From positions 69,973-133,972 of the forward strand of contig CAXFSR010000009.1 of NCBI GenBank assembly GCA_964005815.1: a DNA stretch of 64,000 nucleotides, written 5' to 3'. The DNA is from an uncultured Nitrospinaceae bacterium (GTDB taxonomy: Bacteria > UBA8248). Positions 1 through 64,000 of the stretch are shown one piece after another. Numbering within the stretch: position 1 is the first letter of the stretch; each line of letters opens with the position of its first letter. The notes below the pieces were generated by a model. The model was not told where the DNA came from and did no database searches. It saw nothing but the letters and a program-made list of their open reading frames with translations. Made by a program: the position numbers and the translations under genes.

Positions 1-638
1 TTCAAGAAATTGAACGTTTAGGTGGAAATGATTCTGTTGTTCAAGTTCAGATTCCAGAATTTGATGTTCTCTTAGGTAATCGACATTTTTATCCTATTTA
101 TGAGGCAGCGGAACGTTATGGACTTCCCATTGGCTTCCATGGTGCGGGAGAGTCTGCGGGTGTAAATACTCCAATGAGTCCCGTTGGCATTCCTTCTTAT
201 TTCATAGAGGTACATACCGGTATGCCTATGATAGGACAAGCTCACGTAATTAGTTTGGTCGCAGAAGGAGTTTTTGAAAGATTTCCAAAACTTAAATTTG
301 TTTTTCAAGAGGTTGGTTACGCATGGGTGCCAAGTGTCATGTGGAGATTCGATCAAGAATGGAAATCTATGCGGAATGAAGTTCCTTGGTTAACTAAACC
401 TCCAAGTGAATATATTCTAGAAAACGTTCGTTTTACTACACAACCAATTTGTGAAGCCCCAGATAATTTGCAGCATATGCAATTATTAGACATGTTACAT
501 GCAGACAAAACATTAGTGTTCTCTTCTGATTATCCTCATTGGGATTTTGATGATCCAAGGAAAATTTTTACAGGTCTATCGGATCAAGTTAAGAAACGAA
601 TTTATTTTGAATCAGCGGCAGAATTGTATGATTTTTAG
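1..638 (+). CDS. Amidohydrolase family protein (Amidohydro_2), 5'-truncated by the window edge
   Basis: Frame is open from position 3 (QEIERLG...YPIYEAAERYGLPIGFHG). Motifs GVFERFPKLKFVFQEVG and FSSDYPHWD. Confidence 0.85.
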   Translation, partial: QEIERLGGNDSVVQVQIPEFDVLLGNRHFYPIYEAAERYGLPIGFHGAGESAGVNTPMSPVGIPSYFIEVHTGMPMIGQAHVISLVAEGVFERFPKLKFVFQEVGYAWVPSVMWRFDQEWKSMRNEVPWLTKPPSEYILENVRFTTQPICEAPDNLQHMQLLDMLHADKTLVFSSDYPHWDFDDPRKIFTGLSDQVKKRIYFESAAELYDF

Positions 639-640
639 AA

Positions 641-1738
641 CTAGATTTTAAATTTAAATTTATTGATAGCATCTTCATTAACTTCTACACCGAAACCTAC
701 ACCTGATGGCACCTGTACTTTTCCGTTTTCCACTTTAAATCCTTCGACTATATCTTCTGAGTGCCATGATGGAGATTTTCCTGATTCATTAAAAACTATA
801 TTTGGTGTAGATGCGAAGAAGTGCGCACTTGCTACGTCGTTCAAAGCACTGTGGATTACGCTTCCACATAAACCTTCTATTCCAGAAACTTCAATACAAG
901 CGGCTACCTTTTTACAGTTAAGTAATCCCCCTTCTCTATTGATTTTTATATTGACAATGTCTGCAGCTCTCCTTCTCAAAACTTCCCCTAAATAGTCTGG
1001 TCGGAGAGATTCGTCTGCGCAAATTGGTATGCGGGTATTTTTAGTAACGAATTCAAGACCATCAATATCATGTCCCGGTACGGGTTGTTCAAGCATTGTG
1101 ATCGAAAAAGGTTCTATGAGTGAACATACTTGAATAGCTAACTTAGGAGTCCAACTCATATTTGCATCTACTACTATTTTCGAATCTTCTCCTGCAGATT
1201 CTCGTGCACTTTGTACCCTTTTCACACTTGTCTTGATATCTCTATTCATCTTTACTTTAAAAGCAAAAATTCCTTTTTCTTTTGACTCATTAACTAGTTC
1301 TGCTGTTCGTTCAGGTGATTCGAGAGGAAGAATATCAAAAGCGGGCATTTCATCCCTAACTTTACCTCCAAGTAAATTATAGACAGGCGTATTCAATATT
1401 TTTCCAAGCAAATCATGTAGAGCGCAATCTATTGCAGATTTTGGGGAGTGATGAAAAGGGATTATCCTATCCATTTTTTCAAGTATTTGTTCCCTTTGGA
1501 AAGGATCCTGTCCCTCTACGACTGGTACTAGAAGTTCTTCTAGAATTTTATATGCACTTTTTAATGTTTCTCCGGTAGGGAATGTGCGTAAGGCCGCCGC
1601 ACCCCAACCGGAGACTCCATTAGCATTTATTCTAACGACTATATCCTCAGAATGCGCGGTCATCCTTGTGGCACTCTTGTAAGGATGATTTAATGGTATT
1701 GCTACGGGGAATAAATCAATACGGTCAATCTTTGACAT
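641..1738 (-). CDS. Mandelate racemase/muconate lactonizing enzyme (enolase superfamily)
   Basis: KxK motif (FKVKM), metal ligands in VDAN/LEQP/ADES, NIK..GG, C-terminal P.G.GFGVE. Confidence 0.85.
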   Translation of the reverse strand: MSKIDRIDLFPVAIPLNHPYKSATRMTAHSEDIVVRINANGVSGWGAAALRTFPTGETLKSAYKILEELLVPVVEGQDPFQREQILEKMDRIIPFHHSPKSAIDCALHDLLGKILNTPVYNLLGGKVRDEMPAFDILPLESPERTAELVNESKEKGIFAFKVKMNRDIKTSVKRVQSARESAGEDSKIVVDANMSWTPKLAIQVCSLIEPFSITMLEQPVPGHDIDGLEFVTKNTRIPICADESLRPDYLGEVLRRRAADIVNIKINREGGLLNCKKVAACIEVSGIEGLCGSVIHSALNDVASAHFFASTPNIVFNESGKSPSWHSEDIVEGFKVENGKVQVPSGVGFGVEVNEDAINKFKFKI

Positions 1739-1739
1739 A

Positions 1740-2546
1740 TTAATTTGCCTCGTCTACCAGTTTTTCAAGTTGAGGAGTAGATCGTACGGATGCGTATCGA
1801 ACTGAACCTTCGCTCGAAGCTTTTAAGCTTCTTTCAGATCCTTTAGGAATTTCGATGACATCACCTTCCCCTACAGTTTTTTCTTCATTATCAACCTTTG
1901 CATGAAGAGAGCCAGACAGTATTAGTATGAATTGTTCTCTTTGACTAATTGAAGTTGGTTCTTCCATTTCTGCAGGCATTTCTACAAAACCAAAAGAGAG
2001 TCTTTCTCCTTGAATCCAGTTTTGTTGATATCCAGTTCTTTCAGGAGCATCAAGAGAATCTATGATGGGATAGTAGTTATTTTTAATTCCATCAATAATA
2101 ATTTCGGATTTTGATGCGTCTCTTTCTTGTTCTGCCCATGAACCTGTATCATGTTTTTCATTTATTTCGTCTACTGTGGGAGCTTGTTCAGGGGGAGCTT
2201 CGTCTGCAGCAAGTCCTACTACGGTCCATGTATGATCTTTGACATATAAATATTCCATTTTTTTATCTTCTGTTGCGAACATTGAGTGTCTAGCATAAGG
2301 AGGTACGTGGACAAAAGTTCCTGGGGAAACAATCTTTCTTTCTTTACCAACCATTGCATTTATTCTTCCTATCAAAGGAAAAATCATAAGTTCATTTGGA
2401 TGATAGTGGTATTGGGAACCGGTACCAGGTTCTTTTCTTACTTTACAGAAGTACATATATTTGCCCTCTATGACTGGACCTTCGCCTGAGGATAAATGGG
2501 GACTAAGATATTTGGCTTCAAAATCTTCAAATCTATGAAACGGCAT
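1740..2546 (-). CDS. Bicupin-domain protein
   Basis: N-terminal cupin with HYHPNE...HSM. Second, degenerate cupin domain (REQFILILSG...GDVIEIPKG). RBS AAGGAG. Confidence 0.8.
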   Translation of the reverse strand: MPFHRFEDFEAKYLSPHLSSGEGPVIEGKYMYFCKVRKEPGTGSQYHYHPNELMIFPLIGRINAMVGKERKIVSPGTFVHVPPYARHSMFATEDKKMEYLYVKDHTWTVVGLAADEAPPEQAPTVDEINEKHDTGSWAEQERDASKSEIIIDGIKNNYYPIIDSLDAPERTGYQQNWIQGERLSFGFVEMPAEMEEPTSISQREQFILILSGSLHAKVDNEEKTVGEGDVIEIPKGSERSLKASSEGSVRYASVRSTPQLEKLVDEAN

Positions 2547-2726
2547 TTTTCGACTCCTTGAGGAAAAAGTTTACGTACTTTTTTTAGATAAACAAACCTA
2601 TATTTTTTATGACTAAAGGTCAACTTTTCGTCATACATATAATTAATCTATGGAAAACTGTTGAACGGTATGTGATGAAGTGTTAGATTTTGAACCAATT
2701 TTAAATTTAATCTAGAGAGGAAGAAA

Positions 2727-3722
2727 ATGTCAGAAGGTAATGTTCGTCTCGGTGTTGTTGGGCTAGGTGGTTGGGGAAAGATGCTTGCTAACGCTTCTTC
2801 AAGAGCAGGGAATGTTGATCTTGTTCGTTGTTTTGCAAGAACGAAAGAAACTAGAGATTCTTTTTCTGAGGAATTTGGCTGTAAAACGGCAGAAAGTTAT
2901 TCTGAAATTTTAAATGATGACGAAGTAGACGGAGTAATTCTGACGACTCCCCATTCGACACATGTTGGAATGATTTGTGAAGCTGCCAGTGCTGGCAAAC
3001 ACGTTTTTGTCGAAAAACCACTTACCCTTACTGTTGAAGATGCAAACAAATCGATTGATGCAACATCAAGTGCAGGAGTTATTCTGCAAGTTGGTCATCA
3101 CAGAAGAAAGCAAGGTGCGAATAGAAGAATTAAGACGATGATAGAAGAAGGAAAGCTTGGTGAAATCCATCAGCTTGATGCAAATTTGTCGAATGTCGGA
3201 GGTCAAAATGTACGTGCAGGATGGAGAAATGATCCAGAAGAATGTCCTGCTGGTGGAATGACGGGTCTCGGTGTCCATATGATAGATAATTTAATTTATC
3301 TTGCTGGAACAGTTAAAAGAGTTTCTGCATTTAGTAAAAAACTTTTTGGAAAAACAAATCTTGACGATGTGACAAGTTTTATTTTGGAATTTGACAGTGG
3401 TCCACTAGGTTTTATTAATACAACATATGTTGTTCCCAAGATTTGTTTGACTGCTGCATATGGAACGGAAGCTTCAGCATGGAGTGAAGAGGAAGGTTCT
3501 AGACTCTTTTTTCAAGGCAAAGACGAAAATACTAGAAATGAAATTCCTGTGGAAGAAGGAGATGCCTTGGCAGAGCAAATTAAAGAATTTTCTGATTGCA
3601 TAAAGAATAATTCTAAACCAGAAGTTAGTGGTACAGAAGGACGGGATGTAATAGCAGTTTTACAGTCGGTTGTAGAGAGTGCTAATACCGGAAAAGTGGT
3701 TGAAATAAAACAATTCATGTAG
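2727..3722 (+). CDS. Gfo/Idh/MocA family NAD(P)-dependent oxidoreductase
   Basis: GxGxxG (GLGGWG), GKHVFVEKP, GVHMID. Confidence 0.9.
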   Translation: MSEGNVRLGVVGLGGWGKMLANASSRAGNVDLVRCFARTKETRDSFSEEFGCKTAESYSEILNDDEVDGVILTTPHSTHVGMICEAASAGKHVFVEKPLTLTVEDANKSIDATSSAGVILQVGHHRRKQGANRRIKTMIEEGKLGEIHQLDANLSNVGGQNVRAGWRNDPEECPAGGMTGLGVHMIDNLIYLAGTVKRVSAFSKKLFGKTNLDDVTSFILEFDSGPLGFINTTYVVPKICLTAAYGTEASAWSEEEGSRLFFQGKDENTRNEIPVEEGDALAEQIKEFSDCIKNNSKPEVSGTEGRDVIAVLQSVVESANTGKVVEIKQFM

Positions 3723-3723
3723 T

Positions 3724-4752
3724 TTGACTATTTTAAATGAGGTTTTTTTGTTTTTTGATCAATTTGATGTTTCTCCAGGAAGTGTAGGTAAATTAGAACT
3801 AAAAGTAGGAAAGATGCTTACTGGAGCAGAAACGAAATTAACAGTTCATTACATTAGAGGTTTTAAAAAAGGCCCTTTTTTAGGGATTCAGGGTTGTGTG
3901 CATGGAGATGAAGCGCAGCCTGTTCGATCATTTTATTCACTTTTAAAATCTTTGAATCCTGAAATTTTATCAGGGACTTTAGCAATTGTTCCAGTTGCAA
4001 ATCCCTACGCTTTTTCAAATTTCTCAAGGCAATCACCTGACCAACATGAACAGACAAATTTATGGAGAGCTTTTCCAGGCAATGAAGGTGGAACTTTAAC
4101 TGAAAGGTATGCTTTTTTGTTGCGTTCGATACTTATTGATAATTCCGATTTTTTTGTAGAATGTCATTCTGGAGGAACGTCTGGAAGAATTCAGTGTAGA
4201 GTGGATGTGGATCCTGATTTCACAAAACAGGTTGGAAAGAAATCCAGACAGATGGCGTATGCGTTTGCTAGAGGCGGAGCAAGGTTGGTTCATGGTGTTC
4301 CTTTGAGTCCTAGCAGTGCTCCTGGTGTTTCTTTAAAAAAAGGAAAACCCTCTATAAGTGTTGAAGTGGGCGGTTCGTACTTACCTGAAAGTGAGGAAAA
4401 CTTATACGGTGATACTATAGAGAAGGGTTTTCGTAATCTTCTAATTTATCTTCGAATGATCAGTGGAAAAGAAAAAAGAAACAAGATTCTCTATTTCGAT
4501 AAATCTAAAAGAGTGGAAGTGAATCCTGCTCATGGGGGGTATCTACTTTCCCGAAAAACACAATACTCAGATTTAGGAAAAAAAGTTCGCAAGGGAGAGT
4601 TGCTTGGAGAGATGCTTGATCCTCATACTTTAGAAATTATCGAAGAGTTACGAAGTCCTATGGAAGGGACTTTGTTCTATAGTCGTTGTAGTGGTCCAGT
4701 TGAGATAGGAAATAAGGGTTTTGCAATCGCAAGCAAAATTGAAATTAAATAA
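3724..4752 (+). CDS. Succinylglutamate desuccinylase/aspartoacylase family (M14-like); start uncertain
   Basis: HGDE zinc motif, VPVANP, NLWRAFPG, HSGG, VEVGG, C-terminal barrel-sandwich domain. Confidence 0.8.
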   Translation: MTILNEVFLFFDQFDVSPGSVGKLELKVGKMLTGAETKLTVHYIRGFKKGPFLGIQGCVHGDEAQPVRSFYSLLKSLNPEILSGTLAIVPVANPYAFSNFSRQSPDQHEQTNLWRAFPGNEGGTLTERYAFLLRSILIDNSDFFVECHSGGTSGRIQCRVDVDPDFTKQVGKKSRQMAYAFARGGARLVHGVPLSPSSAPGVSLKKGKPSISVEVGGSYLPESEENLYGDTIEKGFRNLLIYLRMISGKEKRNKILYFDKSKRVEVNPAHGGYLLSRKTQYSDLGKKVRKGELLGEMLDPHTLEIIEELRSPMEGTLFYSRCSGPVEIGNKGFAIASKIEIK

Positions 4753-4780
4753 TAGAATTTAAATCAAACTTGGAGAACAT

Positions 4781-5248
4781 ATGCCATTTTATAATCCCAA
4801 AACTATGAAGAGGAATCTTGCGGGAGAAAGTTACAGTACTTCTGAAGGAGTATGGGCAGATGGAGACAAAATGCTTTTTGGTATTATTGACAAACCCGCA
4901 GGAACAGGGAGTAGACCTCATAGACATCCCAATGAACAGTTTATTTTTGTGCAAAAAGGAAGATTGAAAGCTATGATTGATGGGAAGCGAAAAACGATAC
5001 AAACTGGAGGAATAATTCATATTCCTGCAAATTCTCTTCACAGCATGGTTGCTACAGATGATGAAGATGTGATTTTTATTGTTGCTAAAGATAATTCATG
5101 GGGGATAGAGGGAATACCAGAAGACCAAAGTATTTTTGGAGCACATCTAGGAAAGTCTGCGAAGAAAGAAGTAGTAGATAAATATACTAAAATTGCAAAG
5201 AAAGGTGAATCTGCAAAGAGCAAGAAGAAAAGTAAGAAAAGTAAGTAG
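4781..5248 (+). CDS. Cupin domain protein with Lys-rich C-terminal tail
   Basis: HRHPNEQ...HIPANSLHSM cupin motifs. RBS GGAG. Confidence 0.85.
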   Translation: MPFYNPKTMKRNLAGESYSTSEGVWADGDKMLFGIIDKPAGTGSRPHRHPNEQFIFVQKGRLKAMIDGKRKTIQTGGIIHIPANSLHSMVATDDEDVIFIVAKDNSWGIEGIPEDQSIFGAHLGKSAKKEVVDKYTKIAKKGESAKSKKKSKKSK

Positions 5249-5340
5249 AATGTTTGTTTGCACTTACTTGTTTTTCAAGTATAGTTTCTAAATCAATTTT
5301 AAAAATAAAAGATATTTTAATTCATAAAGAGGATCTAGGA

Positions 5341-6213
5341 ATGGTAACGCAGAGAGATGAAGTAAGACTTCCACCCCAAATATCTGGGAGGGAGAGAACT
5401 GTAATGTGGATAAGGGATAATGTTCCGAGCTTTATTGCAGTTATCCTAATTTGGGAAATTCTTGTTTGGTTTGCGGATGAGCCAGCTCTTTTTCCTAGTT
5501 TTGGTATTTTTCCTGGAACTTTTGGCAGTTCAATTTTACAACGTGCGTATGAAGTAATTTTTCTGAAAGCAGGGGAAACGTCATGTATTCTTTGTGTCCA
5601 CGCCTGGCATACATCTTATAGAATAATTATTGGGATAGCGATAGCTTCCGTTGTGGGAATTTCTATAGGTATTGCTATGGGTATTTCTGTTTGGTTCGAG
5701 AAATTCATGGTTCCAATCATGAGTATGTTACTGCCTATTCCAGCACTAGCATGGAGTCCAGTATGTGTTCTTTGGTTTGGCCTTGGAAATGGGACTATGA
5801 TATTTATTACTGCTTTTGCCGCCGCCTTACCGGCGATTTCTGCTACTTGGACAGGTGTGAAAACAGTAAACCCTGTTTGGACAAGGGCTGCTAGATCAAT
5901 GAATGCAAGTGGAATGGTTCTTTTCCGGAAAATTACTCTACCTGGTTCATTGCCGTTTATTTTGTCTGGTATTCGTATTGGTCTTGCTCGTGCATGGAGA
6001 GCTGGAATTGCTGCAGAAATGGTTGCTGCTAGTGACTGGGGACTTGGGTACGCGATCTTTGATAGCCGAGAAGATTTGGATATGAGTTTTATGCTTGTTG
6101 GAATTGCAACTATCGCTCTTGTTGGTTTTATTATCGAAAAATTTATATTTGAAAGAGTTGAAAGAGCGACCGTAATTAAATGGGGAATGATGGCAGAGGT
6201 AGGATCAGGCTAA
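5341..6213 (+). CDS. ABC transporter permease, NitT/TauT/SsuC family
   Basis: PIPALAW, WFGLG, EAA-like loop (RAARSMNAS...ITLPGSLPFILSGIR), AEM. ATG at 5341 after GAGG/AGGA is preferred over the track start at 5254. Confidence 0.9.
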   Translation: MVTQRDEVRLPPQISGRERTVMWIRDNVPSFIAVILIWEILVWFADEPALFPSFGIFPGTFGSSILQRAYEVIFLKAGETSCILCVHAWHTSYRIIIGIAIASVVGISIGIAMGISVWFEKFMVPIMSMLLPIPALAWSPVCVLWFGLGNGTMIFITAFAAALPAISATWTGVKTVNPVWTRAARSMNASGMVLFRKITLPGSLPFILSGIRIGLARAWRAGIAAEMVAASDWGLGYAIFDSREDLDMSFMLVGIATIALVGFIIEKFIFERVERATVIKWGMMAEVGSG

Positions 6214-6291
6214 TACAAAGAAGGCCATCGCTTTAGCCGTTTATTTTAATACTATTTATTAATTGAATAACTGAAACAGATAGGGGAAATA

Positions 6292-7056
6292 ATGTCTTCC
6301 AAAGTAAGCATTCAAAATTTAGAAATGGAGTACACATTAAAAGATAGGCTTGTTCATGCATTGACGGATATTAATCTCGAAATAGAAGACGGCGAATTCC
6401 TTGTAGTCGTTGGTCTATCTGGTTGTGGCAAAACTACTCTTTTAAATATTCTAGGCGGTTTCTTTAGTCCAACAGGTGGTAGTATTAGTTTGGATGGTAG
6501 ACCAATAGAAGAAGCCGGTAGGTTAAACAGAGCAGTTGTTTTCCAGGAATATGCACTTTTCCCATGGAGAACTGCTATTGGAAATGTTGAGTTTGGTTTG
6601 GAAATGAAAGGAATAGAAAAAGAAGAGAGATTAGAGATTGCGATGAAATACCTTGAATTGGTTCATTTGGAAAAATTTGCACATTTTTATCCGCATAATC
6701 TTTCTGGTGGGATGAGACAGCGTGTTGCAGTTGCAAGAGCATATGCATATGAACCAGAATTTCTGCTTATGGATGAACCTTTTGGTGCGCTAGATGCGCA
6801 GACAAGAGAAGACTTACAATCACTGACTGTGGAAGTATGGAAGAAAACGAAGAAGACTATTTTTTATGTTACACATAATTTGAGTGAAGCAGTTTTCCTT
6901 GCGGATAGAATTATTGTTCTAGCAGGGCAACCAGGTGTAATTCATAAAGAGATTACAGTCGATATCCCAAGGTCAGAAGATTTCAAAAGAGATGTTTTTG
7001 ACCCACGATTTGTAGAACTTGAAAAAGAGACTACCGAGGCTGTAAGAGGAAATTAA
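6292..7056 (+). CDS. ABC transporter ATP-binding protein, NitT/TauT/SsuB family
   Basis: Walker A GLSGCGKTT, VFQEYALFPW, LSGGMRQR, LLMDEPFGALDAQTR, VTH. Confidence 0.95.
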   Translation: MSSKVSIQNLEMEYTLKDRLVHALTDINLEIEDGEFLVVVGLSGCGKTTLLNILGGFFSPTGGSISLDGRPIEEAGRLNRAVVFQEYALFPWRTAIGNVEFGLEMKGIEKEERLEIAMKYLELVHLEKFAHFYPHNLSGGMRQRVAVARAYAYEPEFLLMDEPFGALDAQTREDLQSLTVEVWKKTKKTIFYVTHNLSEAVFLADRIIVLAGQPGVIHKEITVDIPRSEDFKRDVFDPRFVELEKETTEAVRGN

Positions 7057-7126
7057 AAAATGATTTCCACATTTTTGATGCTCCCAGATGTAGTCTTGGT
7101 ACTTCAAGGATTTTTGTGTTCTTCTA

Positions 7127-7789
7127 ATGAAACACCCTACGCTTCTGATTGGTAAAATGGTTGAATTAAACCATATGCCAAATGATGGAAGCGCAATGCT
7201 GGCTGTATTTTGTGATTTAGATTTTGAAGATCAAGCAGAATTTAGGCCTTGGCTTTCTGAAGATATGTTTCCCGCACGTCTTAATATTGGTTTCCAAAGT
7301 TGTGCAAGTTTTAACTTGTGTCAGGGGCAAGGTTCTGAATTTGTTACTTTGTATGAAACTCCAAGTCTCGGCTGTTTGTACGATGCACCATATCAAGAAC
7401 TGCGACGCACACGGAACCCTAGAGATACTGCATATCATAAAAAATTCCAAAATCCACTGCGCTACACACTTTCATGGATAGGTCCTGAAATTTCAAAAAA
7501 CGAGAGGGGTTTTGCCCCTTTTTTGTGTATTGAGAGATTTGATCCAACAGTTGAATCGATTGAAGAATTTAATGCATGGTTTGTTCGTAAGTATCTGCCA
7601 AGCTTTTTGAATTCAGGAAATACAGTAGGGCTAAGACGCTTTATTGCTGTCGAGGGGGCGCATAAATATTTTGTCATACAAGAATTTTTAGATCTTGAAA
7701 CTTTTAGAAATGACATTCAATTAAATCAAAAGACGAAATTTGGAATGAATATTTCAGGAATTTATCAAAGAATTATTCAAAGTCCTTGA
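7127..7789 (+). CDS. Hypothetical protein, probably a duplicated dimeric alpha-beta barrel (EthD/DUF4286-like); start uncertain
   Basis: Two similar halves (EFRPWL....PAR / EEFNAWF....LPS; FVTLYE / YFVIQE). Confidence 0.5.
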   Translation: MKHPTLLIGKMVELNHMPNDGSAMLAVFCDLDFEDQAEFRPWLSEDMFPARLNIGFQSCASFNLCQGQGSEFVTLYETPSLGCLYDAPYQELRRTRNPRDTAYHKKFQNPLRYTLSWIGPEISKNERGFAPFLCIERFDPTVESIEEFNAWFVRKYLPSFLNSGNTVGLRRFIAVEGAHKYFVIQEFLDLETFRNDIQLNQKTKFGMNISGIYQRIIQSP

Positions 7790-7967
7790 CAGTGATTTGC
7801 TTGGGTCAACATCGAAACTATTGTGTCCACCTCCTTAATGCATTTAATGAATGTTCGATAATTTCATGAAACTAATCAAAAGGTATAGGTGTTGAAGTTT
7901 TGTTTCTTCGAAAGCAGAATAACAGCTTCCTTGTTTTCAGATGTCTAAACGTTTGAGAGTTCGGGTG

Positions 7968-8699
7968 TTAAATTAGAAATTTGATAATCAAAGCAAGACC
8001 CATCAGTAAGATGATAATTTTAACAATTGTGAAAAATATTTTGTCAGTAAGAAACTTGTATATTTTAGTGCCTACAACAAACCCAAGTAGTACTGGAATA
8101 AACATGATAGCAGTAAGTCCTATGACTTCTGTACCTACGAGCCTTGATTGAAGGAATATTATTGTGGTTACTCGTAGAATCACTTGCGTGCTACTTAAGA
8201 TAAATAGGTATCTGTTTTTTGATAAATTCATTCCTGTCAGATAAGAGGCAATAACGTGTGATGGCATACCGACAGTTCCTAACATTAATCCTGCTATTCC
8301 TCCCATTCCAATCGAACGTTTGAAAGTGCTTTCTTTTTTTTTCGTTTCTGATTCATTAAAGTGATCCCAACTAATTTGAACTATTAAATAAAGTCCCAAA
8401 ATAAATTTCATCAAATTAGGATTCATATTTAACAAGATCGTCAGTCCAATACCAAGACCTATGAGGCTGAAGATAAAAAAAGGAAGGAAAATTGAAAATC
8501 CCTCTTTTGCAGCTTCCCGAGTTCTCCAACAGTTTAATAAACTGGTGACTAAAGTTGGTATCGAAATGACTACGATAGCGGTAGGAACATCCCAAAATAG
8601 AGAAACAGTAGGAGTTGTCAGTGTTGCAAAACCGAACCCTCCTACAGCTTTAAGACCCGAACCAATAAAGGCTGCACAAAAAACAACGAAATATTCCAT
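7968..8699 (-). CDS. Sulfite exporter TauE/SafE family membrane protein
   Basis: About 8 hydrophobic segments, N-terminal GGFGFA, internal GGIAGLMLG. RBS AGAGG. Confidence 0.8.
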   Translation of the reverse strand: MEYFVVFCAAFIGSGLKAVGGFGFATLTTPTVSLFWDVPTAIVVISIPTLVTSLLNCWRTREAAKEGFSIFLPFFIFSLIGLGIGLTILLNMNPNLMKFILGLYLIVQISWDHFNESETKKKESTFKRSIGMGGIAGLMLGTVGMPSHVIASYLTGMNLSKNRYLFILSSTQVILRVTTIIFLQSRLVGTEVIGLTAIMFIPVLLGFVVGTKIYKFLTDKIFFTIVKIIILLMGLALIIKFLI

Positions 8700-8824
8700 T
8701 TTTCCTCTGTATCTACGAAAGATTTAAATAATTTTCTATGGTATATTTGAAAAAACATACTTTATTGCATATTGTAGTATTCATCAAATTGTTTGTGGTT
8801 TTTTTATAATTAAAGGATTTATTT

Positions 8825-9250
8825 TTGTCTGTCTTATTAGAAAAAGTTCCAGATAGTCATAAACATCTACTTCAGACTAGAGCCTTGCTTTACTTGGCTA
8901 CTACGATGAAAGACGGGTCTCCTCAAGTGTCACCCCTTTGGTTTAGTGTAGATGACAATTTTATACTAGTTAATTCTGCAAAAGGGAGAATTAAAGATAA
9001 GAATATGAGGAGAAATAAAAAAGTATCTGTGGCAATCGTCGATCCTGAAAATGCTTTTTTATGGATGGGTATCCAAGGGAGTGTATTAGATATAACTGAG
9101 GTAGGTGCCGATGACCATGTAGACTTACTTGCAAAAAAATATCTAGATATGGATTCTTACCCAAATAAACAAGAGGGTCAAATTCGTGTGATTTACAAGA
9201 TTAGGGCGGATAAAGTTTATACTATGGATCCACCCCCAGCTTTTTCTTAA
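8825..9250 (+). CDS. PPOX-class (pyridoxamine 5'-phosphate oxidase-like) putative F420-dependent oxidoreductase
   Basis: LATTMKDGSPQVSPLWF, GRIKDKNMRRN, LAKKY....YP, RVIYKI. Confidence 0.85.
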   Translation: MSVLLEKVPDSHKHLLQTRALLYLATTMKDGSPQVSPLWFSVDDNFILVNSAKGRIKDKNMRRNKKVSVAIVDPENAFLWMGIQGSVLDITEVGADDHVDLLAKKYLDMDSYPNKQEGQIRVIYKIRADKVYTMDPPPAFS

Positions 9251-9271
9251 TTTTCTTATAGGAGTAATGCA

Positions 9272-10324
9272 ATGAAGTTTTCAATCTTTTTCATCCCTTC
9301 TTGCGCTGAAGGAGAATCCTATCAAGACGAGTATGACAACCTAATGGAGCAGTGCGTGTTAGCCGATGAATTAGGTTTTGATGCTGCTTGGGTTGCTGAA
9401 CACCATTTTTCTAGAGTAGGAATGTGTCCAGATGCTCTTATGGTTGCCTTGGCAATAGCGCAGAAAACCAAAAAAATAAGGGTTGGTACGGCAATCAGTA
9501 TCGTTCCTTTTCACAATCCTATTCGTCTTGCAGAACAGGCAGCCTTAGTAGATGTTTTAAGTGGTGGTAGGCTTGATTTTGGTATTGGAAGAGGTTCTCA
9601 ACCCAAAGAATTTCAGGGTTTTAATATAGATCCTTCTGAGAGTCGAGAACGAATGCATGAGGGAATCGAAATTATGACTAGGCTTCTTGCTGGAGAGACG
9701 CTAACTTTTCACGGGAAGTATTACAGTTGTATTGACACAGCAATATATCCGAAACCAGTACAAGATCCTTTGCCAATTTGGATATCAGGTACTAGTCCTG
9801 AAACATATCAATATGCAGCTGAAAAGGGATTTTATGTTATGGCTTCCGCTGGTCATAAAGGGGCAGAACATTATCTTGAAAAAATACAATTATATAAAGA
9901 TGGTTTATTAGCGCAGGGAAAAGATCCCGAGGAATGCGAATATCTTTTAGCGCATAATATTCATGTTACAGATGATCCGGAATCAGCTTGGAAAGAAATT
10001 GAACCAGCAGAATCCTGGTATCTTAATTATAGGAGTGAGGTGAATTCAATTGAAATGCCAATTGAGCAGAAAGAATCTTTAAAGAGAAATATGAGTTATA
10101 AATTATCCATACGTGAGCAAATTGAAGGAGGAGGGGTTATAGGTCCTCCGGAGAAAGTAATAGAAGATATTGAGCGTTTAGAAAAAGATTTTAAAATAAA
10201 TCATGTGATGAATTTTTTGCTTAGAGGAATTAATCAACGTGATGCAATAAAATCTTTAGAAAGATTTGCTACAGAAGTAATCCCCCACTTTAAAAAGAAA
10301 GAAGTTAAAAGTTCTGCAAATTAA
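9272..10324 (+). CDS. Luciferase-like (LLM class) flavin-dependent oxidoreductase
   Basis: LGFDAAWVAEHHF, NPIRLAEQAALVDVLSGGRLDFGIGRG, YPKPVQ. Confidence 0.92.
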   Translation: MKFSIFFIPSCAEGESYQDEYDNLMEQCVLADELGFDAAWVAEHHFSRVGMCPDALMVALAIAQKTKKIRVGTAISIVPFHNPIRLAEQAALVDVLSGGRLDFGIGRGSQPKEFQGFNIDPSESRERMHEGIEIMTRLLAGETLTFHGKYYSCIDTAIYPKPVQDPLPIWISGTSPETYQYAAEKGFYVMASAGHKGAEHYLEKIQLYKDGLLAQGKDPEECEYLLAHNIHVTDDPESAWKEIEPAESWYLNYRSEVNSIEMPIEQKESLKRNMSYKLSIREQIEGGGVIGPPEKVIEDIERLEKDFKINHVMNFLLRGINQRDAIKSLERFATEVIPHFKKKEVKSSAN

Positions 10325-10345
10325 TTATTAGGAGGTTTCTATTTT

Positions 10346-10945
10346 ATGTGGATGTCATCCTTACGTTTAGGTGATACAGAAGAACCGGCTAAGTCTATTT
10401 TGGAAAAAATTAATGAGCAAAGAGGTGCAGTGCCAAAACTTTTGCTTACTATGGCACGGAGACCCGATGTGCTGAATGGTAGACAGACAATGAATATGGC
10501 AGTACATGGAGGGAATTCTACGCTTGGGAAAAGAAGGGAAGAACTAATTTCCTATTATATAGCTACTATTGGTGGTTGCTATGGTTGAACTCTTAATCAT
10601 GGCCAAAATTTCCGTGATGAAAGTGGCGATCAAGTAAGTTTGACAGATGTTGCTGGAGTTGTAATGGACAGAGACAACTCTTCCATTTTAGATGATTCAG
10701 ATAAGGCGATGCTAATATTTGCAGAAAAACTCACTTTTGACCATCATTCAATGTCTGAAGATGACCTCAATAAATTAAGAAATGTAGGTTTTAGTGATGA
10801 AAATATTTTAGATATTATTGCTTCAGTTTCTTATAGAAATTTTAGTAATCGTATTAATATATCCTTAGGTCTAGATGCTGCTCCTTTAAAGGGCCCTCAA
10901 GAGTTAATGGATGTAGTCGAATTTTCGAGGAAAGCTAACGTTTAG
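10346..10945 (+). CDS. AhpD/carboxymuconolactone decarboxylase-like selenoprotein (CxxU, Sec at TGA 10586-10588), 199 aa
   Basis: Track ORFs 10346-10588 and 10640-10945 share a frame with no other stop between them. Joined sequence reads RREELISYYIATIGG-C-Y-G-U-TLNHG, matching the AhpD CxxC...H motif. C-terminal half FAEKLT...LRNVGFSDENILD...NFSNRI is typical of the family. RBS AGGAGG. Confidence 0.85.
10589..10639 (+). promoter_or_regulatory. Candidate bacterial SECIS hairpin for the AhpD-like gene
   Basis: GCCA(10602-05)/TGGC(10624-27) and TTTC(10609-12)/GAAA(10619-22) close a CGTGAT loop 24 nt after UGA. An alternative stem ATCATGG/CCGTGAT is also possible. Confidence 0.5.
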
Positions 10946-10969
10946 GAAGATAACTTCAAACAGAAAAGG

Positions 10970-11737
10970 ATGGGAAGAATGGCTGAATTAAGTATTAGAC
11001 CTCTACATTGTGGAACTATTCATACCGATTATTCAAATATGGTTTATTGGACCAATTTTGGAACGAAAATTGATATTCCTTCATTTATTTATTTAATTGA
11101 GGGAGCAGATCAAAAGATCGTAGTAGATACAAGTTATTTAGATCCTGAACGTGGGGGCGCGCCTTGGCCAGCTACTAGAACTCCAGAACAGGATGTAAAA
11201 AAACAGATTGAAAGTGCTGGTTGGAAATGTGAGGACGTAGAAATTTTGATTCTAACCCATTTGCACTGGGATCATTCTCAGAACTGCGATCTTTTTCCTA
11301 ATGCCGTAAAATATGTTTGGGCTAAAGAATTGCAATACGCAATGTGTCCAGTTAGTTTGCAAGCCAAGCCGTATGATTCCCCGATCCACCCAAATACAAG
11401 ATGGCCTGTTTATGCCCAACAAAATATTATTTTTGAACCTATTTGGAAAGATGAATTCGAAATTGTTCCAGGTGTCATGTATTTCCATACTCCTGGACAC
11501 ACTCCTGGACATTGTTCTGTCGCAGTTGAGACAAAAGTTGGTACATATGTAATTGCTGCCGATGTTATACAAATACAGGAAGGGTTAGATCGACGAGTTC
11601 CTGCCGGTCAAATGTCAAGTATGAGTGATGCTATTAATAGTATAGATAGATGTATTTCTATTGCTTCTAAAGAAGAATATATCTTGCCGGGGCATGAAAT
11701 TACAGTTCTTGAGCATGATGTTTATCCTTATGTCTAA
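10970..11737 (+). CDS. N-acyl homoserine lactonase family metallo-beta-lactamase fold hydrolase
   Basis: THLHWDH, TPGHTPGH, AAD, LPGHE. Confidence 0.88.
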   Translation: MGRMAELSIRPLHCGTIHTDYSNMVYWTNFGTKIDIPSFIYLIEGADQKIVVDTSYLDPERGGAPWPATRTPEQDVKKQIESAGWKCEDVEILILTHLHWDHSQNCDLFPNAVKYVWAKELQYAMCPVSLQAKPYDSPIHPNTRWPVYAQQNIIFEPIWKDEFEIVPGVMYFHTPGHTPGHCSVAVETKVGTYVIAADVIQIQEGLDRRVPAGQMSSMSDAINSIDRCISIASKEEYILPGHEITVLEHDVYPYV

Positions 11738-11770
11738 CTGTCAACTTTACTATCCTATGGAAGGTTAATA

Positions 11771-12148
11771 ATGGCGATGAGTGAAAGGGGCAAAGCCCTT
11801 TACGATCAGATGTTGGCTGCAAGAGGATTTATTTATCCCGCATATGAACTTCTATGTGAGGTTGACCCTGATCTCTTGGAGCATTATGAAGAATTGAAGA
11901 ACCATATAATGAAGAAAGAAGGTCCTTTCCATGAAAAATACAAGGAACTCTTCATAGCGGTTGCGAGTGCTTCTCGCGACCCTTCCGACTTGGAAGGTAT
12001 TCGTAATCACCTAAAGAAAGCACTTCAACTTGGTGCAACGGTAGAAGAGGCTACTGAAGCTCTAGAATGTATGTTGCCTCCATGTGGAATGACCGCATTA
12101 GTTGCAGGATGTAATCAATTAAAAGAAGTCATTGACGAAGGCTATTAA
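11771..12148 (+). CDS. Carboxymuconolactone decarboxylase (CMD) family protein
   Basis: KYKELFIAV...RNHLKKALQLGATVEEATEAL pattern. Confidence 0.8.
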   Translation: MAMSERGKALYDQMLAARGFIYPAYELLCEVDPDLLEHYEELKNHIMKKEGPFHEKYKELFIAVASASRDPSDLEGIRNHLKKALQLGATVEEATEALECMLPPCGMTALVAGCNQLKEVIDEGY

Positions 12149-12158
12149 TCTAAAATGT

Positions 12159-13379
12159 TTATTTAAGTTTGGGACCGTTGCAAACTTCTTTTGCGGCGGT
12201 CGCAAACATTGATGCAGCATGAATTAAATTTTTTGCTGGAACTCTTTCATTAGGCAAATGCGCCTCAGATATAAACTCACCAGGTCCAAAGAAAACTCCA
12301 GGAATCCCATTTTCTATGAATAATCTAAGAGCCCCTGGAGATTCTATTCCAGGTAGAAATTCGTTTTCAGTTCCTCTTACAGCCGGGACCACTCTTTTCA
12401 TTAGTTCTACAACTGGTTCTTCCTCTAAGATTTCTGTTACTTCTCTTGCACCACTTGGGATTATTTCCAGAGTGGCATCTATTTCAGGGTCTTCTGACTT
12501 TAGTTCTTCTATAATTTCTTCTAATTGTTTTTTTACTTCAGATGATTCTTGTCCTGGAATCATTCTTACGTCGAAAGTAGCGCTTGCTCTTCCTCCGACA
12601 ACATTGACAGCTGAACCTCCTTTAATTGTGGAAAATGTCAGTGTACAAGGACCTAGAAAAGGATCTGGTTCCGGGGCAATACGGTTTGCTTGAAAAGCGT
12701 CAATAATTTTAGCCAATTTTTCGATAGCATTGATCCCTTTTTCAGGAACGCTTACGTGAACTGATCTGCCACGAACTTTGATTTCGAAGAAAATGCGACC
12801 CTTAAAAGAACGGATAACATTGTTGCTTGTGGATTCTGTATATAAAACCATGTCACCATTTAGTTCTTTAAGAATTCCGTTGTTTACCAGAGATTGTGCG
12901 CCATAAAAATCTCCATGTTCTCCGTCGGACAATAGCACCCATGTGAGTATTCCAGGGAGTTTAATCTTTTGTTCTTGGATAGCTTTAAAAGCACCGATGG
13001 TTGATGCAAGAGCTCCTTTCATATCGGCAGCTCCTCTTCCCCAAATTTCATCTTCTACTAACTTCCCACTAAATGGTGGGACTTTCCAAGATTCAATTTC
13101 GTCCGGATGAACCGGAACAGTATCCATATGTCCGCCGATGACAAAATGTCCTGCATCGGGATTTCCGTCACCTGTTTGTATAATGAAATTTGGCATTCCT
13201 TTTTCATATTCATATGTTTTGATATTGCTGATTCCAATTGATTGCAGTTCTTTTAGAATCTTTTCAGCCACATCAGAACAATCTCCTGGAGGATTCTCTG
13301 CGGGGATTTGTATAAGTTCTTGTGCAAGTTCGACAACGTAATTTTCATTTACCTCAATTGCATTTATTTCTTCTGCCAT
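12159..13379 (-). CDS. M20 family metallopeptidase/deacylase (ArgE/DapE-like)
   Basis: GHMDTVP, GRGAADMKG, GRSVHVSVPEKGINAI, FGPG...AHLPNE. Confidence 0.88.
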   Translation of the reverse strand: MAEEINAIEVNENYVVELAQELIQIPAENPPGDCSDVAEKILKELQSIGISNIKTYEYEKGMPNFIIQTGDGNPDAGHFVIGGHMDTVPVHPDEIESWKVPPFSGKLVEDEIWGRGAADMKGALASTIGAFKAIQEQKIKLPGILTWVLLSDGEHGDFYGAQSLVNNGILKELNGDMVLYTESTSNNVIRSFKGRIFFEIKVRGRSVHVSVPEKGINAIEKLAKIIDAFQANRIAPEPDPFLGPCTLTFSTIKGGSAVNVVGGRASATFDVRMIPGQESSEVKKQLEEIIEELKSEDPEIDATLEIIPSGAREVTEILEEEPVVELMKRVVPAVRGTENEFLPGIESPGALRLFIENGIPGVFFGPGEFISEAHLPNERVPAKNLIHAASMFATAAKEVCNGPKLK

Positions 13380-13394
13380 GTGTTACTCCTGAAA

Positions 13395-14516
13395 TTAAAA
13401 GAATTGTTGTAATTTTTCTGGTGTCTTTAGTCCACTACCTGTTACTGGAATAACAATAATATCTTTTTTAGAGATTTTATTCGAATCTAAAAGTTCTTTT
13501 AGACCTAAAAATGGAATTGCACATGTAGGTTCCATTAAAATTCCTTGTTTTGCAAAATATTTTAAAATCAATCCAATTTTATTTTCTTCAACGGCAAATA
13601 ATTCCCCGTCTGTTTCATGAACAGCCTCAATAATTTGTTTCCAACGTACAGGTTTGCTTACACTAATTCCATCAGCCAAGCTAGAATTTAATCTTATTTC
13701 AGGGATTTTTGTAAGTTTTTGATCCCAAATTTGGACTAGTGGCGCACAATTTTTGGTTTGAACAGCATAAATTTTTGGTAATTTATCTGAATAACCTGCA
13801 TCCATCAGTTCCTTAAATCCTTTGTAAGCACCTATAACTAAGGAACCGTGACCTACTGGAATGATAACTGAGTCAGGGACTGTTTGTTGCATTTGTTCCC
13901 ATAATTCAAAAGCCCATGTTTTAGTTCCATGATTAAACCAGCAGTTCCAAAAATGACTAGCATAGAAACAATGTTTAGTTTCTCTTAATGCAGCTTCAGT
14001 AGTTGATTGTCTGGGACCTTTTATTTTTTTTAGATTCGCACCAAAAGCTGAGATCTGCATACATTTAATTTCCGAGGTGTTATCGGGCACGTACATGTCA
14101 CATTCAATATCTGCAAGTGATGTGTATGCAGCTATTGATGCTGCGGCGTTTCCCGAAGAATCGCCTAAAACTTTTTTGATTTCCCACTCTTTTAATTTGC
14201 TTGCTAGTACAGTTGAACCCCTATCTTTGAAAGAACCTGTTGGAAAAAAGAAATCTAGTTTGCATTGGATTTCCATTTTTGCGAAAGGAAAATCCCTCAA
14301 CGGAGTCATTCCTTCTCCAAGGCTAATCTTATTTTTTATATTCTTCAGAGGAATAGATTCTTTATATCTCCAAAGGCTCGATTCTCTTGAACCAAGCAAC
14401 TTTTTTGGAAAGATATTTTCTATTTTTATATCTAGAGTGCCACCACATTCGCATCTCCATCGTGGTTCTTCATCAGGAAACTCAACGTCGCAGCTTGTAC
14501 ACTTTAGTGATGACAA
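13395..14516 (-). CDS. thrC: Threonine synthase family PLP enzyme with N-terminal zinc ribbon
   Basis: CxxC...CxCGG, SLGEGMTPL, PTGSFKDRG, DSSGNAAAS, PVGHG, TGSGLK. Confidence 0.8.
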   Translation of the reverse strand: MSSLKCTSCDVEFPDEEPRWRCECGGTLDIKIENIFPKKLLGSRESSLWRYKESIPLKNIKNKISLGEGMTPLRDFPFAKMEIQCKLDFFFPTGSFKDRGSTVLASKLKEWEIKKVLGDSSGNAAASIAAYTSLADIECDMYVPDNTSEIKCMQISAFGANLKKIKGPRQSTTEAALRETKHCFYASHFWNCWFNHGTKTWAFELWEQMQQTVPDSVIIPVGHGSLVIGAYKGFKELMDAGYSDKLPKIYAVQTKNCAPLVQIWDQKLTKIPEIRLNSSLADGISVSKPVRWKQIIEAVHETDGELFAVEENKIGLILKYFAKQGILMEPTCAIPFLGLKELLDSNKISKKDIIVIPVTGSGLKTPEKLQQFF

Positions 14517-14658
14517 ACTGTAAACTCCCTATAAAAAATCTCTAGGTATTTGCTAAATAGAATAAAAGATATTTTCATTTGAACATATTTTGATAATATT
14601 TGTTATGCTTGCAAATCATATATTTTTATAACTATTAGACTTTTTTGTGAGGGTGAAA

Positions 14659-16554
14659 ATGCTTTCTCGGTATGAGAACGAATTTTTAAAATCTTTAGAT
14701 GAATCTGAAAAATATTGGGCTGATGCTGCAGAAGACTTATTTTGGCATAAAAAATGGGATGTAGTTTTAGATAGTTCAAATCCCCCTTTTTATCGATGGT
14801 TCCCAGGTGCGCAAGTCAATACTTGTTATAATTGTGTAGATCGTCATGTCGATGAAGGCAGAGGAGAACAAGTAGCTCTAATATATGATAGTCCTATTAC
14901 AGGAGCACCAATTCAAAAACTAACATATCGGGAACTTTTAGAACAGGTTTCGAAATTTGCGGGTGGTTTGCAGGAAAATGGAGTGCAAAAAGGAGACCGA
15001 GTTTTAATTTATATGCCTATGGTTCCGGAAGCAGTGATTGCTATGCTCGCTTGTGCAAGGGTTGGAGCAGTACATTCTGTAGTTTTTGGAGGGTTTGCTC
15101 CAAATGAATTGGCTACTCGTATAGATGATGCTAAGCCAAAAATGATAATCTCTGCTTCTTGTGGAATTGAACCATCTGGAGTGATTCCATATAAACCTTT
15201 ACTTGATGAAGCATTAAATCTATCTGAGTTTAAACCTAAATGTTGCGTAATTTTACAAAGAGAGCAAACTTTAGCGACTATGAATAATGCCTTAGATATC
15301 GATTGGAATGATTTTATCGATATATCAGAAATGACCGACTGTGTCTTGGTTGACTCTACAGATCCTCTCTATATTTTATATACATCAGGAACTACCGCTC
15401 AGCCTAAAGGTGTAGTTAGGGATAACGGTGGTCATATGGTTTCTTTGAAATGGTCGATGAAAAACGTTTACAATATCGAGCCTGGTGATGTGTTTTGGGC
15501 AGCATCAGATATAGGATGGGTTGTAGGACATTCTTATATCGTATATGGACCGCTTCTTCATGGATGTACTTCCATTTTATTTGAAGGAAAGCCAGTAGGA
15601 ACTCCGGATGCAGGAGTGTTTTGGAGAATAATTTCTGAGCACAAAGTAAAGGCTTTATTTACTGCACCTACAGCTTTCCGTGCGATAAAACGAGAAGATC
15701 CAGATGCAGAATTAATGAAAGATAAAGATCTCAGTTCGTTTGAGACTTTATTTCTTGCAGGTGAACGTTCTGATCCTGATACTGTTATGTGGGCAGAACA
15801 AAAAATTGGTGTTCCCGTAATTGATCACTATTGGCAAACAGAATCAGGTTGGCCAATGTTAGCAAATAGTATCGGCATAGAGAAATTGCCAGTTAAATAT
15901 GGGTCTCCTACTAAACCAGTCTCTGGTTTTGATTTCTCAGTATTAGATCCTGAGTGTAGGGAGGTAGAAAGAGGAGAAATGGGTTCTCTCTGCGTAAAAT
16001 TACCTCTTCCTCCCGGTTGTCTTTTGACTTTGTGGAATGCAGATGACAGATTTATTGATTCTTATTTAAGTGAGTTTCCTGGTTTTTATAAAACTGGGGA
16101 CGCAGGTTATATGGATGAAGACGGTTATGTTTTTGTAATGTCTCGTACTGACGATATTATTAATGTTGCTGGCCATAGACTTTCTACAGGTGCTATGGAA
16201 GAAGTCTTATGTTCACATCCTGATGTTGCAGAATGTGCTGTAGTAGGTATTCAAGATAATTTAAAAGGGCAAGTTCCGATGGGGTTCCTTGTACTAAAAT
16301 CTGGCTCCGAAAAGACAAATGAGGTAGTTATTGAAGATGTAATAAAATTAGTTCGTCATCAAATAGGTGCTGTAGCTGCTTTCAAGGAAGCTATAGTAGT
16401 TAAACGTTTGCCAAAGACGCGTTCAGGAAAGATTTTAAGGGGAACTATGTCTAAAATGGTAGACGGTGAACCCTATAAACTTCCTGCCACTATAGATGAT
16501 CCGTTAATCTTAGAGGAAATAAAGGCATCTCTTACTGCAAATGAAAAAAAATAG
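14659..16554 (+). CDS. prpE: Propionyl-CoA synthetase / short-chain acyl-CoA ligase
   Basis: YILYTSGTTAQPKGVVRDNGGH, WAASDIGWVVGHSY, DHYWQTE, INVAGHRLSTG, LPKTRSGKILR. Confidence 0.88.
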   Translation: MLSRYENEFLKSLDESEKYWADAAEDLFWHKKWDVVLDSSNPPFYRWFPGAQVNTCYNCVDRHVDEGRGEQVALIYDSPITGAPIQKLTYRELLEQVSKFAGGLQENGVQKGDRVLIYMPMVPEAVIAMLACARVGAVHSVVFGGFAPNELATRIDDAKPKMIISASCGIEPSGVIPYKPLLDEALNLSEFKPKCCVILQREQTLATMNNALDIDWNDFIDISEMTDCVLVDSTDPLYILYTSGTTAQPKGVVRDNGGHMVSLKWSMKNVYNIEPGDVFWAASDIGWVVGHSYIVYGPLLHGCTSILFEGKPVGTPDAGVFWRIISEHKVKALFTAPTAFRAIKREDPDAELMKDKDLSSFETLFLAGERSDPDTVMWAEQKIGVPVIDHYWQTESGWPMLANSIGIEKLPVKYGSPTKPVSGFDFSVLDPECREVERGEMGSLCVKLPLPPGCLLTLWNADDRFIDSYLSEFPGFYKTGDAGYMDEDGYVFVMSRTDDIINVAGHRLSTGAMEEVLCSHPDVAECAVVGIQDNLKGQVPMGFLVLKSGSEKTNEVVIEDVIKLVRHQIGAVAAFKEAIVVKRLPKTRSGKILRGTMSKMVDGEPYKLPATIDDPLILEEIKASLTANEKK

Positions 16555-17197
16555 TTTTTATTTTCTATCTATATTGGTTGTAGGAATTATTTTATTTTTT
16601 TATGCGAAAATCATTTATGTATTTATGGAAGAGGGGTGGCAACTCCTTTTGTCCGGTAATCTTGCAGAATTAAAGGAATATATCCTTTCATACGGTTTTT
16701 GGGGACCTTTTGTTTCATTTCTTCTTATGATTTTACAAACATTAATAGCACCACTTCCTTCGTTCCTAATTACTTTAGCAAATGCAATGATCTTCGGTCC
16801 TGTCTATGGTTTTTTCCTTTCAATTTTTTCTGCAATTTTTGCTTCATACGTTGCATTTTATATTTCTGCTTGGTTTGGACGTCCTTTCTTATGTGCTTTA
16901 AAGACAAGTCGTAAAATTGATGAATTCGTAACACAACATGGAGGAAAAGGGATTTTTATCTTGCGGTTATTTCCCATTATTTCTTTTGATTTGGTCAGTT
17001 ATCTTGCAGGTCTAACTTCGATTAATCCCCTGAAATTTGGCGTTGCTACTTTACTAGGAATGGTTCCAGCGACTCTCGCATTTTCTATTCTTGGGGCATC
17101 ATTTGCTGCAGCAAATGTATGGCTCACCGCAGCAGGTTTTCTTCTTCTTCTTTTGTTGATTATTGTCGGAATTTATGGGAAAGAAAAATTTTATTAA
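16541..17197 (+). CDS. TVP38/TMEM64 (DedA/SNARE-associated) membrane protein
   Basis: LQTLIAPLPS...ANAMIFG, LRLFPIISFDLVSYLAGL. Overlaps the prpE stop. Confidence 0.88.
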   Translation: MKKNSFYFLSILVVGIILFFYAKIIYVFMEEGWQLLLSGNLAELKEYILSYGFWGPFVSFLLMILQTLIAPLPSFLITLANAMIFGPVYGFFLSIFSAIFASYVAFYISAWFGRPFLCALKTSRKIDEFVTQHGGKGIFILRLFPIISFDLVSYLAGLTSINPLKFGVATLLGMVPATLAFSILGASFAAANVWLTAAGFLLLLLLIIVGIYGKEKFY

Positions 17198-17712
17198 AGT
17201 TTTCTTAAAAATTTATTTCTATGTCTTTCTCTTTTTGATAATTTTCGAGGATTTCCTTTTTTCTTTGTGTCGATTTTTTGATTGTGCAAAGGAGTTTCCT
17301 CTGAATAGTGTTCTTCTGTAATCAAAGTTGACAATAAGATACGATCTGCAAATTGTTCAGAATAAAAGAGAGTATTTACATACGGTTCTGCATTTTTTCT
17401 CAATTCTTTGTCCGAAGTCACCAAAATTGACCCCTTATATTCATTTTTTACCATTTTTACAATTAATTCATCTGCAGTTTCTCCCCTTGAAAACGTTATG
17501 CTAATGCCCCTAGGAGGTGTATTCCTTTTGTCAAAATGTTCTTTTTGACCATCAAAAACAATAGTTATTGGATAAATATCTTTTTTGCTGGAACGATAAG
17601 TATTTAAAAGTCTTACAAGGCTATTTCTCGAAGATTCTAAATCCCGGTCTAATTCTTCTGCTATTAACGGGATTGTATGAATTAGGTTGTATCCATCAAT
17701 TAATATTTTCAC
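17194..17712 (-). CDS. NYN domain protein (YacP/Rae1-like ribonuclease)
   Basis: LIDGYNL, IVFDG, ETADELI, LVTSDKEL, basic KKGNPRKLSK tail. Confidence 0.88.
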   Translation of the reverse strand: MKILIDGYNLIHTIPLIAEELDRDLESSRNSLVRLLNTYRSSKKDIYPITIVFDGQKEHFDKRNTPPRGISITFSRGETADELIVKMVKNEYKGSILVTSDKELRKNAEPYVNTLFYSEQFADRILLSTLITEEHYSEETPLHNQKIDTKKKGNPRKLSKRERHRNKFLRKL

Positions 17713-17905
17713 TACTTCTTTCCAGTTGGGTTAATTTATAGTTGTCTTGAAACTCCAAGCAGAAAAAACGTTTACATAGTAGCATAATCCTAGATTAGGG
17801 AGACCTATTTGATTTTTTTTTTTATTTTTTGCTTTTAGATAATTTACAGATTGATGTATATTTTCTCAACATTTTCTATTTCATAATATGTTTTGGAGGA
17901 AACTG

Positions 17906-19177
17906 ATGCCTAAACCTTCTTATCACCCTAATCCTATTCGGGGTGGGGGTAACGATGCTTACACTGGTGTTGATCATGTGCTAAGCGAACCTTGGCCGGA
18001 AGAATGTCATAATACACGTCTAGTTGCTCATTCAGACTTAAACGGATGGGGAGACGCTTTTCAGATACAGGTTGGTGGAGGAATCTGCTATGTAGCTGCA
18101 TCGGGCGTAAATGGACATGATGGGATGACTATTCTTGATGTGAAAGATCCAAAAAATCCTAAAATTATTAATCAATTGGTTGATAGCCCTGCGGCAAGAA
18201 CTCATAAGGTTCTTCGTATTAATGACGAAGTTCTTCTTACTAATAGTGAGATTCGGCCAGCTTTCAAGGATGATCCTGAAGTAGTTGGTGGTTTGCGTAT
18301 TTTTGATAATACAGATCCTTTCCATCCAAAATTTGTGAATTATATCGAGACAGATGGATTTGGTATTCATAGACCTATTTATGATAAAAATAGACAATTG
18401 CTTTATAGTTCCGGTTTTAAAGATGGCTTCGATGGAAAAATTCTTTTAGTTCATGACATGAAAGATGCATGGGCTCCTGAACTTATTGGTTTAGGATGGA
18501 TTCCGGGACAAAAACATGGCGAAGACCCATCTTGGGATGTAGATATCGTAGGAGATGGCGCGTGGATACATGAAGGAAACCCATTCGGAAATTATGTTAC
18601 TGCTGGTTATTGGGATGCAGGTATCGCTATGTTTGATTTGACAGATCCTTCTAATCCAGAGTTTATGTGGCGTCAAAATCCCCATGAATCACATGGCTGG
18701 CCTGGATGTTACCATTCATTTTTAGTTCCTCCAGGTTCAGAGTTTGCCATTGTCACACATGAAACTACAACGGTGAATTGTGATGATCCTCCTGCTTTTG
18801 TAACTTTTTATGACATGAGAGATATTCATAATCCGACCATTTGCAGTACTTTTATGCCACATGAAATTGATCCTATAGAGATGAGACCTATAGATAAAAA
18901 ATGGAGCCAAACTGGGTCGCGTTATGGTGCACACAATATATGGCTCGGTATGGAAAAAGATGATCTCATGTATATTTGTTGGTTTAACGCTGGACTTAGA
19001 ATTGTAGATTGGTCTAATCCATTCAATCCTAAAGAAGTAGGGTATTATCTTCCAGAGGGCAATAAAGAAAGATGTTGTCCCCAGAGCAATGACGTACAGG
19101 TCGACAAAGAAACAGGATTAGTTTATATGGCAGATAGATGGGGATTAGGTTTACACATAATTGAATATACAGGTTAA
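17906..19177 (+). CDS. LVIVD repeat-containing beta-propeller protein
   Basis: Repeated G.(L/M).I.D..DP.NP units; WFNAGLRIVDWSNPFNPKEVGYY, NDV.VD...LVY..DR..GL.I. ATG at 17906 follows GGAGG. Confidence 0.85.
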   Translation: MPKPSYHPNPIRGGGNDAYTGVDHVLSEPWPEECHNTRLVAHSDLNGWGDAFQIQVGGGICYVAASGVNGHDGMTILDVKDPKNPKIINQLVDSPAARTHKVLRINDEVLLTNSEIRPAFKDDPEVVGGLRIFDNTDPFHPKFVNYIETDGFGIHRPIYDKNRQLLYSSGFKDGFDGKILLVHDMKDAWAPELIGLGWIPGQKHGEDPSWDVDIVGDGAWIHEGNPFGNYVTAGYWDAGIAMFDLTDPSNPEFMWRQNPHESHGWPGCYHSFLVPPGSEFAIVTHETTTVNCDDPPAFVTFYDMRDIHNPTICSTFMPHEIDPIEMRPIDKKWSQTGSRYGAHNIWLGMEKDDLMYICWFNAGLRIVDWSNPFNPKEVGYYLPEGNKERCCPQSNDVQVDKETGLVYMADRWGLGLHIIEYTG

Positions 19178-19192
19178 ATTTCACTCTAATTT

Positions 19193-19235
19193 ATAGGGAT
19201 CCGAGAATTCAGCTTGGGTCCCTATTTATTTTTTT
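19193..19235. terminator. Intrinsic terminator between the convergent LVIVD and GT9 genes
   Basis: 13-bp stem ATAGGGATCCGAG/CTTGGGTCCCTAT (with G-U pairs), 7-nt loop, followed by a T-run. Overlaps the GT9 stop codon. Confidence 0.7.
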
Positions 19236-20435
19236 GCAAGCGATTCTAAAAACTTCTTCTACAGTTATTGACTGCATACAGAGATTATTCTCGCATTTCG
19301 TATTTCTATGATTAAATGCTGTAAGGCAAGGTGAACAGGGTAGCCCTGCGTAAACGATTGTAGTTCTATCTCCTAACGGAGACCATATTTTTGGCGAACC
19401 TGGTCCAAAGAGAACGATACTCTGAATATTAGTAAGAGTTGCAAAGTGTGCTGGTCCTGAATCACAAACAATCAGAAGGTCACAAAAATTAAAAAGATCG
19501 ACTAATTCAGTGAAATTCGTTTCTCCAGTAAGATCTATACATCTGGAATTTTCTAATTCTTCGATAATTAATTTAGATACTTCTTTATCTTTTTTTGTTC
19601 CAGTGAAAATTATGAAATTGTTTTCGTCCTGAAGTAATCTTTGACCAAGTTTAATATAGTTCTCTGATGGCCAGCCTCTGATAGGTAATTCTCCAGCACT
19701 AGGTGCCATAATGATGAATCGGTTTGAGCGAGAAACAGACATGTTTCTTGCTTTAAATTTTCTCCAGATATTGTTTAAATTTTCTTCTGTAGAGGAATGG
19801 ATTGGTAGTTTGATTTCACCTTCTTTTTCTATTTCGGCAATTTCTGGAGAATGTTTCTCCGGATCTTTTAAAACTTTTGGAAAAGAAAGGAATGTTTTGC
19901 TAATATGTTGAGACCAGTTGAATTGTAATTCGTGTGTAAGTAATCTTCCTCTATAAAGTCCTTCCATCTTATACTTAAAAAAACCTACTTTTTTCTTTGC
20001 ATTTGATAGAAATGTTAAGATAGACGTGATTCTAGTAAAAAATTCAAGGTCAAAAACTACGTCGAATTTTTCTCCTCTTATCTTAGACAAAATCTTCATT
20101 GCGTCTTGAAAAAGAACAAGAAAGGAATCGTCCCTAATAGTGTAAACATTCTCAGCATCTATTATTCCAAGTATATCAACACTAGGTCTATTTTTTTCAA
20201 AGATCAAGAAAGATATCTCCGACTCCGGATACTTATTTTTTATATATCGCATTGCTGGATAGGCTAAAATTGCACTACCCATTTCAGAAAGTTCTATGAA
20301 TAGAAATTTTTTTGGTTCTTCAAGTAAAACTTCCTTTTTCCAGAATAAACTGTTGATTTTATTGTAGATAGATAGAATGAAACAGATTGGAATACCTATC
20401 CAATAATCTATTCTTCTTGCAGGGGTTATATTCAT
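19209..20435 (-). CDS. Glycosyltransferase family 9 (LPS heptosyltransferase-like)
   Basis: LSEMGSAIL, RGWP..NY, DLTGETN..EL, CDSGPAHFA, LFGP, PCSPC...C..NLCM. Confidence 0.88.
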   Translation of the reverse strand: MNITPARRIDYWIGIPICFILSIYNKINSLFWKKEVLLEEPKKFLFIELSEMGSAILAYPAMRYIKNKYPESEISFLIFEKNRPSVDILGIIDAENVYTIRDDSFLVLFQDAMKILSKIRGEKFDVVFDLEFFTRITSILTFLSNAKKKVGFFKYKMEGLYRGRLLTHELQFNWSQHISKTFLSFPKVLKDPEKHSPEIAEIEKEGEIKLPIHSSTEENLNNIWRKFKARNMSVSRSNRFIIMAPSAGELPIRGWPSENYIKLGQRLLQDENNFIIFTGTKKDKEVSKLIIEELENSRCIDLTGETNFTELVDLFNFCDLLIVCDSGPAHFATLTNIQSIVLFGPGSPKIWSPLGDRTTIVYAGLPCSPCLTAFNHRNTKCENNLCMQSITVEEVFRIACKKINRDPS

Positions 20436-20448
20436 ATTTTTACAATTC

Positions 20449-22386
20449 CTAGTTAAGTACTTTTTTTAATGCTTCCAAGAGTTTTTGATTGACCTTGCCA
20501 CCAGTTTCCTGCGCTTTTTTTACCTCTATGAAAGAGCGTTTATATTTTTTTTGTTGAAAATAAATTATCGCACGGTTTGCGTAAATTTGCCCAATTTTAT
20601 TATTTATAGAAAGTGCACGATTATAGTATTTGAGAGCTTTGCTATTTTTAAAACTTATTTGATAAGCATACCCTAGGTTGTAAATAAAGTTTGCATTTGT
20701 AGGTCTCAATGAGATTGCTTTTTTGAAAACTGCTACAGCTTTTTGATTTTGTTTCTTTAAAAGGTACACTCCGCCAAGATTGTTAAAGGAATCGCTGTTT
20801 AAGGGATTTGATTTTATTGATAGAAGATAATCATTAATAGCACGTGTGTATTCTTTTCTGTGTTTAAATAGCTTTGCTCTATTAAAGTAGGCATCGGATA
20901 GAGAGAGGTGATTTTCTCTTGAAAGCATTTTTTTGTCTGAAAGATATAGTCGAATAGAAAGATTGTAGTCCTTCATTGCTTCATTAAATTGGTTCAATTT
21001 GTAGAATACTATTCCCCTGTGGTTATAGGCTTTTGGAAAAAAAGGACTTATTTTAATTGCCTTATTAAGATATGGGAGAGCTTCTTGGTAATTTTTCTGT
21101 TTGAATTTTAGAAACCCTAGGTTGTCATATGCGTGTGGAGAAATTTGAACATTTTTAACGCAGTGACTCCAAAGACTCATTTCGTTTTCCCATATTGGAA
21201 CCTGTACAAAAAAATTCCAAAAAGACAAGAAAAAAAGCATAAAAGAAATAAATACCCATTTCAATCTAGATTGAAACGTATGTAGTATGCATCCTATAAA
21301 AATAGAGATTCCTAACATAGACATATATACATATCTATCTGCTACGTTTGACCAATCTTGAAATGTGAAATTTATAAAGCCAGATACAGGGAGAATACCT
21401 ATGCAAAAAATACCCCAAGAAACTGGCAAAAAAGGAAATTTGTTTCTATATCTCCAAATAAGATAGGAGATCAAGAGTGGAAAAATCCAGGATAAATGGA
21501 ACCAGTATTCTGACATTATACGAATTGGTGTAAGTCCATATGTAGGTGCAAGAGAGAAAGGAACAATTATCTTGAAAAGATAAAAGGAAATGCTGGATAG
21601 ATAGATAAATGGCTTTATCCAAAAAGAGTAAAGCTGTGTATTGCCTTGCCCTGAAGAAGTTACAAGTACAACGAAAAGTACAGGAAGAAACCACGGCGCT
21701 ATACGAAAAAAGGAAAATTTAATTTTTGTTTTGTATATATAAGATTCAAGAATGATTATAAATAAAGGAATAACTGCGGAAGAGGGTTTGGAAAGAAGGG
21801 CAAAGATAAAACAAAGGTAGCCACCAATGTATCTAAAAGAGAGAAATCTTTTGTATTGAGTTTCATGGTTTATTGACACACTATGCAGATAAAAAATCAC
21901 TGATGAAAAACCAAAGAAAGTTGCAAGCAATCCTCGAGTTTCAGATATCCAAGAAACTGTTTCTGTCTGGAGTGGATGAACTACAAAAAAAATGGTTGCT
22001 GATAAAACAGCAAAACTATTTTTAATGATTTTGGACAGAAGAAAGAAAACTAAAAATCCATTCAGTGTATGAATAGCAATATTCGAAAAATGAAAAACAA
22101 ACGCATTCATATCTGCAGAAGAAAAAAAAGAACGGAAAATTTCTATACTTCCCCAGAACGTGTAGGGTACAGGAACATACATTCCAAGAAATTGGTTTTT
22201 CCAAAAGAATAAAATCGTCTTAAGAGATGGAGGATTTAAAAAGGAGTTTTCAACAATATTTTTTCTGTCATCCCATACAAAATCAAAATTCAATGCTTGG
22301 GAATAGACTAGCCCTGATATAATTGATAAGACAACGAGTGCAGGCCAACGTTTTGAAAAAAAGACATTTTCTTTTAAATTCGACAT
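20449..22386 (-). CDS. TMTC-like membrane protein (GT-C-type N-terminus, C-terminal TPR repeats)
   Basis: FDFVWDD, HPLQTETVSWISE, ALLSKPS, VADRYVY, W.NE.SLW, then several TPR repeats. Confidence 0.85.
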   Translation of the reverse strand: MSNLKENVFFSKRWPALVVLSIISGLVYSQALNFDFVWDDRKNIVENSFLNPPSLKTILFFWKNQFLGMYVPVPYTFWGSIEIFRSFFSSADMNAFVFHFSNIAIHTLNGFLVFFLLSKIIKNSFAVLSATIFFVVHPLQTETVSWISETRGLLATFFGFSSVIFYLHSVSINHETQYKRFLSFRYIGGYLCFIFALLSKPSSAVIPLFIIILESYIYKTKIKFSFFRIAPWFLPVLFVVLVTSSGQGNTQLYSFWIKPFIYLSSISFYLFKIIVPFSLAPTYGLTPIRIMSEYWFHLSWIFPLLISYLIWRYRNKFPFLPVSWGIFCIGILPVSGFINFTFQDWSNVADRYVYMSMLGISIFIGCILHTFQSRLKWVFISFMLFFLSFWNFFVQVPIWENEMSLWSHCVKNVQISPHAYDNLGFLKFKQKNYQEALPYLNKAIKISPFFPKAYNHRGIVFYKLNQFNEAMKDYNLSIRLYLSDKKMLSRENHLSLSDAYFNRAKLFKHRKEYTRAINDYLLSIKSNPLNSDSFNNLGGVYLLKKQNQKAVAVFKKAISLRPTNANFIYNLGYAYQISFKNSKALKYYNRALSINNKIGQIYANRAIIYFQQKKYKRSFIEVKKAQETGGKVNQKLLEALKKVLN

Positions 22387-22517
22387 GCGATATATCTCAA
22401 AAAAATTTACTTTATTCCTAAGGAATAGATGTTCTATATAAATTATTCGAATATTGTATCAGATTTTTGATATTGGTTAGCACACACATTGCAATGGTAA
22501 AATAATTTCATCTCATC

Positions 22518-23111
22518 CTAATCAACTAATTCCTTGTATCTGCATGGTATCCATTTATTTCTAAGTATCATCATATATTCTGTTTTTGTATTTTCCAGAG
22601 TATACTTTCCAAGACAAAGCCCCAACCTATTGAGTTTAATACTCGTTTTTGATCTTCTTTCGCATCCCCAATTGCTTGTTAGACCTCCCATTCCTCTGCA
22701 TACACTATGGTAAAAATCATTGAGTGTTATAAGAGTGTCAAAATCATGGTCTTTTTTTGTTTTTGGTACTTTTATGTATAGTCTTTTAAGACCAGTCGTT
22801 TTTGGGAAGGCTTTTGAAAACCAACCGAAAGCCTTTTGCTGATTTGGGTGACCCACTTTTCCATCTAAGAATATTCTCCCCAAATTGATCATGGCATAAG
22901 TATTCCCCTGTTTGGCAGATTTACGGAACCAGTAGATCGCTTTCTTGTAGTTTCGGGGTAGTCCCAGTCCAGTGAAGTAAATTTCTCCTAAACTAAATTG
23001 TGCGTGGTCGTCGCGGTTTTTTGCCAATTTAATTATGGGGGGAATAATTTCTTTCAGCATATGGAGATATCCTGCTGGAATCTCTCCTTTTTTAATTCCA
23101 TATTCTCTCAT
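22518..23111 (-). CDS. Sel1-like repeat protein (frame stays open upstream to about 23258)
   Basis: AQFSLGEIYFTGLGLPRNYKKAIYWFRKSAKQG and a second Sel1 repeat. Confidence 0.75.
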   Translation of the reverse strand: MREYGIKKGEIPAGYLHMLKEIIPPIIKLAKNRDDHAQFSLGEIYFTGLGLPRNYKKAIYWFRKSAKQGNTYAMINLGRIFLDGKVGHPNQQKAFGWFSKAFPKTTGLKRLYIKVPKTKKDHDFDTLITLNDFYHSVCRGMGGLTSNWGCERRSKTSIKLNRLGLCLGKYTLENTKTEYMMILRNKWIPCRYKELVD

Positions 23112-23416
23112 TTTATCTTGAACTTCCCAAAGCTTAGAATGTAATTCTTTGTTTACATTTTTGAGATTTTTGCTTTCTACGATATTGATGGTAGCGAATA
23201 AAAAAATGAGAGAAAGAGATCCTATTTTAAGTATTTTAGTCCTCGTTTGAGAGAGTAGTTAAAGAAAGAATAATTTTTAAGAATGAATAAAATATGAAAT
23301 CTTTTTGATTGTTATGTGAATGCCCTTAAATTTTATGTTAGGTTTCCGATGTCAAATGTAAGGTCTATCTATTGCAAAAAGTTGCGACTATTTGTAATTT
23401 ATGTTTTAGGCGAAGT

Positions 23417-23502
23417 GCCCGGGTGGTGAAATGGTAGACACACAGGACTTAAAATCCTGCGAGGGCGACCTCGTGCCAGTTCGACTCTGGCTCCGGGCAC
23501 CA
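23417..23502 (+). tRNA. tRNA-Leu (anticodon TAA)
   Basis: Acceptor stem GCCCGGG/TCCGGGC plus ACCA. D-arm GGTGAAATGGTAGACAC. Anticodon arm CAGGA-CTTAAAA-TCCTG. Long variable arm CGAGGGCGACCTCG. T-arm GCCAG-TTCGACT-CTGGC. Confidence 0.97.
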
Positions 23503-23531
23503 AGCTGTATTATTTTTTGGAGTTCTCAGTT

Positions 23532-24524
23532 ATGCCTTCCCCTGAAATTATTACAAAAGACTATTTAATCGACTCTCAAGATCCCGAAATTAAATTACAT
23601 GTTCGAGAGAAACGTCTAAAGGGAAAAAGAAAATTTACAAATTCAGAAACTTTATTAATGTGTCATGGAAGGATTGGTGCAGGCCCAATAGCATTTGATC
23701 TGCCAGTGCCGGGATATTCCTGGATGGATTACCATGCAGGGAAAGGTATGAATGTATTCACACTTTCAGTTCGGGGTTTTGGTTTTTCTTCTAGACCAAA
23801 GGAATTTTTAGAGGACCCTTTAAAAAATCCTCCTGTAATAAGAGGGAAAGAAGCGATAAAAGATATTGCTTCGGTTGTGAATTTTATTCTCAAAAAGAAA
23901 AAGATAAGAAAAATAAGTCTTTTAGGTCGTTCATGGGGGACTACTCTTTCTGCTGCTTTTGCAGCATCTAATCCTAGCAAAGTACATAAATTGGTTTTAT
24001 ATGCTCCTTACTATTCATATCATAATTCAAAAAGAGCAGCTTCTTTTGAAAATCCTAAGATTCCAGGTAAATGGGATGAAAGAAAGGGTGCATGGAGTTG
24101 GTGTACGGAGAAAGATTTGAAGAAAAGATGGTGGGGACACATTCCGGGAAACAAACATTTTCAGTGGAGAGACAAAAAAATCGTAGAGAAGTATTTTGAA
24201 GAGATGTTCAAGACGGAGACTGAGCAACATCCTAAAAATATACCAGCAGTAAGAATTTCAAATGGTTCGTTGCTGGATGCCTATGATCGTGTTTTAAATA
24301 AACCCCTTTATAATGCTTCCAAGGTAACGTGCCCCGTTCTTTTGATCTATGGAGATTACGACGGGGCGGCCAATCATGAGGAAGCTTGGGGACTTTTCCA
24401 GAAATTAAAAAATAGTAAAGGGAGAGAATATATTGTGTTCAGTGAAGGTACTCACTATATGGAACTTGAGCACAGAAGAGGGGAATTCCTCTCTACCATT
24501 CATAATTTTTTAAATTCTTCTTAA
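23532..24524 (+). CDS. Alpha/beta fold hydrolase
   Basis: HG oxyanion motif, FDLPVPGYSWMD, RGFGFS, nucleophile elbow GRSWG, GDYD, GTHY. Confidence 0.88.
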   Translation: MPSPEIITKDYLIDSQDPEIKLHVREKRLKGKRKFTNSETLLMCHGRIGAGPIAFDLPVPGYSWMDYHAGKGMNVFTLSVRGFGFSSRPKEFLEDPLKNPPVIRGKEAIKDIASVVNFILKKKKIRKISLLGRSWGTTLSAAFAASNPSKVHKLVLYAPYYSYHNSKRAASFENPKIPGKWDERKGAWSWCTEKDLKKRWWGHIPGNKHFQWRDKKIVEKYFEEMFKTETEQHPKNIPAVRISNGSLLDAYDRVLNKPLYNASKVTCPVLLIYGDYDGAANHEEAWGLFQKLKNSKGREYIVFSEGTHYMELEHRRGEFLSTIHNFLNSS

Positions 24525-24525
24525 T

Positions 24526-24954
24526 TTATTCATCTATTACGGCAGTTACTGTAACCTCGAGAAGAAGTTTTGGATGTGCTGCTAATGTTGAAATTTCAAC
24601 CGTAGTTGTTGTAGGTCTATTCTCTCCAAAATTTTCTTCCCAGATTTTATTTAAGACATCTTGATCTTGCATGTTTTTTAGGTATCTAGTTGCAGAGACT
24701 ACATCCTTGAGAGAACCTCCAGCGGTTTCTAGACTCTTTTTTATTTTATTCATAATTTCGTTTGCTTGCCCCTCCATATCATCAGGAATAGATTCGAATT
24801 CTTCTGGTCGGTGTGGATGATGGTGATACATAGGGGCTGCAGTTGTTCCTGCAAGATATATTGTTGTTCCACCTTTCACTTTAATAATGGGAATAAAGGG
24901 GGCCCATATATCTGGGGCATCTTTCCAATGTAATCTCTCTAATGTTTTCGGCAT
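24526..24954 (-). CDS. RidA/YjgF family protein with an HHHPH insertion
   Basis: IYLAG, L..AGGSLKDVV, RP..T.VE, LLLEV. ATG at 24954 follows AAGGAG. Confidence 0.85.
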   Translation of the reverse strand: MPKTLERLHWKDAPDIWAPFIPIIKVKGGTTIYLAGTTAAPMYHHHPHRPEEFESIPDDMEGQANEIMNKIKKSLETAGGSLKDVVSATRYLKNMQDQDVLNKIWEENFGENRPTTTTVEISTLAAHPKLLLEVTVTAVIDE

Positions 24955-25072
24955 AGTTTTCTCCTTAATTTTGATTTTTCTGGGAAATTTCCCCAAATAA
25001 TTTTTATCTGATAAGATAAGTATTATTCATATTACTATATTTATCTGTTTTTGTGTTTTCTTTGGAGGTAAA

Positions 25073-26251
25073 ATGGATTTCCATTTGAGTGAAGAGCAAA
25101 AAGGGCTCCAGAAGTTAGCTCGTGACTTTGCTAGAGATGAATTGATTCCAAATTGTGCTGAACTTGATCGTCTTCCTGATGGAGAAGATGTGTTTCCCTG
25201 GGATCTTGTAGAAAAGGGTTCTAAATTAGGATTTAATAATTTAGCTGTTCCAAAAGAGCATGGAGGGCATGGTGCTAGTGTATTAACTCAAGTTCTTGTG
25301 ATTGAGGAATTGTCTGCTGGAGAAGCTGCTGTTTCGAAGGTCTATAGTCATAATTGGAAGGGTATTTCTGGAATTCTAGCAGCTGCATCTGAGGAGCAGA
25401 TTGCAAGAATCCTTCCTGATTATGTAAAAGATCCAAGATATTGTATTGGAATAGGTCTTACAGAACCAAACTCAGGCAGTGATAATTCAGTTCCTTACGA
25501 TAAAAAAATTTCAGCTGGACCCATGCTTTCAGCTGTCCGAGACGGAGATTTTTACGTTCTAAACGGTATGAAACATTACATAGCACTTTCTGCACAGTGC
25601 AAATATATTTCTATTCTTGCAAGAACAGATAAAACAGTACCTTGGACAGAAGGGGTTACTGGGTTTATGGTTTTTCCTCCCCAAGATGGACTAGAGATAG
25701 GACGTCTACATGACAAAGTAGGTCTTCGTTTATATCCGCAGAATGAAGTCATTGTAAATAATCTTAGAGTTCCTGTTAGTGACCGTTTGGGAGAAGAAGG
25801 TAAATTTCACTCTAGTAGAAAGGCTGTGGTAAATATTGGAACGGTGGAGGCAACTGCGACTGCATTAGGAATAGCAAAGAGATCTTATGAACTAGCTCTT
25901 GAATATGCAAGAGAAAGAGTCCAGGGCGGGAAGCCGATAATTGAACATCAAATTATTTCTACGCTTCTCCTTGAAATGTTTACTCGACTTGAGGCTTCAC
26001 GTTCTATGCTTTGGAGGTCTGCTTGCAGTATAGATAATGGAATTGATGATGATCCCAAACTAGCTCGTGTTACGAAGGCATTTACTGTAGAGGCTTTAAA
26101 TTATATTGCAACAAAAACTGTAGAAATTTGGGGTGGTATGGGCGTTATGACGGAAGCTCCAGTTGAAAAAGTATATAGGGACGCAATTCAATTGTTTCAT
26201 ATGGGTAGTACCAATCAGGTTAATCTTATGAAGGCTATGCCTGATCTTTAG
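25073..26251 (+). CDS. Acyl-CoA dehydrogenase family protein
   Basis: GLTEPNSGSD, LNGMKHYI, YARERVQGGKPIIEHQ, WGGMG...PVEKVYRDA. Confidence 0.9.
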   Translation: MDFHLSEEQKGLQKLARDFARDELIPNCAELDRLPDGEDVFPWDLVEKGSKLGFNNLAVPKEHGGHGASVLTQVLVIEELSAGEAAVSKVYSHNWKGISGILAAASEEQIARILPDYVKDPRYCIGIGLTEPNSGSDNSVPYDKKISAGPMLSAVRDGDFYVLNGMKHYIALSAQCKYISILARTDKTVPWTEGVTGFMVFPPQDGLEIGRLHDKVGLRLYPQNEVIVNNLRVPVSDRLGEEGKFHSSRKAVVNIGTVEATATALGIAKRSYELALEYARERVQGGKPIIEHQIISTLLLEMFTRLEASRSMLWRSACSIDNGIDDDPKLARVTKAFTVEALNYIATKTVEIWGGMGVMTEAPVEKVYRDAIQLFHMGSTNQVNLMKAMPDL

Positions 26252-26283
26252 AAAAAAAGTGGAAGATTTCAAAAGGAGAAGAA

Positions 26284-26721
26284 ATGAAAGCGTATGAAAA
26301 AAAATTAGGAAGAATTTTTCAATTGCAGTTTGAGAAAGGTGATGATTTTCATCCTATTTTAAATGCGTTCGTAAAAGAAAAAAAGATTATGGCCGGAACT
26401 GTTTTTTTAATGGGCGCACTAACTCAAACAGAAATGATTTCTGGTTTTAAGACAATGGATGGATATGATGTTGATCGAAGAAGTTTTGATGATTGGAGAG
26501 AACTGATAGCTTTAGGATTTATAAGTTGGCCAGAAGAGCCACCCCCTGCATTGCTTCCTCATGAAATAGAAGCTTGGGAAAGCCCAAGCCCTTATGTTCA
26601 TATTCATATGGCTTTAAGTGGTGGTCCGGGAAACAATGAGGAAGTTCTGTGTGGACACTTAAATGGTGGAACTATTAAAGGTGGTATGACTCTTGAAATT
26701 TATGAACATCTGCATATCTAG
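26284..26721 (+). CDS. PPC domain / DUF296 family protein
   Basis: GDD, MGAL, ELIALG, HIHMAL...GHL..G...LEI. Confidence 0.8.
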   Translation: MKAYEKKLGRIFQLQFEKGDDFHPILNAFVKEKKIMAGTVFLMGALTQTEMISGFKTMDGYDVDRRSFDDWRELIALGFISWPEEPPPALLPHEIEAWESPSPYVHIHMALSGGPGNNEEVLCGHLNGGTIKGGMTLEIYEHLHI

Positions 26722-27006
26722 AATATTTAATAGATGTCACTTTAGTGCTTTAATGTAATAAATTTTATGCTTCGCAGAAAATTCAGTGTCTGAGTCTATG
26801 AACGATTCTCATAACAAGTCAGAAAATTCTCTGAGTTTTCTAAAGGTATCTATGAAAATCTCCTCTCTTTTAAAGCGATGATTGGTCTAAGTCGATGGGG
26901 CAAAACATATCTTGCAATTGGTTAGATAAGTGTCACTTAGTAGAATTAGTTCCCAATGGGTAGGAGTAGAAGTCATCCTGAATAATTATAAGACAGAAAG
27001 GAACTT

Positions 27007-28377
27007 GTGGCTGACATAACTCGTGATTTGGCAGAATTCGCTAAAGAGACTAATTTAAATAATATATCTGACAAAGTTGTTCAAGAAGTTAAGAAGTCGA
27101 TCCTTGATACTTTGGGAGTTGCTATAGCAGGTAGAAAAACTGTTGTTGCAGAAAAAATTATAAATTATGTGGGTAACGCAAAAGGGATTGGTAATTGTAC
27201 TGTCTTAGGTGAGTCTTTTAAAACTATTCCAACATTTGCAGCTCTAGCAAATGGAACAATGGGACATGCTCTAGATTTTGATGATTCAAATAAACTTCTA
27301 AATGGTCATGGGAGTGTTACAGCTTTTCCATCATCTTTAGCTCTTTCTGAAATAAAACAAAGCTCGGGCGCACAATTTTTGGAAGCCTACCTTTTAGGTT
27401 TTGAAGTAGCTTCTAAATTGGGAGCAGTGTTGAATATGGAGTTGTATGAGAATGGATGGCATCCAACTGCGGTACTTGGTTCCATTGGCTCTTGTGTTTC
27501 TTCTATACATCTCAGTGAAATTTCTATTGATGAATCCTGTTTTGCCTTAGGAATTGCATCCTCACATGCTTCTGGGTTGCGTGCTAATTTTGGGACTATG
27601 ACAAAACCATTTCACGCTGGAATGGCAGCAGAATCAGGTGTTCGTTCTGTTGAATTAGCATCTCTTGGAATGACTGCTAATCAAAATATTTTGGAAGCTG
27701 ATTCTGGGTATGTAAGTGTTTTTAGTAAATTGCAGAAAATAAAGGAAGGAGATTTTATAGGTAGTTTAGGCAATCCATTTTGTTTTGAATTCCCCGGAGT
27801 AGATATTAAACCTTACCCCTGTTGCATGTCTTCACATAACGCAATTGAAGGAATGTTTTCGATCATCAGAGAAGAAGACTTGAAGATTGAGGATGTACAA
27901 TCAATTGAGGTAGGTTTGCTAGAAAGTGGCTATCTTAACTTGAGTTATCATAAACCAAAAACTGGGTTGCAAGGAAAATTTTCTGCAGAATATATCCTCT
28001 CAAGAGTCCTTAGAGATGGTAATTTAACAATAAAAACTTTCACAGACGAACAAGTAAACGATCCGTATATTCAAAAATTTATGAATAAAATTGATGTGAA
28101 GGTTGATAGTGAATTAGAGTGGGAACACCCTCTGCCTAAACCAACTTTGTTGAAAGTTGTTTCAAAGAATGGAAAGTTGTATGAGAGAACTGTTTACACC
28201 TCTCGGGGGAAAGCAGAAATGCCTTTGTCTCTAGAAGAAGTAGAATTAAAATTTAGAGACTGTGTAGATGGTCTTCTCGACAATGAAACTGCGAATAAAG
28301 TTATTGATATGGTGAAAAATATTGAGAAAGAAGCAAGTATTGTGGACTTAACGGCATCACTTTCTTCTATAGGCTAA
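27007..28377 (+). CDS. MmgE/PrpD family protein
   Basis: HALDFDD, GWHPT, GTMTKPFHAG, IKPYPCC, GKFS. Confidence 0.9.
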   Translation: MADITRDLAEFAKETNLNNISDKVVQEVKKSILDTLGVAIAGRKTVVAEKIINYVGNAKGIGNCTVLGESFKTIPTFAALANGTMGHALDFDDSNKLLNGHGSVTAFPSSLALSEIKQSSGAQFLEAYLLGFEVASKLGAVLNMELYENGWHPTAVLGSIGSCVSSIHLSEISIDESCFALGIASSHASGLRANFGTMTKPFHAGMAAESGVRSVELASLGMTANQNILEADSGYVSVFSKLQKIKEGDFIGSLGNPFCFEFPGVDIKPYPCCMSSHNAIEGMFSIIREEDLKIEDVQSIEVGLLESGYLNLSYHKPKTGLQGKFSAEYILSRVLRDGNLTIKTFTDEQVNDPYIQKFMNKIDVKVDSELEWEHPLPKPTLLKVVSKNGKLYERTVYTSRGKAEMPLSLEEVELKFRDCVDGLLDNETANKVIDMVKNIEKEASIVDLTASLSSIG

Positions 28378-28410
28378 TCCACATTATTTTCTAAAAAAGG
28401 GGTATTTGCC

Positions 28411-29388
28411 TTGGCAACTTTTCGAACTGTAAAAAAAGTCGGTGTTATAGGAGGTGGATACGTAGGTCATGGAGTTGCACTTCAATTTGCCCAATTTGGT
28501 TATAGAGTATTGGTTTTCAATCGTTCAAAAGATGGAACGGAAAGAGCAATAGAACTACTTTCTAAGAGTTTGGAACTTAGCACACACATTGGGTTGTTTT
28601 CTGACAGTAAAAAACAAGAGATTCTTTCGTTGATTTCTTTTGAAAATGATTTTAAAAATGTAGTCCAAGAAAGCGATTTCATAATAGAGTCGACAAGTGA
28701 AAAACTAGATTTGAAAAAGAAGATTTTTTCTGAAATGGATTCTATTGCATCTCCTGATGTGATTCTTGCGAGTGAAACTTCAGGTCTTCTGCTTTCTGAA
28801 ATTGTAGAAGGACTTCAAAATCCAGAGCGATGTATTGTTACTCATAGTTATACTCCTCCATTTTTGATGCCAGTCGTAGAAGTTGTTCCAGGTGATAAGA
28901 CGAGTGATGCAACTTTGTCTAAAACAATTGAGATTCTAAGGGGGGTTGGTAAGACACCCGTGGTTTGTAAGGAGACAATAGGTCATATTGGGGTCAGATT
29001 AACAACTGCTTTGAGAAGAGAGGCTTTTCATATTATACAGGAAGGTTCGGCGACGGTTGAATCAGTAGATAAAGTTTTTAGATCTATATCAAGACTTTTT
29101 CCTGTTTTGGGAGTTTTGATGTTGTCCGATTTTTCAGGAACTGATGTTATTTCTGATGTGCATAAAAATATTCAGCCTCACTTGAATCATGAAAGAGTAA
29201 ATTCGAAGATTTTAGAAGATTTCTTAAAAGAAGGTGCCCTTGGAGTAAAAAGTGGGTTAGGCTTTTATAAATGGGAAAAAGAAGATATTAACGAAATAAT
29301 GTTGGCAAGGAACAAAGAACTTGCTCGATGGATTCATGACGCTAATGATCCAAATTTTCCAGAGATGAATGATAGAAGTTTGCCATGA
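28411..29388 (+). CDS. 3-hydroxyacyl-CoA dehydrogenase family protein (divergent)
   Basis: GGGYVGHG, IIES..EKLDLKK, H...P..MPVVEVV, GALGVKSGLGFY. Confidence 0.85.
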   Translation: MATFRTVKKVGVIGGGYVGHGVALQFAQFGYRVLVFNRSKDGTERAIELLSKSLELSTHIGLFSDSKKQEILSLISFENDFKNVVQESDFIIESTSEKLDLKKKIFSEMDSIASPDVILASETSGLLLSEIVEGLQNPERCIVTHSYTPPFLMPVVEVVPGDKTSDATLSKTIEILRGVGKTPVVCKETIGHIGVRLTTALRREAFHIIQEGSATVESVDKVFRSISRLFPVLGVLMLSDFSGTDVISDVHKNIQPHLNHERVNSKILEDFLKEGALGVKSGLGFYKWEKEDINEIMLARNKELARWIHDANDPNFPEMNDRSLP

Positions 29389-29412
29389 TATAAATTATTG
29401 GGAGAGTCATAA

Positions 29413-30630
29413 ATGGTTGATTATAATCTTGATGAGAACCTTAAAAATTGGCAGTCGAAAGTTGCAGAATTTGCAAGAATTGAATTGAAGCCGAATGCGC
29501 AGGAATGGGATCGGCTGAATGGAATAGACCCCTCCAATCCATTTCCATTTGATACTTTAAGAAAAGCATCAAAAGAAGGAATAAGAACATTGACGGTTCC
29601 TAAGGAAATGGGTGGTGAAGGTTTGGGTATTTTTGATCATGTAGTTTTATTAGAAGAACTTGTAGCTGGGGAAGCAGGTTTTGGTGCCGTAATACATCAA
29701 GGATGGAAGCTTGCGAAGATGTTATGTGAACATACGACTGAAGAACAAAGAAAAGAATTCTTGCCACGCTTTATGGATGTGGACACAAGTACTATGGCAA
29801 TCGGAATGACTGAACCCGATCATGGAACTGATAATATTCGTCCCGCAAGCAATATTGATGGAGGGATGAAATTATCCGCGGTACAGAACGGTAATAACTG
29901 GGTATTGAACGGGAAAAAACATTTTATTGCTTGTGCTGCAATGAGTAATATCAATTTTTTATGTGCTAGGACTGATTCGAATGTTCCAGTTAATGAGGGC
30001 GTAACTCTATTTATTATGCCTGATGAGTTAGATGGGTTTACAAGAGGAGTTGTGCACGGAAAGATGGGATGCAGGTTACTTATGAACGGCGAGATGATTT
30101 ACGAAGATGCTGAAGTGCCTGACGAATGGAGGTTAAGCGAAGTTAATGATGGTCTTCCCTATATGTCAAGAGTTTTCTCGAGGCACTCTCCAACAACTGC
30201 AACTTTTGGATTAGGTATTGCACGTGCAGCTTATGAGGATGCTATCGATTATGCCAAAGTTCGTGTTCAAGGTGGGTCTCCCATAATCGAACACGATGAA
30301 ATTCGTCAACGTATAGCAGATATGTACATATCTATTTCTGCTGCTAGAGATGCAATTTGGAAGGCTGCGTGGCATGCAGACAATGCATCTGAAGGAGAGT
30401 ATGACCATAAAGAGGGAATGAGAGTTAAGATTTTTACTGGCGACATGGCTCCACAAGTTTGTTCTAGTGCTATGAATATCTTCGGTGGGAATGGCTACAT
30501 GACAACTCATTCTGCAGAAAGACATATGCGAGATGCTATGATGTGTTATCACATAGATGGTCTTAATGATACCGGTAGATGGAAACTAGGGAGGCTAATT
30601 GCTGGAGAAAAATTTGCAGGTTCTATTTAA
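29413..30630 (+). CDS. Acyl-CoA dehydrogenase family protein
   Basis: GMTEPDHGTD, LNGKKHFI, YAKVRVQGG.PIIEH, FGGNGY...ERHMRDA. Confidence 0.9.
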   Translation: MVDYNLDENLKNWQSKVAEFARIELKPNAQEWDRLNGIDPSNPFPFDTLRKASKEGIRTLTVPKEMGGEGLGIFDHVVLLEELVAGEAGFGAVIHQGWKLAKMLCEHTTEEQRKEFLPRFMDVDTSTMAIGMTEPDHGTDNIRPASNIDGGMKLSAVQNGNNWVLNGKKHFIACAAMSNINFLCARTDSNVPVNEGVTLFIMPDELDGFTRGVVHGKMGCRLLMNGEMIYEDAEVPDEWRLSEVNDGLPYMSRVFSRHSPTTATFGLGIARAAYEDAIDYAKVRVQGGSPIIEHDEIRQRIADMYISISAARDAIWKAAWHADNASEGEYDHKEGMRVKIFTGDMAPQVCSSAMNIFGGNGYMTTHSAERHMRDAMMCYHIDGLNDTGRWKLGRLIAGEKFAGSI

Positions 30631-30646
30631 TCTGGAGAAATTTTGA

Positions 30647-31678
30647 ATGAAAGCTATGGTTCTAAAAAAGTGGGGAGAGGAATTATCTTTTGAGGAAATT
30701 CCTGATCCTGAACCTAGGTATTCAGAAGTAATTGTACGTGTATATGCTTGTGCTCCTGATCAATTCGATGTGACCATTAGAGATGGAAGGGCAGGAGGAA
30801 ACTTGCCGCTCATTCTTGGACATGAGATTGCCGGAGAAATTGTTTCAGTGGGAAAAGGAGTGGAACATTTTCAAGAAGGAAGCAAGGTTGTAGTTCACCC
30901 TTATCTTACTTGTGGACATTGTAAATTTTGTCAAGTGGGTAGAAATACTTTGTGCCTGAATTTTAAGGGATACATTGGTGCACATACTAATGGTGGTTAT
31001 GCAGAATATGTCGCAGTACCTGAAGAAAATCTATGCTTTCTTCCTGATGGCATCGATTTTGCTTTGGCAACCACAATTGTAAGCCCAGTAGCAACTCCTT
31101 TGAAGGCTCTTAAAACTAGAGCAAAGATTCAGCCTGGGCAAACTGTTTTGATAGTCGGTGCATGTGGAGGCGTCGGGATTCATGCGGTTCAGATTGCAAA
31201 AGCATTTGGAGCAAACGTCATTGCTGTGGATATTGATGATCAGAAACTTTCTTCTGCTAAAGATTTAGGGGCAGATCATATAGTCAATAGTGCTAAAAAG
31301 GATTTTGCTGATGAAGTTCTTGAAATAACCGAAGGAATAGGCGCGGATGCTGTTTTGGAATTGGTTGGCACAGATTTGACTTTGCCTAAAAGCTTTAGTT
31401 CGGTTTCACGGACAGGAGTGTTAGTGGTTGTAGGGTTCCAACCAGGAAAAATTTTCGAATGCGATCCTACACGTTTTGTAGATGATGAAATTTTAGTTAC
31501 TGGTTCAAGATATGTGAATAAAGCAGAACTAAGTGAGGCGGTTGAATGGGTCGGAAGCGGAAGAATAAAGCCGGTGATTTCTGGTACTTATGATCTGAAA
31601 GATGCAGAACAAGCACTTCAAGACCTTGCTTCTGGCAAAATTTTTGGAAGAGCCCCAATTCAAATTATAAAAAATTAA
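30647..31678 (+). CDS. Zinc-binding medium-chain dehydrogenase/reductase
   Basis: GHE.AG, structural Zn site CGHCKFCQVGRNTLC, GGYAEY, GACGGVG. Confidence 0.9.
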   Translation: MKAMVLKKWGEELSFEEIPDPEPRYSEVIVRVYACAPDQFDVTIRDGRAGGNLPLILGHEIAGEIVSVGKGVEHFQEGSKVVVHPYLTCGHCKFCQVGRNTLCLNFKGYIGAHTNGGYAEYVAVPEENLCFLPDGIDFALATTIVSPVATPLKALKTRAKIQPGQTVLIVGACGGVGIHAVQIAKAFGANVIAVDIDDQKLSSAKDLGADHIVNSAKKDFADEVLEITEGIGADAVLELVGTDLTLPKSFSSVSRTGVLVVVGFQPGKIFECDPTRFVDDEILVTGSRYVNKAELSEAVEWVGSGRIKPVISGTYDLKDAEQALQDLASGKIFGRAPIQIIKN

Positions 31679-31699
31679 TTTTTAAAGGAGGAATACAGT

Positions 31700-32089
31700 A
31701 TGGCGAAAGTTTTAAGTGTTAAAAATCTTCCTGTGGATCAAAAATATGAACCAGGATTTAATCTTACATTTGGAATTACAGATGATACAACAGGTATAGA
31801 GACTGCAACGTTGGTAAGGACGAATTTTCCACCTGATACTGTTAGCAAACCCCATTATCACGAAAATGGTGATTTGATGTGGTATCACATGTCTGGACCA
31901 AAGGCTATTTGGAATATAGGTAAGGAAAAAATAGAACATGTGACTGAACCAGGGGATTTTATTTATATCCCTAGAGGTGAAATTCATAATACAGTGAACA
32001 ACAGCAAAACAGAGTCTGTTGAAGGAATTGGGGGTTACGGCGGTTGTGCAAACCCTTATAAAAGTGGAAAGATTTTTGTAGAGATTTAG
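31700..32089 (+). CDS. Cupin domain protein
   Basis: PHYHENGD...PGDFIYIPRGEIH. RBS AAGGAGG. Confidence 0.85.
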   Translation: MAKVLSVKNLPVDQKYEPGFNLTFGITDDTTGIETATLVRTNFPPDTVSKPHYHENGDLMWYHMSGPKAIWNIGKEKIEHVTEPGDFIYIPRGEIHNTVNNSKTESVEGIGGYGGCANPYKSGKIFVEI

Positions 32090-32096
32090 AGTTTTT

Positions 32097-32132
32097 ATAA
32101 CAGTGGTGGTTTTAAATGACCACCACTGTTAT
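32097..32132. terminator. Bidirectional intrinsic terminator
   Basis: Perfect 14-bp inverted repeat ATAACAGTGGTGGT/ACCACCACTGTTAT between convergent genes. Confidence 0.8.
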
Positions 32133-32145
32133 TAACGTTTTCATT

Positions 32146-32817
32146 TTAATTTTTTGATGAATCTGGCTGAGGGACAATTCGAATATAAGGTAGTGGAGTT
32201 TCCCATCCTTCGGGATACTTTTCTTTGGCTTCTTCATCGGAAACCGCTGGGAGAATAATAACATCATCTCCCTGTTGCCAGTTTACAGGTGTTGCAACTT
32301 GTTCTTTGGCAGTTAATTGACAGGAATCAAGAAGACGAAGGATTTCATGGAAATTTCTTCCTGTGCTCATTGGATAGGTTAACGTTGCTCTGACTTTTTT
32401 GTCTGGCCCTATCAGGAAAACTGAGCGTGCAGTTGCATTGTCAGTGGCAGTTCTTCCTTCTGAGGAATCTCCATCCTCTGTTGGTAGCATGTCAAAAGCT
32501 TTGACGATTTCTAGTCCCGGGTCTCCTACTAATGGATAACTCACTTCGTGACCCTGTGATTTTTCAATATCCTTAGACCATTTTTCGTGGTCAGATACTC
32601 CGTCCACACTAATACCTAGAATTTTGCAATTTCTTTTTTCGAACTCGTTTTTAAGTCCAGCCATAAAGCCTAACTCTGTAGTACAAACTGGGGTAAAATC
32701 TTTTGGATGAGAGAAAATAATTGCCCAACCTTCACCGATCCATTCATGAAAATCAATAGTCCCTTGTGTGGTTTCAGCAATAAAGTTTGGTGCTTCGTCA
32801 TTTATTCTTAAGGTCAT
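32146..32817 (-). CDS. 1-Cys peroxiredoxin (Prx6 family)
   Basis: FSHPKDFTPVCTTELG, YPMSTGRNF.EILR.LDS.QL, ATPVNW. ATG at 32817 follows AGAGGA. Confidence 0.93.
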   Translation of the reverse strand: MTLRINDEAPNFIAETTQGTIDFHEWIGEGWAIIFSHPKDFTPVCTTELGFMAGLKNEFEKRNCKILGISVDGVSDHEKWSKDIEKSQGHEVSYPLVGDPGLEIVKAFDMLPTEDGDSSEGRTATDNATARSVFLIGPDKKVRATLTYPMSTGRNFHEILRLLDSCQLTAKEQVATPVNWQQGDDVIILPAVSDEEAKEKYPEGWETPLPYIRIVPQPDSSKN

Positions 32818-32901
32818 TGTTGTCCTCTTCATAATTCAAAATAATTTATTTAAAAATGGTTATTAGTTTTTTTTTGCTAATAATTCCATTAGACTAATTT
32901 T

Positions 32902-34338
32902 ATGTCAATGAATACTAAATCATATATTCATTCAGCAGCCAATATTCTTGTTCATGTTCCTGAGTTGGTGCGTTTTGGATCTAAGTGCCATCGGGAAATT
33001 GAAGATTCAGGAAATGGGTTCCTGCAAAAATTGAATGAAAATCTCCGTAATTTTGAGGAAGTAGTTTCTTATCCACCAAATCAAACATTTATTGGCAATT
33101 TGAAACCGGAAAAGCTCCAAGAAAAATCGAAGCCTTGGTTTGAAAACCTTCTAAGTTCAGCAACTAGAGAAGGAGTTTTTGGTGAAATTATGGATCAATC
33201 GACCTTTTATATGCTTTTGAAATCTGCAGATGATTTCGATCTTTTTTTCTTGGATTCTTCTTTTATTAATTCAAACAATAATTCTAGCAATACTGCAAAG
33301 AAAATTTTTAGTGATAAGTTCTTAGAAAAAGGAAGTGAAATTGATGAAATTTTAAAAAATATAGATGTGAATAACTCATTGCCGATTGAGAATGATGGAA
33401 AAGTCATAGGTTGCTTTCGTTCGGATCACGACAAGGATGAGTCTTTAGATGCGAAAATTTTATTGGAAAATCTATCTGCAAAAGCAAGCGGTGCATTTGC
33501 CCTAAATCGTCTATTGATTCAAGAATCAATTGATCCATTGAATGTGGAATATATTATCAGTTGTTCAGAAGAGGCTATTGGTGATCGCTATAATCGAGGT
33601 GGAGGAAATCTGGCAAAAGCGATTGGAGAAATGGTAGGTTGCAAAAATGCGGCTGGAATGGATATCAAGGCTTTTTGCGCGGCACCAGTTTATGCACTTA
33701 TTCATGCTGCATCACTAATTCAATCTAAGGTCGTAAAAAATGTTGTGGTAGTAGGAGGTGGTTCTTTGGCCAAGTTAGGAATGAAGGCTCATTTTCATAT
33801 GGAGAAACAAATTCCTATACTTGAGGATTTGTTAGGTGGCGTAGCATTCTATTTGTCTTCTGATGGTTCTGATGGGACTCCTTATATTAATTTGGAAATT
33901 GTTGGCCATCATCGAATAGGAAGCGCTTCTTCGCCTCAAGAAATGGTTGAATCATTAGTCTATGGGCCTTTGGATAAAGCAAATCTGTCAGTATTCGATA
34001 TTGATAAATTTTGTGTCGAGCTTCATAATCCTGAGATAACTGTTCCAGCTGGTGCAGGCGATGTCCCTCTTGTTAACTATAAGACTATAGCAGCTCTTGC
34101 AGTTATGAAAAAGAAATTGGCAAAGGAAGAGATTGAAGATTTCATTCTTGAAAAAGGTATGCCAGGATTTTCTCCTACTCAGGGTCACATTCCTGCTGGT
34201 GTACCTTATCTAGGGTATGCTATTAAGGATCTGAGAGAAGGAATTCTTAAAAGGGCTATGGTTGTTGCAAAAGGAAGTCTGTTTCTTGGTCGCATGACGA
34301 GGAGTGCAGATGGAGTTTCTGTTGTTGTTCAAGTATAG
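32902..34338 (+). CDS. grdC: Glycine/sarcosine/betaine reductase component C, beta subunit (FabH-like)
   Basis: YPPNQTFIGN, LLENL..KASG, CSEEA.GD...RGGGNLAKA, FCAAP, ELHNPEIT.PAGAGDVP..NYK, GFSPTQGHIP, KGSLFLGRMT. Confidence 0.92.
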   Translation: MSMNTKSYIHSAANILVHVPELVRFGSKCHREIEDSGNGFLQKLNENLRNFEEVVSYPPNQTFIGNLKPEKLQEKSKPWFENLLSSATREGVFGEIMDQSTFYMLLKSADDFDLFFLDSSFINSNNNSSNTAKKIFSDKFLEKGSEIDEILKNIDVNNSLPIENDGKVIGCFRSDHDKDESLDAKILLENLSAKASGAFALNRLLIQESIDPLNVEYIISCSEEAIGDRYNRGGGNLAKAIGEMVGCKNAAGMDIKAFCAAPVYALIHAASLIQSKVVKNVVVVGGGSLAKLGMKAHFHMEKQIPILEDLLGGVAFYLSSDGSDGTPYINLEIVGHHRIGSASSPQEMVESLVYGPLDKANLSVFDIDKFCVELHNPEITVPAGAGDVPLVNYKTIAALAVMKKKLAKEEIEDFILEKGMPGFSPTQGHIPAGVPYLGYAIKDLREGILKRAMVVAKGSLFLGRMTRSADGVSVVVQV

Positions 34339-34363
34339 ATTTTAAATTTGGAAAGGAGGTTTT

Positions 34364-34816
34364 ATGGATGATCGCAAAGTTATTGTCCTTGGAGAAAGAG
34401 ACGGTATCCCTGGACCTACTATTGCTGAATGTCTTGAGGCTTCAGGAAGAGAAATAGTTTTTCAGAAAACAGAATGTTTTGTTTGAACTTCTGCGGGTGC
34501 AATGGATCTGGATAATCAGGCAACTATTAAAAAGCTTTCTGAAGAGTATGGTTCGGAGAATTTAATGGTTGTTTTGGGGATGCCAACTGACGGATTGAAA
34601 ATAGCGGTTGAAACTCTAACCAAAGGAGATCCAAGTTGGGCAGGGCCATTGGCGGGAGTCTCGTTGGGACTTCCAGTTTATCATGTTCTTGAAGAAGAGA
34701 TTAGGGATCTAATTCCGCCTGAAATCTACGAAGAAAAATTGAAAATGATGGAAATAGTTTTGGATTTAGAAGAAATTAAATCGAATTTGTCAGAGATGCG
34801 TGCAAGCAATTCTTAA
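34364..34816 (+). CDS. grdA: Glycine/sarcosine/betaine reductase selenoprotein A (Sec41 at TGA 34484-34486), 150 aa
   Basis: RBS AAAGGAGG and ATG at 34364. Translation MDDRKVIVLGERDGIPGPTIAECL...TECFV-U-TSAGAMDLDNQ runs in frame into track ORF 34502-34816 (ETLTKGDPSWAGPLAGV.LGL.VYH). Confidence 0.95.
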
Positions 34817-34837
34817 AATACTTCGGAGGAAAATAAA

Positions 34838-36115
34838 GTGCGTTTAGAAATGGGCTTGTTCCCTGTTGAAGATATTGTGGAAGGAGATGAGACTACCTTT
34901 TCTGATGGCTTGTTGACACTGAATTTTAAACAACTTCGGGATATGGCAATGGAGGAAGAAAAATTTGAAGATGTTAGTTTTCATATAGCTCTTCCAGGTG
35001 ACTCAGTTAGGATCACGAATGTATTAGATGCAGTTGAACCAATCCATAAGATAAATGGAAATTCATCCGAGTTTCCTGGTTTTTTAGGCCCAGCAAGAAC
35101 AGCAGGAGATGGTTTGACTCATAAACTTTCAGGGATGTGTGTCTTGAGTTCAACGTTCTTTTTAGGTCCTCAGACGGGCATTATGACTTGCCGTGAAGGT
35201 ATTATTGATATGTCAGGACCAGGCACAAAATTTTGTACCAACTCTGATACCTTGAATCTTGTAATTAGATTCCTCCCTCTTTCTAGTGCGACGAATATTG
35301 AGCATGATGATGCAGTCAGGCTTGTAACTCTTAAAATTTCTTCATGGCTTGCTAGTTTGACAAAAGATATGTCTCCAAAGGAAACAAAAGTATACGAACT
35401 AACAGATGTTGATCCTTCACTTCCCAAAGTTGTTTATGTAGATCAAGTAATGCATCAAGCTCCTATGGTGCAAACTTTTATGTATGGGAAAGATTTGGGA
35501 GATTCTCTTCCTACTCTTATCCATCCAAATGAAATGTTGGATGGAGCGGTCGTTGGGGGAAATTATAAAACTTCGCAGAAAGTTCCGACTTATCTCCATT
35601 GCAATAAGCCATTAATTCTTGAATTGTATAGTCGTCATGGAATAGACTTGAACTTTGTTGGAATGATTCTCACCAGAGGTCATAGAGATAATCAAGCTTT
35701 GAAAGAGCGGTCTGCTCAGTATGTTGCAAAGCTTGCAAAAATTCTTAAAGCAGATGGTGCAGTTTTATCATTTGAAGGCGGCGGAAATTCTTCTGTTGAT
35801 TATTGGTTAACTGTTCAGGCTCTAGAGCAAATGGATATTACAGCTGTTCCAATCATCTACGAAGTTGGAAGACCTGGAACTGATGAATTTCCTTTAGTTT
35901 ACCATGTTCCTGAGGCTAATTCGATCGTTAGTAAAGGCGCAAATGGAGATAAAGTTGACGCTCCTGCGATGGAAAAGGTAATTGGTTCAGAAAAAATATT
36001 TTTGTATGGTGGACAAGAATTTGACGCACGTGGAAATCTGAAAATAACTAACTCAGATTATTACGCAACGGAGTGGGCATTAGATATCAATGGTTTTGTT
36101 GGCAAGGATTTTTGA
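34838..36115 (+). CDS. grdE: Glycine/sarcosine/betaine reductase component B proprotein (GrdE/GrdG/GrdI-like)
   Basis: MRLE, PGDSVRI..VLD.VEP, FPG, EGIIDMSGPG, PTLIHPNEMLDGA, KERSA, ADGAV...EGGGN. Lies between grdA and grdB. Confidence 0.88.
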   Translation: MRLEMGLFPVEDIVEGDETTFSDGLLTLNFKQLRDMAMEEEKFEDVSFHIALPGDSVRITNVLDAVEPIHKINGNSSEFPGFLGPARTAGDGLTHKLSGMCVLSSTFFLGPQTGIMTCREGIIDMSGPGTKFCTNSDTLNLVIRFLPLSSATNIEHDDAVRLVTLKISSWLASLTKDMSPKETKVYELTDVDPSLPKVVYVDQVMHQAPMVQTFMYGKDLGDSLPTLIHPNEMLDGAVVGGNYKTSQKVPTYLHCNKPLILELYSRHGIDLNFVGMILTRGHRDNQALKERSAQYVAKLAKILKADGAVLSFEGGGNSSVDYWLTVQALEQMDITAVPIIYEVGRPGTDEFPLVYHVPEANSIVSKGANGDKVDAPAMEKVIGSEKIFLYGGQEFDARGNLKITNSDYYATEWALDINGFVGKDF

Positions 36116-36152
36116 TTCTAACTCAATTTTCAGAGTGGAGGCTTAAGACACT

Positions 36153-37469
36153 ATGAGTGAAATTAAAATTGTACATTTCCTGAATCAATTCTTTTCTGGT
36201 TCTGGAGGTGAAGAGGTTGCAGATGAGCCCTTAAAATTTCATGATCAACCAATTGGTCCAGGAGTGCTGCTAGACAAAATACTCGGGAAAAATGGAAAGG
36301 TAATAGGTACGATTTCTTGTGGAGATAATTATTTTTTTAAAAATGAGAATTCTGTCTATGAAGAAATAAATAAATTTTTTAAGGCAAACTCTCCAGATCT
36401 CTTGATTGCAGGTCCTGCTTTTAATGCAGGTCGCTATGGACTTGCCTGTGCGAAGTTGTGCAAGGAAATTTCTTTGCAAAATGATTGCAAAGTTATTACT
36501 GGGATGTTTGAAGAAAATCCAGGAATTGATGCTGCCAAAGGAGATGTTCTTATAGTTCAAACTGGATCGTCAGCTGGCGATATGGAAAGTGCGTTAGATA
36601 AGATTGTTGAAATTGGTTTAAAACTGGTGTCAGGAGAAAAATTAAATTCTGCACAAGAAGAGGGATATTTCCCTTCAGGAGTTAGGTATAATATTCAGCT
36701 TGAAACTTCCGCTTCACCTAGAGCAGTTGACATGCTTCTTAAAAAAATAAAAGGAGTTCCTTTTGTATCAGAACTGATTGTCCCAGTTTTGGACAAAGTT
36801 GATCCTCCTGAACCTATTTCTGATTTAAAGAAAGCAGTTATCGCAATTGCATCTGAAGGAGGAATGGTTCCACCAGATAATCCTCACAAGATACCTGGTT
36901 CTAGAACTAATAAATGGGGGATGTATTCTTTTTCAGGAAAGAAGGAACTCGAACAGGATTCTTTTATTTCTATTCATGGTGGTTTTAATACGGTTTTTGT
37001 AAATGAAGACCCTGATCGCATTATTCCATTAGATGCACTCCGAATTTTTGAAGATAATGGAGAGATTGCTAAAGTATATGAGGATTTCTTTAGTACTTGC
37101 GGTAATGGGGGAGCTTTTGGACATATGCAAGAAATTGGACAGTCTTGGGCTAAAGAACTAAAGAATGGCGGAGTTGCTGGTGTGATTTTACCTGCAACCT
37201 GAGGCACAGGAACACGTAGCGGAGCTGCGTTAGCAAAAGAACTTGAAAGAGAAGATATTCCTACCGTACTTATCACATGTCTCCCAGATGTTGCAAAAGA
37301 TATAGGTGCGAATAGGATAGTAAATAATAAAGCTGGTCATTTTCACCACCCTTTTGGGGATCCAAGCATGACAAAGAAGGCCGAAGAAGCCTGGCGGTTA
37401 GGTGCAGTAAGGGTGGCACTTAAAGCGTTGCAAACTCCCGTAGAGGTCCCAACCGTTTTTGAATACTAA
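36153..37469 (+). CDS. grdB: Glycine/sarcosine/betaine reductase selenoprotein B (Sec350 at TGA 37200-37202), 438 aa
   Basis: VHFLNQFF..GGEE.A, CGDNYF, AGPAFNAGRYG, ENPG, HGG, EDPDR..PLD. Read-through gives PAT-U-GTGTRSGAALAKELEREDIP...IGANRIV...HPFGDP...ALKALQTPVEVPTVFEY up to TAA at 37467-37469. Confidence 0.95.
37203..37230 (+). promoter_or_regulatory. Candidate SECIS element of grdB
   Basis: 11-nt spacer after UGA, then a 7-bp stem ACGTAGC(37214-20)/GCTGCGT(37224-30) with a GGA apical loop. Confidence 0.7.
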
Positions 37470-37545
37470 TATTTTTTTTTTTGCTCATATCCATGTATGA
37501 TAAAATATAAATAAAATACATTGAATTAGTTTTTGGGAGATCTTT

Positions 37546-38499
37546 ATGGTTCTAGATTATTTAGAATTAAGAAAAAGGACTCAGGATAGGGATAAGTCAC
37601 TTAGAGAGAAAGTGATGAGTTTGGAAGAAGCCTCAACACTTGTGTCTAATGGAGATCATATAGCACTTGGTGGTTCAACGGCGTCAAGAACATCATTTGC
37701 TCTTCTTTGGGCACTCATAAGAGCTAAGAAAAAAGATTTGACTTTTTCAAGAAGCATAGTTTCTACGGAAGGAGATCTGATTTTTGCTTCTGGAATAGGA
37801 AAAGAGATTCAAACTAGTTGGTTTAGTCAAGGAATTGTATGGGGTGTTTCAAGAGTAATGAGACATTTTACAGAAAATAATTTGGCGACCTATAGAGAAT
37901 GGAGTCATATGTCCATTGGGTTACGTTATAGGGCGGGGGCTATGGGAGTTCCATTTATGCCGATGAGATCAATGATGGGATCTGATGTTGCTGATCAACT
38001 AGAAAATCTGAAAGAGATTCCTTGTCCTTTTACAGGAGAAAAAATCTTATTGGTTCCCGCTCTAAACCCTGATGTTGCGCTTATACATGTACAACGATGT
38101 GATGCATTTGGGAATGCACAATTAGACGGATTGACTTTCATGGATCTAGATATGGCTATGGCCGCAAATCGTGTAATCATAACTACTGAACGAATCATTT
38201 CTAATGATAAAATAAGAAGATCTCCTGATTTGACGAAGATCCCTTTTTTCACTGTTGATGGTGTAGTTGAGGTCCCATATGGTTGTGTTCCTCATGAATG
38301 TTATGGGGTCTATGAACCCTTGTTTTCGCATATGGATTATTATGCCGATCTTACACGGAAAGACCCTATGGAAGGGGTTCAAGAATATCTGGAAAAATTT
38401 TATTACTCTCCAAAAAATTGGAATGAATACCTTGATTTAATTGGAATAGATGAAATTCTCGATGCAACTCAAAGAGGGAGAAGTATTTATGACGATTAA
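37546..38499 (+). CDS. CoA-transferase subunit A (glutaconate CoA-transferase GctA-like)
   Basis: KVMSLEEA, RYRAGAMGVPF, CPFTGE...VPALNPDVALIHVQRCD..GNA. Confidence 0.9.
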   Translation: MVLDYLELRKRTQDRDKSLREKVMSLEEASTLVSNGDHIALGGSTASRTSFALLWALIRAKKKDLTFSRSIVSTEGDLIFASGIGKEIQTSWFSQGIVWGVSRVMRHFTENNLATYREWSHMSIGLRYRAGAMGVPFMPMRSMMGSDVADQLENLKEIPCPFTGEKILLVPALNPDVALIHVQRCDAFGNAQLDGLTFMDLDMAMAANRVIITTERIISNDKIRRSPDLTKIPFFTVDGVVEVPYGCVPHECYGVYEPLFSHMDYYADLTRKDPMEGVQEYLEKFYYSPKNWNEYLDLIGIDEILDATQRGRSIYDD

Positions 38500-39259
38500 T
38501 TCTAATTCTTTTACCTCTTCAGAACTCCTCTGTATCATGAGTTCGCGTGCTTTAAAAGATGGCCAAGTGGTTTTTGCCGGTGTGGGTATTCCTTTATTGG
38601 CTGCTACACTTGCACAAAGATTGCACGCGCCTGGATTAACCATTCTCTTCGAAGGCGGAACTATAGGTCCACATATTGTTCCTGGAGAATTACCGCCGAC
38701 AACCAATGAGCAACGTTGTACTAGAAAAGCCAATATGTTGGTCAGTATTACGGAAGTTCTTCTCTTGTTGCAAAGAGGTTATGTAGATGTTGGATTTATG
38801 GGAGGAGCTCAAATAGACAAATATGGAAATTTAAATAGTTCTTTCATTGGAAGTGCTGATAATCCTTCAGTGAGATTACCCGGAACTGGGGGTGGAAATG
38901 ATATTGCAAGTCTTTCGAATATGATTGTTGCTATGCCACAAGAAAAACGTCGTTTTGTTGACAAAGTGGATTTTATAACAAGCCCTGGATACATTAGTGG
39001 TGGGAGCACTCGAAAGGATTCCGGTTTGATCTCTGGCGGAATGTACAGAATTGTCACAGATTTGGCGATTCTTGGGTTTGATGAAAGTGGAAGGATGCAG
39101 GTAGAAGCGTTACATCCTGATGTAACTGCAGAACAGGTAAAAGAAAATACAGGTTTTGAACTTGTGATTCCCGAGAATATACCAAGAACAGATACTCCAA
39201 CAGAAGAAGAGTTAAGTGCTCTAAGAATTTTAGATCCTGATAAAGTTTACACCGCTTAA
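38489..39259 (+). CDS. CoA-transferase subunit B (GctB-like)
   Basis: FAGVGIP, FEGG (catalytic Glu region), GGAQIDKYGNLN, RLPGTGGGNDIAS. Overlaps the subunit A stop. Confidence 0.9.
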   Translation: MTINSNSFTSSELLCIMSSRALKDGQVVFAGVGIPLLAATLAQRLHAPGLTILFEGGTIGPHIVPGELPPTTNEQRCTRKANMLVSITEVLLLLQRGYVDVGFMGGAQIDKYGNLNSSFIGSADNPSVRLPGTGGGNDIASLSNMIVAMPQEKRRFVDKVDFITSPGYISGGSTRKDSGLISGGMYRIVTDLAILGFDESGRMQVEALHPDVTAEQVKENTGFELVIPENIPRTDTPTEEELSALRILDPDKVYTA

Positions 39260-39273
39260 AATTCGGAGAAACA

Positions 39274-40545
39274 TTGGTGCAACAAGAAAAAGAGATTCTT
39301 TTAAAAGAAATAGAGAGTAGGTCGGAAGAAATAATAGATTTGCTTTCTGATTTGGTTAAGATTCCTAGTGTTACTGGGGAAGAGGGTGAGATCCAGAGAT
39401 ATATAGCAAAGTTTCTAAGTGAAATGGGTCTTGATGTTGATGTTTGGGAGTCAGACTGGGAGGAATTAAAAAAACATTCTGAGTATGTGCCTGTCACAAG
39501 GGGGTATGATGGAAGACCAAATGTTGTTGCAGTTTTAAAAGGAACAGGAGGTGGAAAATCTCTTCTACTTAATGGTCATACAGACACTGTCCCTAATGGT
39601 CCTCTAGATTCGTGGCAATTTGATCCACTTTCTGCAGAAATTTCAAATGGTCGCCTTTATGGAAGAGGTTCTTCCGATATGAAGAGCGGAGTTGCTGCAA
39701 TCATTATGGCAGTCAAAAGTATTATGGAATCTGGAAGAAAATTAAAGGGCGATGTTATTTTGGATTTTGTAGTTGATGAAGAATTAAGTGGTCATGGCAC
39801 ATTAGATACTATACTCAGAGGCTATACGGCTGATGCAGGAATTTGTTGTGAGACTAGTGAAAATGCGATTCAACCTGCATGTATCGGAAGAATATGGTTT
39901 GAAATTATAGTTCGAGGTAAAGCAGCAGGTATACAAAGAAGATATGAAGGTGTAAATGCTATTGACTTAGGTTATAAAATAGTAAAGGCAGTCTCAGCAC
40001 TTGAAGAAGATAGGTTGAAGACGATCGAGCATCCACTTTATCCAAAAGTAATTGATGCGATTCCCTGTATGATAGGTTCTATGGAAGCTGGAAGTTTTCC
40101 AAGTGCTTTTCCCGATACTTGTATATTGAAGGGAAGCTTAGCTACAGTTCCAGGAGAAGATCACAATGCTGCAAAACAAAGCTTAATTGATAAAGTTAAT
40201 ACTGTAGCATTTGAAGATTCTTGGATGAAGGAGAACCCTCCCGAGGTAGTCTTTACAGGCTATTATGCAGAATCTGCAGAAGTTGATGTTGAGCACCCAA
40301 TCGTAAAAACGGTTGCTAGTTGTTATCAAAAAGTCACTGGCAAAATTCCAGAAATTTCGGGAAGACAAGGTGCAGCTGATACGAGGTTTCTAAATGGTTT
40401 TGCAAATATTCCAACGGTCATTTTTGGGCCGGGTCCAACTACACAAATGCATGCAAATAACGAGTGGGTTTTGGTAGATGATGTGGTTGATGCGACTAAG
40501 ACACTAGCCCTTTCGATACTTGATTGGTGTGAATTGTCCATGTGA
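39274..40545 (+). CDS. M20 family ArgE/DapE-like deacylase
   Basis: LLNGHTDTVP, GRGSSDMKSG, VVDEE, CET, AADTR, FGPG...MH..NE. Confidence 0.9.
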   Translation: MVQQEKEILLKEIESRSEEIIDLLSDLVKIPSVTGEEGEIQRYIAKFLSEMGLDVDVWESDWEELKKHSEYVPVTRGYDGRPNVVAVLKGTGGGKSLLLNGHTDTVPNGPLDSWQFDPLSAEISNGRLYGRGSSDMKSGVAAIIMAVKSIMESGRKLKGDVILDFVVDEELSGHGTLDTILRGYTADAGICCETSENAIQPACIGRIWFEIIVRGKAAGIQRRYEGVNAIDLGYKIVKAVSALEEDRLKTIEHPLYPKVIDAIPCMIGSMEAGSFPSAFPDTCILKGSLATVPGEDHNAAKQSLIDKVNTVAFEDSWMKENPPEVVFTGYYAESAEVDVEHPIVKTVASCYQKVTGKIPEISGRQGAADTRFLNGFANIPTVIFGPGPTTQMHANNEWVLVDDVVDATKTLALSILDWCELSM

Positions 40546-40558
40546 TTTGGAGAAATTT

Positions 40559-41512
40559 ATGAAGAGTAATGTAAGATTTGGTATTGCTATGCGAAATTTT
40601 ACTGCATACCCAGAACTGCCTGATCCAAAGAAATTATTAGATTATGCTGTCAAAATGGAAGAATTCGAATTTGAATCTTTGTGGGTTTGGGACCATATAC
40701 TATTAGGTGTAGAACCACATTTCCCGATAATCGATTCATTAACATTATTAACTGCAGTTGCCGCGAAAACAACAAAGATTAAACTTGGCACAGGAGTTTT
40801 AGTTTTACCTCTTAGGAATCCTCTGGTTTTAGCGAAACAACTTGCAAGTATTGATCAGATTTCTGAAGGACGTTTAATAGTTGGAATGGCATCTGGTTGG
40901 TATAAGCGTGAATTTGATGCTGTAGGAGTTCCTTTTGAGAAAAGAGGAAATATTATGGATGAGAATATTGAGATAATTACTCGACTCTGGACTGAAGATA
41001 TGGTTTTAGGGGAATACGGTGATTATAATTTAAGAAACTCGGTGATGTTTCCAAAGCCAGTTCAGAAACCTAAGCCTCAAATTCTCATTGGAGGTTATGT
41101 TAATAGAGTTCTAAAAAGAGCTGGTGAAAAAGGAGATGGTTGGCTCACATATTTTTATACTCCGGATAGCTTTCTAAAGTCTTGGAAAAAAGTTTGTGAG
41201 TATGCTGAAAATGCTGGTAGGGACCCAACTATATTAGAAAGTACAAACCAACTTCCTATAGCTATTGGTGATTCGAGGTCAGAAATTTTTGGTCCAATGC
41301 AAGAATGGTTGAGGACTGAATGGGACTATGCCGATTGGAGTGATTCTACAGCTGAAAGCGCAATTATTGGGAATGTAGATGAATGTATTGAACAGATTCA
41401 AGAACATATCGAAACTGGCCTAGATCGTATCATTTTTGTCCCATATAAATATGATCTAAAACAGATTGAAGTAATTTCGAAAGAGATTATTCCTCAATTA
41501 GAACAAAAATAA
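40559..41512 (+). CDS. Luciferase-like (LLM class) oxidoreductase, possibly F420-dependent
   Basis: ESLWVWDH, LGTGVLVLPLRNP, GW...EFDAVGVPF..RG, PKPVQKP. Confidence 0.88.
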   Translation: MKSNVRFGIAMRNFTAYPELPDPKKLLDYAVKMEEFEFESLWVWDHILLGVEPHFPIIDSLTLLTAVAAKTTKIKLGTGVLVLPLRNPLVLAKQLASIDQISEGRLIVGMASGWYKREFDAVGVPFEKRGNIMDENIEIITRLWTEDMVLGEYGDYNLRNSVMFPKPVQKPKPQILIGGYVNRVLKRAGEKGDGWLTYFYTPDSFLKSWKKVCEYAENAGRDPTILESTNQLPIAIGDSRSEIFGPMQEWLRTEWDYADWSDSTAESAIIGNVDECIEQIQEHIETGLDRIIFVPYKYDLKQIEVISKEIIPQLEQK

Positions 41513-41534
41513 TTTTTTAACACTATTTTTTTGA

Positions 41535-42602
41535 TTGGAGTTGCAATTGGTTATTGAAAAAAGTTCGTGGGACAGGTTCAAAATTTATTCAAACAATATG
41601 TTTGAAGCTATTGGTGGGACACCTTTAGTTAAACTTAACAGTGTAGGTTCTGATCTTTCAAGTGATATCTTTGTGAAAATAGAATGGTACTCGCCAACCG
41701 GGAGTCTGAAAGATCGAATTTATTACAATATGATTAGTAAAGCTGAGGAGAGAGGCGAATTAAAAAAAGGCATGACTGTTTTAGAATGCTCTACTGGAAA
41801 CGCTGGTATAGCATGTTCCTTTGTTGCAACGGTAAAAGGTTATTCATGTACAGTGGTTATGCCTGAAGGAATGAGTGTTGAGAGAAAAAAAATTATGCGT
41901 GCTTATGGGAGTGAACTTATTTTCACTCCAGGAGGAGAAAGCGATGTAGATTTAGCACTTCAAAAACTAGAGGAAATTCGTTCTAAAGATCCCGAGAAAT
42001 ATTGGGTTCCTGCTCAATTCGACAATTTAGACAATAATGAAGCTCACTATTTAACTACTGGTCCTGAGATTTGGGAACAGCTAAACGAAAAGGTTGATGC
42101 AATCATAGGTTCTCAGGGAACAGGAGGATGGATTAGCGGGATAGGTAAATTTTTGAAAGAGAAAAAAAATGATATTGAGATTTTTGCAGTTGAACCATCA
42201 GAATGCCCATTGTTAAGTAAGAGACAATGGGGGACCCATGGGATTGAGGGTATTGGGGATGGATTTGTCCCAAAAGCTTTGGATTTATCAATCTTAAAAG
42301 GTATCGTAACTACCTCGACTGAAGAATCGTTGGAAATGGCTAAAAAGCTTGCAAAAGAAGAAGGTATTTTCTGTGGGATTTCATCTGGGTGTAATGTTAT
42401 CGCTGCAATTAAACTCGCACGTTCAAGGCCTCATCTTAAAAATATTGTTACAAATATTTGCGATACCGGCCAAAGATATTTTACAACAGAACTTTGTGGA
42501 GAAGAAAAAGAGATTGAAATTCCGGATCGTACTCACATTATAGACGAATATAGTAAATCCGAACTCGATAAATTTTCAAAAGATTGGGCAATTATTGATT
42601 AA
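41535..42602 (+). CDS. PLP-dependent cysteine synthase family protein (CysK/CysM-like); start uncertain
   Basis: IGGTPLVKL, PTGSLKDR, ECSTGNAG, QFDN..N, TTGPEI, GTGG, HGIEGIGDGF, GISSG, CDTG.RY. Confidence 0.88.
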   Translation: MELQLVIEKSSWDRFKIYSNNMFEAIGGTPLVKLNSVGSDLSSDIFVKIEWYSPTGSLKDRIYYNMISKAEERGELKKGMTVLECSTGNAGIACSFVATVKGYSCTVVMPEGMSVERKKIMRAYGSELIFTPGGESDVDLALQKLEEIRSKDPEKYWVPAQFDNLDNNEAHYLTTGPEIWEQLNEKVDAIIGSQGTGGWISGIGKFLKEKKNDIEIFAVEPSECPLLSKRQWGTHGIEGIGDGFVPKALDLSILKGIVTTSTEESLEMAKKLAKEEGIFCGISSGCNVIAAIKLARSRPHLKNIVTNICDTGQRYFTTELCGEEKEIEIPDRTHIIDEYSKSELDKFSKDWAIID

Positions 42603-42802
42603 ATTTCGTTGTTTTTGATTAAGAGTTTTTTTCCGATCCAGTTCTCAAATTTTATAATTATTTTATTGATCATCAACCAAAAAAGATAGCGAATTGTTAT
42701 AGTTAGGACTTAGAAATAAGCTTTGTTTGACATTCTTTGTGTTTTTTAGATGAGTTACCGTGTTATTAGAAAAGATATAAATAGTTGATGACGGGGACGA
42801 AA

Positions 42803-45073
42803 ATGAACTCAAAGATAATAGGTAAACCATTGCCTATAATAGATGCTGCTGAGAAAGTATCAGGTGGTACTGCTTATATAGATGATTTGAAATTAAAAGA
42901 TATGTTGGTTGGTTTAGCATTAAGGAGTCCTCATTCCCACGCAAGAATTTTAAAAATTGATACTTCAGATGCAGAGAATCTGCCCGGTGTGGCCGCCGTC
43001 CTTTCAAAAAACAATACAACAAATAAAAAGTTCGGAATTAATTTGAAAGATGAGACTGCTTTCTGTTGTGACAAAGCTAGATATATAGGAGATGAAATTG
43101 CTGCAGTTGCGGCAGTTGATAGAGAAACTGCGCAGGAAGCAATTTCTTTAATAAAGGTTGATTATGAAATTCTTCCGGCAATTTTTGATCCATTTTCTTC
43201 GTTGGAAAAGACTTCCCCTATTTTGCATGAATCTAATTCTCAAAACATAGCTAATGCGTTTCATATTAAAAGAGGGGAAGTAGACAAAGCATTTTCATGT
43301 TCGGATGAAGTTTTTGACGGTGATTTCCATACTCATTTGGCTCACCAGGCTTATTTAGAACCAACAGGATGTGTGGCTGATTCTCACCCTAACGGAAAAA
43401 TAACGATATGGGGATGCCTGCAATCTGCATTTTTGATTCGAACCTTTATGCTTTCACCAATTTTGAATATGAAAGCGGATAATTTTCGTGTTATACAAAC
43501 AAAACCTGGAGGAGCATTTGGTGGAAAATTAGACGTAAAAGCTGCATTGATAGCGGCTATGCTCTCTAAAGAGGCTGGAAAACCTGTCAAGTTTCTTCTT
43601 AGTTTAGAGGAAGATTTAACTTGTATGCGTCCAAGAATGCCGGTCCATATTTCCTTAGAATCTGCATGGAAAAGGGATGGGACTCTTTTGGGAAAACGTG
43701 TAAAAATTGTTGCAGATAATGGTGCATACAGTTCACTTTCACCAGCAATCATGAGTTCTATAGCATTAAGAACAGATAATTTATACAAAACTCCTGCATC
43801 TGAGATTGAAGGAAAACTCGTTTATACTAATCTAATTCCATCTGGTCAAATGAGAGGATTTGGTAATGTGCAAGCAACATATGCATGGGAAAGTCATTTA
43901 GATGATATTGCGGATAACCTGCAAATAGATCCTGCGGAACTTCGAATAAAAAATTACACAGCAAAAGGAGATGTTTCTCTACATGGTTGGAAAATAGCAA
44001 GCTGTGCAGTAGAGGACGCTACTAAATATGTTGTAGATAAAATCAAGTGGAAAAAAAAGAGGCAAAAAGGAGGAAAGGGAATAGGTGTTGGATTGGCGAG
44101 TTGTATTCATGTTTCAGGCAATAAAGGGTTCTCTGTGGAACTTGGACCAGATGATACTGATCCTTCAAGTTGTGAAATTAGAATAGATCGAGAGGGGAAA
44201 ATTGAAATGTGGTCTGGAGAATCTGATTTAGGACAAGGGGCTACTAGTGTTATGGCTTTTATTGCTTCGGAAGTCCTGAATATTCCAGTTGAAAATTTCA
44301 AAGTCCCACCTACAGATACAGGTTATATGCCTTTTGGCATGGGTGCATTTGCTAGTAGAACAACCTTGATAGGGGGAAATGCAGTTAAAATTGCTGCAGA
44401 AGACTTAAGAGAAAAACTATTGTCTGTTGCTTCTGAATTTTTGGAGGTATCTGCAGATCAACTTCACATTTCTAATGATGAAGTGATCATTTCTTCACTG
44501 CCGAACCGAAAAATATCTCTTGTAGAGTTAGTGAAGAAGAAAGGCAACGTTATAAAAGGAAGTGGGACATGGTTGGCGGGAGGAGAGGTTCTTGATGAGA
44601 ACAAATATGGAAATCCATCTACTACATATTCTTTTAGTACCCACGGGGCAGAAGTTTTTGTCGATATAGAAACTGGAGAAGTTAAAGTTTTGAAAATTTT
44701 CTGTGGACACGATCCAGGAAAGGTTATTAATCGCTTGGGTGCGGAGGGACAAGTAGAGGGGGGAACAGTTCAAGGAATGAGTTATGCCCTAATGGAAAAT
44801 TTAAACCAGATAGATGGCTCAATTCAGGGGAGCAATTTTCATAATTATCTGATAGCAACTTCGATGGATGTGCCTTTTATAGAACACGATTTTTTTGAAT
44901 CTATTGATCCCTATGGTCCTTATGGCGCGAAGGGACTTGCTGAGGTAGCAATAAATCCCATTACTGCTGCTATTTGTAATGCAATATATCATGCAACTGG
45001 CGGTGCTAGAATAAGAAAATTGCCAATTACACCAGAGCACGTTCTCGAGGCAATAGCAGGTATAAAGGAATAA
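42803..45073 (+). CDS. Xanthine dehydrogenase family molybdopterin-binding (large) subunit
   Basis: RSPHSHARI, HQAYLEP, GGAFGGK, MRGFG, GQG, ASRTT, GQVEGG..QG, GPYGAKGLAE. Confidence 0.92.
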   Translation: MNSKIIGKPLPIIDAAEKVSGGTAYIDDLKLKDMLVGLALRSPHSHARILKIDTSDAENLPGVAAVLSKNNTTNKKFGINLKDETAFCCDKARYIGDEIAAVAAVDRETAQEAISLIKVDYEILPAIFDPFSSLEKTSPILHESNSQNIANAFHIKRGEVDKAFSCSDEVFDGDFHTHLAHQAYLEPTGCVADSHPNGKITIWGCLQSAFLIRTFMLSPILNMKADNFRVIQTKPGGAFGGKLDVKAALIAAMLSKEAGKPVKFLLSLEEDLTCMRPRMPVHISLESAWKRDGTLLGKRVKIVADNGAYSSLSPAIMSSIALRTDNLYKTPASEIEGKLVYTNLIPSGQMRGFGNVQATYAWESHLDDIADNLQIDPAELRIKNYTAKGDVSLHGWKIASCAVEDATKYVVDKIKWKKKRQKGGKGIGVGLASCIHVSGNKGFSVELGPDDTDPSSCEIRIDREGKIEMWSGESDLGQGATSVMAFIASEVLNIPVENFKVPPTDTGYMPFGMGAFASRTTLIGGNAVKIAAEDLREKLLSVASEFLEVSADQLHISNDEVIISSLPNRKISLVELVKKKGNVIKGSGTWLAGGEVLDENKYGNPSTTYSFSTHGAEVFVDIETGEVKVLKIFCGHDPGKVINRLGAEGQVEGGTVQGMSYALMENLNQIDGSIQGSNFHNYLIATSMDVPFIEHDFFESIDPYGPYGAKGLAEVAINPITAAICNAIYHATGGARIRKLPITPEHVLEAIAGIKE

Positions 45074-45115
45074 ATTTTACGTTTTATGATTCTTTTCATT
45101 AAAGAGGGTTAGATT

Positions 45116-46072
45116 ATGGAGAATTTTCATTTTGGATATCTTCTTCCTACAAGAGGAGTCGTTGTATCTGCAAAAGGCGGTGCCCCTGATATGACTTCAA
45201 TAGTAACTTTAGCCCAAAAAGCTGAAAATCTTAATTTGGATTCTGTATGGTTAGGAGATAGTGTACTTGCAAAGCCGAGAATGGAAAGTTTTACAACGTG
45301 GGCTGCAGTTCTTGCATCAACAAAAAGAGTTCAGGTTGGTACTGCGGTATTACTTGCTGCTTTAAGACATCCAATTATGTTAGCTCAGTCATTGACAACT
45401 CTTGACTGTATGTTCTCTGGGAGAGTCCTTCCTGGTTTAGGAGTAGGCCGGGAAGATTTGAAAGATGAATTTGAGGCACTTGGGGTGAAAATTTCTGAAA
45501 GGGCAAAACGTTTTTCTGAAACTATTGAAATTGTGAAATTGTTAATGAGTGAAAGAAATTGTAATTTCTCTGGTAAACACTTTTCTTTTGAAAATGTAGA
45601 CCTAGAACCAAGACCTTTTAGTAAAGGAGGCCCACCGTTATGGATTGCTAGTAATTTTGTTCAATCCGGATTACGTCGTGTTGCCCGTTTAGCTGATGGA
45701 TGGATAACTAATTCAATTACTCCGGACATTTACCAGCAGTGTTGGAACGCCATACTAGAGTATGGTGAGGATTACGATAGAAAGAATCTAGAAGATATTC
45801 CTCAATGTCTTTACGTAACGATGAATATAAATCCAAATGGTGAAAAGGCGAAAAAAGAGGCTGGTGATTTTCTTTCAAAATATTATCATAAAACATTTGA
45901 CGAAATTCAAAAACAACTTCTCGTTATAGTCGGGGATGGAGATCAGGTTGAAGAAAAGCTTCGTTCCTACAGTGATATAGGTGCTTCTACGTTTATCATT
46001 CGTTTTGCAGGAGGAAGTCAAGTAGAGCAGATGGAAAATCTTGTGTCAGAACTTATACCTCGTTTTAAATAG
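45116..46072 (+). CDS. Luciferase-like (LLM class) flavin-dependent oxidoreductase
   Basis: DSVWLGDS, VGTAVLL..LRHP, GR...GLGVG, RVARLADGW. Confidence 0.88.
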   Translation: MENFHFGYLLPTRGVVVSAKGGAPDMTSIVTLAQKAENLNLDSVWLGDSVLAKPRMESFTTWAAVLASTKRVQVGTAVLLAALRHPIMLAQSLTTLDCMFSGRVLPGLGVGREDLKDEFEALGVKISERAKRFSETIEIVKLLMSERNCNFSGKHFSFENVDLEPRPFSKGGPPLWIASNFVQSGLRRVARLADGWITNSITPDIYQQCWNAILEYGEDYDRKNLEDIPQCLYVTMNINPNGEKAKKEAGDFLSKYYHKTFDEIQKQLLVIVGDGDQVEEKLRSYSDIGASTFIIRFAGGSQVEQMENLVSELIPRFK

Positions 46073-46087
46073 GGATGATAAAAGATT

Positions 46088-47272
46088 ATGGTTTTAGAAA
46101 ATGGAATTGGTGTTACAAAGGAAGAAATAAAATCTAGATTGGAAAAAACTCGTGTTTTAATGGAGAAGGAGAAAATAGAGTTTTTGATCGTAATTGGACG
46201 TTCCTTTTACGACAGAATGGGAAGTCTTGCGTACCTGACAAACCACTTCCCTCCGTTCCCTCCTGGCGCTTTTAGTCCTACAGTTCGGGGTATGGGGCAT
46301 GGTGTCTTATTGTTACCTTTAGATTCTAATCCCTTACTGTTAGTTGATCACAGAAATTTTCGAGAGGATATGGTTCACATCGATGATGTACAAGTAGAGA
46401 CAAATTTCTCTAAAGCTATTATTGATTATTTGGAACAAGGTCTTCAAAAAAAAAATGGGAGAGTTGGAATTGCTGGTGAAGATATAATGCCTGCAACCAT
46501 GTATATTGATCTAAAGCAAAACTTAGATAACGTTAATTTTGTAAACTCAAATTATATTGTAGAGCAATTGAGATCCGAAAAGACTCCAGTGGAAATCAAG
46601 TATCTTAGAAAAGCCGCAAAAATAACCGAATTTGCGTATAAAAGTATTTTTGCTGCAATCAAACCTGGAGTAAGGGAATGTGATCTTTGTGCGGAGGGAC
46701 ATGCTGCAGGCATGAAAGCCGGTGCAGATTTTGTTCGTTATGTGAGAGTTCACAGTGGTCCTTGGTCAAGTTGGGGTTCTCGTTGGCCACAAGCAACACA
46801 GAGAAAAATAGAGTCTGGCGATTTGATACGCTTTGATTATGTTGGCGCAGTAGAAGGATATGGTTTTGACGTTAATAGGACTTTTGTTGTGCCGGGAAAG
46901 AAGATTAATGCGAAAATTTCAAAAATGCTTGAATTAACGGTTGAAGTTTTACGAAGTGCAGTTTCTGCAGTTAAACCAGGAATTGCAGTTTCCGATATAC
47001 ATAAAAAAGCCAGTGAAAAACTTGATGAAGAGATTCCGGAAGGTAGCAAATATCTCTTTCCGATGGCTGGTCATGGAATAGGGTTGGAGACAGTAGAAAA
47101 TCCTATAATTCGTCCGGATAATGATGAGAAAGTAAAGAAAAACATGGTGCTTTGTATAGAACCTCAATTTGTGATTCCTGAAGTAGGTGGAACGAATATA
47201 GAACAGATGCTATTAATAACAGATACCGGCAATGAAATTCTTACGAATACTCCCGTAAGAACTTGGGAATAA
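46088..47272 (+). CDS. M24 family (Xaa-Pro aminopeptidase/creatinase-fold) protein
   Basis: Full metal-ligand set: D (RFDY), D (FDVNRT), H (GHGIG), E (IEP), E (IEQ). Confidence 0.88.
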   Translation: MVLENGIGVTKEEIKSRLEKTRVLMEKEKIEFLIVIGRSFYDRMGSLAYLTNHFPPFPPGAFSPTVRGMGHGVLLLPLDSNPLLLVDHRNFREDMVHIDDVQVETNFSKAIIDYLEQGLQKKNGRVGIAGEDIMPATMYIDLKQNLDNVNFVNSNYIVEQLRSEKTPVEIKYLRKAAKITEFAYKSIFAAIKPGVRECDLCAEGHAAGMKAGADFVRYVRVHSGPWSSWGSRWPQATQRKIESGDLIRFDYVGAVEGYGFDVNRTFVVPGKKINAKISKMLELTVEVLRSAVSAVKPGIAVSDIHKKASEKLDEEIPEGSKYLFPMAGHGIGLETVENPIIRPDNDEKVKKNMVLCIEPQFVIPEVGGTNIEQMLLITDTGNEILTNTPVRTWE

Positions 47273-47311
47273 TTATGAAATTGAAAGCATAAAAATGTTT
47301 GTGAGGTTCTT

Positions 47312-49153
47312 ATGAAGAGATTTTTAAATCCAGTTTCTGTGATAGCCATTTTATGGTCATTTTCTCAACTTTACTGGGCTTTTTTTGGTATGTTACATGT
47401 CTTTATTTCGCGCCCGATTCATCTAAGTTTAGCGATGTCAATTGTTTTTTTGACGAAGCCTTTCAAGAAAAATGGATCAATACATTTTTTTGATTATATT
47501 TTAGTTTTTTTAAGTATTGTTATTTCTATGATGTATTTTAACGACTGGAGTTTTTTGAATGACCGAATAAGAGATGTAGATCCAGTACCTATTCGTTATA
47601 TTTGGGCAGGATGTATCTATATATTATTAATTATTGAAACCTCACGTCGATTGTTAGGTTGGGGAGTTACTTCAGTTGCTGTACTTGCCTTATTTTATAA
47701 TTTTGCTGGACATCTGATACCAGGAGATCTCGGTCACAGATTCATTGAATTGCCTACATTTATCGAGTTTCAGATTTTAAGTGTTGAAGGTTTACTTGGT
47801 GTTCCACTTGGGGTGAGTGCTGAGGTAGTTTTTTATTTCATTCTATTTTCTGCTGCCTTGGATGTATCAGGTGGCGGGAAATTGTTTATAGATCTTGCGA
47901 TCCGACTTACAGGACGATTTAGAGGAGGACCAGCAAAAGCAGCTATAGTGAGCAGCAGTTTGATGGGAACAATAAGTGGCAGTGCAACTGCAAACGTAGT
48001 AGGAACTGGTATTTTTACGATCCCTCTAATGAAACGTCTCGGATTTACTCCACATTATTCGGGTGCTGTAGAGGCAGTTGCTTCTACAGGCGGGCAACTT
48101 ATGCCACCAATAATGGGTGCAGGTGCTTTCATTCTTGCTGATATGACTGGCACACCATATTTGCAAGTTGCGGCGGCGGCGGCACTTCCTGCGGTTATCT
48201 ATTATGTTTCTCTTTTCTTGATGGTTGACTTGGAATCCAAAAAACTCGGACTGAGCGGTCTTTCAGAAGATGAAATGCCTGTATTAAGAGATTTGCTTGT
48301 TGAGCGTGGTTTATTACTTCTCCCCGTTGTATTAATTGTGGGATATATGATTGCCGGATTCACTTTGATGTGGTCGGCTACTTCTGCCGCTATCGGTGTT
48401 GTTGTACTTAGTTGGTTTAGAAAATCTACTAGACTTGGGTTCATAGGAATTTTTGAAACACTAGAAAAAGCAGGAAAAATGACAATTGCTGTTGCGATTC
48501 CCTGTGCAATTGCGGGAGTGATTGTTGGAGTAGTGGATGATACGGGAATCGGTTTAAAATTTTCTGGCTTAATTGTTAATGTATCTAAGGGGATGCTTTT
48601 CCCAGCATTATGTATGACGATGTTTGCCTGCATAATAATGGGAATGGGAATGCCAACTGCAGCAGCATATATAATGTCAGGAACTTTGTTAGGGCCTGCT
48701 CTATCGAAGTTAGGACTTCCCATTCTTGCATCTCATATGTTTATCTATTATTTTGCTATTTTGTCAATGTTAACCCCCCCTGTTGCACTTTCTGCGTATG
48801 TTGCTTCCGGTGTGGCAAATTCCGACTTAACTAAGACTGGGTGGAAAGCTTTTCAACTTTCTCTAGCCGGATTTTTGGTTCCTTTTGCTTTCGTATACAA
48901 CCCATCTATGCTCTTTATTGGAAGTTTGTGGGAGACGATTTGGGTTACAATCACTTGTATTTTGGGTGTTTCTTCCCTCGCAGTATCTATATCTGGAGTC
49001 TTGTTTAAAACATTAAGATACTGGGAGAGAGTTTTATTTTTCGTTTGTGCAGTTTTACTTGTAGTATCAGAGAATTTAACTGATTTTATAGGAATAGGAC
49101 TTTTGGTCAGTATATTTTTAATTTTATTTATTAGAAATAAGAATGAAAAGTAG
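47312..49153 (+). CDS. TRAP transporter fused 4TM/12TM permease (TAXI type)
   Basis: GGPAKAA, GSATANV.GTG.FTIPLM, EAVASTGGQLMPPIMGAGAF, GMGMPT, TPPVAL. Confidence 0.93.
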   Translation: MKRFLNPVSVIAILWSFSQLYWAFFGMLHVFISRPIHLSLAMSIVFLTKPFKKNGSIHFFDYILVFLSIVISMMYFNDWSFLNDRIRDVDPVPIRYIWAGCIYILLIIETSRRLLGWGVTSVAVLALFYNFAGHLIPGDLGHRFIELPTFIEFQILSVEGLLGVPLGVSAEVVFYFILFSAALDVSGGGKLFIDLAIRLTGRFRGGPAKAAIVSSSLMGTISGSATANVVGTGIFTIPLMKRLGFTPHYSGAVEAVASTGGQLMPPIMGAGAFILADMTGTPYLQVAAAAALPAVIYYVSLFLMVDLESKKLGLSGLSEDEMPVLRDLLVERGLLLLPVVLIVGYMIAGFTLMWSATSAAIGVVVLSWFRKSTRLGFIGIFETLEKAGKMTIAVAIPCAIAGVIVGVVDDTGIGLKFSGLIVNVSKGMLFPALCMTMFACIIMGMGMPTAAAYIMSGTLLGPALSKLGLPILASHMFIYYFAILSMLTPPVALSAYVASGVANSDLTKTGWKAFQLSLAGFLVPFAFVYNPSMLFIGSLWETIWVTITCILGVSSLAVSISGVLFKTLRYWERVLFFVCAVLLVVSENLTDFIGIGLLVSIFLILFIRNKNEK

Positions 49154-49275
49154 CATGATTCGTTTTTGAAAGTTGATAATCATATCTTCTTATCTTATGA
49201 TTGTTGTATCGAAATAATTAATTGGGTTTCATTTTCCTCATAAGTTTCTTTAATTCTACTTTTGGGAGGGGCAAA

Positions 49276-50253
49276 ATGTTTCTGAACTTGAAGAGAATGT
49301 TTGCATTTGTAGTAGTATTCTTATTCATTGCTTGTTCACATGTAAGTGCTGCTGACAGACTTAAGATGGGAAGTTGGAAAAAAGGAAGTGGATGGCATGT
49401 GTATTCAGCAACCATGGCTAATATTGTTAATAACGCAAAAACAGGAGTTTCGATAGACCCACTTTCTAAAGGTGGTGGAGTTGGAAATCCTATCAATGTA
49501 GGGACAGGAAAATTTGATTTAGCTCTTACTTTTAGTGTAGCTGCTAGTTGGGCTGTTCAAGGAAAAGTTGCATACAAGAAAGCCTTTACTAACTTAAGAG
49601 GTTTAGTTGGTGGTCTTGATCAATATTACCTTGGAATCGTTACAACCAACAAAAAAGTTTCTAGTATCAACGATCTGAAAACAGTGCCTGTGAATTATAT
49701 AACTGTTCCACGTGGAGGTTTAGGTCAGTGGGCTACTCGTGCAATGTTAGGAGCACATGGAATAACATACGCGCACATAAAGAAGAATGGCGGGTCTGTT
49801 ACTCATACTGGTTTTGGTGCAATTAAGAGTAGAATGGCAGATGGTCAGGCAAATATGTTAAGCCATACGGTAAATGCAGGACATCCTGCACTAACATCAA
49901 TAGCGATCAAAAAGAAACTTAAATTCTTAGGGGTTGAAGATAAGTATAGAAACAAATTGCTCGATATTGGATTTTTGAAAGCAGATTTGCCAGCGAATAC
50001 CTTCCCTGGTCAAACTTCATCTAAGAAGACTTTTGGATTTACTACTTGTGTTATTGCATCAACTAAGATGTCAAATGATGTAGCATACAAAATAGTTAAA
50101 TCATTAATCAGCAATATCAAAGATCTTCGAGCTGGACATAAAGGTTTGCGTAATTTCAAACCAGAGAAAACTGGATGGAAAGTTTCGCAAATGGGTGCTC
50201 CAGTGCATGCAGGTGCCGCAAGATATTATAAAGAAAGAGGTTGGTTGAAATAA
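49276..50253 (+). CDS. TAXI family TRAP solute-binding protein
   Basis: Signal peptide, GSGW..Y, GGVGN, LPANTFPGQ, PVHAGAARYYKERG. RBS GGAGG. Confidence 0.9.
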   Translation: MFLNLKRMFAFVVVFLFIACSHVSAADRLKMGSWKKGSGWHVYSATMANIVNNAKTGVSIDPLSKGGGVGNPINVGTGKFDLALTFSVAASWAVQGKVAYKKAFTNLRGLVGGLDQYYLGIVTTNKKVSSINDLKTVPVNYITVPRGGLGQWATRAMLGAHGITYAHIKKNGGSVTHTGFGAIKSRMADGQANMLSHTVNAGHPALTSIAIKKKLKFLGVEDKYRNKLLDIGFLKADLPANTFPGQTSSKKTFGFTTCVIASTKMSNDVAYKIVKSLISNIKDLRAGHKGLRNFKPEKTGWKVSQMGAPVHAGAARYYKERGWLK

Positions 50254-50261
50254 ATTTTACA

Positions 50262-50299
50262 TTTTGGCATCGTCCTCATTTTTAGGGACGGTGCCAAAA
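50262..50299. terminator. Stem-loop / intrinsic terminator after the TAXI gene
   Basis: TTTTGGCATCGTCC/GGACGGTGCCAAAA inverted repeat. Confidence 0.7.
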
Positions 50300-50367
50300 A
50301 AATAAAGTTTTTTTAGTTTCTTAATAAAAGAATTATTCAGTAGTTTTTTCAATCAGGAGTTTCCAAT

Positions 50368-51750
50368 ATGATTGGACAAAGTCTTCGAGATTTTCTGAAG
50401 ATGGTAGAGGAAGAATTTCCTGAAGAGTTTGTCCGAGTCACATTGCCAGTAAGTCGTGAAGACATTACTGCGACTGTTTTTGAACTCGAAAGTGTAGGGA
50501 AGAGTCCAGTTGTTTTTTTCGAAAATGTCAAAGGATTCAACTATCCTGTTGTTACTAATATAGCGGGGAACAGAAAACTTCTAGCTGCAAGCCTTAAAGT
50601 TAATCCATCTGAACTACCGACTACATTCAAAGATCGTTGTCAGGATTACAAGCCTGTAAAAGTTGAAAATGATCCTCCTTGGGAAGAAGTTTTTTTTGAA
50701 GGAGAGGATGTTGATCTGAATAATTTGCCGATCCCTCTTCATTTCGAAGTTGATGCAGCTCCGTATATAACAGCTGGACAAATTACTGCACGTGATCCTG
50801 AGACAGGTGTGGACACAACTGGCTTCCATCGACTAATGTTAAATGGAAAAAATAAACTTGGGGTGTCTCTTCATTCTAGACGAAGAATGTATCATTTTCA
50901 TAAAAAAGCTGAATCTCGAGGAGAGTCCTTACCAGCGGCTATTGCAATCGGTATTCATCCTATTCATTATATGGGATCTATGGCTTACCATTTTCCTCCT
51001 AATATTCGTAAGTATGAAGTTATCGGAGGTCTGTTTGGTGAGCCTTATAAAGTTTCGTCTTGTTCTACTAATAATTTGGAAGTTCCCTTTGGCGCAGAAA
51101 TTGTTTTAGAAGGTGAGATCTTGGCAGGTGTTAATGAACCTGAAGGGCCATTTGGCGAATTTACTGGGTATGCATCTTATAGGAGTACTCAAAACGTTTT
51201 TAATGTAAAAAAGGTACAGATGAGAAAAGACGCTATTTTCCATAGCATAGCTTCCGGTATGTCGGCAGACCATATTCTAATATCTTGTGTGAGTAGAGAA
51301 GCTGAAATTTTAAATTCTTTGCGTCGAAACCTTCCTAATGTGAAAAATGTTCACGTGCCGTCTGTAACCGCAGGAGCACTTCTGGCAATAGTTTCTATGG
51401 AAAAAACAGCAGAGGGGCAACCTCAGCAAGCAGTTATGGCAGCATTGGGAACGGAGTTTTATTGTAAATGTGTAGTAGTGGTTGATGATGATGTAGATAT
51501 TTTTAATTTGTCTGATGTAGCGTGGGCAATTATGACGCGAACACGTGCCGAAAAGGATATATTTTTTATACCTGGTGCGATGGGCGCAATTCTAGATCCC
51601 ACATCTGACCCTGAAAATCATACTCTAACTAAAGTAGGTATTGATGCTACAAAACCTAAAGGAAAAGATTTTGCAGAACGGTTGTTTGTATCCGAACAAC
51701 AAAAAGAACGTGTACGTGAAATATTACGTTCTTCCGGATTGCAAATTTAG
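50368..51750 (+). CDS. UbiD family (prenylated-FMN-dependent) decarboxylase
   Basis: LPIP...D.APYITAG, HRL, EIVLEG, EGPFGEFTGY, VVDDDVDIF, LDP, KVGIDAT. Confidence 0.93.
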   Translation: MIGQSLRDFLKMVEEEFPEEFVRVTLPVSREDITATVFELESVGKSPVVFFENVKGFNYPVVTNIAGNRKLLAASLKVNPSELPTTFKDRCQDYKPVKVENDPPWEEVFFEGEDVDLNNLPIPLHFEVDAAPYITAGQITARDPETGVDTTGFHRLMLNGKNKLGVSLHSRRRMYHFHKKAESRGESLPAAIAIGIHPIHYMGSMAYHFPPNIRKYEVIGGLFGEPYKVSSCSTNNLEVPFGAEIVLEGEILAGVNEPEGPFGEFTGYASYRSTQNVFNVKKVQMRKDAIFHSIASGMSADHILISCVSREAEILNSLRRNLPNVKNVHVPSVTAGALLAIVSMEKTAEGQPQQAVMAALGTEFYCKCVVVVDDDVDIFNLSDVAWAIMTRTRAEKDIFFIPGAMGAILDPTSDPENHTLTKVGIDATKPKGKDFAERLFVSEQQKERVREILRSSGLQI

Positions 51751-51818
51751 TAGTGTCGATTAGCTTTTCATTATGAAATTATAGTTCGAGTTTCAATTCT
51801 ATAGATCGGAGATTATAT

Positions 51819-53309
51819 ATGAGAACAAAGATTGAAGCATCATGGATAGTTGCCTTTGATGAGGGTGACCATAAATTAATTAGGGATGGGGTTGTTGTAT
51901 ATGAGGATAATAAGATTCTTTTTGTTGGAAAATCCTTCGACGGAGAAGTCGACGATGTCATTAATGCCACAGGAAAGCTAGTTTGTCCTGGATTTATTGA
52001 TACTCATGTACACTCTGGTCATAGAGCTTCACATAGATTGATCACTGATACTGGACGTCCTATGTATTATGGACAACCCTTTTTGGAAATATCGGTTCCT
52101 AAAGAAGGGAAGGTAGTTAGCGGTGACCCAAGATATCTTAAGCATGGTGATAGTGAGAGTGAATCCGCTTTTCGTCTAAATGCCATTTTTACTGTTGCAG
52201 AACTTTTAAGAAATGGAGTCACGACTTTTATAGAATATGGTAGTCAATTGCGTGTACAAGAAGCATTGCTAGGTGAAGTGGAAAGATTAGGTACTAGAGC
52301 TTATCTGGGTCCAGGTTATGATTGTGGGCGTTGGGTAGGTGACAAGTCGGGACAATTGAAAAGAGTTAGAAATGATCAGCTTGGATTAGACGGGTTCAAT
52401 ACAGCTCTTAACTGGATAAAGGAAAATAATGGGACAGTTGAAGATAGAGTTCGGGGAATTTTAGTTCCCCGTGAAGTAGAAACATGTTCTTTAGAGGTTT
52501 TGAAACTAACTAGAGATGCTTCAAATGAATTCGGCTTCCCTATGGCAACTCACGCTGCGTATAGTGTAATTGAGTTTTATGAAGTAGTTAAGGAGCATAT
52601 GAAGACCCCGATCGAACTTCTGGATGATTTAGATATGTTAAGACCAACATTAAATATAGGACATGGGAATTTTATTTCTGACAATTCGAATTTAAATTAT
52701 TCTTCACATAATGACTTAAAGCTTATGGGTGAGTCTGGAGCGTCTATATCACATTGTCCTATCAATATAATGAGGAGAGGTCGTAAGCTTGATAATTGGA
52801 AGAAATATGAAATGGCTGGTGTAAATATTTCGATAGGAACGGACACATATCCACGTGATATGATTATGAATATGAGGAATGCTTCATACCATGGAAAAGT
52901 AATGGGAAATTCATATTTTTATGCAAGTGCGGGCGATGTTTTCCGTGCAGCTACTATAGGTGGAGCGATTTCAGTTGGACGAGATGACCTAGGAAGACTT
53001 AAGCCGGGTGCAATAGCAGATATCTTGATAATTGATATGACAGGAAGAGGGACTTTGAGATTTGGTCCGGTAAGAGACCCGATCAAGAGTCTGGTTGAAT
53101 GTGGAGTTGGAGATGATGTCCAAACTGTTATTGTCGATGGTAAAACAGTGATGGATAATGGAGTTATTCCTGATGTGGATTTGTCAAAGGTTGCTCAAGA
53201 AGCACAAATTGCTGGGGAACAGGTTTGGAATACTCATCAAGATTGGGATCCACTTGAAAGAACACACGTAGAAGCGTGTCCGTGGTGTTATTCAATGGAT
53301 GATATTTAG
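51819..53309 (+). CDS. Amidohydrolase/chlorohydrolase (deaminase) family protein
   Basis: PGFIDTHVH, LLRNGVTT, SHCP, IGTD, AATIGGA, GRLKPGAIAD. Confidence 0.9.
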   Translation: MRTKIEASWIVAFDEGDHKLIRDGVVVYEDNKILFVGKSFDGEVDDVINATGKLVCPGFIDTHVHSGHRASHRLITDTGRPMYYGQPFLEISVPKEGKVVSGDPRYLKHGDSESESAFRLNAIFTVAELLRNGVTTFIEYGSQLRVQEALLGEVERLGTRAYLGPGYDCGRWVGDKSGQLKRVRNDQLGLDGFNTALNWIKENNGTVEDRVRGILVPREVETCSLEVLKLTRDASNEFGFPMATHAAYSVIEFYEVVKEHMKTPIELLDDLDMLRPTLNIGHGNFISDNSNLNYSSHNDLKLMGESGASISHCPINIMRRGRKLDNWKKYEMAGVNISIGTDTYPRDMIMNMRNASYHGKVMGNSYFYASAGDVFRAATIGGAISVGRDDLGRLKPGAIADILIIDMTGRGTLRFGPVRDPIKSLVECGVGDDVQTVIVDGKTVMDNGVIPDVDLSKVAQEAQIAGEQVWNTHQDWDPLERTHVEACPWCYSMDDI

Positions 53310-53314
53310 AATAA

Positions 53315-54640
53315 TTATTTTTCTTCTTGAGAAGAAATATATCCTGGGATTTTTATTGTACGAAATTCTTTTTCTAGAGAACCTAGAGGTGCAGTAGCAT
53401 CTAACCCCATTTTGGATGTGATGCCATTATTTGCGGATGGATCTAGTTTACTTCCCATAACTCCATCTATAACAAAAAGGTCTTTATGGGCTTGAAACCT
53501 TGTGGCAATAGCCCAATCTATTTCCTTTAAATCATGTATGTTGATGTCATGATCGACAACTGTTACATGTTTAATATCGTAATGAGAAGATAAGGCAGAC
53601 ATAAGTATATTCTTGACTTCTCCTTCATTGATTTTTTTGATTTGTACAAAACAGTGAAAACGACCCGAAGATGAAAGAGGCAATGATACATCTTGAACTG
53701 ATGGGTTATTTTTCCTCAAGTCATTTAATAAGGCTACTTCTCGAGGGATAGAACCCATTAGAAGATGATCAAATCCAGCAGGTAGGACAGAGTAATAAAT
53801 GGCATCTTCTCTCATAGATATAGAACGTATGTTTAAAACTTCTCTTTTGCCCGATGGGCCATAATATTTTGGAAACTCACCAAATGGACCTTCTTCATGT
53901 TTTTCATCGGGAAGAATTTCTCCTTCAATAACTATTTCTGAGTCAGTGGGGACGGCAATTCCTGACCAGGGTCCAGGGGTAAGAGATATCGGTTCTCCTC
54001 TGACAGCACATGCAATATTGATTTCATCTTCGTCTGGAGAAAGTACTAATTGACTTGCTAAAAGTAGGATTGGGTCTAACCCAATTGATACTGCAACTTT
54101 CAAAGATGATTTTTTATTTCGATTTAAAATTGATTTTAAGTGTCTTGGGAGGACGAGTAGTCCAAATTTGTTTTTGTCTATTACCTGCATGCGATGTATA
54201 GAAACATTCCTTATTCCAGTTTCTGGGTCATGTACAAAAAAAACACCTGCTGTTATATATGGCCCTGCATCATATTCATGGTAAGTTGGAATAGGAAGAG
54301 TACCCGTAATGTTAATTTCCTCAGTTGTTTTTTCTAAAAATTTAGCATCCGTTTCTAATTTGGGTTCTATTTTTTTTTGTTGTTTTTCTATCAATTCTTT
54401 CAAGAGATCTCGGGAATTTAAACCTAGTTTTTCCGAATACCATTCTCTATTACAGAGTATATTTGATATGATAGGCACATCAGGTCCGTCAGTATTTCGA
54501 AAAAAAACTGCACTTTGCCCATCAAACTTTTTAGAAATTGCAGCAACTTCCCATTGAAGTTTTACTTTTTTTTCTATCTTTTCGAATCTTTCTTTGTCTT
54601 TTAACGAATTTATCCAACTTCTTAATCCAAATTCAGACAT
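53315..54640 (-). CDS. UbiD family decarboxylase (second paralogue)
   Basis: LPIPT..E.DAGPYITAG, SIHRMQ, EGPFGEFPKYYG, VVDHDI, GSKLDPS, KMGLDAT. Confidence 0.92.
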   Translation of the reverse strand: MSEFGLRSWINSLKDKERFEKIEKKVKLQWEVAAISKKFDGQSAVFFRNTDGPDVPIISNILCNREWYSEKLGLNSRDLLKELIEKQQKKIEPKLETDAKFLEKTTEEINITGTLPIPTYHEYDAGPYITAGVFFVHDPETGIRNVSIHRMQVIDKNKFGLLVLPRHLKSILNRNKKSSLKVAVSIGLDPILLLASQLVLSPDEDEINIACAVRGEPISLTPGPWSGIAVPTDSEIVIEGEILPDEKHEEGPFGEFPKYYGPSGKREVLNIRSISMREDAIYYSVLPAGFDHLLMGSIPREVALLNDLRKNNPSVQDVSLPLSSSGRFHCFVQIKKINEGEVKNILMSALSSHYDIKHVTVVDHDINIHDLKEIDWAIATRFQAHKDLFVIDGVMGSKLDPSANNGITSKMGLDATAPLGSLEKEFRTIKIPGYISSQEEK

Positions 54641-54764
54641 AAAGGCATCTCCTGTTGTATAATGTAACTTTATTATATTTACTTTAGATTAAATAGTCTT
54701 TTTTCCATTTTTAAATTGGCGTTTAGATTTTAAATTTCTATCAAAACTTGTAAGGAGTCAGATT

Positions 54765-55532
54765 GTGAAACTAATAAGATTTAGTTTTCAAGAAAATAAT
54801 AGCTGGGGAGTCTTAGAAGGTGATTCTGTTTTCTCTGTAACGGGGAGCGTATATGGAAATTTTGAGAAAGGTGAAAAAGTTTGTTCATTAAGTGAGGTCA
54901 AATTGTTGGCTCCCGCAGAACCTAAAATTATGGTTTGTGTCGGTGTTAATTTTAAAAATGCGACAAATGCGGATGGAGATACAGTTGCTGTTGAGAGAAG
55001 TTGTCCTAAATGCTTTTTTAAACCTGCAAGTACATTGTCCGATCCATTTTCTGGGGTTGAATATCCAGTTAATGCAAAAGATCCTCATTTGGAAGTGGAA
55101 CTATGCGTTGTAATAAAGAAGAAAGCGAAAAATTTAACGATAGATGAAGTTTCAGATTATGTACTTGGTTACACATGTGGCAATGAACTTGGTGCAATGG
55201 ACTATATAAGAGAGGACAATAATGTAACCCGTGGTAGAGGTTTTGATACTTCTGGTCCACTTGGACCGCACCTAGAGACAGAACTTGACACATCTAATCT
55301 AGCTCTTACAAGTAGAGTTAATGGAGAGGTTGTGCAAGAAGGAAATACCGATATGATGATTTTTAATCCTTTAGAAGTTGTGCAACACGTCACTTCATTT
55401 ATTACTTTACAACCGGGTGATGTAGTATGGACTGGAACACCAAAAGGAAGATCCCCTGTAAAAATAGGAGATAAGATGGAAGTAGAGGTAGAGGGTATTG
55501 GAATTCTAGAAAATAAAGTTTTGCCATACTAA
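54765..55532 (+). CDS. Fumarylacetoacetate hydrolase family protein
   Basis: FFKP, EVEL.VVI, GYTCGNE, FDTSGPLGP, TLQPGDVV.TGTP. Confidence 0.9.
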   Translation: MKLIRFSFQENNSWGVLEGDSVFSVTGSVYGNFEKGEKVCSLSEVKLLAPAEPKIMVCVGVNFKNATNADGDTVAVERSCPKCFFKPASTLSDPFSGVEYPVNAKDPHLEVELCVVIKKKAKNLTIDEVSDYVLGYTCGNELGAMDYIREDNNVTRGRGFDTSGPLGPHLETELDTSNLALTSRVNGEVVQEGNTDMMIFNPLEVVQHVTSFITLQPGDVVWTGTPKGRSPVKIGDKMEVEVEGIGILENKVLPY

Positions 55533-55588
55533 AAAAACTTGATTAATGGGTAGAGAAATTTATCCTTTTTTCTTTTTAGGGGGAAAAG

Positions 55589-56116
55589 ATGGCTCGTTTA
55601 GAAGAAATTAGCACAGAAACCATGACTGAAGAACAAAGAGAGGTTTACGCAAAAACAAGGCCTGGTCAAACAGGAACCGTACATGGACCTGCAGGACCAT
55701 GGCAACGTAGTCCGCAGATGTACGAGCGTCTTGGGTGGATGATTCCATTCATGAGAGATCATAGTGAAATACCTGGGAAAACGAGAGAATTTGCTATTCT
55801 GCTTACGGTAATTTTATGGAATTCGATGTATCCATTTAAAAGACATCATGCTGCGGCTATAAAAAATGGTGTTGAGCAAGACCTAATAGATGCTTTAGAG
55901 AAAGGTGAAAGGCCACAGTTTAAGGATCCTAATGACGAAACAATTTATGATTTTTGTGTTCAGTTACGAGAAAATAAATTTGTTTCGGATGAAATATATA
56001 ATAAAGCTTTAAATTTTTTAGGTGAAAAAGGATTAGTAGAGTTTGTGGGTTTAATTGGTTTATATACTTCGATTGCATTTACTGTAAATGTATTTGAGGT
56101 TCCAGTGATTGATTGA
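55589..56116 (+). CDS. Carboxymuconolactone decarboxylase family protein
   Basis: GP...W.RSP, REFAIL, H...A...G, LGEKGLVEFVGLIG.Y...A.T.NVF. Confidence 0.8.
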   Translation: MARLEEISTETMTEEQREVYAKTRPGQTGTVHGPAGPWQRSPQMYERLGWMIPFMRDHSEIPGKTREFAILLTVILWNSMYPFKRHHAAAIKNGVEQDLIDALEKGERPQFKDPNDETIYDFCVQLRENKFVSDEIYNKALNFLGEKGLVEFVGLIGLYTSIAFTVNVFEVPVID

Positions 56117-56137
56117 ATTTTATGGAAGAAAACTATT

Positions 56138-56908
56138 TTGGCAATGACTAGATTTAATTTCAACGGCAAGAAAATTATTGTTACAGGTGGTACGCGTGGA
56201 ATTGGTGAAGGAATTGTTAGAGCTTTTTTGAAATCTGGTGCTGAGGTGTTTTTTTTGGGACTTAATGCTCAGAAGGGTGGAAAACTTGAGTCTGAGCTTT
56301 GCTCTGAAAATTTTAAAGTTTCTTTTTTTCGATGTGATGTCACGAAAGAAGATGAAGTCAAAGAAATCTTTGATAAGATTGTTTTTCATGCAGGTAATAT
56401 AGATGTTTTGGTGAATAACGCAGGAGGTTGGGAAAATCAGCAGTCGGTCTTAAAAACATCTTTAGACGAATGGGAAAAAATTATCTCTAGGAACTTAAGA
56501 AGTGTTTTCCTGTGTTCAAAACAAATTATTCCTGTTTTTCAATCACAAAAAAGTGGCAGAATTGTGAATATAAGTTCAATAGGTAGTCTTACGATTGTAA
56601 AATCTGCCTCCTCTCCGCCATATATTGCTGCAAAAGCAGGTGTAAATGCTCTTGGACGTGTACTAGCTGCCGAATTAGCTGACTATAATGTTGCAGTGAA
56701 TACTTTGGCCCCATCCACGACAGAAACCGAAAGACTTGTTAGAGTCAGAAGTGAAGATCAAAGAAAACAAATGGCTGAAAGAACTTTATTTAGGCGTCTC
56801 TCAACAGTAGAAGAAATAGCGAATTGGGTTTTGTTTCTTGCTGCTCCTGAATCTTCTTATTTGACTGGGCAAACTATTAGTGTAAATGGTGGAAGATTAA
56901 TGATCTGA
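56138..56908 (+). CDS. Short-chain dehydrogenase/reductase
   Basis: TGGTRGIG, NNAG, YIAAK, TGQTISVNGG. Confidence 0.92.
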   Translation: MAMTRFNFNGKKIIVTGGTRGIGEGIVRAFLKSGAEVFFLGLNAQKGGKLESELCSENFKVSFFRCDVTKEDEVKEIFDKIVFHAGNIDVLVNNAGGWENQQSVLKTSLDEWEKIISRNLRSVFLCSKQIIPVFQSQKSGRIVNISSIGSLTIVKSASSPPYIAAKAGVNALGRVLAAELADYNVAVNTLAPSTTETERLVRVRSEDQRKQMAERTLFRRLSTVEEIANWVLFLAAPESSYLTGQTISVNGGRLMI

Positions 56909-56917
56909 TTTTTTAAG

Positions 56918-56959
56918 ACAACAAGCCTCTTTCTTTTGAAGAAGAAAGAGGCTTGTTGT
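56918..56959. terminator. Bidirectional intrinsic terminator
   Basis: 18-bp perfect stem ACAACAAGCCTCTTTCTT/AAGAAAGAGGCTTGTTGT with a 6-nt loop between convergent genes. Confidence 0.8.
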
Positions 56960-56962
56960 AAT

Positions 56963-57865
56963 TTATTTGAGTCCTAAAATCTTTGCAGGATTTTTCTTGA
57001 TCATAGTGTCGATATCTTTTTTAGAAATACCACAAAAATTCATCATATTAGCAAAAACTTCCATTCCAATTGCAGGTGGTGGACTAGTGTGATTTCCTCC
57101 ATCCGTAATTAATGTACAGTGTTGGGGTCCTACTGCTTTGATCATTTCCGCAGCTTCTCTAGGATGTTTTCCAGCGAAAAGTGGATTGCAGGCATTGTAT
57201 GAAATATTATGCAAAGCACCCTGCGCCGCTATCTTTTTGACCCAATCATGGGTAAATGCAGCATTTCCGTTAGGGTGTTCAACCATTAACTTAACTTTTT
57301 TACTCTTCTTTTTTGCAGCTTTAAATAAATTGAATGTTTCTTCTGGGGATAGATGTCCATTTGAAAGAATTAGATCGTATTTTATTACAGCTTCTATAAT
57401 TTTATGGAGATCATCCGTTAACTGTTTAGTGCCAGGGTTGTAAATACTTATGGGCTCCACTTTTTGGCCAAACTTAAAATGAGTAAATAGATGTCCTTGT
57501 TTGGGTTTGCTATGTTGGTGAAGCGAATCCATCGTTGGCATTTGTATAACCTTAACTCCTTCCCCAACTGACATCATTACACAGCGGTAGTTAATTCCTC
57601 CTTGGGGATGATTACATGCATGTAAACTAAAACAGTCAATATCTGGAACAGCTCTATTTGTTAAAATGGCTTTGTGTGTAGTGGGTCTGAAATGATCTTT
57701 GAATACAATTGCTCTCATCCCCATTTCGACCGCAACTCTAGCAATATCTATAGTGTCTCCCCAGCGTTCTACACAATCCGGTCCAGAGTGTATATGAAGG
57801 TCACATGATCCAGTAATATCTACGTTCTTCTTTTCAAGATATATATTCGTCCATTTTTTTTCCAT
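56963..57865 (-). CDS. DUF6282-like TIM-barrel metal-dependent hydrolase
   Basis: DLHIHSGPD, GMRAIVFKDH, MPT, GHLSPEE, EHP, TDGG, NPAKILG. ATG at 57865 follows GGAGGAG. Confidence 0.75.
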   Translation of the reverse strand: MEKKWTNIYLEKKNVDITGSCDLHIHSGPDCVERWGDTIDIARVAVEMGMRAIVFKDHFRPTTHKAILTNRAVPDIDCFSLHACNHPQGGINYRCVMMSVGEGVKVIQMPTMDSLHQHSKPKQGHLFTHFKFGQKVEPISIYNPGTKQLTDDLHKIIEAVIKYDLILSNGHLSPEETFNLFKAAKKKSKKVKLMVEHPNGNAAFTHDWVKKIAAQGALHNISYNACNPLFAGKHPREAAEMIKAVGPQHCTLITDGGNHTSPPPAIGMEVFANMMNFCGISKKDIDTMIKKNPAKILGLK

Positions 57866-58108
57866 GTTTCTCCTCCAGTTTTGTGATATTTTGAAAAAGA
57901 ATTCCTTCAAAGTGAAAAATGAACATATTATGTTGAACTTCTTATCTTCCTAGCATTTCACTTTTTTGGATTTATATGTATTATTTGTATGACCTAATGC
58001 ATTATACAATAAAAAAACTGATTTACAACCCGATTGTAATCCTTATGTGTTTGAGGTGCGATAGGCGTGGAGTTGGTTCTTTTCTTTTTATTCCATTTTA
58101 TGGAGTAT

Positions 58109-58855
58109 ATGTTGGATTTAGCAGGAAAAATTGCATTTATTTCTGGAGCTGCTCAAGGAATTGGTTTGATATCTGCTAGAAAATTTATTTCTGAAGGTGC
58201 GAAGGTAATAGCAGTTGACCAACAGAAAGACAAATTGGATTTGTTATCTTCAGAAGGTGAAGGTTCGATTTTTTCCATTCAGGCTGATCTAGGTAATGAA
58301 AAAGAAATAGAGAATTCATTTAAGTCTGGATGTGAGTATTTTGGAGGACTAGATATTTTGTTGAATTGTGCAGTGCTTCGTTCAAATATGCCTCTCAAAG
58401 ATTTAGATGAAAAATCCATAGGCCCCGCCTTAGATGTTGGAATAAAAGGGAATATTCTGTGTAGCAAATTTTCAAGTGAATATATGAAAAAAAGAGGTGG
58501 GGGTGTGATTGTAAATATGTCTAGTTTCTACGCTCGAACACCTGCGAAAGAAAGAATAGTTTATGTGGCTGTTAAGAGCGCAACGGAGGGATTGACAAGA
58601 GCTCTAGCAGTAGAACTCGCTGAATATAATATTCGGGTTAATGCGATTGCTCCAGGGCCTATTCTTACAGATAGAAGAGTAGAACTTGGACACGGAAAAG
58701 ATGGAAAAATGGACAAAAGATATGAGAATTTGTTGATGAAACGTTTTGGAAATGTAGAAGAAATTATTGAGGTGATTCTTTTTCTAGTCACAGAAAAATC
58801 CTCATATATCACGGGTCAAACTATAGTGGTTGATGGGGGCATAACGATAGCATAG
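58109..58855 (+). CDS. Short-chain dehydrogenase/reductase
   Basis: SGAAQGIG, YVAVK, RVNAIAPG, YITGQTIVVDGG. Confidence 0.92.
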   Translation: MLDLAGKIAFISGAAQGIGLISARKFISEGAKVIAVDQQKDKLDLLSSEGEGSIFSIQADLGNEKEIENSFKSGCEYFGGLDILLNCAVLRSNMPLKDLDEKSIGPALDVGIKGNILCSKFSSEYMKKRGGGVIVNMSSFYARTPAKERIVYVAVKSATEGLTRALAVELAEYNIRVNAIAPGPILTDRRVELGHGKDGKMDKRYENLLMKRFGNVEEIIEVILFLVTEKSSYITGQTIVVDGGITIA

Positions 58856-58873
58856 TTTTTATGGAGGTGAATA

Positions 58874-59626
58874 TTGAATTTGTCTAACAAAGTGTCATTA
58901 GTGACAGGCGGAAATCGTGGGATTGGAAAATTTATATCTCTTTCTCTAGCCGAGGAAGGTTCTTCAGTCGCTGTTCACTATAATCAGGATAAAGAAGGTG
59001 CTGAGTCTGTAGTTAAAGAGATTAGAGAAAGAGGAGGTAAAGCAGAGGTATTTCAAGCGGACGTTAGTCAAAGAGAAAGTGTAGAAAAAATGGTTAAGAA
59101 TTGTAGCCAGTCATTAGGGCAAATAGATGTTCTTGTTAATAATGCCAGACAGTTGGTAAAGGGAAGAGAATTTATGGACTTGGAATGGAATAAAGATTAT
59201 CAACCACATATAGATGTCATGTTAAAAGGAACTTTTAATTGTTGTCAGGTTGTTTTGCCATCAATGATTGAGAGAAAGAATGGGCGGATAATTAATATGC
59301 TTAGTACAGTTATTGCTGAGTCAAGACCAAGAACGAATTCTTATGGGAGTATTAAATCTGCATTGTTCTTTTTCTCAAAAAATCTCGCAACAGAGATGGG
59401 TCCAAATGGAATAACAGTGAATATGGTTTCTCCTGGTTTGATTGCTACTGAGAGACAAATTCTTCATTCCTCAGGTTACCAAGAGGATTATATAAAAGAA
59501 ACTCCTATGGGAAGGCTTGGAATTCCTTCTGATATTACGGGGACTATTAATTTCCTTGCTAGTGATAATTCTTCTTTCGTGACTGGTGCAAATATTCCAG
59601 TTTCTGGTGGGAAGACAATTTTTTAG
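58874..59626 (+). CDS. Short-chain dehydrogenase/reductase (FabG-like)
   Basis: TGGNRGIG, VNNA, YGSIK, VNMVSPG, TPMGRLG. Confidence 0.92.
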   Translation: MNLSNKVSLVTGGNRGIGKFISLSLAEEGSSVAVHYNQDKEGAESVVKEIRERGGKAEVFQADVSQRESVEKMVKNCSQSLGQIDVLVNNARQLVKGREFMDLEWNKDYQPHIDVMLKGTFNCCQVVLPSMIERKNGRIINMLSTVIAESRPRTNSYGSIKSALFFFSKNLATEMGPNGITVNMVSPGLIATERQILHSSGYQEDYIKETPMGRLGIPSDITGTINFLASDNSSFVTGANIPVSGGKTIF

Positions 59627-59657
59627 ATAATTACAATTTTGTTTTGGAGGAATAAAA

Positions 59658-60800
59658 GTGAATTTTACAGAAAAAGAGGGCGTTAGAAGACACAAAAAAT
59701 TAAGAGAAAATATGGCAGAAGCAAATATTGATGTTCTGGTAGTTTATGGAAATAATGGAAGGATGGGAATTTATTCCGGTAATCTTGCGTATGTAAGTAA
59801 CTTTATTTCTTTTTCTGGCCAACAAGCACTAGTGTTTCCATTAGAAGGAGAGCCTGTGCTTTTTGTTGGTGTAGAAAATCAAAGAATTGAAGCAATTAGG
59901 AAAAGTTGGATTAAAGATACGCGTTGTGAAGCTATGACATCAGTAACTATGCAAGTATGTGATTATTTGAACGAAATAGGGGTAGAAGGGAAAAGAGTTG
60001 GGGTTTCCTCATTTTCAATTATGCCCGTTTCTTGGTACGAACAATTTCAACAGAACCTCTCGCCACAAGAATGGGTAGATGCAAGTGAAATGGTATGGAA
60101 AGAACGTTTAATTCAAAGTGATGAAGAAATTGCAATGTCAAAACATTCCGCTAAGCTTGGCGATGCAGCATGGAATCGTATCAGGGAATGTGCACAAGAA
60201 GGTATATCTGAACTAGAGATTCGTGCAGAAATGGACGCAGTCATGTTGCCAGGGGCAGGTACCGAAAATTTCAATATGATGGGTCTTGGAAGTATGGCGA
60301 ATGGAGGAGAAGCTCCATGGGGCTATGTTATTCCTCAAACTGACAGAAAAATGGAAAAAGGAGATGCTGTACTATTAGAGATTTCACCTAGAGTGAACGG
60401 TTACTGGAATCAGTTAGTGAGAGTTCTGTGTCTTGGTCAACCTGAGAGTTGGTTAACTGAGGCATATGACCTTGTTCGTCGCGCAAGAGATGCAACTTTG
60501 GAAGTGCTCGGACCAGATAAACCAATGATTGGATTGGTGGATGCTATGAATAAAGTATTTGCTGATAGCGGACGTGAAGTGTGGCCTTATGGTTTGGTCC
60601 ATTTGACAGGACTCGATTTGACTGATTATATGATTACACCAAAATCAACAGGGACATTAAAACCGAATCAGATAGTAACTGTTCATCCTATGTATCAACT
60701 AAGTCCAAATAGACAAATTTTCTGGGGTGAAAGTTATGTGATTACAGAAGATGGTTTTGAACCTATTAATACTAGTTCGGACAAACTAGAGGTTAAATAA
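59658..60800 (+). CDS. M24/creatinase-fold protein with altered metal ligands
   Basis: Creatinase-like N-domain, SDEEIA, GISELEI, GD.VLLE...NGYW.Q..R, H.TGLD, TVHP, GES..ITEDG. Confidence 0.8.
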   Translation: MNFTEKEGVRRHKKLRENMAEANIDVLVVYGNNGRMGIYSGNLAYVSNFISFSGQQALVFPLEGEPVLFVGVENQRIEAIRKSWIKDTRCEAMTSVTMQVCDYLNEIGVEGKRVGVSSFSIMPVSWYEQFQQNLSPQEWVDASEMVWKERLIQSDEEIAMSKHSAKLGDAAWNRIRECAQEGISELEIRAEMDAVMLPGAGTENFNMMGLGSMANGGEAPWGYVIPQTDRKMEKGDAVLLEISPRVNGYWNQLVRVLCLGQPESWLTEAYDLVRRARDATLEVLGPDKPMIGLVDAMNKVFADSGREVWPYGLVHLTGLDLTDYMITPKSTGTLKPNQIVTVHPMYQLSPNRQIFWGESYVITEDGFEPINTSSDKLEVK

Positions 60801-60844
60801 TTTTCTAAATTTGCTGCTAAATTTAATACTAGGGGGACAATGCA

Positions 60845-61465
60845 ATGATATATGAAATGAGAACATACACTCTACAACCAGGAATGGTACCGGAATTCCT
60901 TAGCCGATTTGAAAAGTGTTTAGAAGATAGATTGAAAATTTCTAAATTAACTGCTTTTTTTTATACTGAGTCTGGGGCAGGCGAGTTAAATCAAGTTATA
61001 CATATCTGGGAATATGAGGATGCAGATCATAGAATGGATATCCGTAAATCTTTAAATGATTTACCAAATTGGCCTCCTCCTGTAAGAGATCTTGTAGTTA
61101 AACAGGAAAGTAGATTAATGTCTCCCGCACCTTTTCCAGAGAAACCTCTTGAAGGAGAACTTGGAAATATTTATGAAATACGTACATACACATTTCAACC
61201 TGGAAAGATACCTCTTGTAATAGAAAGGTGGGATAAGATTATTCATGAAAGGATGAAAATATCTCCTCTCGCAGCATGTTGGTTTACGGAATTTGGCCCA
61301 TTAAATACTTGGACTCATGTATGGCCGTATAAGAGTTTTCAAGAACGTATAGATGTAAGAAAAGCACAAGCACAACTAGATGGATGGCCACCAGATACTA
61401 GAGAATTTATGTTGAGTCAGGAAAACCGTCTAGTCATTCCTGCTCCATTTTCTCCGATGCGTTAA
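60845..61465 (+). CDS. NIPSNAP family protein (two domains)
   Basis: IYEMRTY / IYEIRTY repeats, GELNQVIHIW, PAPFSP. Confidence 0.92.
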   Translation: MIYEMRTYTLQPGMVPEFLSRFEKCLEDRLKISKLTAFFYTESGAGELNQVIHIWEYEDADHRMDIRKSLNDLPNWPPPVRDLVVKQESRLMSPAPFPEKPLEGELGNIYEIRTYTFQPGKIPLVIERWDKIIHERMKISPLAACWFTEFGPLNTWTHVWPYKSFQERIDVRKAQAQLDGWPPDTREFMLSQENRLVIPAPFSPMR

Positions 61466-61523
61466 ATTGTATTTGCTTATTTTTATTTTTCTTATGAGAT
61501 AGATTTAATATTGGAGTTATTAG

Positions 61524-62228
61524 ATGAAAATTCAGAGATTTGCTCAGTCTACTTTTGTTATAGAAAATAATGATGGCAAACGTCTTCTCATTGATCCAGG
61601 GACTTCTGGTTATGCTGGATGCAGAAATATGACAGATTATGGAAAAGTAGATTTGATTATAATTACTCATAGTCATCAAGATCATTTTGATATTGAGGGA
61701 ACAAAGGAGTTAGTTGCTGCTCATAACCCTAAAATTCTTACAAACCCAGAGATACATACAATTTTGCAAGGAGAAACAGTTGGTTCAAGAGTGGTACATA
61801 TAGGAGATTCTATAGAGGAAGAGGGCTTTTCACTGACATTGACAAAAACAGATCATAATCCCGGTGGAAACTGGATTGTGAATTTTGGAGTTGTTGTAGA
61901 ATCTGATGAAAAAAGTGTTTATCACCCAAGTGATACACGTTTAATTCAGCCTCAGTTGTTACCTAAAGAAAAAGTTACTGAACCTGATGTTCTTTTTGTT
62001 CCTATAAGTAACCGTGGATTAGTAATGGGAATCGATGATGCATTATTTTTCACAAATGCGTTAGCTCCAAAAACCGTTGTGCCAATTCATTATGAAAGTG
62101 CTCATGATATTGGGAGAGTGCTACCTGAACATTTTGTAGATCGTTTGAATGTTTTAAAAGAGCATTTGACGACTCTTAATGATGTCGAAGTAAAGATCAT
62201 GAATTATGGAGAAGAGTTGGTTTTATAG
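61524..62228 (+). CDS. Metallo-beta-lactamase fold hydrolase (UPF0173-like)
   Basis: LIDPG, ITHSHQDH, DH, YHPSDT, VPIHY. Confidence 0.85.
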   Translation: MKIQRFAQSTFVIENNDGKRLLIDPGTSGYAGCRNMTDYGKVDLIIITHSHQDHFDIEGTKELVAAHNPKILTNPEIHTILQGETVGSRVVHIGDSIEEEGFSLTLTKTDHNPGGNWIVNFGVVVESDEKSVYHPSDTRLIQPQLLPKEKVTEPDVLFVPISNRGLVMGIDDALFFTNALAPKTVVPIHYESAHDIGRVLPEHFVDRLNVLKEHLTTLNDVEVKIMNYGEELVL

Positions 62229-62272
62229 AATTTTTCTTTCTTCTAATCTTTTTTTCATTTTCAAAATCTTTT

Positions 62273-62299
62273 CACACCTTCTCATTCAGAGAAGGTGTG
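62273..62299. terminator. Stem-loop, possible terminator, upstream of the peptide-binding protein gene
   Basis: 11-bp perfect stem CACACCTTCTC/GAGAAGGTGTG with only a weak U-tract. Directly followed by TTGACT-N17-TAAAGT, a possible sigma70 promoter. Confidence 0.5.
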
Positions 62300-62456
62300 T
62301 TGACTTCTATGAGTCCACAGATTAAAGTAATAAAAATATAACCTATAGAAAAGATTCTTTTCAAGAACATTTTGCGGGATTAGTGTTCTTAATTTAGATT
62401 TTATATTGAGTTTCTTAAGCTATTAATTCTGTTTTTTCAAAATAGAGGAGGTAGGT

Positions 62457-63980
62457 ATGAAACGTTTTTGGTTATTTGCATTTGTCTTGATGGGTACTCT
62501 GATTTTCTCAACACATGCAATTTCAGCTCCAAAAGGAAAGGCTATTTTCGGATTTGCTGGCAGTGTAAAAACATTTGATCCACACAGAATCACTGGTTTT
62601 TCTAATAGTAGTCACTATCCAATGGTTTTTGATAATCTGATTTTTAGAACGAAAGACGGAAGGCTTGTTCCAAAACTCGCGAAATCATATCGACAAATAA
62701 ACTCCAATTTATGGGAATTTAAGTTACAAAAAGGAGTTAAGTTTTCTAACGGTGAGGATATGGATGCGCATGCAGTTAAATTTAGTTTAGAACGTATAGT
62801 GAATCCTAAATTGAAAAGTAGACAAATAAGTTACTTTAGAAATATTAAAAAAGTAGAAGTAGTAGATAAATATACTGCTAGAGTGCATCTTAAAAAGAGA
62901 GATATGTTTTTTCTTCCACCTTTAAGTCAGTATGGACAGATTGTTCCTCCAAAATACTACTCTGGTAAAAGTAAAAAACATCTTGCAAGAAATCCAGTGG
63001 GAAGCGGTCCTTACATTCTTAAAAAGTGGAAAGGGAAATATCAGTTTCATTATGAAGCCGTTTCTAATTATTGGGATAAAAGATATCTTCCACAAATCAA
63101 GACTGTGATCGTGAATATTATTCCTGAACCAACTACTCGCATGGCAGCTCTAGTAGCTGGTGATGTTGATTTTGCAGATTCTGTTTCTCCTCAGTTAATA
63201 ACGATGGCAAAAGCGAATCCAAAAATTCAGGTGGTCGCTGTACCCTCATCTAGGACTTGTTACTTGTATCCAATAATCAAAAAGGGCTCTCCTTGGGCAA
63301 ATGTTAAAGTTAGACAAGCAGTCAATTATGCTTTAGATAAAGATGCTTTGGTCAACACGGTTTTAGAAGGATATGGAAGAGTAATCCCAACGAACGTGGG
63401 GCCGGATAGTTATGGTTATAATCCAGCATTAAAACCTTATCCTTATAATCCTGCTAAAGCGAAAAAACTTCTTTCTGAAGCTGGTTATGGGAAGGGTATT
63501 TCTACTGAAATATGGATGCCGTTAGGAAGGTATTTGAAAGGAAAAGCAGTTGCGGAAGCTATGGTAAATATGCTTTCAAAAGTCGGGATCAAGGCAAAGT
63601 TGAAAGTTGCTGAATGGGGTGTTGTTAAAAAAAGAATGAAAGCACGCTGGAAACCTAAAGTAAAATCTTTCCTTAGAATGGGATGCAGAATGGATTCTAA
63701 TCTACATTCTGAACATATGTATGCAGGAACGATACATAGTCGTTCAACATGGGGAGGATTCAGAGAAAAATGGATGGACAATCTAATAGATGATGCAAGG
63801 GCAACAGTTGACGATGCGAAACGTTTAAAAAAATATCAAGAAGTGAATAGGGTGATTCACGAGAAGGCTATAATGGGATTTTTGTATCAGCAACATCAAG
63901 TTGTCGCTAAGAACAAAAGATTAAATTACACACCAAGAACAAATGGATTTGTTATTCCAGCAGAGCTAAGTTTGAAATAA
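62457..63980 (+). CDS. ABC transporter substrate-binding protein, family 5 (DppA/OppA-like)
   Basis: Signal peptide, TFDPH, F.L..GVKF.NG, PVGSGPY, KVRQAVNYALD, YPYNPAKAKKLL.EAG. Confidence 0.92.
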   Translation: MKRFWLFAFVLMGTLIFSTHAISAPKGKAIFGFAGSVKTFDPHRITGFSNSSHYPMVFDNLIFRTKDGRLVPKLAKSYRQINSNLWEFKLQKGVKFSNGEDMDAHAVKFSLERIVNPKLKSRQISYFRNIKKVEVVDKYTARVHLKKRDMFFLPPLSQYGQIVPPKYYSGKSKKHLARNPVGSGPYILKKWKGKYQFHYEAVSNYWDKRYLPQIKTVIVNIIPEPTTRMAALVAGDVDFADSVSPQLITMAKANPKIQVVAVPSSRTCYLYPIIKKGSPWANVKVRQAVNYALDKDALVNTVLEGYGRVIPTNVGPDSYGYNPALKPYPYNPAKAKKLLSEAGYGKGISTEIWMPLGRYLKGKAVAEAMVNMLSKVGIKAKLKVAEWGVVKKRMKARWKPKVKSFLRMGCRMDSNLHSEHMYAGTIHSRSTWGGFREKWMDNLIDDARATVDDAKRLKKYQEVNRVIHEKAIMGFLYQQHQVVAKNKRLNYTPRTNGFVIPAELSLK

Positions 63981-64000
63981 TTTCAAAATTTGGCCGAATA

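What the first reader, a model, noticed from the sequence alone, without database searches (positions are those of the whole stretch)
32902..37469. Atypical selenium-dependent glycine-reductase-like system (grdC-grdA-grdE-grdB) without grdD or thioredoxin genes
Seen: a compact four-gene cluster with two in-frame UGA codons at conserved Sec sites, and no grdD, trxA, trxB, grdX or ackA within about 30 kb on either side. Established: clostridial reductases need GrdD (PlsX-like, carries the catalytic Cys that releases acetyl phosphate) together with FabH-like GrdC and a thioredoxin system, usually in the same cluster. Inference: with the GrdE and GrdB substitutions reported separately, and neighbours typical of oxidative catabolism (LLM monooxygenases, peroxiredoxin), this may be an undescribed reductase variant. 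It could cleave a different carboxymethylated substrate (quaternary amine, sulfonium or similar) and possibly release an acyl-CoA through the GrdC Cys (AFCAAP) instead of acetyl phosphate.
Basis: partly seen in the sequence, partly recalled or inferred. Interest (0 to 1): 0.85.

Follow-up and report, generated by a model that had tools for sequence, protein, structure and literature searches.

The report
GrdD-less selenium reductase, marine Nitrospinota
This is a real four-gene, two-selenoprotein relative of the clostridial glycine reductase in a marine, oxygen-respiring bacterium; it lacks three textbook catalytic parts, so it probably cleaves some other small acid and does not make acetyl phosphate.

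Summary
grdC, grdA (Sec41), a grdE-like gene and a grdB-like gene (Sec350) lie at 32902-37469.

The 97%-complete genome has no GrdD. It does have SelA, SelB, SelD, tRNA-Sec, and TrxA and TrxB, all elsewhere.

Three textbook features are missing:
- GrdD is absent.
- The Asn-Cys self-cleavage site of GrdE is Asn-Tyr243.
- Both cysteines of the GrdB UxxCxxC motif are lost (UGTGTRSG).

This is a lineage trait, not decay:
- 52 of 55 non-clostridial genomes examined carry GrdC without GrdD.
- Sec is kept in 78 of 78 GrdB relatives.
- Related Nitrospinota keep the C-A-E-B order.

In trees, GrdB and GrdE fall outside the glycine and betaine reductase clades. They also fail the published GrdB and GrdF motifs and all NCBIfam cut-offs.

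- The genome has no acetate kinase or phosphotransacetylase. AckA is missing in 38 of 47 GrdD-less genomes.
- It encodes a haem-copper oxidase.
- GrdC of GrdD-less systems carries a K295/H375 signature, but this maps to one tree split only.
- Marine metatranscriptome contigs cover the cluster.

The substrate and product (acetyl-CoA or acetate) remain inferred.

This scan has reported the same GrdD-less variant before on other DNA. I found no paper describing it.

The parts
32902..34338 (+). grdC-like gene: protein C beta subunit, thiolase/FabH fold, with active-site Cys259 in KAFCAAP
   Evidence: NF040746 scores 612 bits, above the 450 cut-off. Cys259 is present in 69 of 69 GrdC sequences. A profile search aligns it with the active-site Cys of FabH. 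The AF2 model has pLDDT 90.9, and the top Foldseek hits are FabH, SpoVAD, PqsBC and OleA.
34364..34816 (+). grdA: selenoprotein A with the CxxU motif (Cys38, Sec41)
   Evidence: NF040748 scores 207 bits, above the 130 cut-off.
34484..34486 (+). In-frame TGA, the Sec41 codon of grdA
   Evidence: Position. In an RNA library, contig X6 record 26 (34288-35363) covers it with 0 differing letters.
34838..36115 (+). grdE-like gene: protein B alpha-type subunit, with Asn242-Tyr243 where canonical GrdE has the Asn-Cys self-cleavage (pyruvoyl) site
   Evidence: PF09338 scores 373 bits. GrdG scores 257 against a 780 cut-off, and FarE 137 against 675.
36153..37469 (+). grdB-like gene: selenoprotein B with Sec350 in ATUGTGTRSG, having lost both Cys of UxxCxxC
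   Evidence: Scores: TIGR01918 433 bits; GrdF 447 against 800; GrdH 404 against 775; GrdB 389 against 602.
37200..37202 (+). In-frame TGA, the Sec350 codon of grdB
   Evidence: Position. TGA is conserved in 78 of 78 relatives.
37214..37230 (+). Candidate SECIS hairpin: 7-bp stem, 3-nt loop, starting 11 nt after the TGA
   Evidence: RNAfold gives -8.3 kcal/mol. This is a prediction only; covariation was not tested and no Rfam family matched.
37546..39259 (+). Two overlapping family-I CoA-transferase subunit genes, 76 nt downstream of grdB; a possible accessory, with a weak link
   Evidence: PF01144 scores 82 and 94 bits. The pair is adjacent to the grd genes only in the window, in L030 and in the distant L072, out of 80 loci. 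One RNA-library contig bridges 37383-37674.

Best explanation
The four genes encode a working, selenocysteine-dependent reductase of the glycine-reductase (Grd) family. It belongs to a large lineage outside the Clostridia that works without GrdD, without a pyruvoyl group on the GrdE-type subunit, and without the CxxC after the Sec of the GrdB-type subunit.

Proposed mechanism (all steps inferred unless noted):
1. The GrdE'/GrdB' pair binds an alpha-substituted acetate, X-CH2-COO-. Its leaving group X needs no Schiff base. Candidates are a quaternary ammonium, a sulfonium, a halide or similar, as in the pyruvoyl-less betaine (GrdHI) and fluoroacetate (FarEB) enzymes.
2. Sec350 of GrdB' displaces X.
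3. The carboxymethyl group passes to Sec41 of GrdA.
4. On the thiolase-fold GrdC, Cys38 of GrdA closes a Se-S bond. The resulting acetyl enolate is captured as a thioester on Cys259.
5. The organism has no GrdD, no acetate kinase and no phosphotransacetylase. The acetyl group therefore leaves as acetyl-CoA, by the reverse of the FabH acyl-loading step, or as free acetate. It does not leave as acetyl phosphate.
6. Oxidised GrdA is re-reduced by the housekeeping TrxA/TrxB.

Shown here: the genes, the Sec codons, the three losses, their conservation across the lineage, and the absence of the acetyl-phosphate enzymes.
Inferred: the substrate class, the product and the electron donor.
For: The genes are intact and are scored as Grd components. 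The Sec machinery is present.

GrdD is absent.
- In the window's own genome the best hit is 18.5 bits against a 350 cut-off, and tblastn finds nothing.
- It is also absent in G002-G005, with the positive control G001 scoring 531 bits, and in 48 of 50 further genomes.
- Of those 50, 49 have GrdC over its cut-off and 49 have GrdA with a TGA.
- Six of the Nitrospinota-type genomes are titled as complete chromosomes.

The losses in GrdE and GrdB track each other.
- GrdE': Tyr243 replaces the pyruvoyl Cys. Canonical GrdE in 9 reference loci has N-C. GrdI, next to verified GrdH (837 and 828 bits), has S-F. The C. difficile pyruvoyl peptide starts at residue 242 (PMC9908766, passages read).
- GrdB': 61 of 78 relatives carry UG[TS]GTRSGA. 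In the 92-row table (window and reference loci included) all 62 such rows but one, whose partner motif could not be read, sit beside an N-Y-[KR] GrdE.

Phylogeny and synteny agree.
- The GrdB tree has a 98* split separating 40 Cys-less rows from 25 Cys-retaining rows, which include canonical GrdB and GrdH. The window lies in a 14-row Nitrospinota/Tectimicrobiota clade (99*). The GrdE tree agrees.
- C-A-E-B order is kept in 24 of 27 Nitrospinota-type loci. The other three are cut by contig ends.

Acetyl-phosphate enzymes are missing.
- The window's genome has no AckA and no PTA_PTB.
- AckA occurs in only 11 of 50 related genomes and in 0 of the 22 Nitrospinota-type ones. In G185 one ackA copy lies about 600 bp from grdD.

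Other support.
- GrdC Cys259 is invariant and aligns with the FabH active-site Cys. The fold is thiolase/FabH.
- FarB and FarE are a published precedent for a Grd-type B protein without CxxC and without the pyruvoyl Cys, acting on a non-amine substrate (PMC10838667).
- RNA-library contigs at 95% identity or more cover grdA, grdE' and parts of grdB'.
Against: - No biochemical datum exists for any member of this lineage. Substrate, product and reductant are all inferred.
- Gene neighbourhoods give no substrate clue. Nothing besides the four genes is conserved.
- The GrdC signature is K295 in 54 of 54 and H375 in 52 of 54 GrdD-less sequences, against N295 and Q375 in 15 of 15 GrdD-linked ones. 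It coincides with a single split of the GrdC tree, one change. It may therefore be simple ancestry, not adaptation to the loss of GrdD.
- Nine of the 47 GrdD-less genomes do have AckA. Acetyl phosphate is thus not excluded for the whole lineage.
- The genome is 97% complete, not closed.
- The RNA contigs come from one study and could contain DNA.
- The closest NCBIfam hit to GrdE' is GrdG (sarcosine), not FarE.
Confidence: 0.6

Rival explanations
1. It is an ordinary betaine reductase. GrdE'/GrdB' are functional equivalents of GrdI/GrdH, cleaving glycine betaine to trimethylamine plus an acetyl unit. The missing GrdD affects only how the acetyl group is released.
For: Like GrdI, GrdE' has no pyruvoyl Cys. 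Betaine is an abundant marine osmolyte (established knowledge; PMC9321204 seen only as a listing and abstract). An aromatic residue (Tyr243 here, Phe in GrdI) occupies the former cleavage position.
Against: GrdH scores 404 bits, well below its 775 cut-off. Verified GrdH keeps UxxCxxC, and the window protein does not. In both trees GrdH/GrdI group with canonical GrdB/GrdE, away from the window's clade. Many genomes in this lineage carry several E'B' pairs, which implies several substrates.
Confidence: 0.2
2. It is a reductive detoxifying or scavenging enzyme whose acetyl thioester on GrdC is simply hydrolysed to acetate. No energy or CoA ester is conserved. The point of the reaction is to remove X (a halide, amine or thiol) or to salvage it.
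For: There is no GrdD, AckA or Pta. FarEB is a dehalogenating precedent that shares both cysteine losses. The organism respires oxygen (COX1 at 502 bits), so it does not need substrate-level phosphorylation.
Against: The thiolase-fold Cys259 and its surrounding residues are invariant. That fits controlled acyl transfer better than hydrolysis. An NADPH-consuming selenoenzyme is an expensive route to plain hydrolysis. There is no direct evidence either way.
Confidence: 0.25
3. It is a classical glycine, sarcosine or betaine reductase that makes acetyl phosphate. GrdD either lies in the unassembled 3% of the genome or is replaced by the housekeeping PlsX.
For: GrdD is a PlsX relative, and the genome has a PlsX-like ORF on C13. 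The assembly is in 64 contigs.
Against: GrdD is also absent from related genomes titled as complete chromosomes. AckA and Pta are absent too. The pyruvoyl Cys needed for glycine or sarcosine is missing. In G185 a GrdD-linked set and a GrdD-less set coexist as separate clusters, each with its own kind of GrdC.
Confidence: 0.07
4. It is a decaying remnant of a horizontally acquired grd cluster and has no function.
For: Three canonical features are missing. In some relatives, selfish genes (a PIN toxin, a DNA methylase) are inserted between grdE and grdB.
Against: All four frames are intact apart from the two Sec codons. Sec is kept in 78 of 78 GrdB relatives. The replacement residues are themselves invariant: N242 and Y243 in 17 of 17 aligned sequences. 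Gene order is conserved down to about 57-70% identity. RNA-library contigs cover the genes.
Confidence: 0.02

Closest known systems
Clostridial glycine reductase GrdA / GrdB-GrdE / GrdC-GrdD with TrxA/TrxB (Peptoclostridium acidaminophilum, Acetoanaerobium sticklandii type; organism names recalled). Reference loci here are L116-L120, L123 and L126-L128.
   Same: GrdA has CxxU. GrdB-type subunit has Sec at the same position. GrdE-type partner is present. GrdC has the thiolase fold and the same active-site Cys. Identity to the references is 42-45% for GrdB, 34-38% for GrdE, 45-48% for GrdC and 49-52% for GrdA.
   Different: There is no GrdD in the genome. There is no Asn-Cys cleavage site (Tyr243). 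Neither Cys of UxxCxxC is present. No trx genes lie in the cluster. The genome has no ackA or pta. Gene order is C-A-E-B, not TrxB-TrxA-E-A-B-C-D. The host encodes a haem-copper oxidase.
Betaine reductase GrdH/GrdI. Verified GrdH at 837 and 828 bits in L108/L121 and L109/L122.
   Same: The GrdE-type subunit has no pyruvoyl-forming Cys, so no Schiff-base chemistry is expected. An aromatic residue sits at that position.
   Different: GrdH keeps UxxCxxC. Where the components are clustered (L121), GrdH/I sit with GrdA, GrdC, GrdD and TrxA. GrdH/I lie in a separate tree clade. The GrdH model scores only 404 bits against a 775 cut-off.
Fluoroacetate reductase FarACEB of Cloacibacillus porcorum MFA1 (PMC10838667)
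   Same: According to the paper (section 9, read), FarB lacks the CxxC and FarE lacks the cysteines for pyruvoyl formation. These are the same two losses as here, and the substrate is not an amine.
   Different: FarE HMM scores 137 bits against a 675 cut-off. No MFS antiporter or radical-SAM gene lies beside the cluster. The Far system is predicted to feed the organism's GrdA and protein C, and grdC and grdD appear in the paper's gene maps (figure legend). No Far sequence was available here for a tree.
FabH / KAS III and other thiolase-fold acyl-Cys enzymes
   Same: GrdC shares the fold and the nucleophilic Cys at the N-terminus of the same helix.
   Different: GrdC has about 190 extra N-terminal residues and a DUF5940 C-terminal part. 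Foldseek identity is only 12-20%. Equating H375 and H429 with the FabH/KAS catalytic His/Asn rests on recalled motifs and was not tested.

Membership tests
Glycine reductase (GrdABCDE) | Selenoprotein A with a CxxU redox motif | tested here: met
   The motif is CFVU41. NF040748 scores 207 bits, above the 130 cut-off.
Glycine reductase (GrdABCDE) | GrdB with Sec in a UxxCxxC motif | tested here: not met
   Sec350 is present, but the motif is UGTGTRSG. The 9 canonical references have UGTCTRCG. TIGR01917 scores 389 bits, below its 602 cut-off.
Glycine reductase (GrdABCDE) | GrdE proprotein with an Asn-Cys self-cleavage site that gives the pyruvoyl group | tested here: not met
   The window has N242-Y243. 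Canonical sequences have N-C. The pyruvoyl peptide starts at residue 242 in C. difficile (PMC9908766).
Glycine reductase (GrdABCDE) | Published GrdB sequence motif (Nobu et al. 2022, PMC9751293 methods, passage read) | tested here: not met
   The regex matches 7 of 9 canonical references. It matches 0 of the 62 rows with the UG[TS]GTRSGA motif, window included, out of 92 rows tested.
Glycine reductase (GrdABCDE) | Protein C made of GrdC plus GrdD | tested here: not met
   GrdC is present at 612 bits. The best GrdD hit in the genome is 18.5 bits against a 350 cut-off.
Glycine reductase (GrdABCDE) | Acetyl phosphate as product, used by acetate kinase | tested here: inconclusive
   No AckA and no PTA_PTB were found in a 97%-complete genome. 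The product itself cannot be tested with these tools.
Sarcosine reductase (GrdF/GrdG) | NCBIfam exception-level scores and the published GrdF motif | tested here: not met
   GrdF scores 447 against 800, and GrdG 257 against 780. The GrdF motif matches 0 of 92 rows. No verified GrdF sequence was in my trees.
Betaine reductase (GrdH/GrdI) | GrdH equivalog score and placement with verified GrdH | tested here: not met
   GrdH scores 404 against 775. The window lies on the other side of a 98* split from verified GrdH, and the GrdE tree agrees.
Betaine reductase (GrdH/GrdI) | An unprocessed GrdI-type subunit with no pyruvoyl Cys | tested here: met
   The window has Tyr243, and GrdI has Phe at the aligned position.
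Fluoroacetate reductase (FarACEB) | FarE equivalog score, with farA (MFS antiporter) and farC (radical SAM) in the operon | tested here: not met
   FarE scores 137 against 675. No MFS or radical-SAM domain was found among the 27 neighbouring ORFs scanned.
D-proline reductase (PrdA/PrdB) | PrdA and PrdB equivalog scores | tested here: not met
   PrdA scores 41 against 700, and PrdB 83 against 300.
GrdD-less, Cys-poor Grd lineage (unnamed; seen repeatedly in this scan) | GrdA and GrdC present, no GrdD in the genome, GrdB with UG[TS]GTRSGA, and GrdE with N-Y-[KR] | tested here: met

The most novel reading that the evidence does not exclude
These genes encode an oxygen-compatible selenoenzyme system. 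It lets aerobic or microaerobic marine and soil bacteria reductively cut a C-X bond of an abundant small acid, such as a betaine-, sulfonium- or halo-acetate, and load the two-carbon unit directly onto CoA through GrdC alone. On this reading the GrdD-less form is the ancestral, self-sufficient state of protein C. The acetyl-phosphate-forming GrdD of the Stickland fermenters would be a later add-on confined to one branch of the GrdC tree.
Probability: 0.25. Interest if true: 0.85.

Novelty: new variant of a known kind. Interest (0 to 1): 0.65.

Why it matters
Glycine-type reductases are textbook enzymes of strictly anaerobic amino-acid fermenters, and their role there is to make ATP through acetyl phosphate. 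Here the same selenoprotein core sits in a pelagic marine Nitrospinota genome that encodes a haem-copper oxidase. That genome has no GrdD, no acetate kinase and no phosphotransacetylase.

The same stripped-down architecture recurs in Tectimicrobiota, Dehalococcoidia, Desulfobaccales and other lineages. If it is active, it marks an unrecognised, selenium-dependent reductive route for a small organic acid in oxic or low-oxygen water and soil, with a different end product.

Finding its substrate could:
- add a sink, or a trimethylamine or halide source, to marine carbon and nitrogen budgets;
- explain part of the selenium demand of such bacteria;
- show how protein C chemistry works without GrdD.

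Current annotation files these genes as 'glycine/sarcosine/betaine reductase', and metabolic reconstructions may take that name at face value.

Tried and rejected
- Rfam on 32000-38000 gave no SECIS or other relevant family, only a chance sRNA hit at E = 0.24.
- The promoter and terminator scan could not say whether the CoA-transferase genes are co-transcribed. Promoter-like sites numbered 17, against 23.8 expected.
- I searched for a conserved neighbour that could stand in for GrdD. I clustered 1192 ORFs from 80 loci plus the window and 385 ORFs around 20 GrdC/GrdA loci. Nothing besides the grd genes recurs. GrdC-GrdA pairs mostly sit beside another E-B pair.
- The CoA-transferase pair next to grdB recurs in only 2 of 80 loci (L030, L072). 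That is too few to build on.
- The 1-Cys peroxiredoxin upstream is kept only in the three closest relatives, L028-L030.
- The K295/H375 signature of GrdC cannot be used as independent evidence of co-evolution with GrdD loss. The trait changes only once on the tree.
Foldseek output gives no residue pairs.
- RNA-library contigs gave no cover of grdC at 32905-33948 in any of the four runs. This is not evidence of anything.
- Literature searches. 'glycine reductase' with 'Nitrospin' found 0 papers. GrdC, GrdD, 'acetyl phosphate' and 'thioester' together found 0. GrdD, GrdC and 'absent' found 6 papers, none on this topic judging by title and abstract. PMC5537630 (passages read) treats GrdH abundance only and does not bear on this variant.
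- Complex prediction was not used, because no claim here depends on a binding prediction.

Full report
**What is there**

The stretch 32902-37469 holds four closely spaced genes on the + strand.
- grdC: 32902-34338, 478 aa. It passes the NCBIfam equivalog for protein C beta (612 bits, cut-off 450).
- grdA: 34364-34816, 150 aa. Reading the TGA at 34484-34486 as Sec gives CFVU41. It passes the selenoprotein A model (207 bits, cut-off 130).
- grdE-like: 34838-36115, 425 aa, GTG start. It hits Pfam Gly_reductase at 373 bits.
- grdB-like: 36153-37469, 438 aa. Reading the TGA at 37200-37202 as Sec gives Sec350. It hits Pfam GRDB at 417 bits and the broad selenoprotein-B subfamily TIGR01918 at 433 bits.

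The last two proteins fail every substrate-specific model.
- GrdB-like: GrdB 389 bits against a 602 cut-off; GrdF 447 against 800; GrdH 404 against 775; PrdB 83 against 300.
- GrdE-like: GrdG 257 against 780; FarE 137 against 675; PrdA 41 against 700.

**Are the UGA codons selenocysteine?**

The window lies in a 2.24-Mb, 64-contig assembly. It is 35% G+C and 97% complete. The genome encodes:
- SelA and SelB, together on C60;
- SelD, itself with one in-frame TGA;
- a tRNA-Sec with a UCA anticodon.

Conservation supports Sec.
- All 78 of 78 GrdB relatives recovered from other genomes have TGA at the same place.
- All 55 GrdA matches over the cut-off in 50 related genomes contain exactly one TGA.
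- A 7-bp hairpin starts 11 nt after the grdB TGA. It is a prediction only, and Rfam has no family for it.

**What is missing, in this genome**

- The GrdD model finds only an 18.5-bit match to a PlsX-like ORF, against a 350 cut-off.
- A tblastn with a GrdD that I verified in a Christensenellaceae-labelled MAG locus (L099, 531 bits) finds nothing.
- Thioredoxin reductase (355 bits, C23) and thioredoxin (122 bits, C52) are present but not nearby.
- Neither acetate kinase nor any PTA_PTB-family enzyme is found.
- A haem-copper oxidase subunit I is present at 502 bits. The host can therefore respire oxygen.

**What is missing, in the proteins**

I took reference loci from a sample of 151 genomes of the class of that control genome. 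The clostridial references mostly read TrxB-TrxA-GrdE-GrdA-GrdB-GrdC-GrdD.
- Their GrdE has S-G-N-C-V-S-A-C, and their GrdB has U-G-T-C-T-R-C-G.
- The Cys after Asn is the pyruvoyl precursor. In C. difficile the pyruvoyl peptide begins at residue 242 (PMC9908766, passages read).
- The window's GrdE-like protein has N242-Y243 there. Both residues are invariant in a 17-sequence alignment spanning 42-90% identity.
- The window's GrdB-like protein has U-G-T-G-T-R-S-G, so both cysteines are gone.
- GrdI beside two verified GrdH genes (837 and 828 bits) also lacks the Cys (S-F), but those GrdH keep UxxCxxC.

A paper on the fluoroacetate reductase FarACEB states that FarB lacks the CxxC and that FarE lacks the cysteines for pyruvoyl formation, 'similar to grdI' (PMC10838667, section 9 read). 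This is the only described system I found with both losses. The FarE model, however, scores only 137 bits here.

**Is this a lineage or an accident?**

A scan of one genome per species found 287 stretches encoding relatives of the GrdE-like protein. The best 80 were kept.

*Synteny.* 27 loci belong to the Nitrospinota-type group, which includes one locus labelled Tectomicrobia.
- 24 show the same C-A-E-B order, at 63-94% GrdE identity.
- The other three are cut by contig ends.

*Motif pairing.*
- 61 of the 78 GrdB relatives carry UG[TS]GTRSGA.
- The 92-row table, which adds the window and the reference loci, has 62 such rows. All but one, whose partner motif could not be read, sit beside an N-Y-[KR] GrdE.
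- The nine canonical GrdB pair with N-C.
- The two GrdH pair with S-F.

*Trees (quick IQ-TREE, SH-aLRT support only).*
- In the GrdB tree a 98* split separates 40 Cys-less rows, all from outside the Bacillota, from 25 rows that keep at least one Cys. The 25 include canonical GrdB and GrdH.
- The window sits in a 14-row Nitrospinota/Tectimicrobiota clade (99*).
- The GrdE tree agrees.

*Published motifs.* The GrdB motif (PMC9751293, methods passage read) matches 7 of 9 canonical references and none of the 62 Cys-less rows. The GrdF motif matches none of the 92 rows.

**GrdD across genomes**

- GrdD is absent from G002-G005. These are two chromosome-level Nitrospinota-type MAGs, a Tectomicrobia MAG and a Dehalococcoidia MAG. 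It is present in the control G001.
- In 50 further genomes it is present in only two: a Desulfobaccales MAG (G185), and an Acidobacteria MAG (G191) where it is split over contig ends.
- 49 of those 50 have GrdC over its cut-off, and 49 have GrdA.
- Counting the window's genome, 52 of 55 non-clostridial genomes examined have GrdC without GrdD.
- AckA is found in 11 of the 50 and in none of the 22 Nitrospinota-type genomes. Among the 47 GrdD-less genomes that have GrdC, 38 lack it.
- In G185 one ackA copy lies about 600 bp from grdD in a canonical-type cluster. A separate GrdD-less E-B-C-A cluster lies elsewhere in the same genome.

**Protein C**

- GrdC Cys259 (KAFCAAP) is present in 69 of 69 sequences.
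- A profile search against PDB sequences aligns it with the active-site Cys of several FabH enzymes.
- An AF2 model is confident (pLDDT 90.9, pTM 0.92). Its nearest solved folds are FabH, SpoVAD, PqsBC and OleA, with no solved GrdC among the hits listed.

GrdC from GrdD-less systems differs from GrdD-linked GrdC at a few positions.

| Position | GrdD-less GrdC | GrdD-linked GrdC |
|---|---|---|
| 295 | K in 54 of 54 | N in 15 of 15 |
| 375 | H in 52 of 54 | Q in 15 of 15 |
| 226 | Cys in 0 of 54 | Cys in 13 of 15 |

The GrdD-linked sequences form one side of a single branch of the GrdC tree (97*, one change). The signature and the presence of GrdD are thus one evolutionary event, and I cannot separate adaptation from ancestry. 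From recalled FabH/KAS motifs, H375 and H429 may correspond to the catalytic His/Asn pair.

**Context**

- Nothing but the four genes is conserved around the cluster.
- In several relatives a PIN-domain gene or a DNA methylase gene lies between grdE and grdB.
- In Dehalococcoidia and Entotheonella genomes the GrdC-GrdA pair lies beside one of several E-B pairs. No candidate GrdD substitute recurs.
- The two CoA-transferase genes 76 nt downstream of grdB are shared only with L030 and the distant L072.

**Expression**

Four marine metatranscriptome runs, from one study and at most three samples, contain contigs at 95% identity or more over grdA, grdE', parts of grdB' and the CoA-transferase genes.
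- A 1076-nt contig spans the end of grdC, all of grdA with its TGA unchanged, and the start of grdE'.
- DNA carry-over cannot be excluded, and contigs do not prove single transcripts.

**Reading**

The cluster is a functional member of an uncharacterised branch of the Grd family.
- Without a pyruvoyl carbonyl it cannot activate glycine or sarcosine as a Schiff base. By analogy with GrdHI and FarEB, its substrate should be an alpha-substituted acetate with a good leaving group.
- Without GrdD, AckA and Pta, acetyl phosphate is an unlikely product. Acetyl-CoA, formed by thioester exchange at GrdC Cys259, or acetate are the candidates.
- The housekeeping thioredoxin system is the likely reductant.

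These last three points are inference.

**Prior sightings**

This scan has reported the same GrdD-less, Cys-poor variant before, on DNA from Rokubacteria, Acidimicrobiia and other Actinomycetota, Binatia-like and other soil lineages. I read those notes after forming my reading, and they agree with it. I found no paper that describes the variant. Supplementary files of the papers cited were not opened.

Noticed in passing
G000:C3, about 37509-38405 (L004:1411-2307): This may be a third selenoprotein of the reductase-B superfamily. Two adjacent ORFs both match PrdB, at 90 and 34 bits against a 300 cut-off. They join into one 298-aa frame if a TGA is read as Sec169, in the motif PVUPLC. A maleylpyruvate-isomerase-like gene lies upstream.
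   Followed up: partly
G000:C49:38431-39390: SelD itself carries one in-frame TGA, so it is a selenoprotein form of selenophosphate synthetase.
   Followed up: no
L032, L037, L089 (about 11300-13800); L044, L050 (about 11300-13100): In several Nitrospinota-type relatives, 1.2-2.5 kb of extra genes sit between grdE and grdB. They include a PIN-domain protein and a DNA methylase fragment. They look like selfish insertions into the operon.
   Followed up: partly
L144, L145, L146 (genomes G192, G204, G196): Three related genomes carry a second complete set in the order grdA-grdC-grdE-grdB. Its GrdA is more divergent (about 141 bits), and the flanking genes are shared among the three.
   Followed up: no
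L092, L094, L095, L097, L099, L100, L102, L104, L106: A clostridial group has GrdB with an intact UxxCxxC. Its GrdE-type partner has N-Y, not N-C, and a different conserved Cys eight residues upstream (L-D-G-C). L099 and L106 also show TrxB, TrxA, GrdA, GrdC and GrdD alongside. This looks like another uncharacterised substrate class within otherwise canonical systems.
   Followed up: partly
window 23517-54640: The cluster sits in a dense catabolic island. It holds two acyl-CoA dehydrogenases, an MmgE/PrpD protein, a 3-hydroxyacyl-CoA dehydrogenase, a Zn-ADH, a cupin, two luciferase-like monooxygenases, a PLP enzyme, a molybdenum hydroxylase large subunit, an M20 deacylase, an M24/creatinase-like peptidase, a TRAP transporter, two UbiD-like decarboxylases and an amidohydrolase. 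None of it is conserved next to the grd genes beyond the closest relatives.
   Followed up: partly
G185 (L124 and L125): One Desulfobaccales genome holds two kinds of cluster. One is GrdD-linked (A-E-B-C-D, with a TrxA-like hit beside it and an ackA copy about 600 bp beyond grdD). The other is GrdD-less (E-B-C-A). Each has its own type of GrdC (N295/Q375 against K295/H375).
   Followed up: partly

Follow-up and report, generated by a model that had tools for sequence, protein, structure and literature searches.

A probable Grd-type selenocysteine reductase with tyrosine at the pyruvoyl site in an uncultured Nitrospinaceae bacterium

Protein B of betaine reductase, composed of GrdI and the selenoprotein GrdH, was described from Eubacterium acidaminophilum, and acetyl phosphate is made by GrdD, the PlsX-like alpha subunit of component C. 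In the glycine reductase of Clostridioides difficile, the GrdE peptide aa242-266 bears a Cys-derived pyruvoyl group (PMC9908766). Andreesen (2004), as cited in that paper, suggested that the group serves to maintain the activity of GrdB and not to bind glycine; with its role thus disputed, the absence of pyruvoyl is not strictly exclusive of amine substrates. Loss of the processing cysteine is itself not new, being already in print for GrdI and FarE, both of which are described as non-proproteins (PMC10838667). In the fluoroacetate reductase FarE/FarB of Cloacibacillus, FarE has no processing cysteines, and a Schiff base is not required for the substrate; FarE/FarB presumably supplies GrdA and protein C, and the far operon includes a radical-SAM gene and an MFS antiporter (PMC10838667). 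The same paper names the serine of the STUG motif as the other candidate carbonyl site. D-proline reductase (PrdA/PrdB) is a distant homologue, used here as the outgroup; PrdA is pyruvoyl-dependent and has a different architecture (about 630 aa).

The window analyzed in this work is a 64,000-nucleotide stretch of contig CAXFSR010000009.1 from an uncultured Nitrospinaceae bacterium. Its plus strand contains four genes in the order C-A-E-B: a grdC-beta-like gene (32902..34338; 478 aa, thiolase/FabH-like), grdA encoding selenoprotein A (34364..34816; 150 aa, in-frame TGA at 34484-34486 in the motif CFVUTSAG), a gene for a PF09338 subunit designated here E' (34838..36115; 425 aa) and a gene for a GrdB-family selenoprotein designated B' (36153..37469; 438 aa when TGA is read as U). 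The grdC-beta product scores 612 bits with NF040746 (cut-off 450), also matches PF19364 and PF08545, and is 42-47% identical to canonical GrdC of C. difficile, Alkalithermobacter paradoxus and Cloacibacillus; Cys259 (in DIKAFCAAP) and the TQGHI and ELHNPE motifs are retained. GrdA scores 207 bits with NF040748 (cut-off 130) and 206 bits with PF04723, and its CxxU motif is intact. These four genes form the conserved unit and stay linked across phyla, with the order E-B-A-C or E-B-C-A elsewhere. In 16 of 18 loci of the phylum grdC-beta adjoins grdA, E' and B', the exceptions being loci of the L139, L141 and L142 type. E' and B' combine the general features of Grd-type systems, a PF09338 subunit and a PF07355 selenoprotein with an in-frame UGA, and their binding to each other is not in doubt.

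The E' gene starts with GTG and its frame is intact up to the stop codon. The sequence-only reading had pointed to the peptide EMLDGAVVGGNYKTSQKVPTYLH and to a tyrosine, Tyr243, encoded by TAT at 35564-35566 of the plus strand where GrdE has the pyruvoyl-forming Cys. Both were confirmed: the peptide is present in the E' translation as cited, and in-frame reading from 34838 gives D-G-A-V-V-G-G-N-Y-K... at 35540-35599. In the alignment Tyr243 shares its column with three processing sites, namely Cys242 in GrdE of C. difficile (SGN-C-VSACDK, index 242 verified), the corresponding Cys of Cloacibacillus GrdE and the T-C site of C. difficile PrdA; GrdI has Phe in this column. Asn242 and Tyr243 were found in all 118 full-length rows (40-100% identity), a set of relatives that are not mutually independent, made up of the query and 117 homologues (40-94% identity) after exclusion of three of the 120 matches with a length of 380 aa or less. 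Thus, Tyr243 is neither a chance substitution nor a sequencing error. Copies of E' with 100% identity are present on two further contigs (L155 and L159), and an RNA-library contig (X6 record 27; 35486-35778, 0 other letters) spans the Tyr243 codon with no difference listed. Another Cys or Ser at the cleavage site, for which the first reading had allowed, was not revealed: the loop has no other Ser, Cys or Thr that is conserved among the 118 rows, position 245 being Thr in 54, Asn in 44 and Ser in 17 of them, while Ser occupies position 246 in only 11 rows and C255 is present in 83. The loop (NYKTSQK) is shorter than that of GrdE, and the second Cys of GrdE (N-C-V-S-A-C) has no counterpart throughout the clade. 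Across a wider alignment, only eight of 150 rows have Cys at the pyruvoyl site.

The AlphaFold2 model of E' (mean pLDDT 94.8, pTM 0.93) places Tyr243 immediately after the strand 238-242. Sequence searches of solved structures with E', with a canonical GrdE-type profile and with the N-terminal 349 aa of B' gave no relative; the lone match, to a Mediator subunit (E = 0.009), was attributed to chance. When the E' model was compared with the PDB, Foldseek gave nothing at E <= 0.001 (TM <= 0.19), and a wide VIA-align search matched residues 191-423 to generic alpha/beta folds only (Z about 8); both comparisons were uninformative.

Judging from profiles and trees, E' is not a GrdE, nor is it an orthologue of the Cys-less relatives GrdI (Phe at the site) or FarE. 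It scores 373 bits with PF09338 Gly_reductase (cut-off 22.2) and far below the cut-offs of the named subfamilies, i.e., GrdG of sarcosine reductase (NF040793, 257 versus 780), FarE (NF053623, 137 versus 675; the Cloacibacillus FarE used as a positive control, L096, gave 761.5) and PrdA (TIGR04480, just 41 versus 700). The label 'GrdE proprotein' is thus not supported. In the IQ-TREE phylogeny (52 rows) E' belongs to a short-loop clade with the motif GN[YF][KR] (SH-aLRT 99), nested in a large Cys-less radiation (SH-aLRT 99), the sister group of which is the GrdI clade (SH-aLRT 100). The latter clade, identified by its neighbourhood with bona fide GrdH, leaves out E'; a FastTree phylogeny of 160 rows agrees with this placement. 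Inside the short-loop clade the residue at the Tyr243 site is also Phe (P0130, P0133, L189) or His (P0137). With PrdA as the root, Cys-bearing rows are basal, but the direction of Cys loss is uncertain because this root lies on a very long branch (5.28). The homologues include proteins named as Chloroflexi, Dehalococcoidia, Burkholderiales and Desulfobaccales, and are publicly annotated as 'glycine/sarcosine/betaine reductase' or even 'beta-aspartyl-peptidase'.

The selenoprotein partner is equally distinct. TGA at 37200-37202 encodes Sec350 of B', a position shared with GrdB. The protein matches PF07355 (417 bits) and the general selenoprotein B family TIGR01918 (433 versus a cut-off of 65), but is below the cut-offs for GrdF of sarcosine reductase (NF040794, 447 versus 800), GrdH (NF040795, 404 versus 775; control A. 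paradoxus GrdH, 832.7) and GrdB (TIGR01917, 389 versus 602.2). Its Sec motif is LPATUGTGTRSGAA, so that ATUGTGTRSG stands where GrdB, GrdH and others have STUGTCTRCG: the CxxC after Sec is missing, Ala replaces the Ser of STUG, and UxxCxxC is absent around Sec (UGTGTRSG). Likewise, B' has IHGGFNT and TCGNGGAF at the places of the GrdB motifs AHGGxD[QTAP] and TxGNxTxV given in PMC9751293. In a survey of 65 E/B pairs, each of the 37 short-loop E' genes whose partner could be read was paired with U..G..S, and U..C..C partners were found with GrdE (3/3) and GrdI (2/2). The complete loss of both the CxxC and the STUG serine is without characterised precedent.

GrdI/GrdH, for which the A. paradoxus locus (L093) served as a reference, resemble E'/B' in their families (PF09338 and PF07355), in the lack of a pyruvoyl Cys, in an aromatic residue at the site, in Sec in the B subunit and in working with GrdA. 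However, the reference GrdI (SGS-F-MPCSSK), which adjoins a GrdH scoring 832.7 against the cut-off of 775, has SGSF and a longer loop with insertions missing from E'. GrdH keeps STUGTCTRCG, IHAGFDP and TTVGTGT, where B' has ATUGTGTRSG, IHGGFNT and STCGNGG, and the genome of the reference strain has GrdD (614 bits), unlike the lineage of the window. The reference FarE (L096) has WRYW at the site and is located in a different branch of the tree from E'; its partner FarB has partly lost the CxxC (UGTSSRCG) but retains a single Cys of the pair as well as the STUG serine, neither of which is present in B', and the Far host also has GrdD (564 bits). Neither a radical-SAM gene nor an MFS antiporter was found among the annotated genes around the module here. 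The glycine reductases of C. difficile, Acetoanaerobium sticklandii and Peptoclostridium acidaminophilum have homologous GrdE and GrdB subunits and share the partners GrdA and GrdC-beta; E' is about 35% identical to C. difficile GrdE. They differ from the present system in Cys242 (here Tyr243), in the second Cys, in the CxxC, in GrdD and in the adjacent trxA/trxB, which are missing next to the operon in the window.

In the phylum, 51 genomes were screened for GrdD, and none exceeded the cut-off although an E-like gene is present in 37; by comparison, all three canonical genomes used as a control were positive. The best match in the window's own genome was 18.5 bits versus a cut-off of 350, and tblastn with C. 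difficile GrdD gave no match in 80 metagenome loci, a set with many short entries. Weak PlsX-like matches (25-35 bits) exist, and the role of GrdD could be taken by an unrelated enzyme. The genome encodes the selenocysteine machinery and TrxB (SelD 338, SelB 402, SelA 568 and TrxB 355 bits, all over the cut-offs), one tRNA-Sec and a haem-copper oxidase (COX1). The only Rfam match across the whole window was a tRNA at 23417-23499; riboswitches were not found in the vicinity of the operon. In a simple folding of the 60 nt after each UGA, aimed at SECIS elements, a hairpin of -8.4 kcal/mol was obtained for B' and a weaker one (-6.9) for grdA; these values were given no weight as evidence. Contigs from four RNA libraries of one study hold pieces of grdA, E' and B' with at least 99% identity, a weak hint of expression of these genes; DNA may have been carried over into the libraries. 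In the four RNA-library runs grdC (about 32988-33975) had no coverage, which has no meaning for contigs.

Because Tyr243 cannot undergo an N-to-S/O acyl shift and no Ser or Cys is conserved nearby, E' is presumably not pyruvoyl-dependent. The sequence-only reading had proposed the same, soundly so, GrdI and FarE being described as non-proproteins; it overlooked the linked losses of the CxxC, the STUG serine and GrdD. Since the Cys is replaced by Tyr243 and the STUG serine by Ala, both candidate carbonyl sites are absent here. E' shares with GrdI the lack of the pyruvoyl Cys, and its unprocessed state is suggested by this likeness. It should be mentioned that Asn242 is invariant, and backbone cleavage by Asn cyclisation, forming no carbonyl, may therefore occur. 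From the combined evidence it seems fairly likely that E' is an unprocessed, non-pyruvoyl substrate-binding subunit of a distinct Grd-type selenocysteine reductase comprising E', B', GrdA and GrdC-beta. By sequence, the clade appears to be a widespread cousin of glycine and betaine reductases that lacks all the parts required for glycine handling, and so it probably cleaves a different small acid.

A possible mechanism can be drawn, in all its steps, by homology to GrdHI and FarEB. E'B' would bind an alpha-substituted acetate X-CH2-COO- with a leaving group X that does not need Schiff-base activation, and Tyr243, located on the pyruvoyl loop of GrdE, would line the pocket with an aromatic side chain, comparable to Phe in GrdI. 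Sec350 of B' would attack C-alpha so that X departs and a carboxymethyl selenoether results, and the carboxymethyl group would move on to the Sec of GrdA. GrdC-beta would then accept an acetyl thioester on its FabH-like Cys259. As the lineage has no GrdD, the acetyl group is expected to exit as acetyl-CoA or acetate, not as acetyl phosphate, and oxidised GrdA would be re-reduced by the thioredoxin system of the genome. The leaving group may be anionic or neutral (for instance a halide or sulfonate) or, just as plausibly, something else, both being tentative proposals; a cationic, betaine-like X is only slightly less plausible. Betaine as the substrate is not favoured by the context. A quaternary-ammonium or sulfonium substrate, as the sequence-only reading had proposed, would be compatible with the aromatic side chain found at the site (Phe in GrdI, Tyr here), but the partner is not a GrdH (404 versus 775).

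The genes around the module were also considered. A peroxiredoxin gene of the 1-Cys Prx type (32146..32832, minus strand; PF00578 and PF10417), divergent from grdC, adjoins the module in L137, L155, L156, L157 and L159 and not in other relatives. Directly downstream of B', and possibly co-transcribed with the module, are two overlapping genes for family-I CoA-transferase subunits (37546..39259, plus strand; 37546-38499 and 38450-39259; PF01144, 82 and 94 bits). This pair is next to the module in L155, L158 and L159 only and was not found beside it in 18 loci of the phylum; the closest locus, L137, reaches the contig end soon after B'. Being neighbours only within the window's own genus, the CoA-transferases and the peroxiredoxin were rejected as parts of the system. 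Gene clustering in 28 loci together with Pfam annotation revealed recurrent neighbours that are either restricted to one family of the phylum (MmgE/PrpD, SDR, multicopper oxidase) or generic (TctC, IclR, TRAP). The recurrent transporters are of carboxylate types (TctC, TRAP), and no betaine-carrier family was present among the annotated neighbour genes of the module loci. The neighbour genes vary between loci and offer no firm hint of the substrate. A sulfonate substrate, considered on account of a TauE-like gene beside a paralogous cluster (L133/L144), was dropped as this gene occurs in one lineage only.

Other explanations have to be weighed against a distinct non-pyruvoyl reductase. Betaine is an abundant marine osmolyte (PMC9321204), and the window's DNA recurs in marine metagenome runs; together with the sister position of the Cys-less radiation to the GrdI clade and the aromatic residue at the site in both GrdI (Phe) and E' (Tyr), this might suggest a divergent marine form of true betaine reductase, with functional GrdI/GrdH converting betaine into trimethylamine and an acetyl unit. 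Such an enzyme is nevertheless improbable: the GrdH score of B' is below even its GrdF score (447), none of the three GrdH motifs is kept, the strongly supported reference GrdI clade excludes E', which is devoid of the GrdI loop insertions, and TctC, TRAP and IclR are found in place of betaine carriers. We regard it as very improbable that the protein is an amine reductase acting on glycine or sarcosine with a protein-derived carbonyl made otherwise, e.g., a quinone of Tyr243 in this oxygen-respiring host or a group from another residue. In copper amine oxidases the topaquinone precursor likewise lies in an Asn-Tyr dipeptide, N242 and Y243 do not vary among the close rows (118/118), and the genome encodes a haem-copper oxidase. 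However, the loop has no conserved Ser, Cys or Thr, Ala replaces the STUG serine in the partner, and Phe or His, neither of which forms a quinone, occupies the site in the same short-loop clade; for this last reason a Tyr-derived quinone was rejected as the main reading.

With three chemical hallmarks gone (the pyruvoyl Cys, the CxxC and GrdD) and a peroxiredoxin gene divergently upstream in the window's own genus, the module might alternatively not be an acetate-forming reductase but a redox or selenium/sulfur-transfer system on a Grd scaffold, or E' might be a silent structural partner. This is quite unlikely, as GrdA and GrdC-beta score over equivalog cut-offs, the FabH-like Cys of GrdC-beta, the CxxU of GrdA and the Sec of B' are all retained, the four-gene linkage across phyla fits a carboxymethyl relay, and the peroxiredoxin neighbours the module in one genus only. 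Finally, a sequencing error or a decaying GrdE pseudogene has a negligible probability; no supporting points were found, and this explanation is refuted by conservation (N-Y in 118/118 rows), the intact 425-aa frame, the identical copies in L155 and L159, the confident AlphaFold2 model (pLDDT 94.8) and the intact partner genes.

According to textbooks, Grd-type enzymes are strictly anaerobic Stickland enzymes. A 2026 review (PMC13188914) presents them in the same way; UxxCxxC, the formation of acetyl phosphate and a carbonyl cofactor are central to this view. The short-loop clade drops all three and is found here in a genome with a haem-copper oxidase. In the literature searched, a GrdD-less, CxxC-less, Tyr-type clade is not described, although supplements (e.g., Fig. 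S6 of PMC9751293, the full GrdBE tree) might show it. Because of the public annotation names, surveys scoring grdH/grdI homologues as betaine-to-trimethylamine potential would miscount this clade. It is conceivable, if rather unlikely, that a Sec enzyme common in oxygen-respiring ocean and soil bacteria cleaves the C-heteroatom bond of an abundant betaine-, sulfonium-, halo- or sulfo-acetate with a bare Sec, dispensing with a carbonyl cofactor, with guarding cysteines and with acetyl phosphate, and that its FabH-like GrdC delivers the two-carbon unit directly to CoA. If true, this would be a new aerobic route by which such compounds become acetyl-CoA, and oxic water might thereby receive trimethylamine, dimethyl sulfide, halide or sulfite from a new source. 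Identification of the substrate would define a new selenoprotein reaction class and reveal why the classical enzymes actually need the pyruvoyl group and the CxxC.

The E' gene, located at 34838–36115 (+ strand, GTG start, 425 residues), encodes a full-length PF09338 protein (glycine/sarcosine/betaine reductase component B subunits; 373 bits in Pfam). Its in-frame reading at 35540–35599 gives D-G-A-V-V-G-G-N-Y-K, where residue 243 is encoded by TAT at 35564–35566. The loci that supplied the references are either named or verified by a model, namely those of C. difficile GrdE (L043), Cloacibacillus GrdE (L097) and C. difficile PrdA (L150), the latter exceeding the TIGR04480 cut-off. The Cys of SGN-C-VSACDK is residue 242 of C. 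difficile GrdE, and the peptide aa242–266 of this protein was shown to bear an N-terminal cysteine-derived pyruvoyl group (PMC9908766). In every alignment with the three references the processing-cysteine column is occupied by Tyr243. Asn-Tyr was also found in all 118 rows of a set comprising the query and 117 homologues with identity of 40–94% (the best 120 database homologues minus three of ≤380 aa, plus the query). Thus, the replacement of the pyruvoyl-forming Cys by Tyr, proposed in the sequence-only reading, is borne out. No conserved Ser, Cys or Thr was revealed near Tyr243 in the 118 rows, so that the search for another Cys or Ser at the cleavage site, suggested there as a refutation test, was negative. 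Self-cleavage to a pyruvoyl group depends on a nucleophilic Ser or Cys at the site of the cut, a role that tyrosine cannot fill, and E' therefore almost certainly lacks a pyruvoyl group, as had been supposed; this judgement relies on the chemistry and on the precedent of GrdI and FarE.

E' scored below all NCBIfam curated subfamily cut-offs (GrdG, 257 bits with a cut-off of 780; FarE, 137 with 675; PrdA, 41 with 700), which sets it apart from GrdG, FarE and PrdA. True GrdI was located via a GrdH search of five named genomes: GrdH of Alkalithermobacter paradoxus exceeded its cut-off (832.7 bits, cut-off 775), hence the PF09338 gene directly upstream of it is GrdI. Its site reads SGS-F-MPCSSK, and Cloacibacillus FarE (761.5 with a cut-off of 675) reads WRYW at this site. 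Similarly to E', both of these characterised proteins lack the cysteine, and a cysteine-free E subunit is thus already in print for GrdI and FarE. It should be mentioned that several close homologues of E' (P0010, P0032 and P0116) carry the public name 'beta-aspartyl-peptidase', so that this clade of PF09338 seems to have been misannotated.

A profile-free search of 1.84 billion cluster representatives revealed 1056 relatives at E ≤ 0.001. Among 150 aligned rows (the best matches of ≥370 aa plus seven from the first search), a set in which the query's side of the family is over-represented, the Cys column contained Tyr in 72, Phe in 17, His in 8 and Cys in only 8. Only eight of the 110 scanned proteins matched the GrdG model at E ≤ 1e-120 (none over the cut-off), and all eight have Cys. 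The trees built with FastTree (160 rows) and IQ-TREE (LG+C20, quick search, 52 rows) agree on the placement: the query falls within a 'short-loop' clade characterised by GN[YF][KR]xxx[KR] (SH-aLRT 99), nested in a large cysteine-less radiation (SH-aLRT 99) that includes FarE on another branch and is sister to the GrdI clade (SH-aLRT 100). The Cys-bearing GrdE/GrdG rows are basal when PrdA is used as the root. A single cysteine loss before the split of GrdI and the radiation fits these trees, the direction of the change being not secure given the great length of the branch leading to PrdA (5.28).

Several unusual relatives were also found. Proteins P0167, P0221 and P0244 from the cluster-representative search are 774–798 aa long, about twice the usual family length, and P0125 and P0184 (534–546 aa) from the same search have an N-terminal extension of ~110 aa. 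Both groups may represent fusions, conceivably of E and B. Within the phylum, further Grd-like loci (L140–L143) contain a distinct E-type clade with the site W-x-G-F-[CS]-R-P, in which Cys/Ser lies one residue past the aromatic one, paired with a B subunit keeping UGTCTRCG; this E type might still be self-processing. In L141 and L142, neither grdA nor grdC was found close to these genes.

The AlphaFold2 model of E', based on a 75-row alignment, is confident (mean pLDDT 94.8, pTM 0.93); no related solved structure was found by sequence and no informative one by fold. In the model, Tyr243 is the first residue past strand 238–242 and opens the loop leading up to helix 251–255. It probably forms an aromatic wall of the predicted binding pocket. 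Its hydroxyl appears dispensable, because Phe and His stand in for Tyr243 within the short-loop clade.

When its TGA is read as Sec, the partner selenoprotein B' (36153–37469, + strand) has 438 aa with Sec350. Its score places it in the general family of B-type selenoproteins (TIGR01918, 433 bits vs 65), but it stays under the cut-offs for GrdF, GrdH and GrdB (447 vs 800, 404 vs 775 and 389 vs 602, respectively). The Sec motif is TSTUGTCTRCGA in canonical GrdB, GrdH and a GrdF-like protein and TSTUGTSSRCGA in FarB, whereas B' has PATUGTGTRSGA; it lacks both UxxCxxC cysteines, and the 'STUG' serine is changed to alanine. The paper on Far (PMC10838667) puts this serine forward as the alternative residue from which a carbonyl might be derived. 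B' also departs from the GrdB and GrdF motifs published in PMC9751293. It contains IHGGFNT and STCGNGGAF, in contrast to AHGGYDP and STVGNGT in GrdB and to IHAGFDP and TTVGTGT in GrdH.

In total, 65 readable E/B gene pairs were obtained from 18 phylum loci, 80 metagenome loci (many too short) and 6 reference loci. Each of the 37 pairs in which E' is of the short-loop [NT][YF] type has U..G..S in B', and no pair with another E type does; this is a pattern rather than a statistical test, as the rows are mutually related. U..C..C was found in GrdE (3/3) and GrdI (2/2) pairs, and U..G..C in the B partner of the 'GEYHWA' clade (11 pairs). B' has changed in step with E'.

Upstream of E' are grdA (TGA at 34484, CFVUTSAG; NF040748, 207 bits vs 130) and the component C beta gene, grdC-beta (NF040746, 612 bits vs 450). 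The four genes are kept together in varying order, C-A-E-B in this phylum and E-B-A-C, E-B-C-A or E-B-E-B-A-C in metagenome contigs of other lineages. GrdC-beta shares 42–47% identity with canonical GrdC, keeping the TQGHI and ELHNPE motifs and the FabH-like Cys (Cys259, in DIKAFCAAP). GrdD, the PlsX-like component C subunit alpha, was not found in the 97%-complete host genome (best match 18.5 bits, cut-off 350) or over the cut-off in any of the 51 phylum genomes, 37 of which have an E-like gene; as a control, its model found GrdD in 3/3 canonical genomes (564–614 bits). In several related genomes (L130:11089–12868, L134:7752–8974, L160:5730–6949), E' and B' are split by a 2–3 kb insert that resembles a toxin-antitoxin cassette, with a gene for a PIN-domain protein and one for a small partner, the operon being otherwise intact. 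Metagenome contigs L170 and L172 contain two tandem E'-B' pairs (SGNYKNLQK with PATUGTGTRSG; GGNYKIGTR with VATUGSGTRSG) followed by a single grdA and grdC and flanked by several TctC receptor genes; this layout resembles the clostridial sharing of one A and one C by several substrate-specific B proteins.

The host genome encodes one tRNA-Sec, SelA, SelB, Sec-containing SelD and TrxB, so that Sec decoding and thioredoxin reductant are available; it also encodes haem-copper oxidase subunit I and is thus able to respire oxygen. The selD gene (G000:C49:38431–39390, − strand; locus L235, 338 bits) has one in-frame TGA and probably encodes a selenoprotein too. Four metatranscriptomic libraries, all from a single study, yielded contigs with pieces of grdA, E' and B' at ≥99% identity; one contig runs from grdA into E', and another includes codon 243 with no change. 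They hint weakly at transcription, since the libraries may contain carried-over DNA. The window is rich in catabolic enzyme families, a heterotroph's gene set: three luciferase-like oxidoreductases (9272–10324, 40520–41512, 45116–46072), two UbiD-type decarboxylases (50368–51750, 53315–54640), two creatinase/prolidase-like M24 genes (46088–47272, 59658–60800), MmgE/PrpD, two acyl-CoA dehydrogenases, a molybdopterin hydroxylase, a fused TRAP transporter and an SBP_bac_5 binding-protein gene. Rfam gave a single match in the window, a tRNA gene (23417–23499, + strand; RF00005, 55.5 bits).

With the STUG serine also lost, neither proposed carbonyl site is left, and a substrate needing Schiff-base activation, such as glycine or sarcosine, is unlikely. 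The cationic substrate proposed in the sequence-only reading agrees with the aromatic residue common to E' and GrdI. Betaine proper would be one such compound, but the GrdH test failed, the B' motifs differ and no family named as betaine carrier was found among the annotated neighbour genes. The neighbours that recur are TctC receptors, seen in three lineages with as many as four copies at one locus, a TRAP DctQM pair, and regulators of the IclR or LysR type; they are a weak indication of an anionic carboxylate. The simplest mechanism would be that of GrdHI and FarEB: a good leaving group would be displaced by Sec350 from X-CH2-COO−, the Sec of GrdA would then take over the carboxymethyl group, and GrdC-beta would form an acetyl thioester. 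As the PlsX-like GrdD is missing, CoA or water would probably be the acceptor of the acetyl group.

We found no description of this arrangement in the literature searched, including the consulted part of a review from 2026 on selenoproteins in prokaryotes. What sets it apart is the combination of a short-loop Asn-Tyr E', a B' devoid of CxxC and the STUG serine, and the lack of GrdD, in both aerobes and anaerobes of several phyla.
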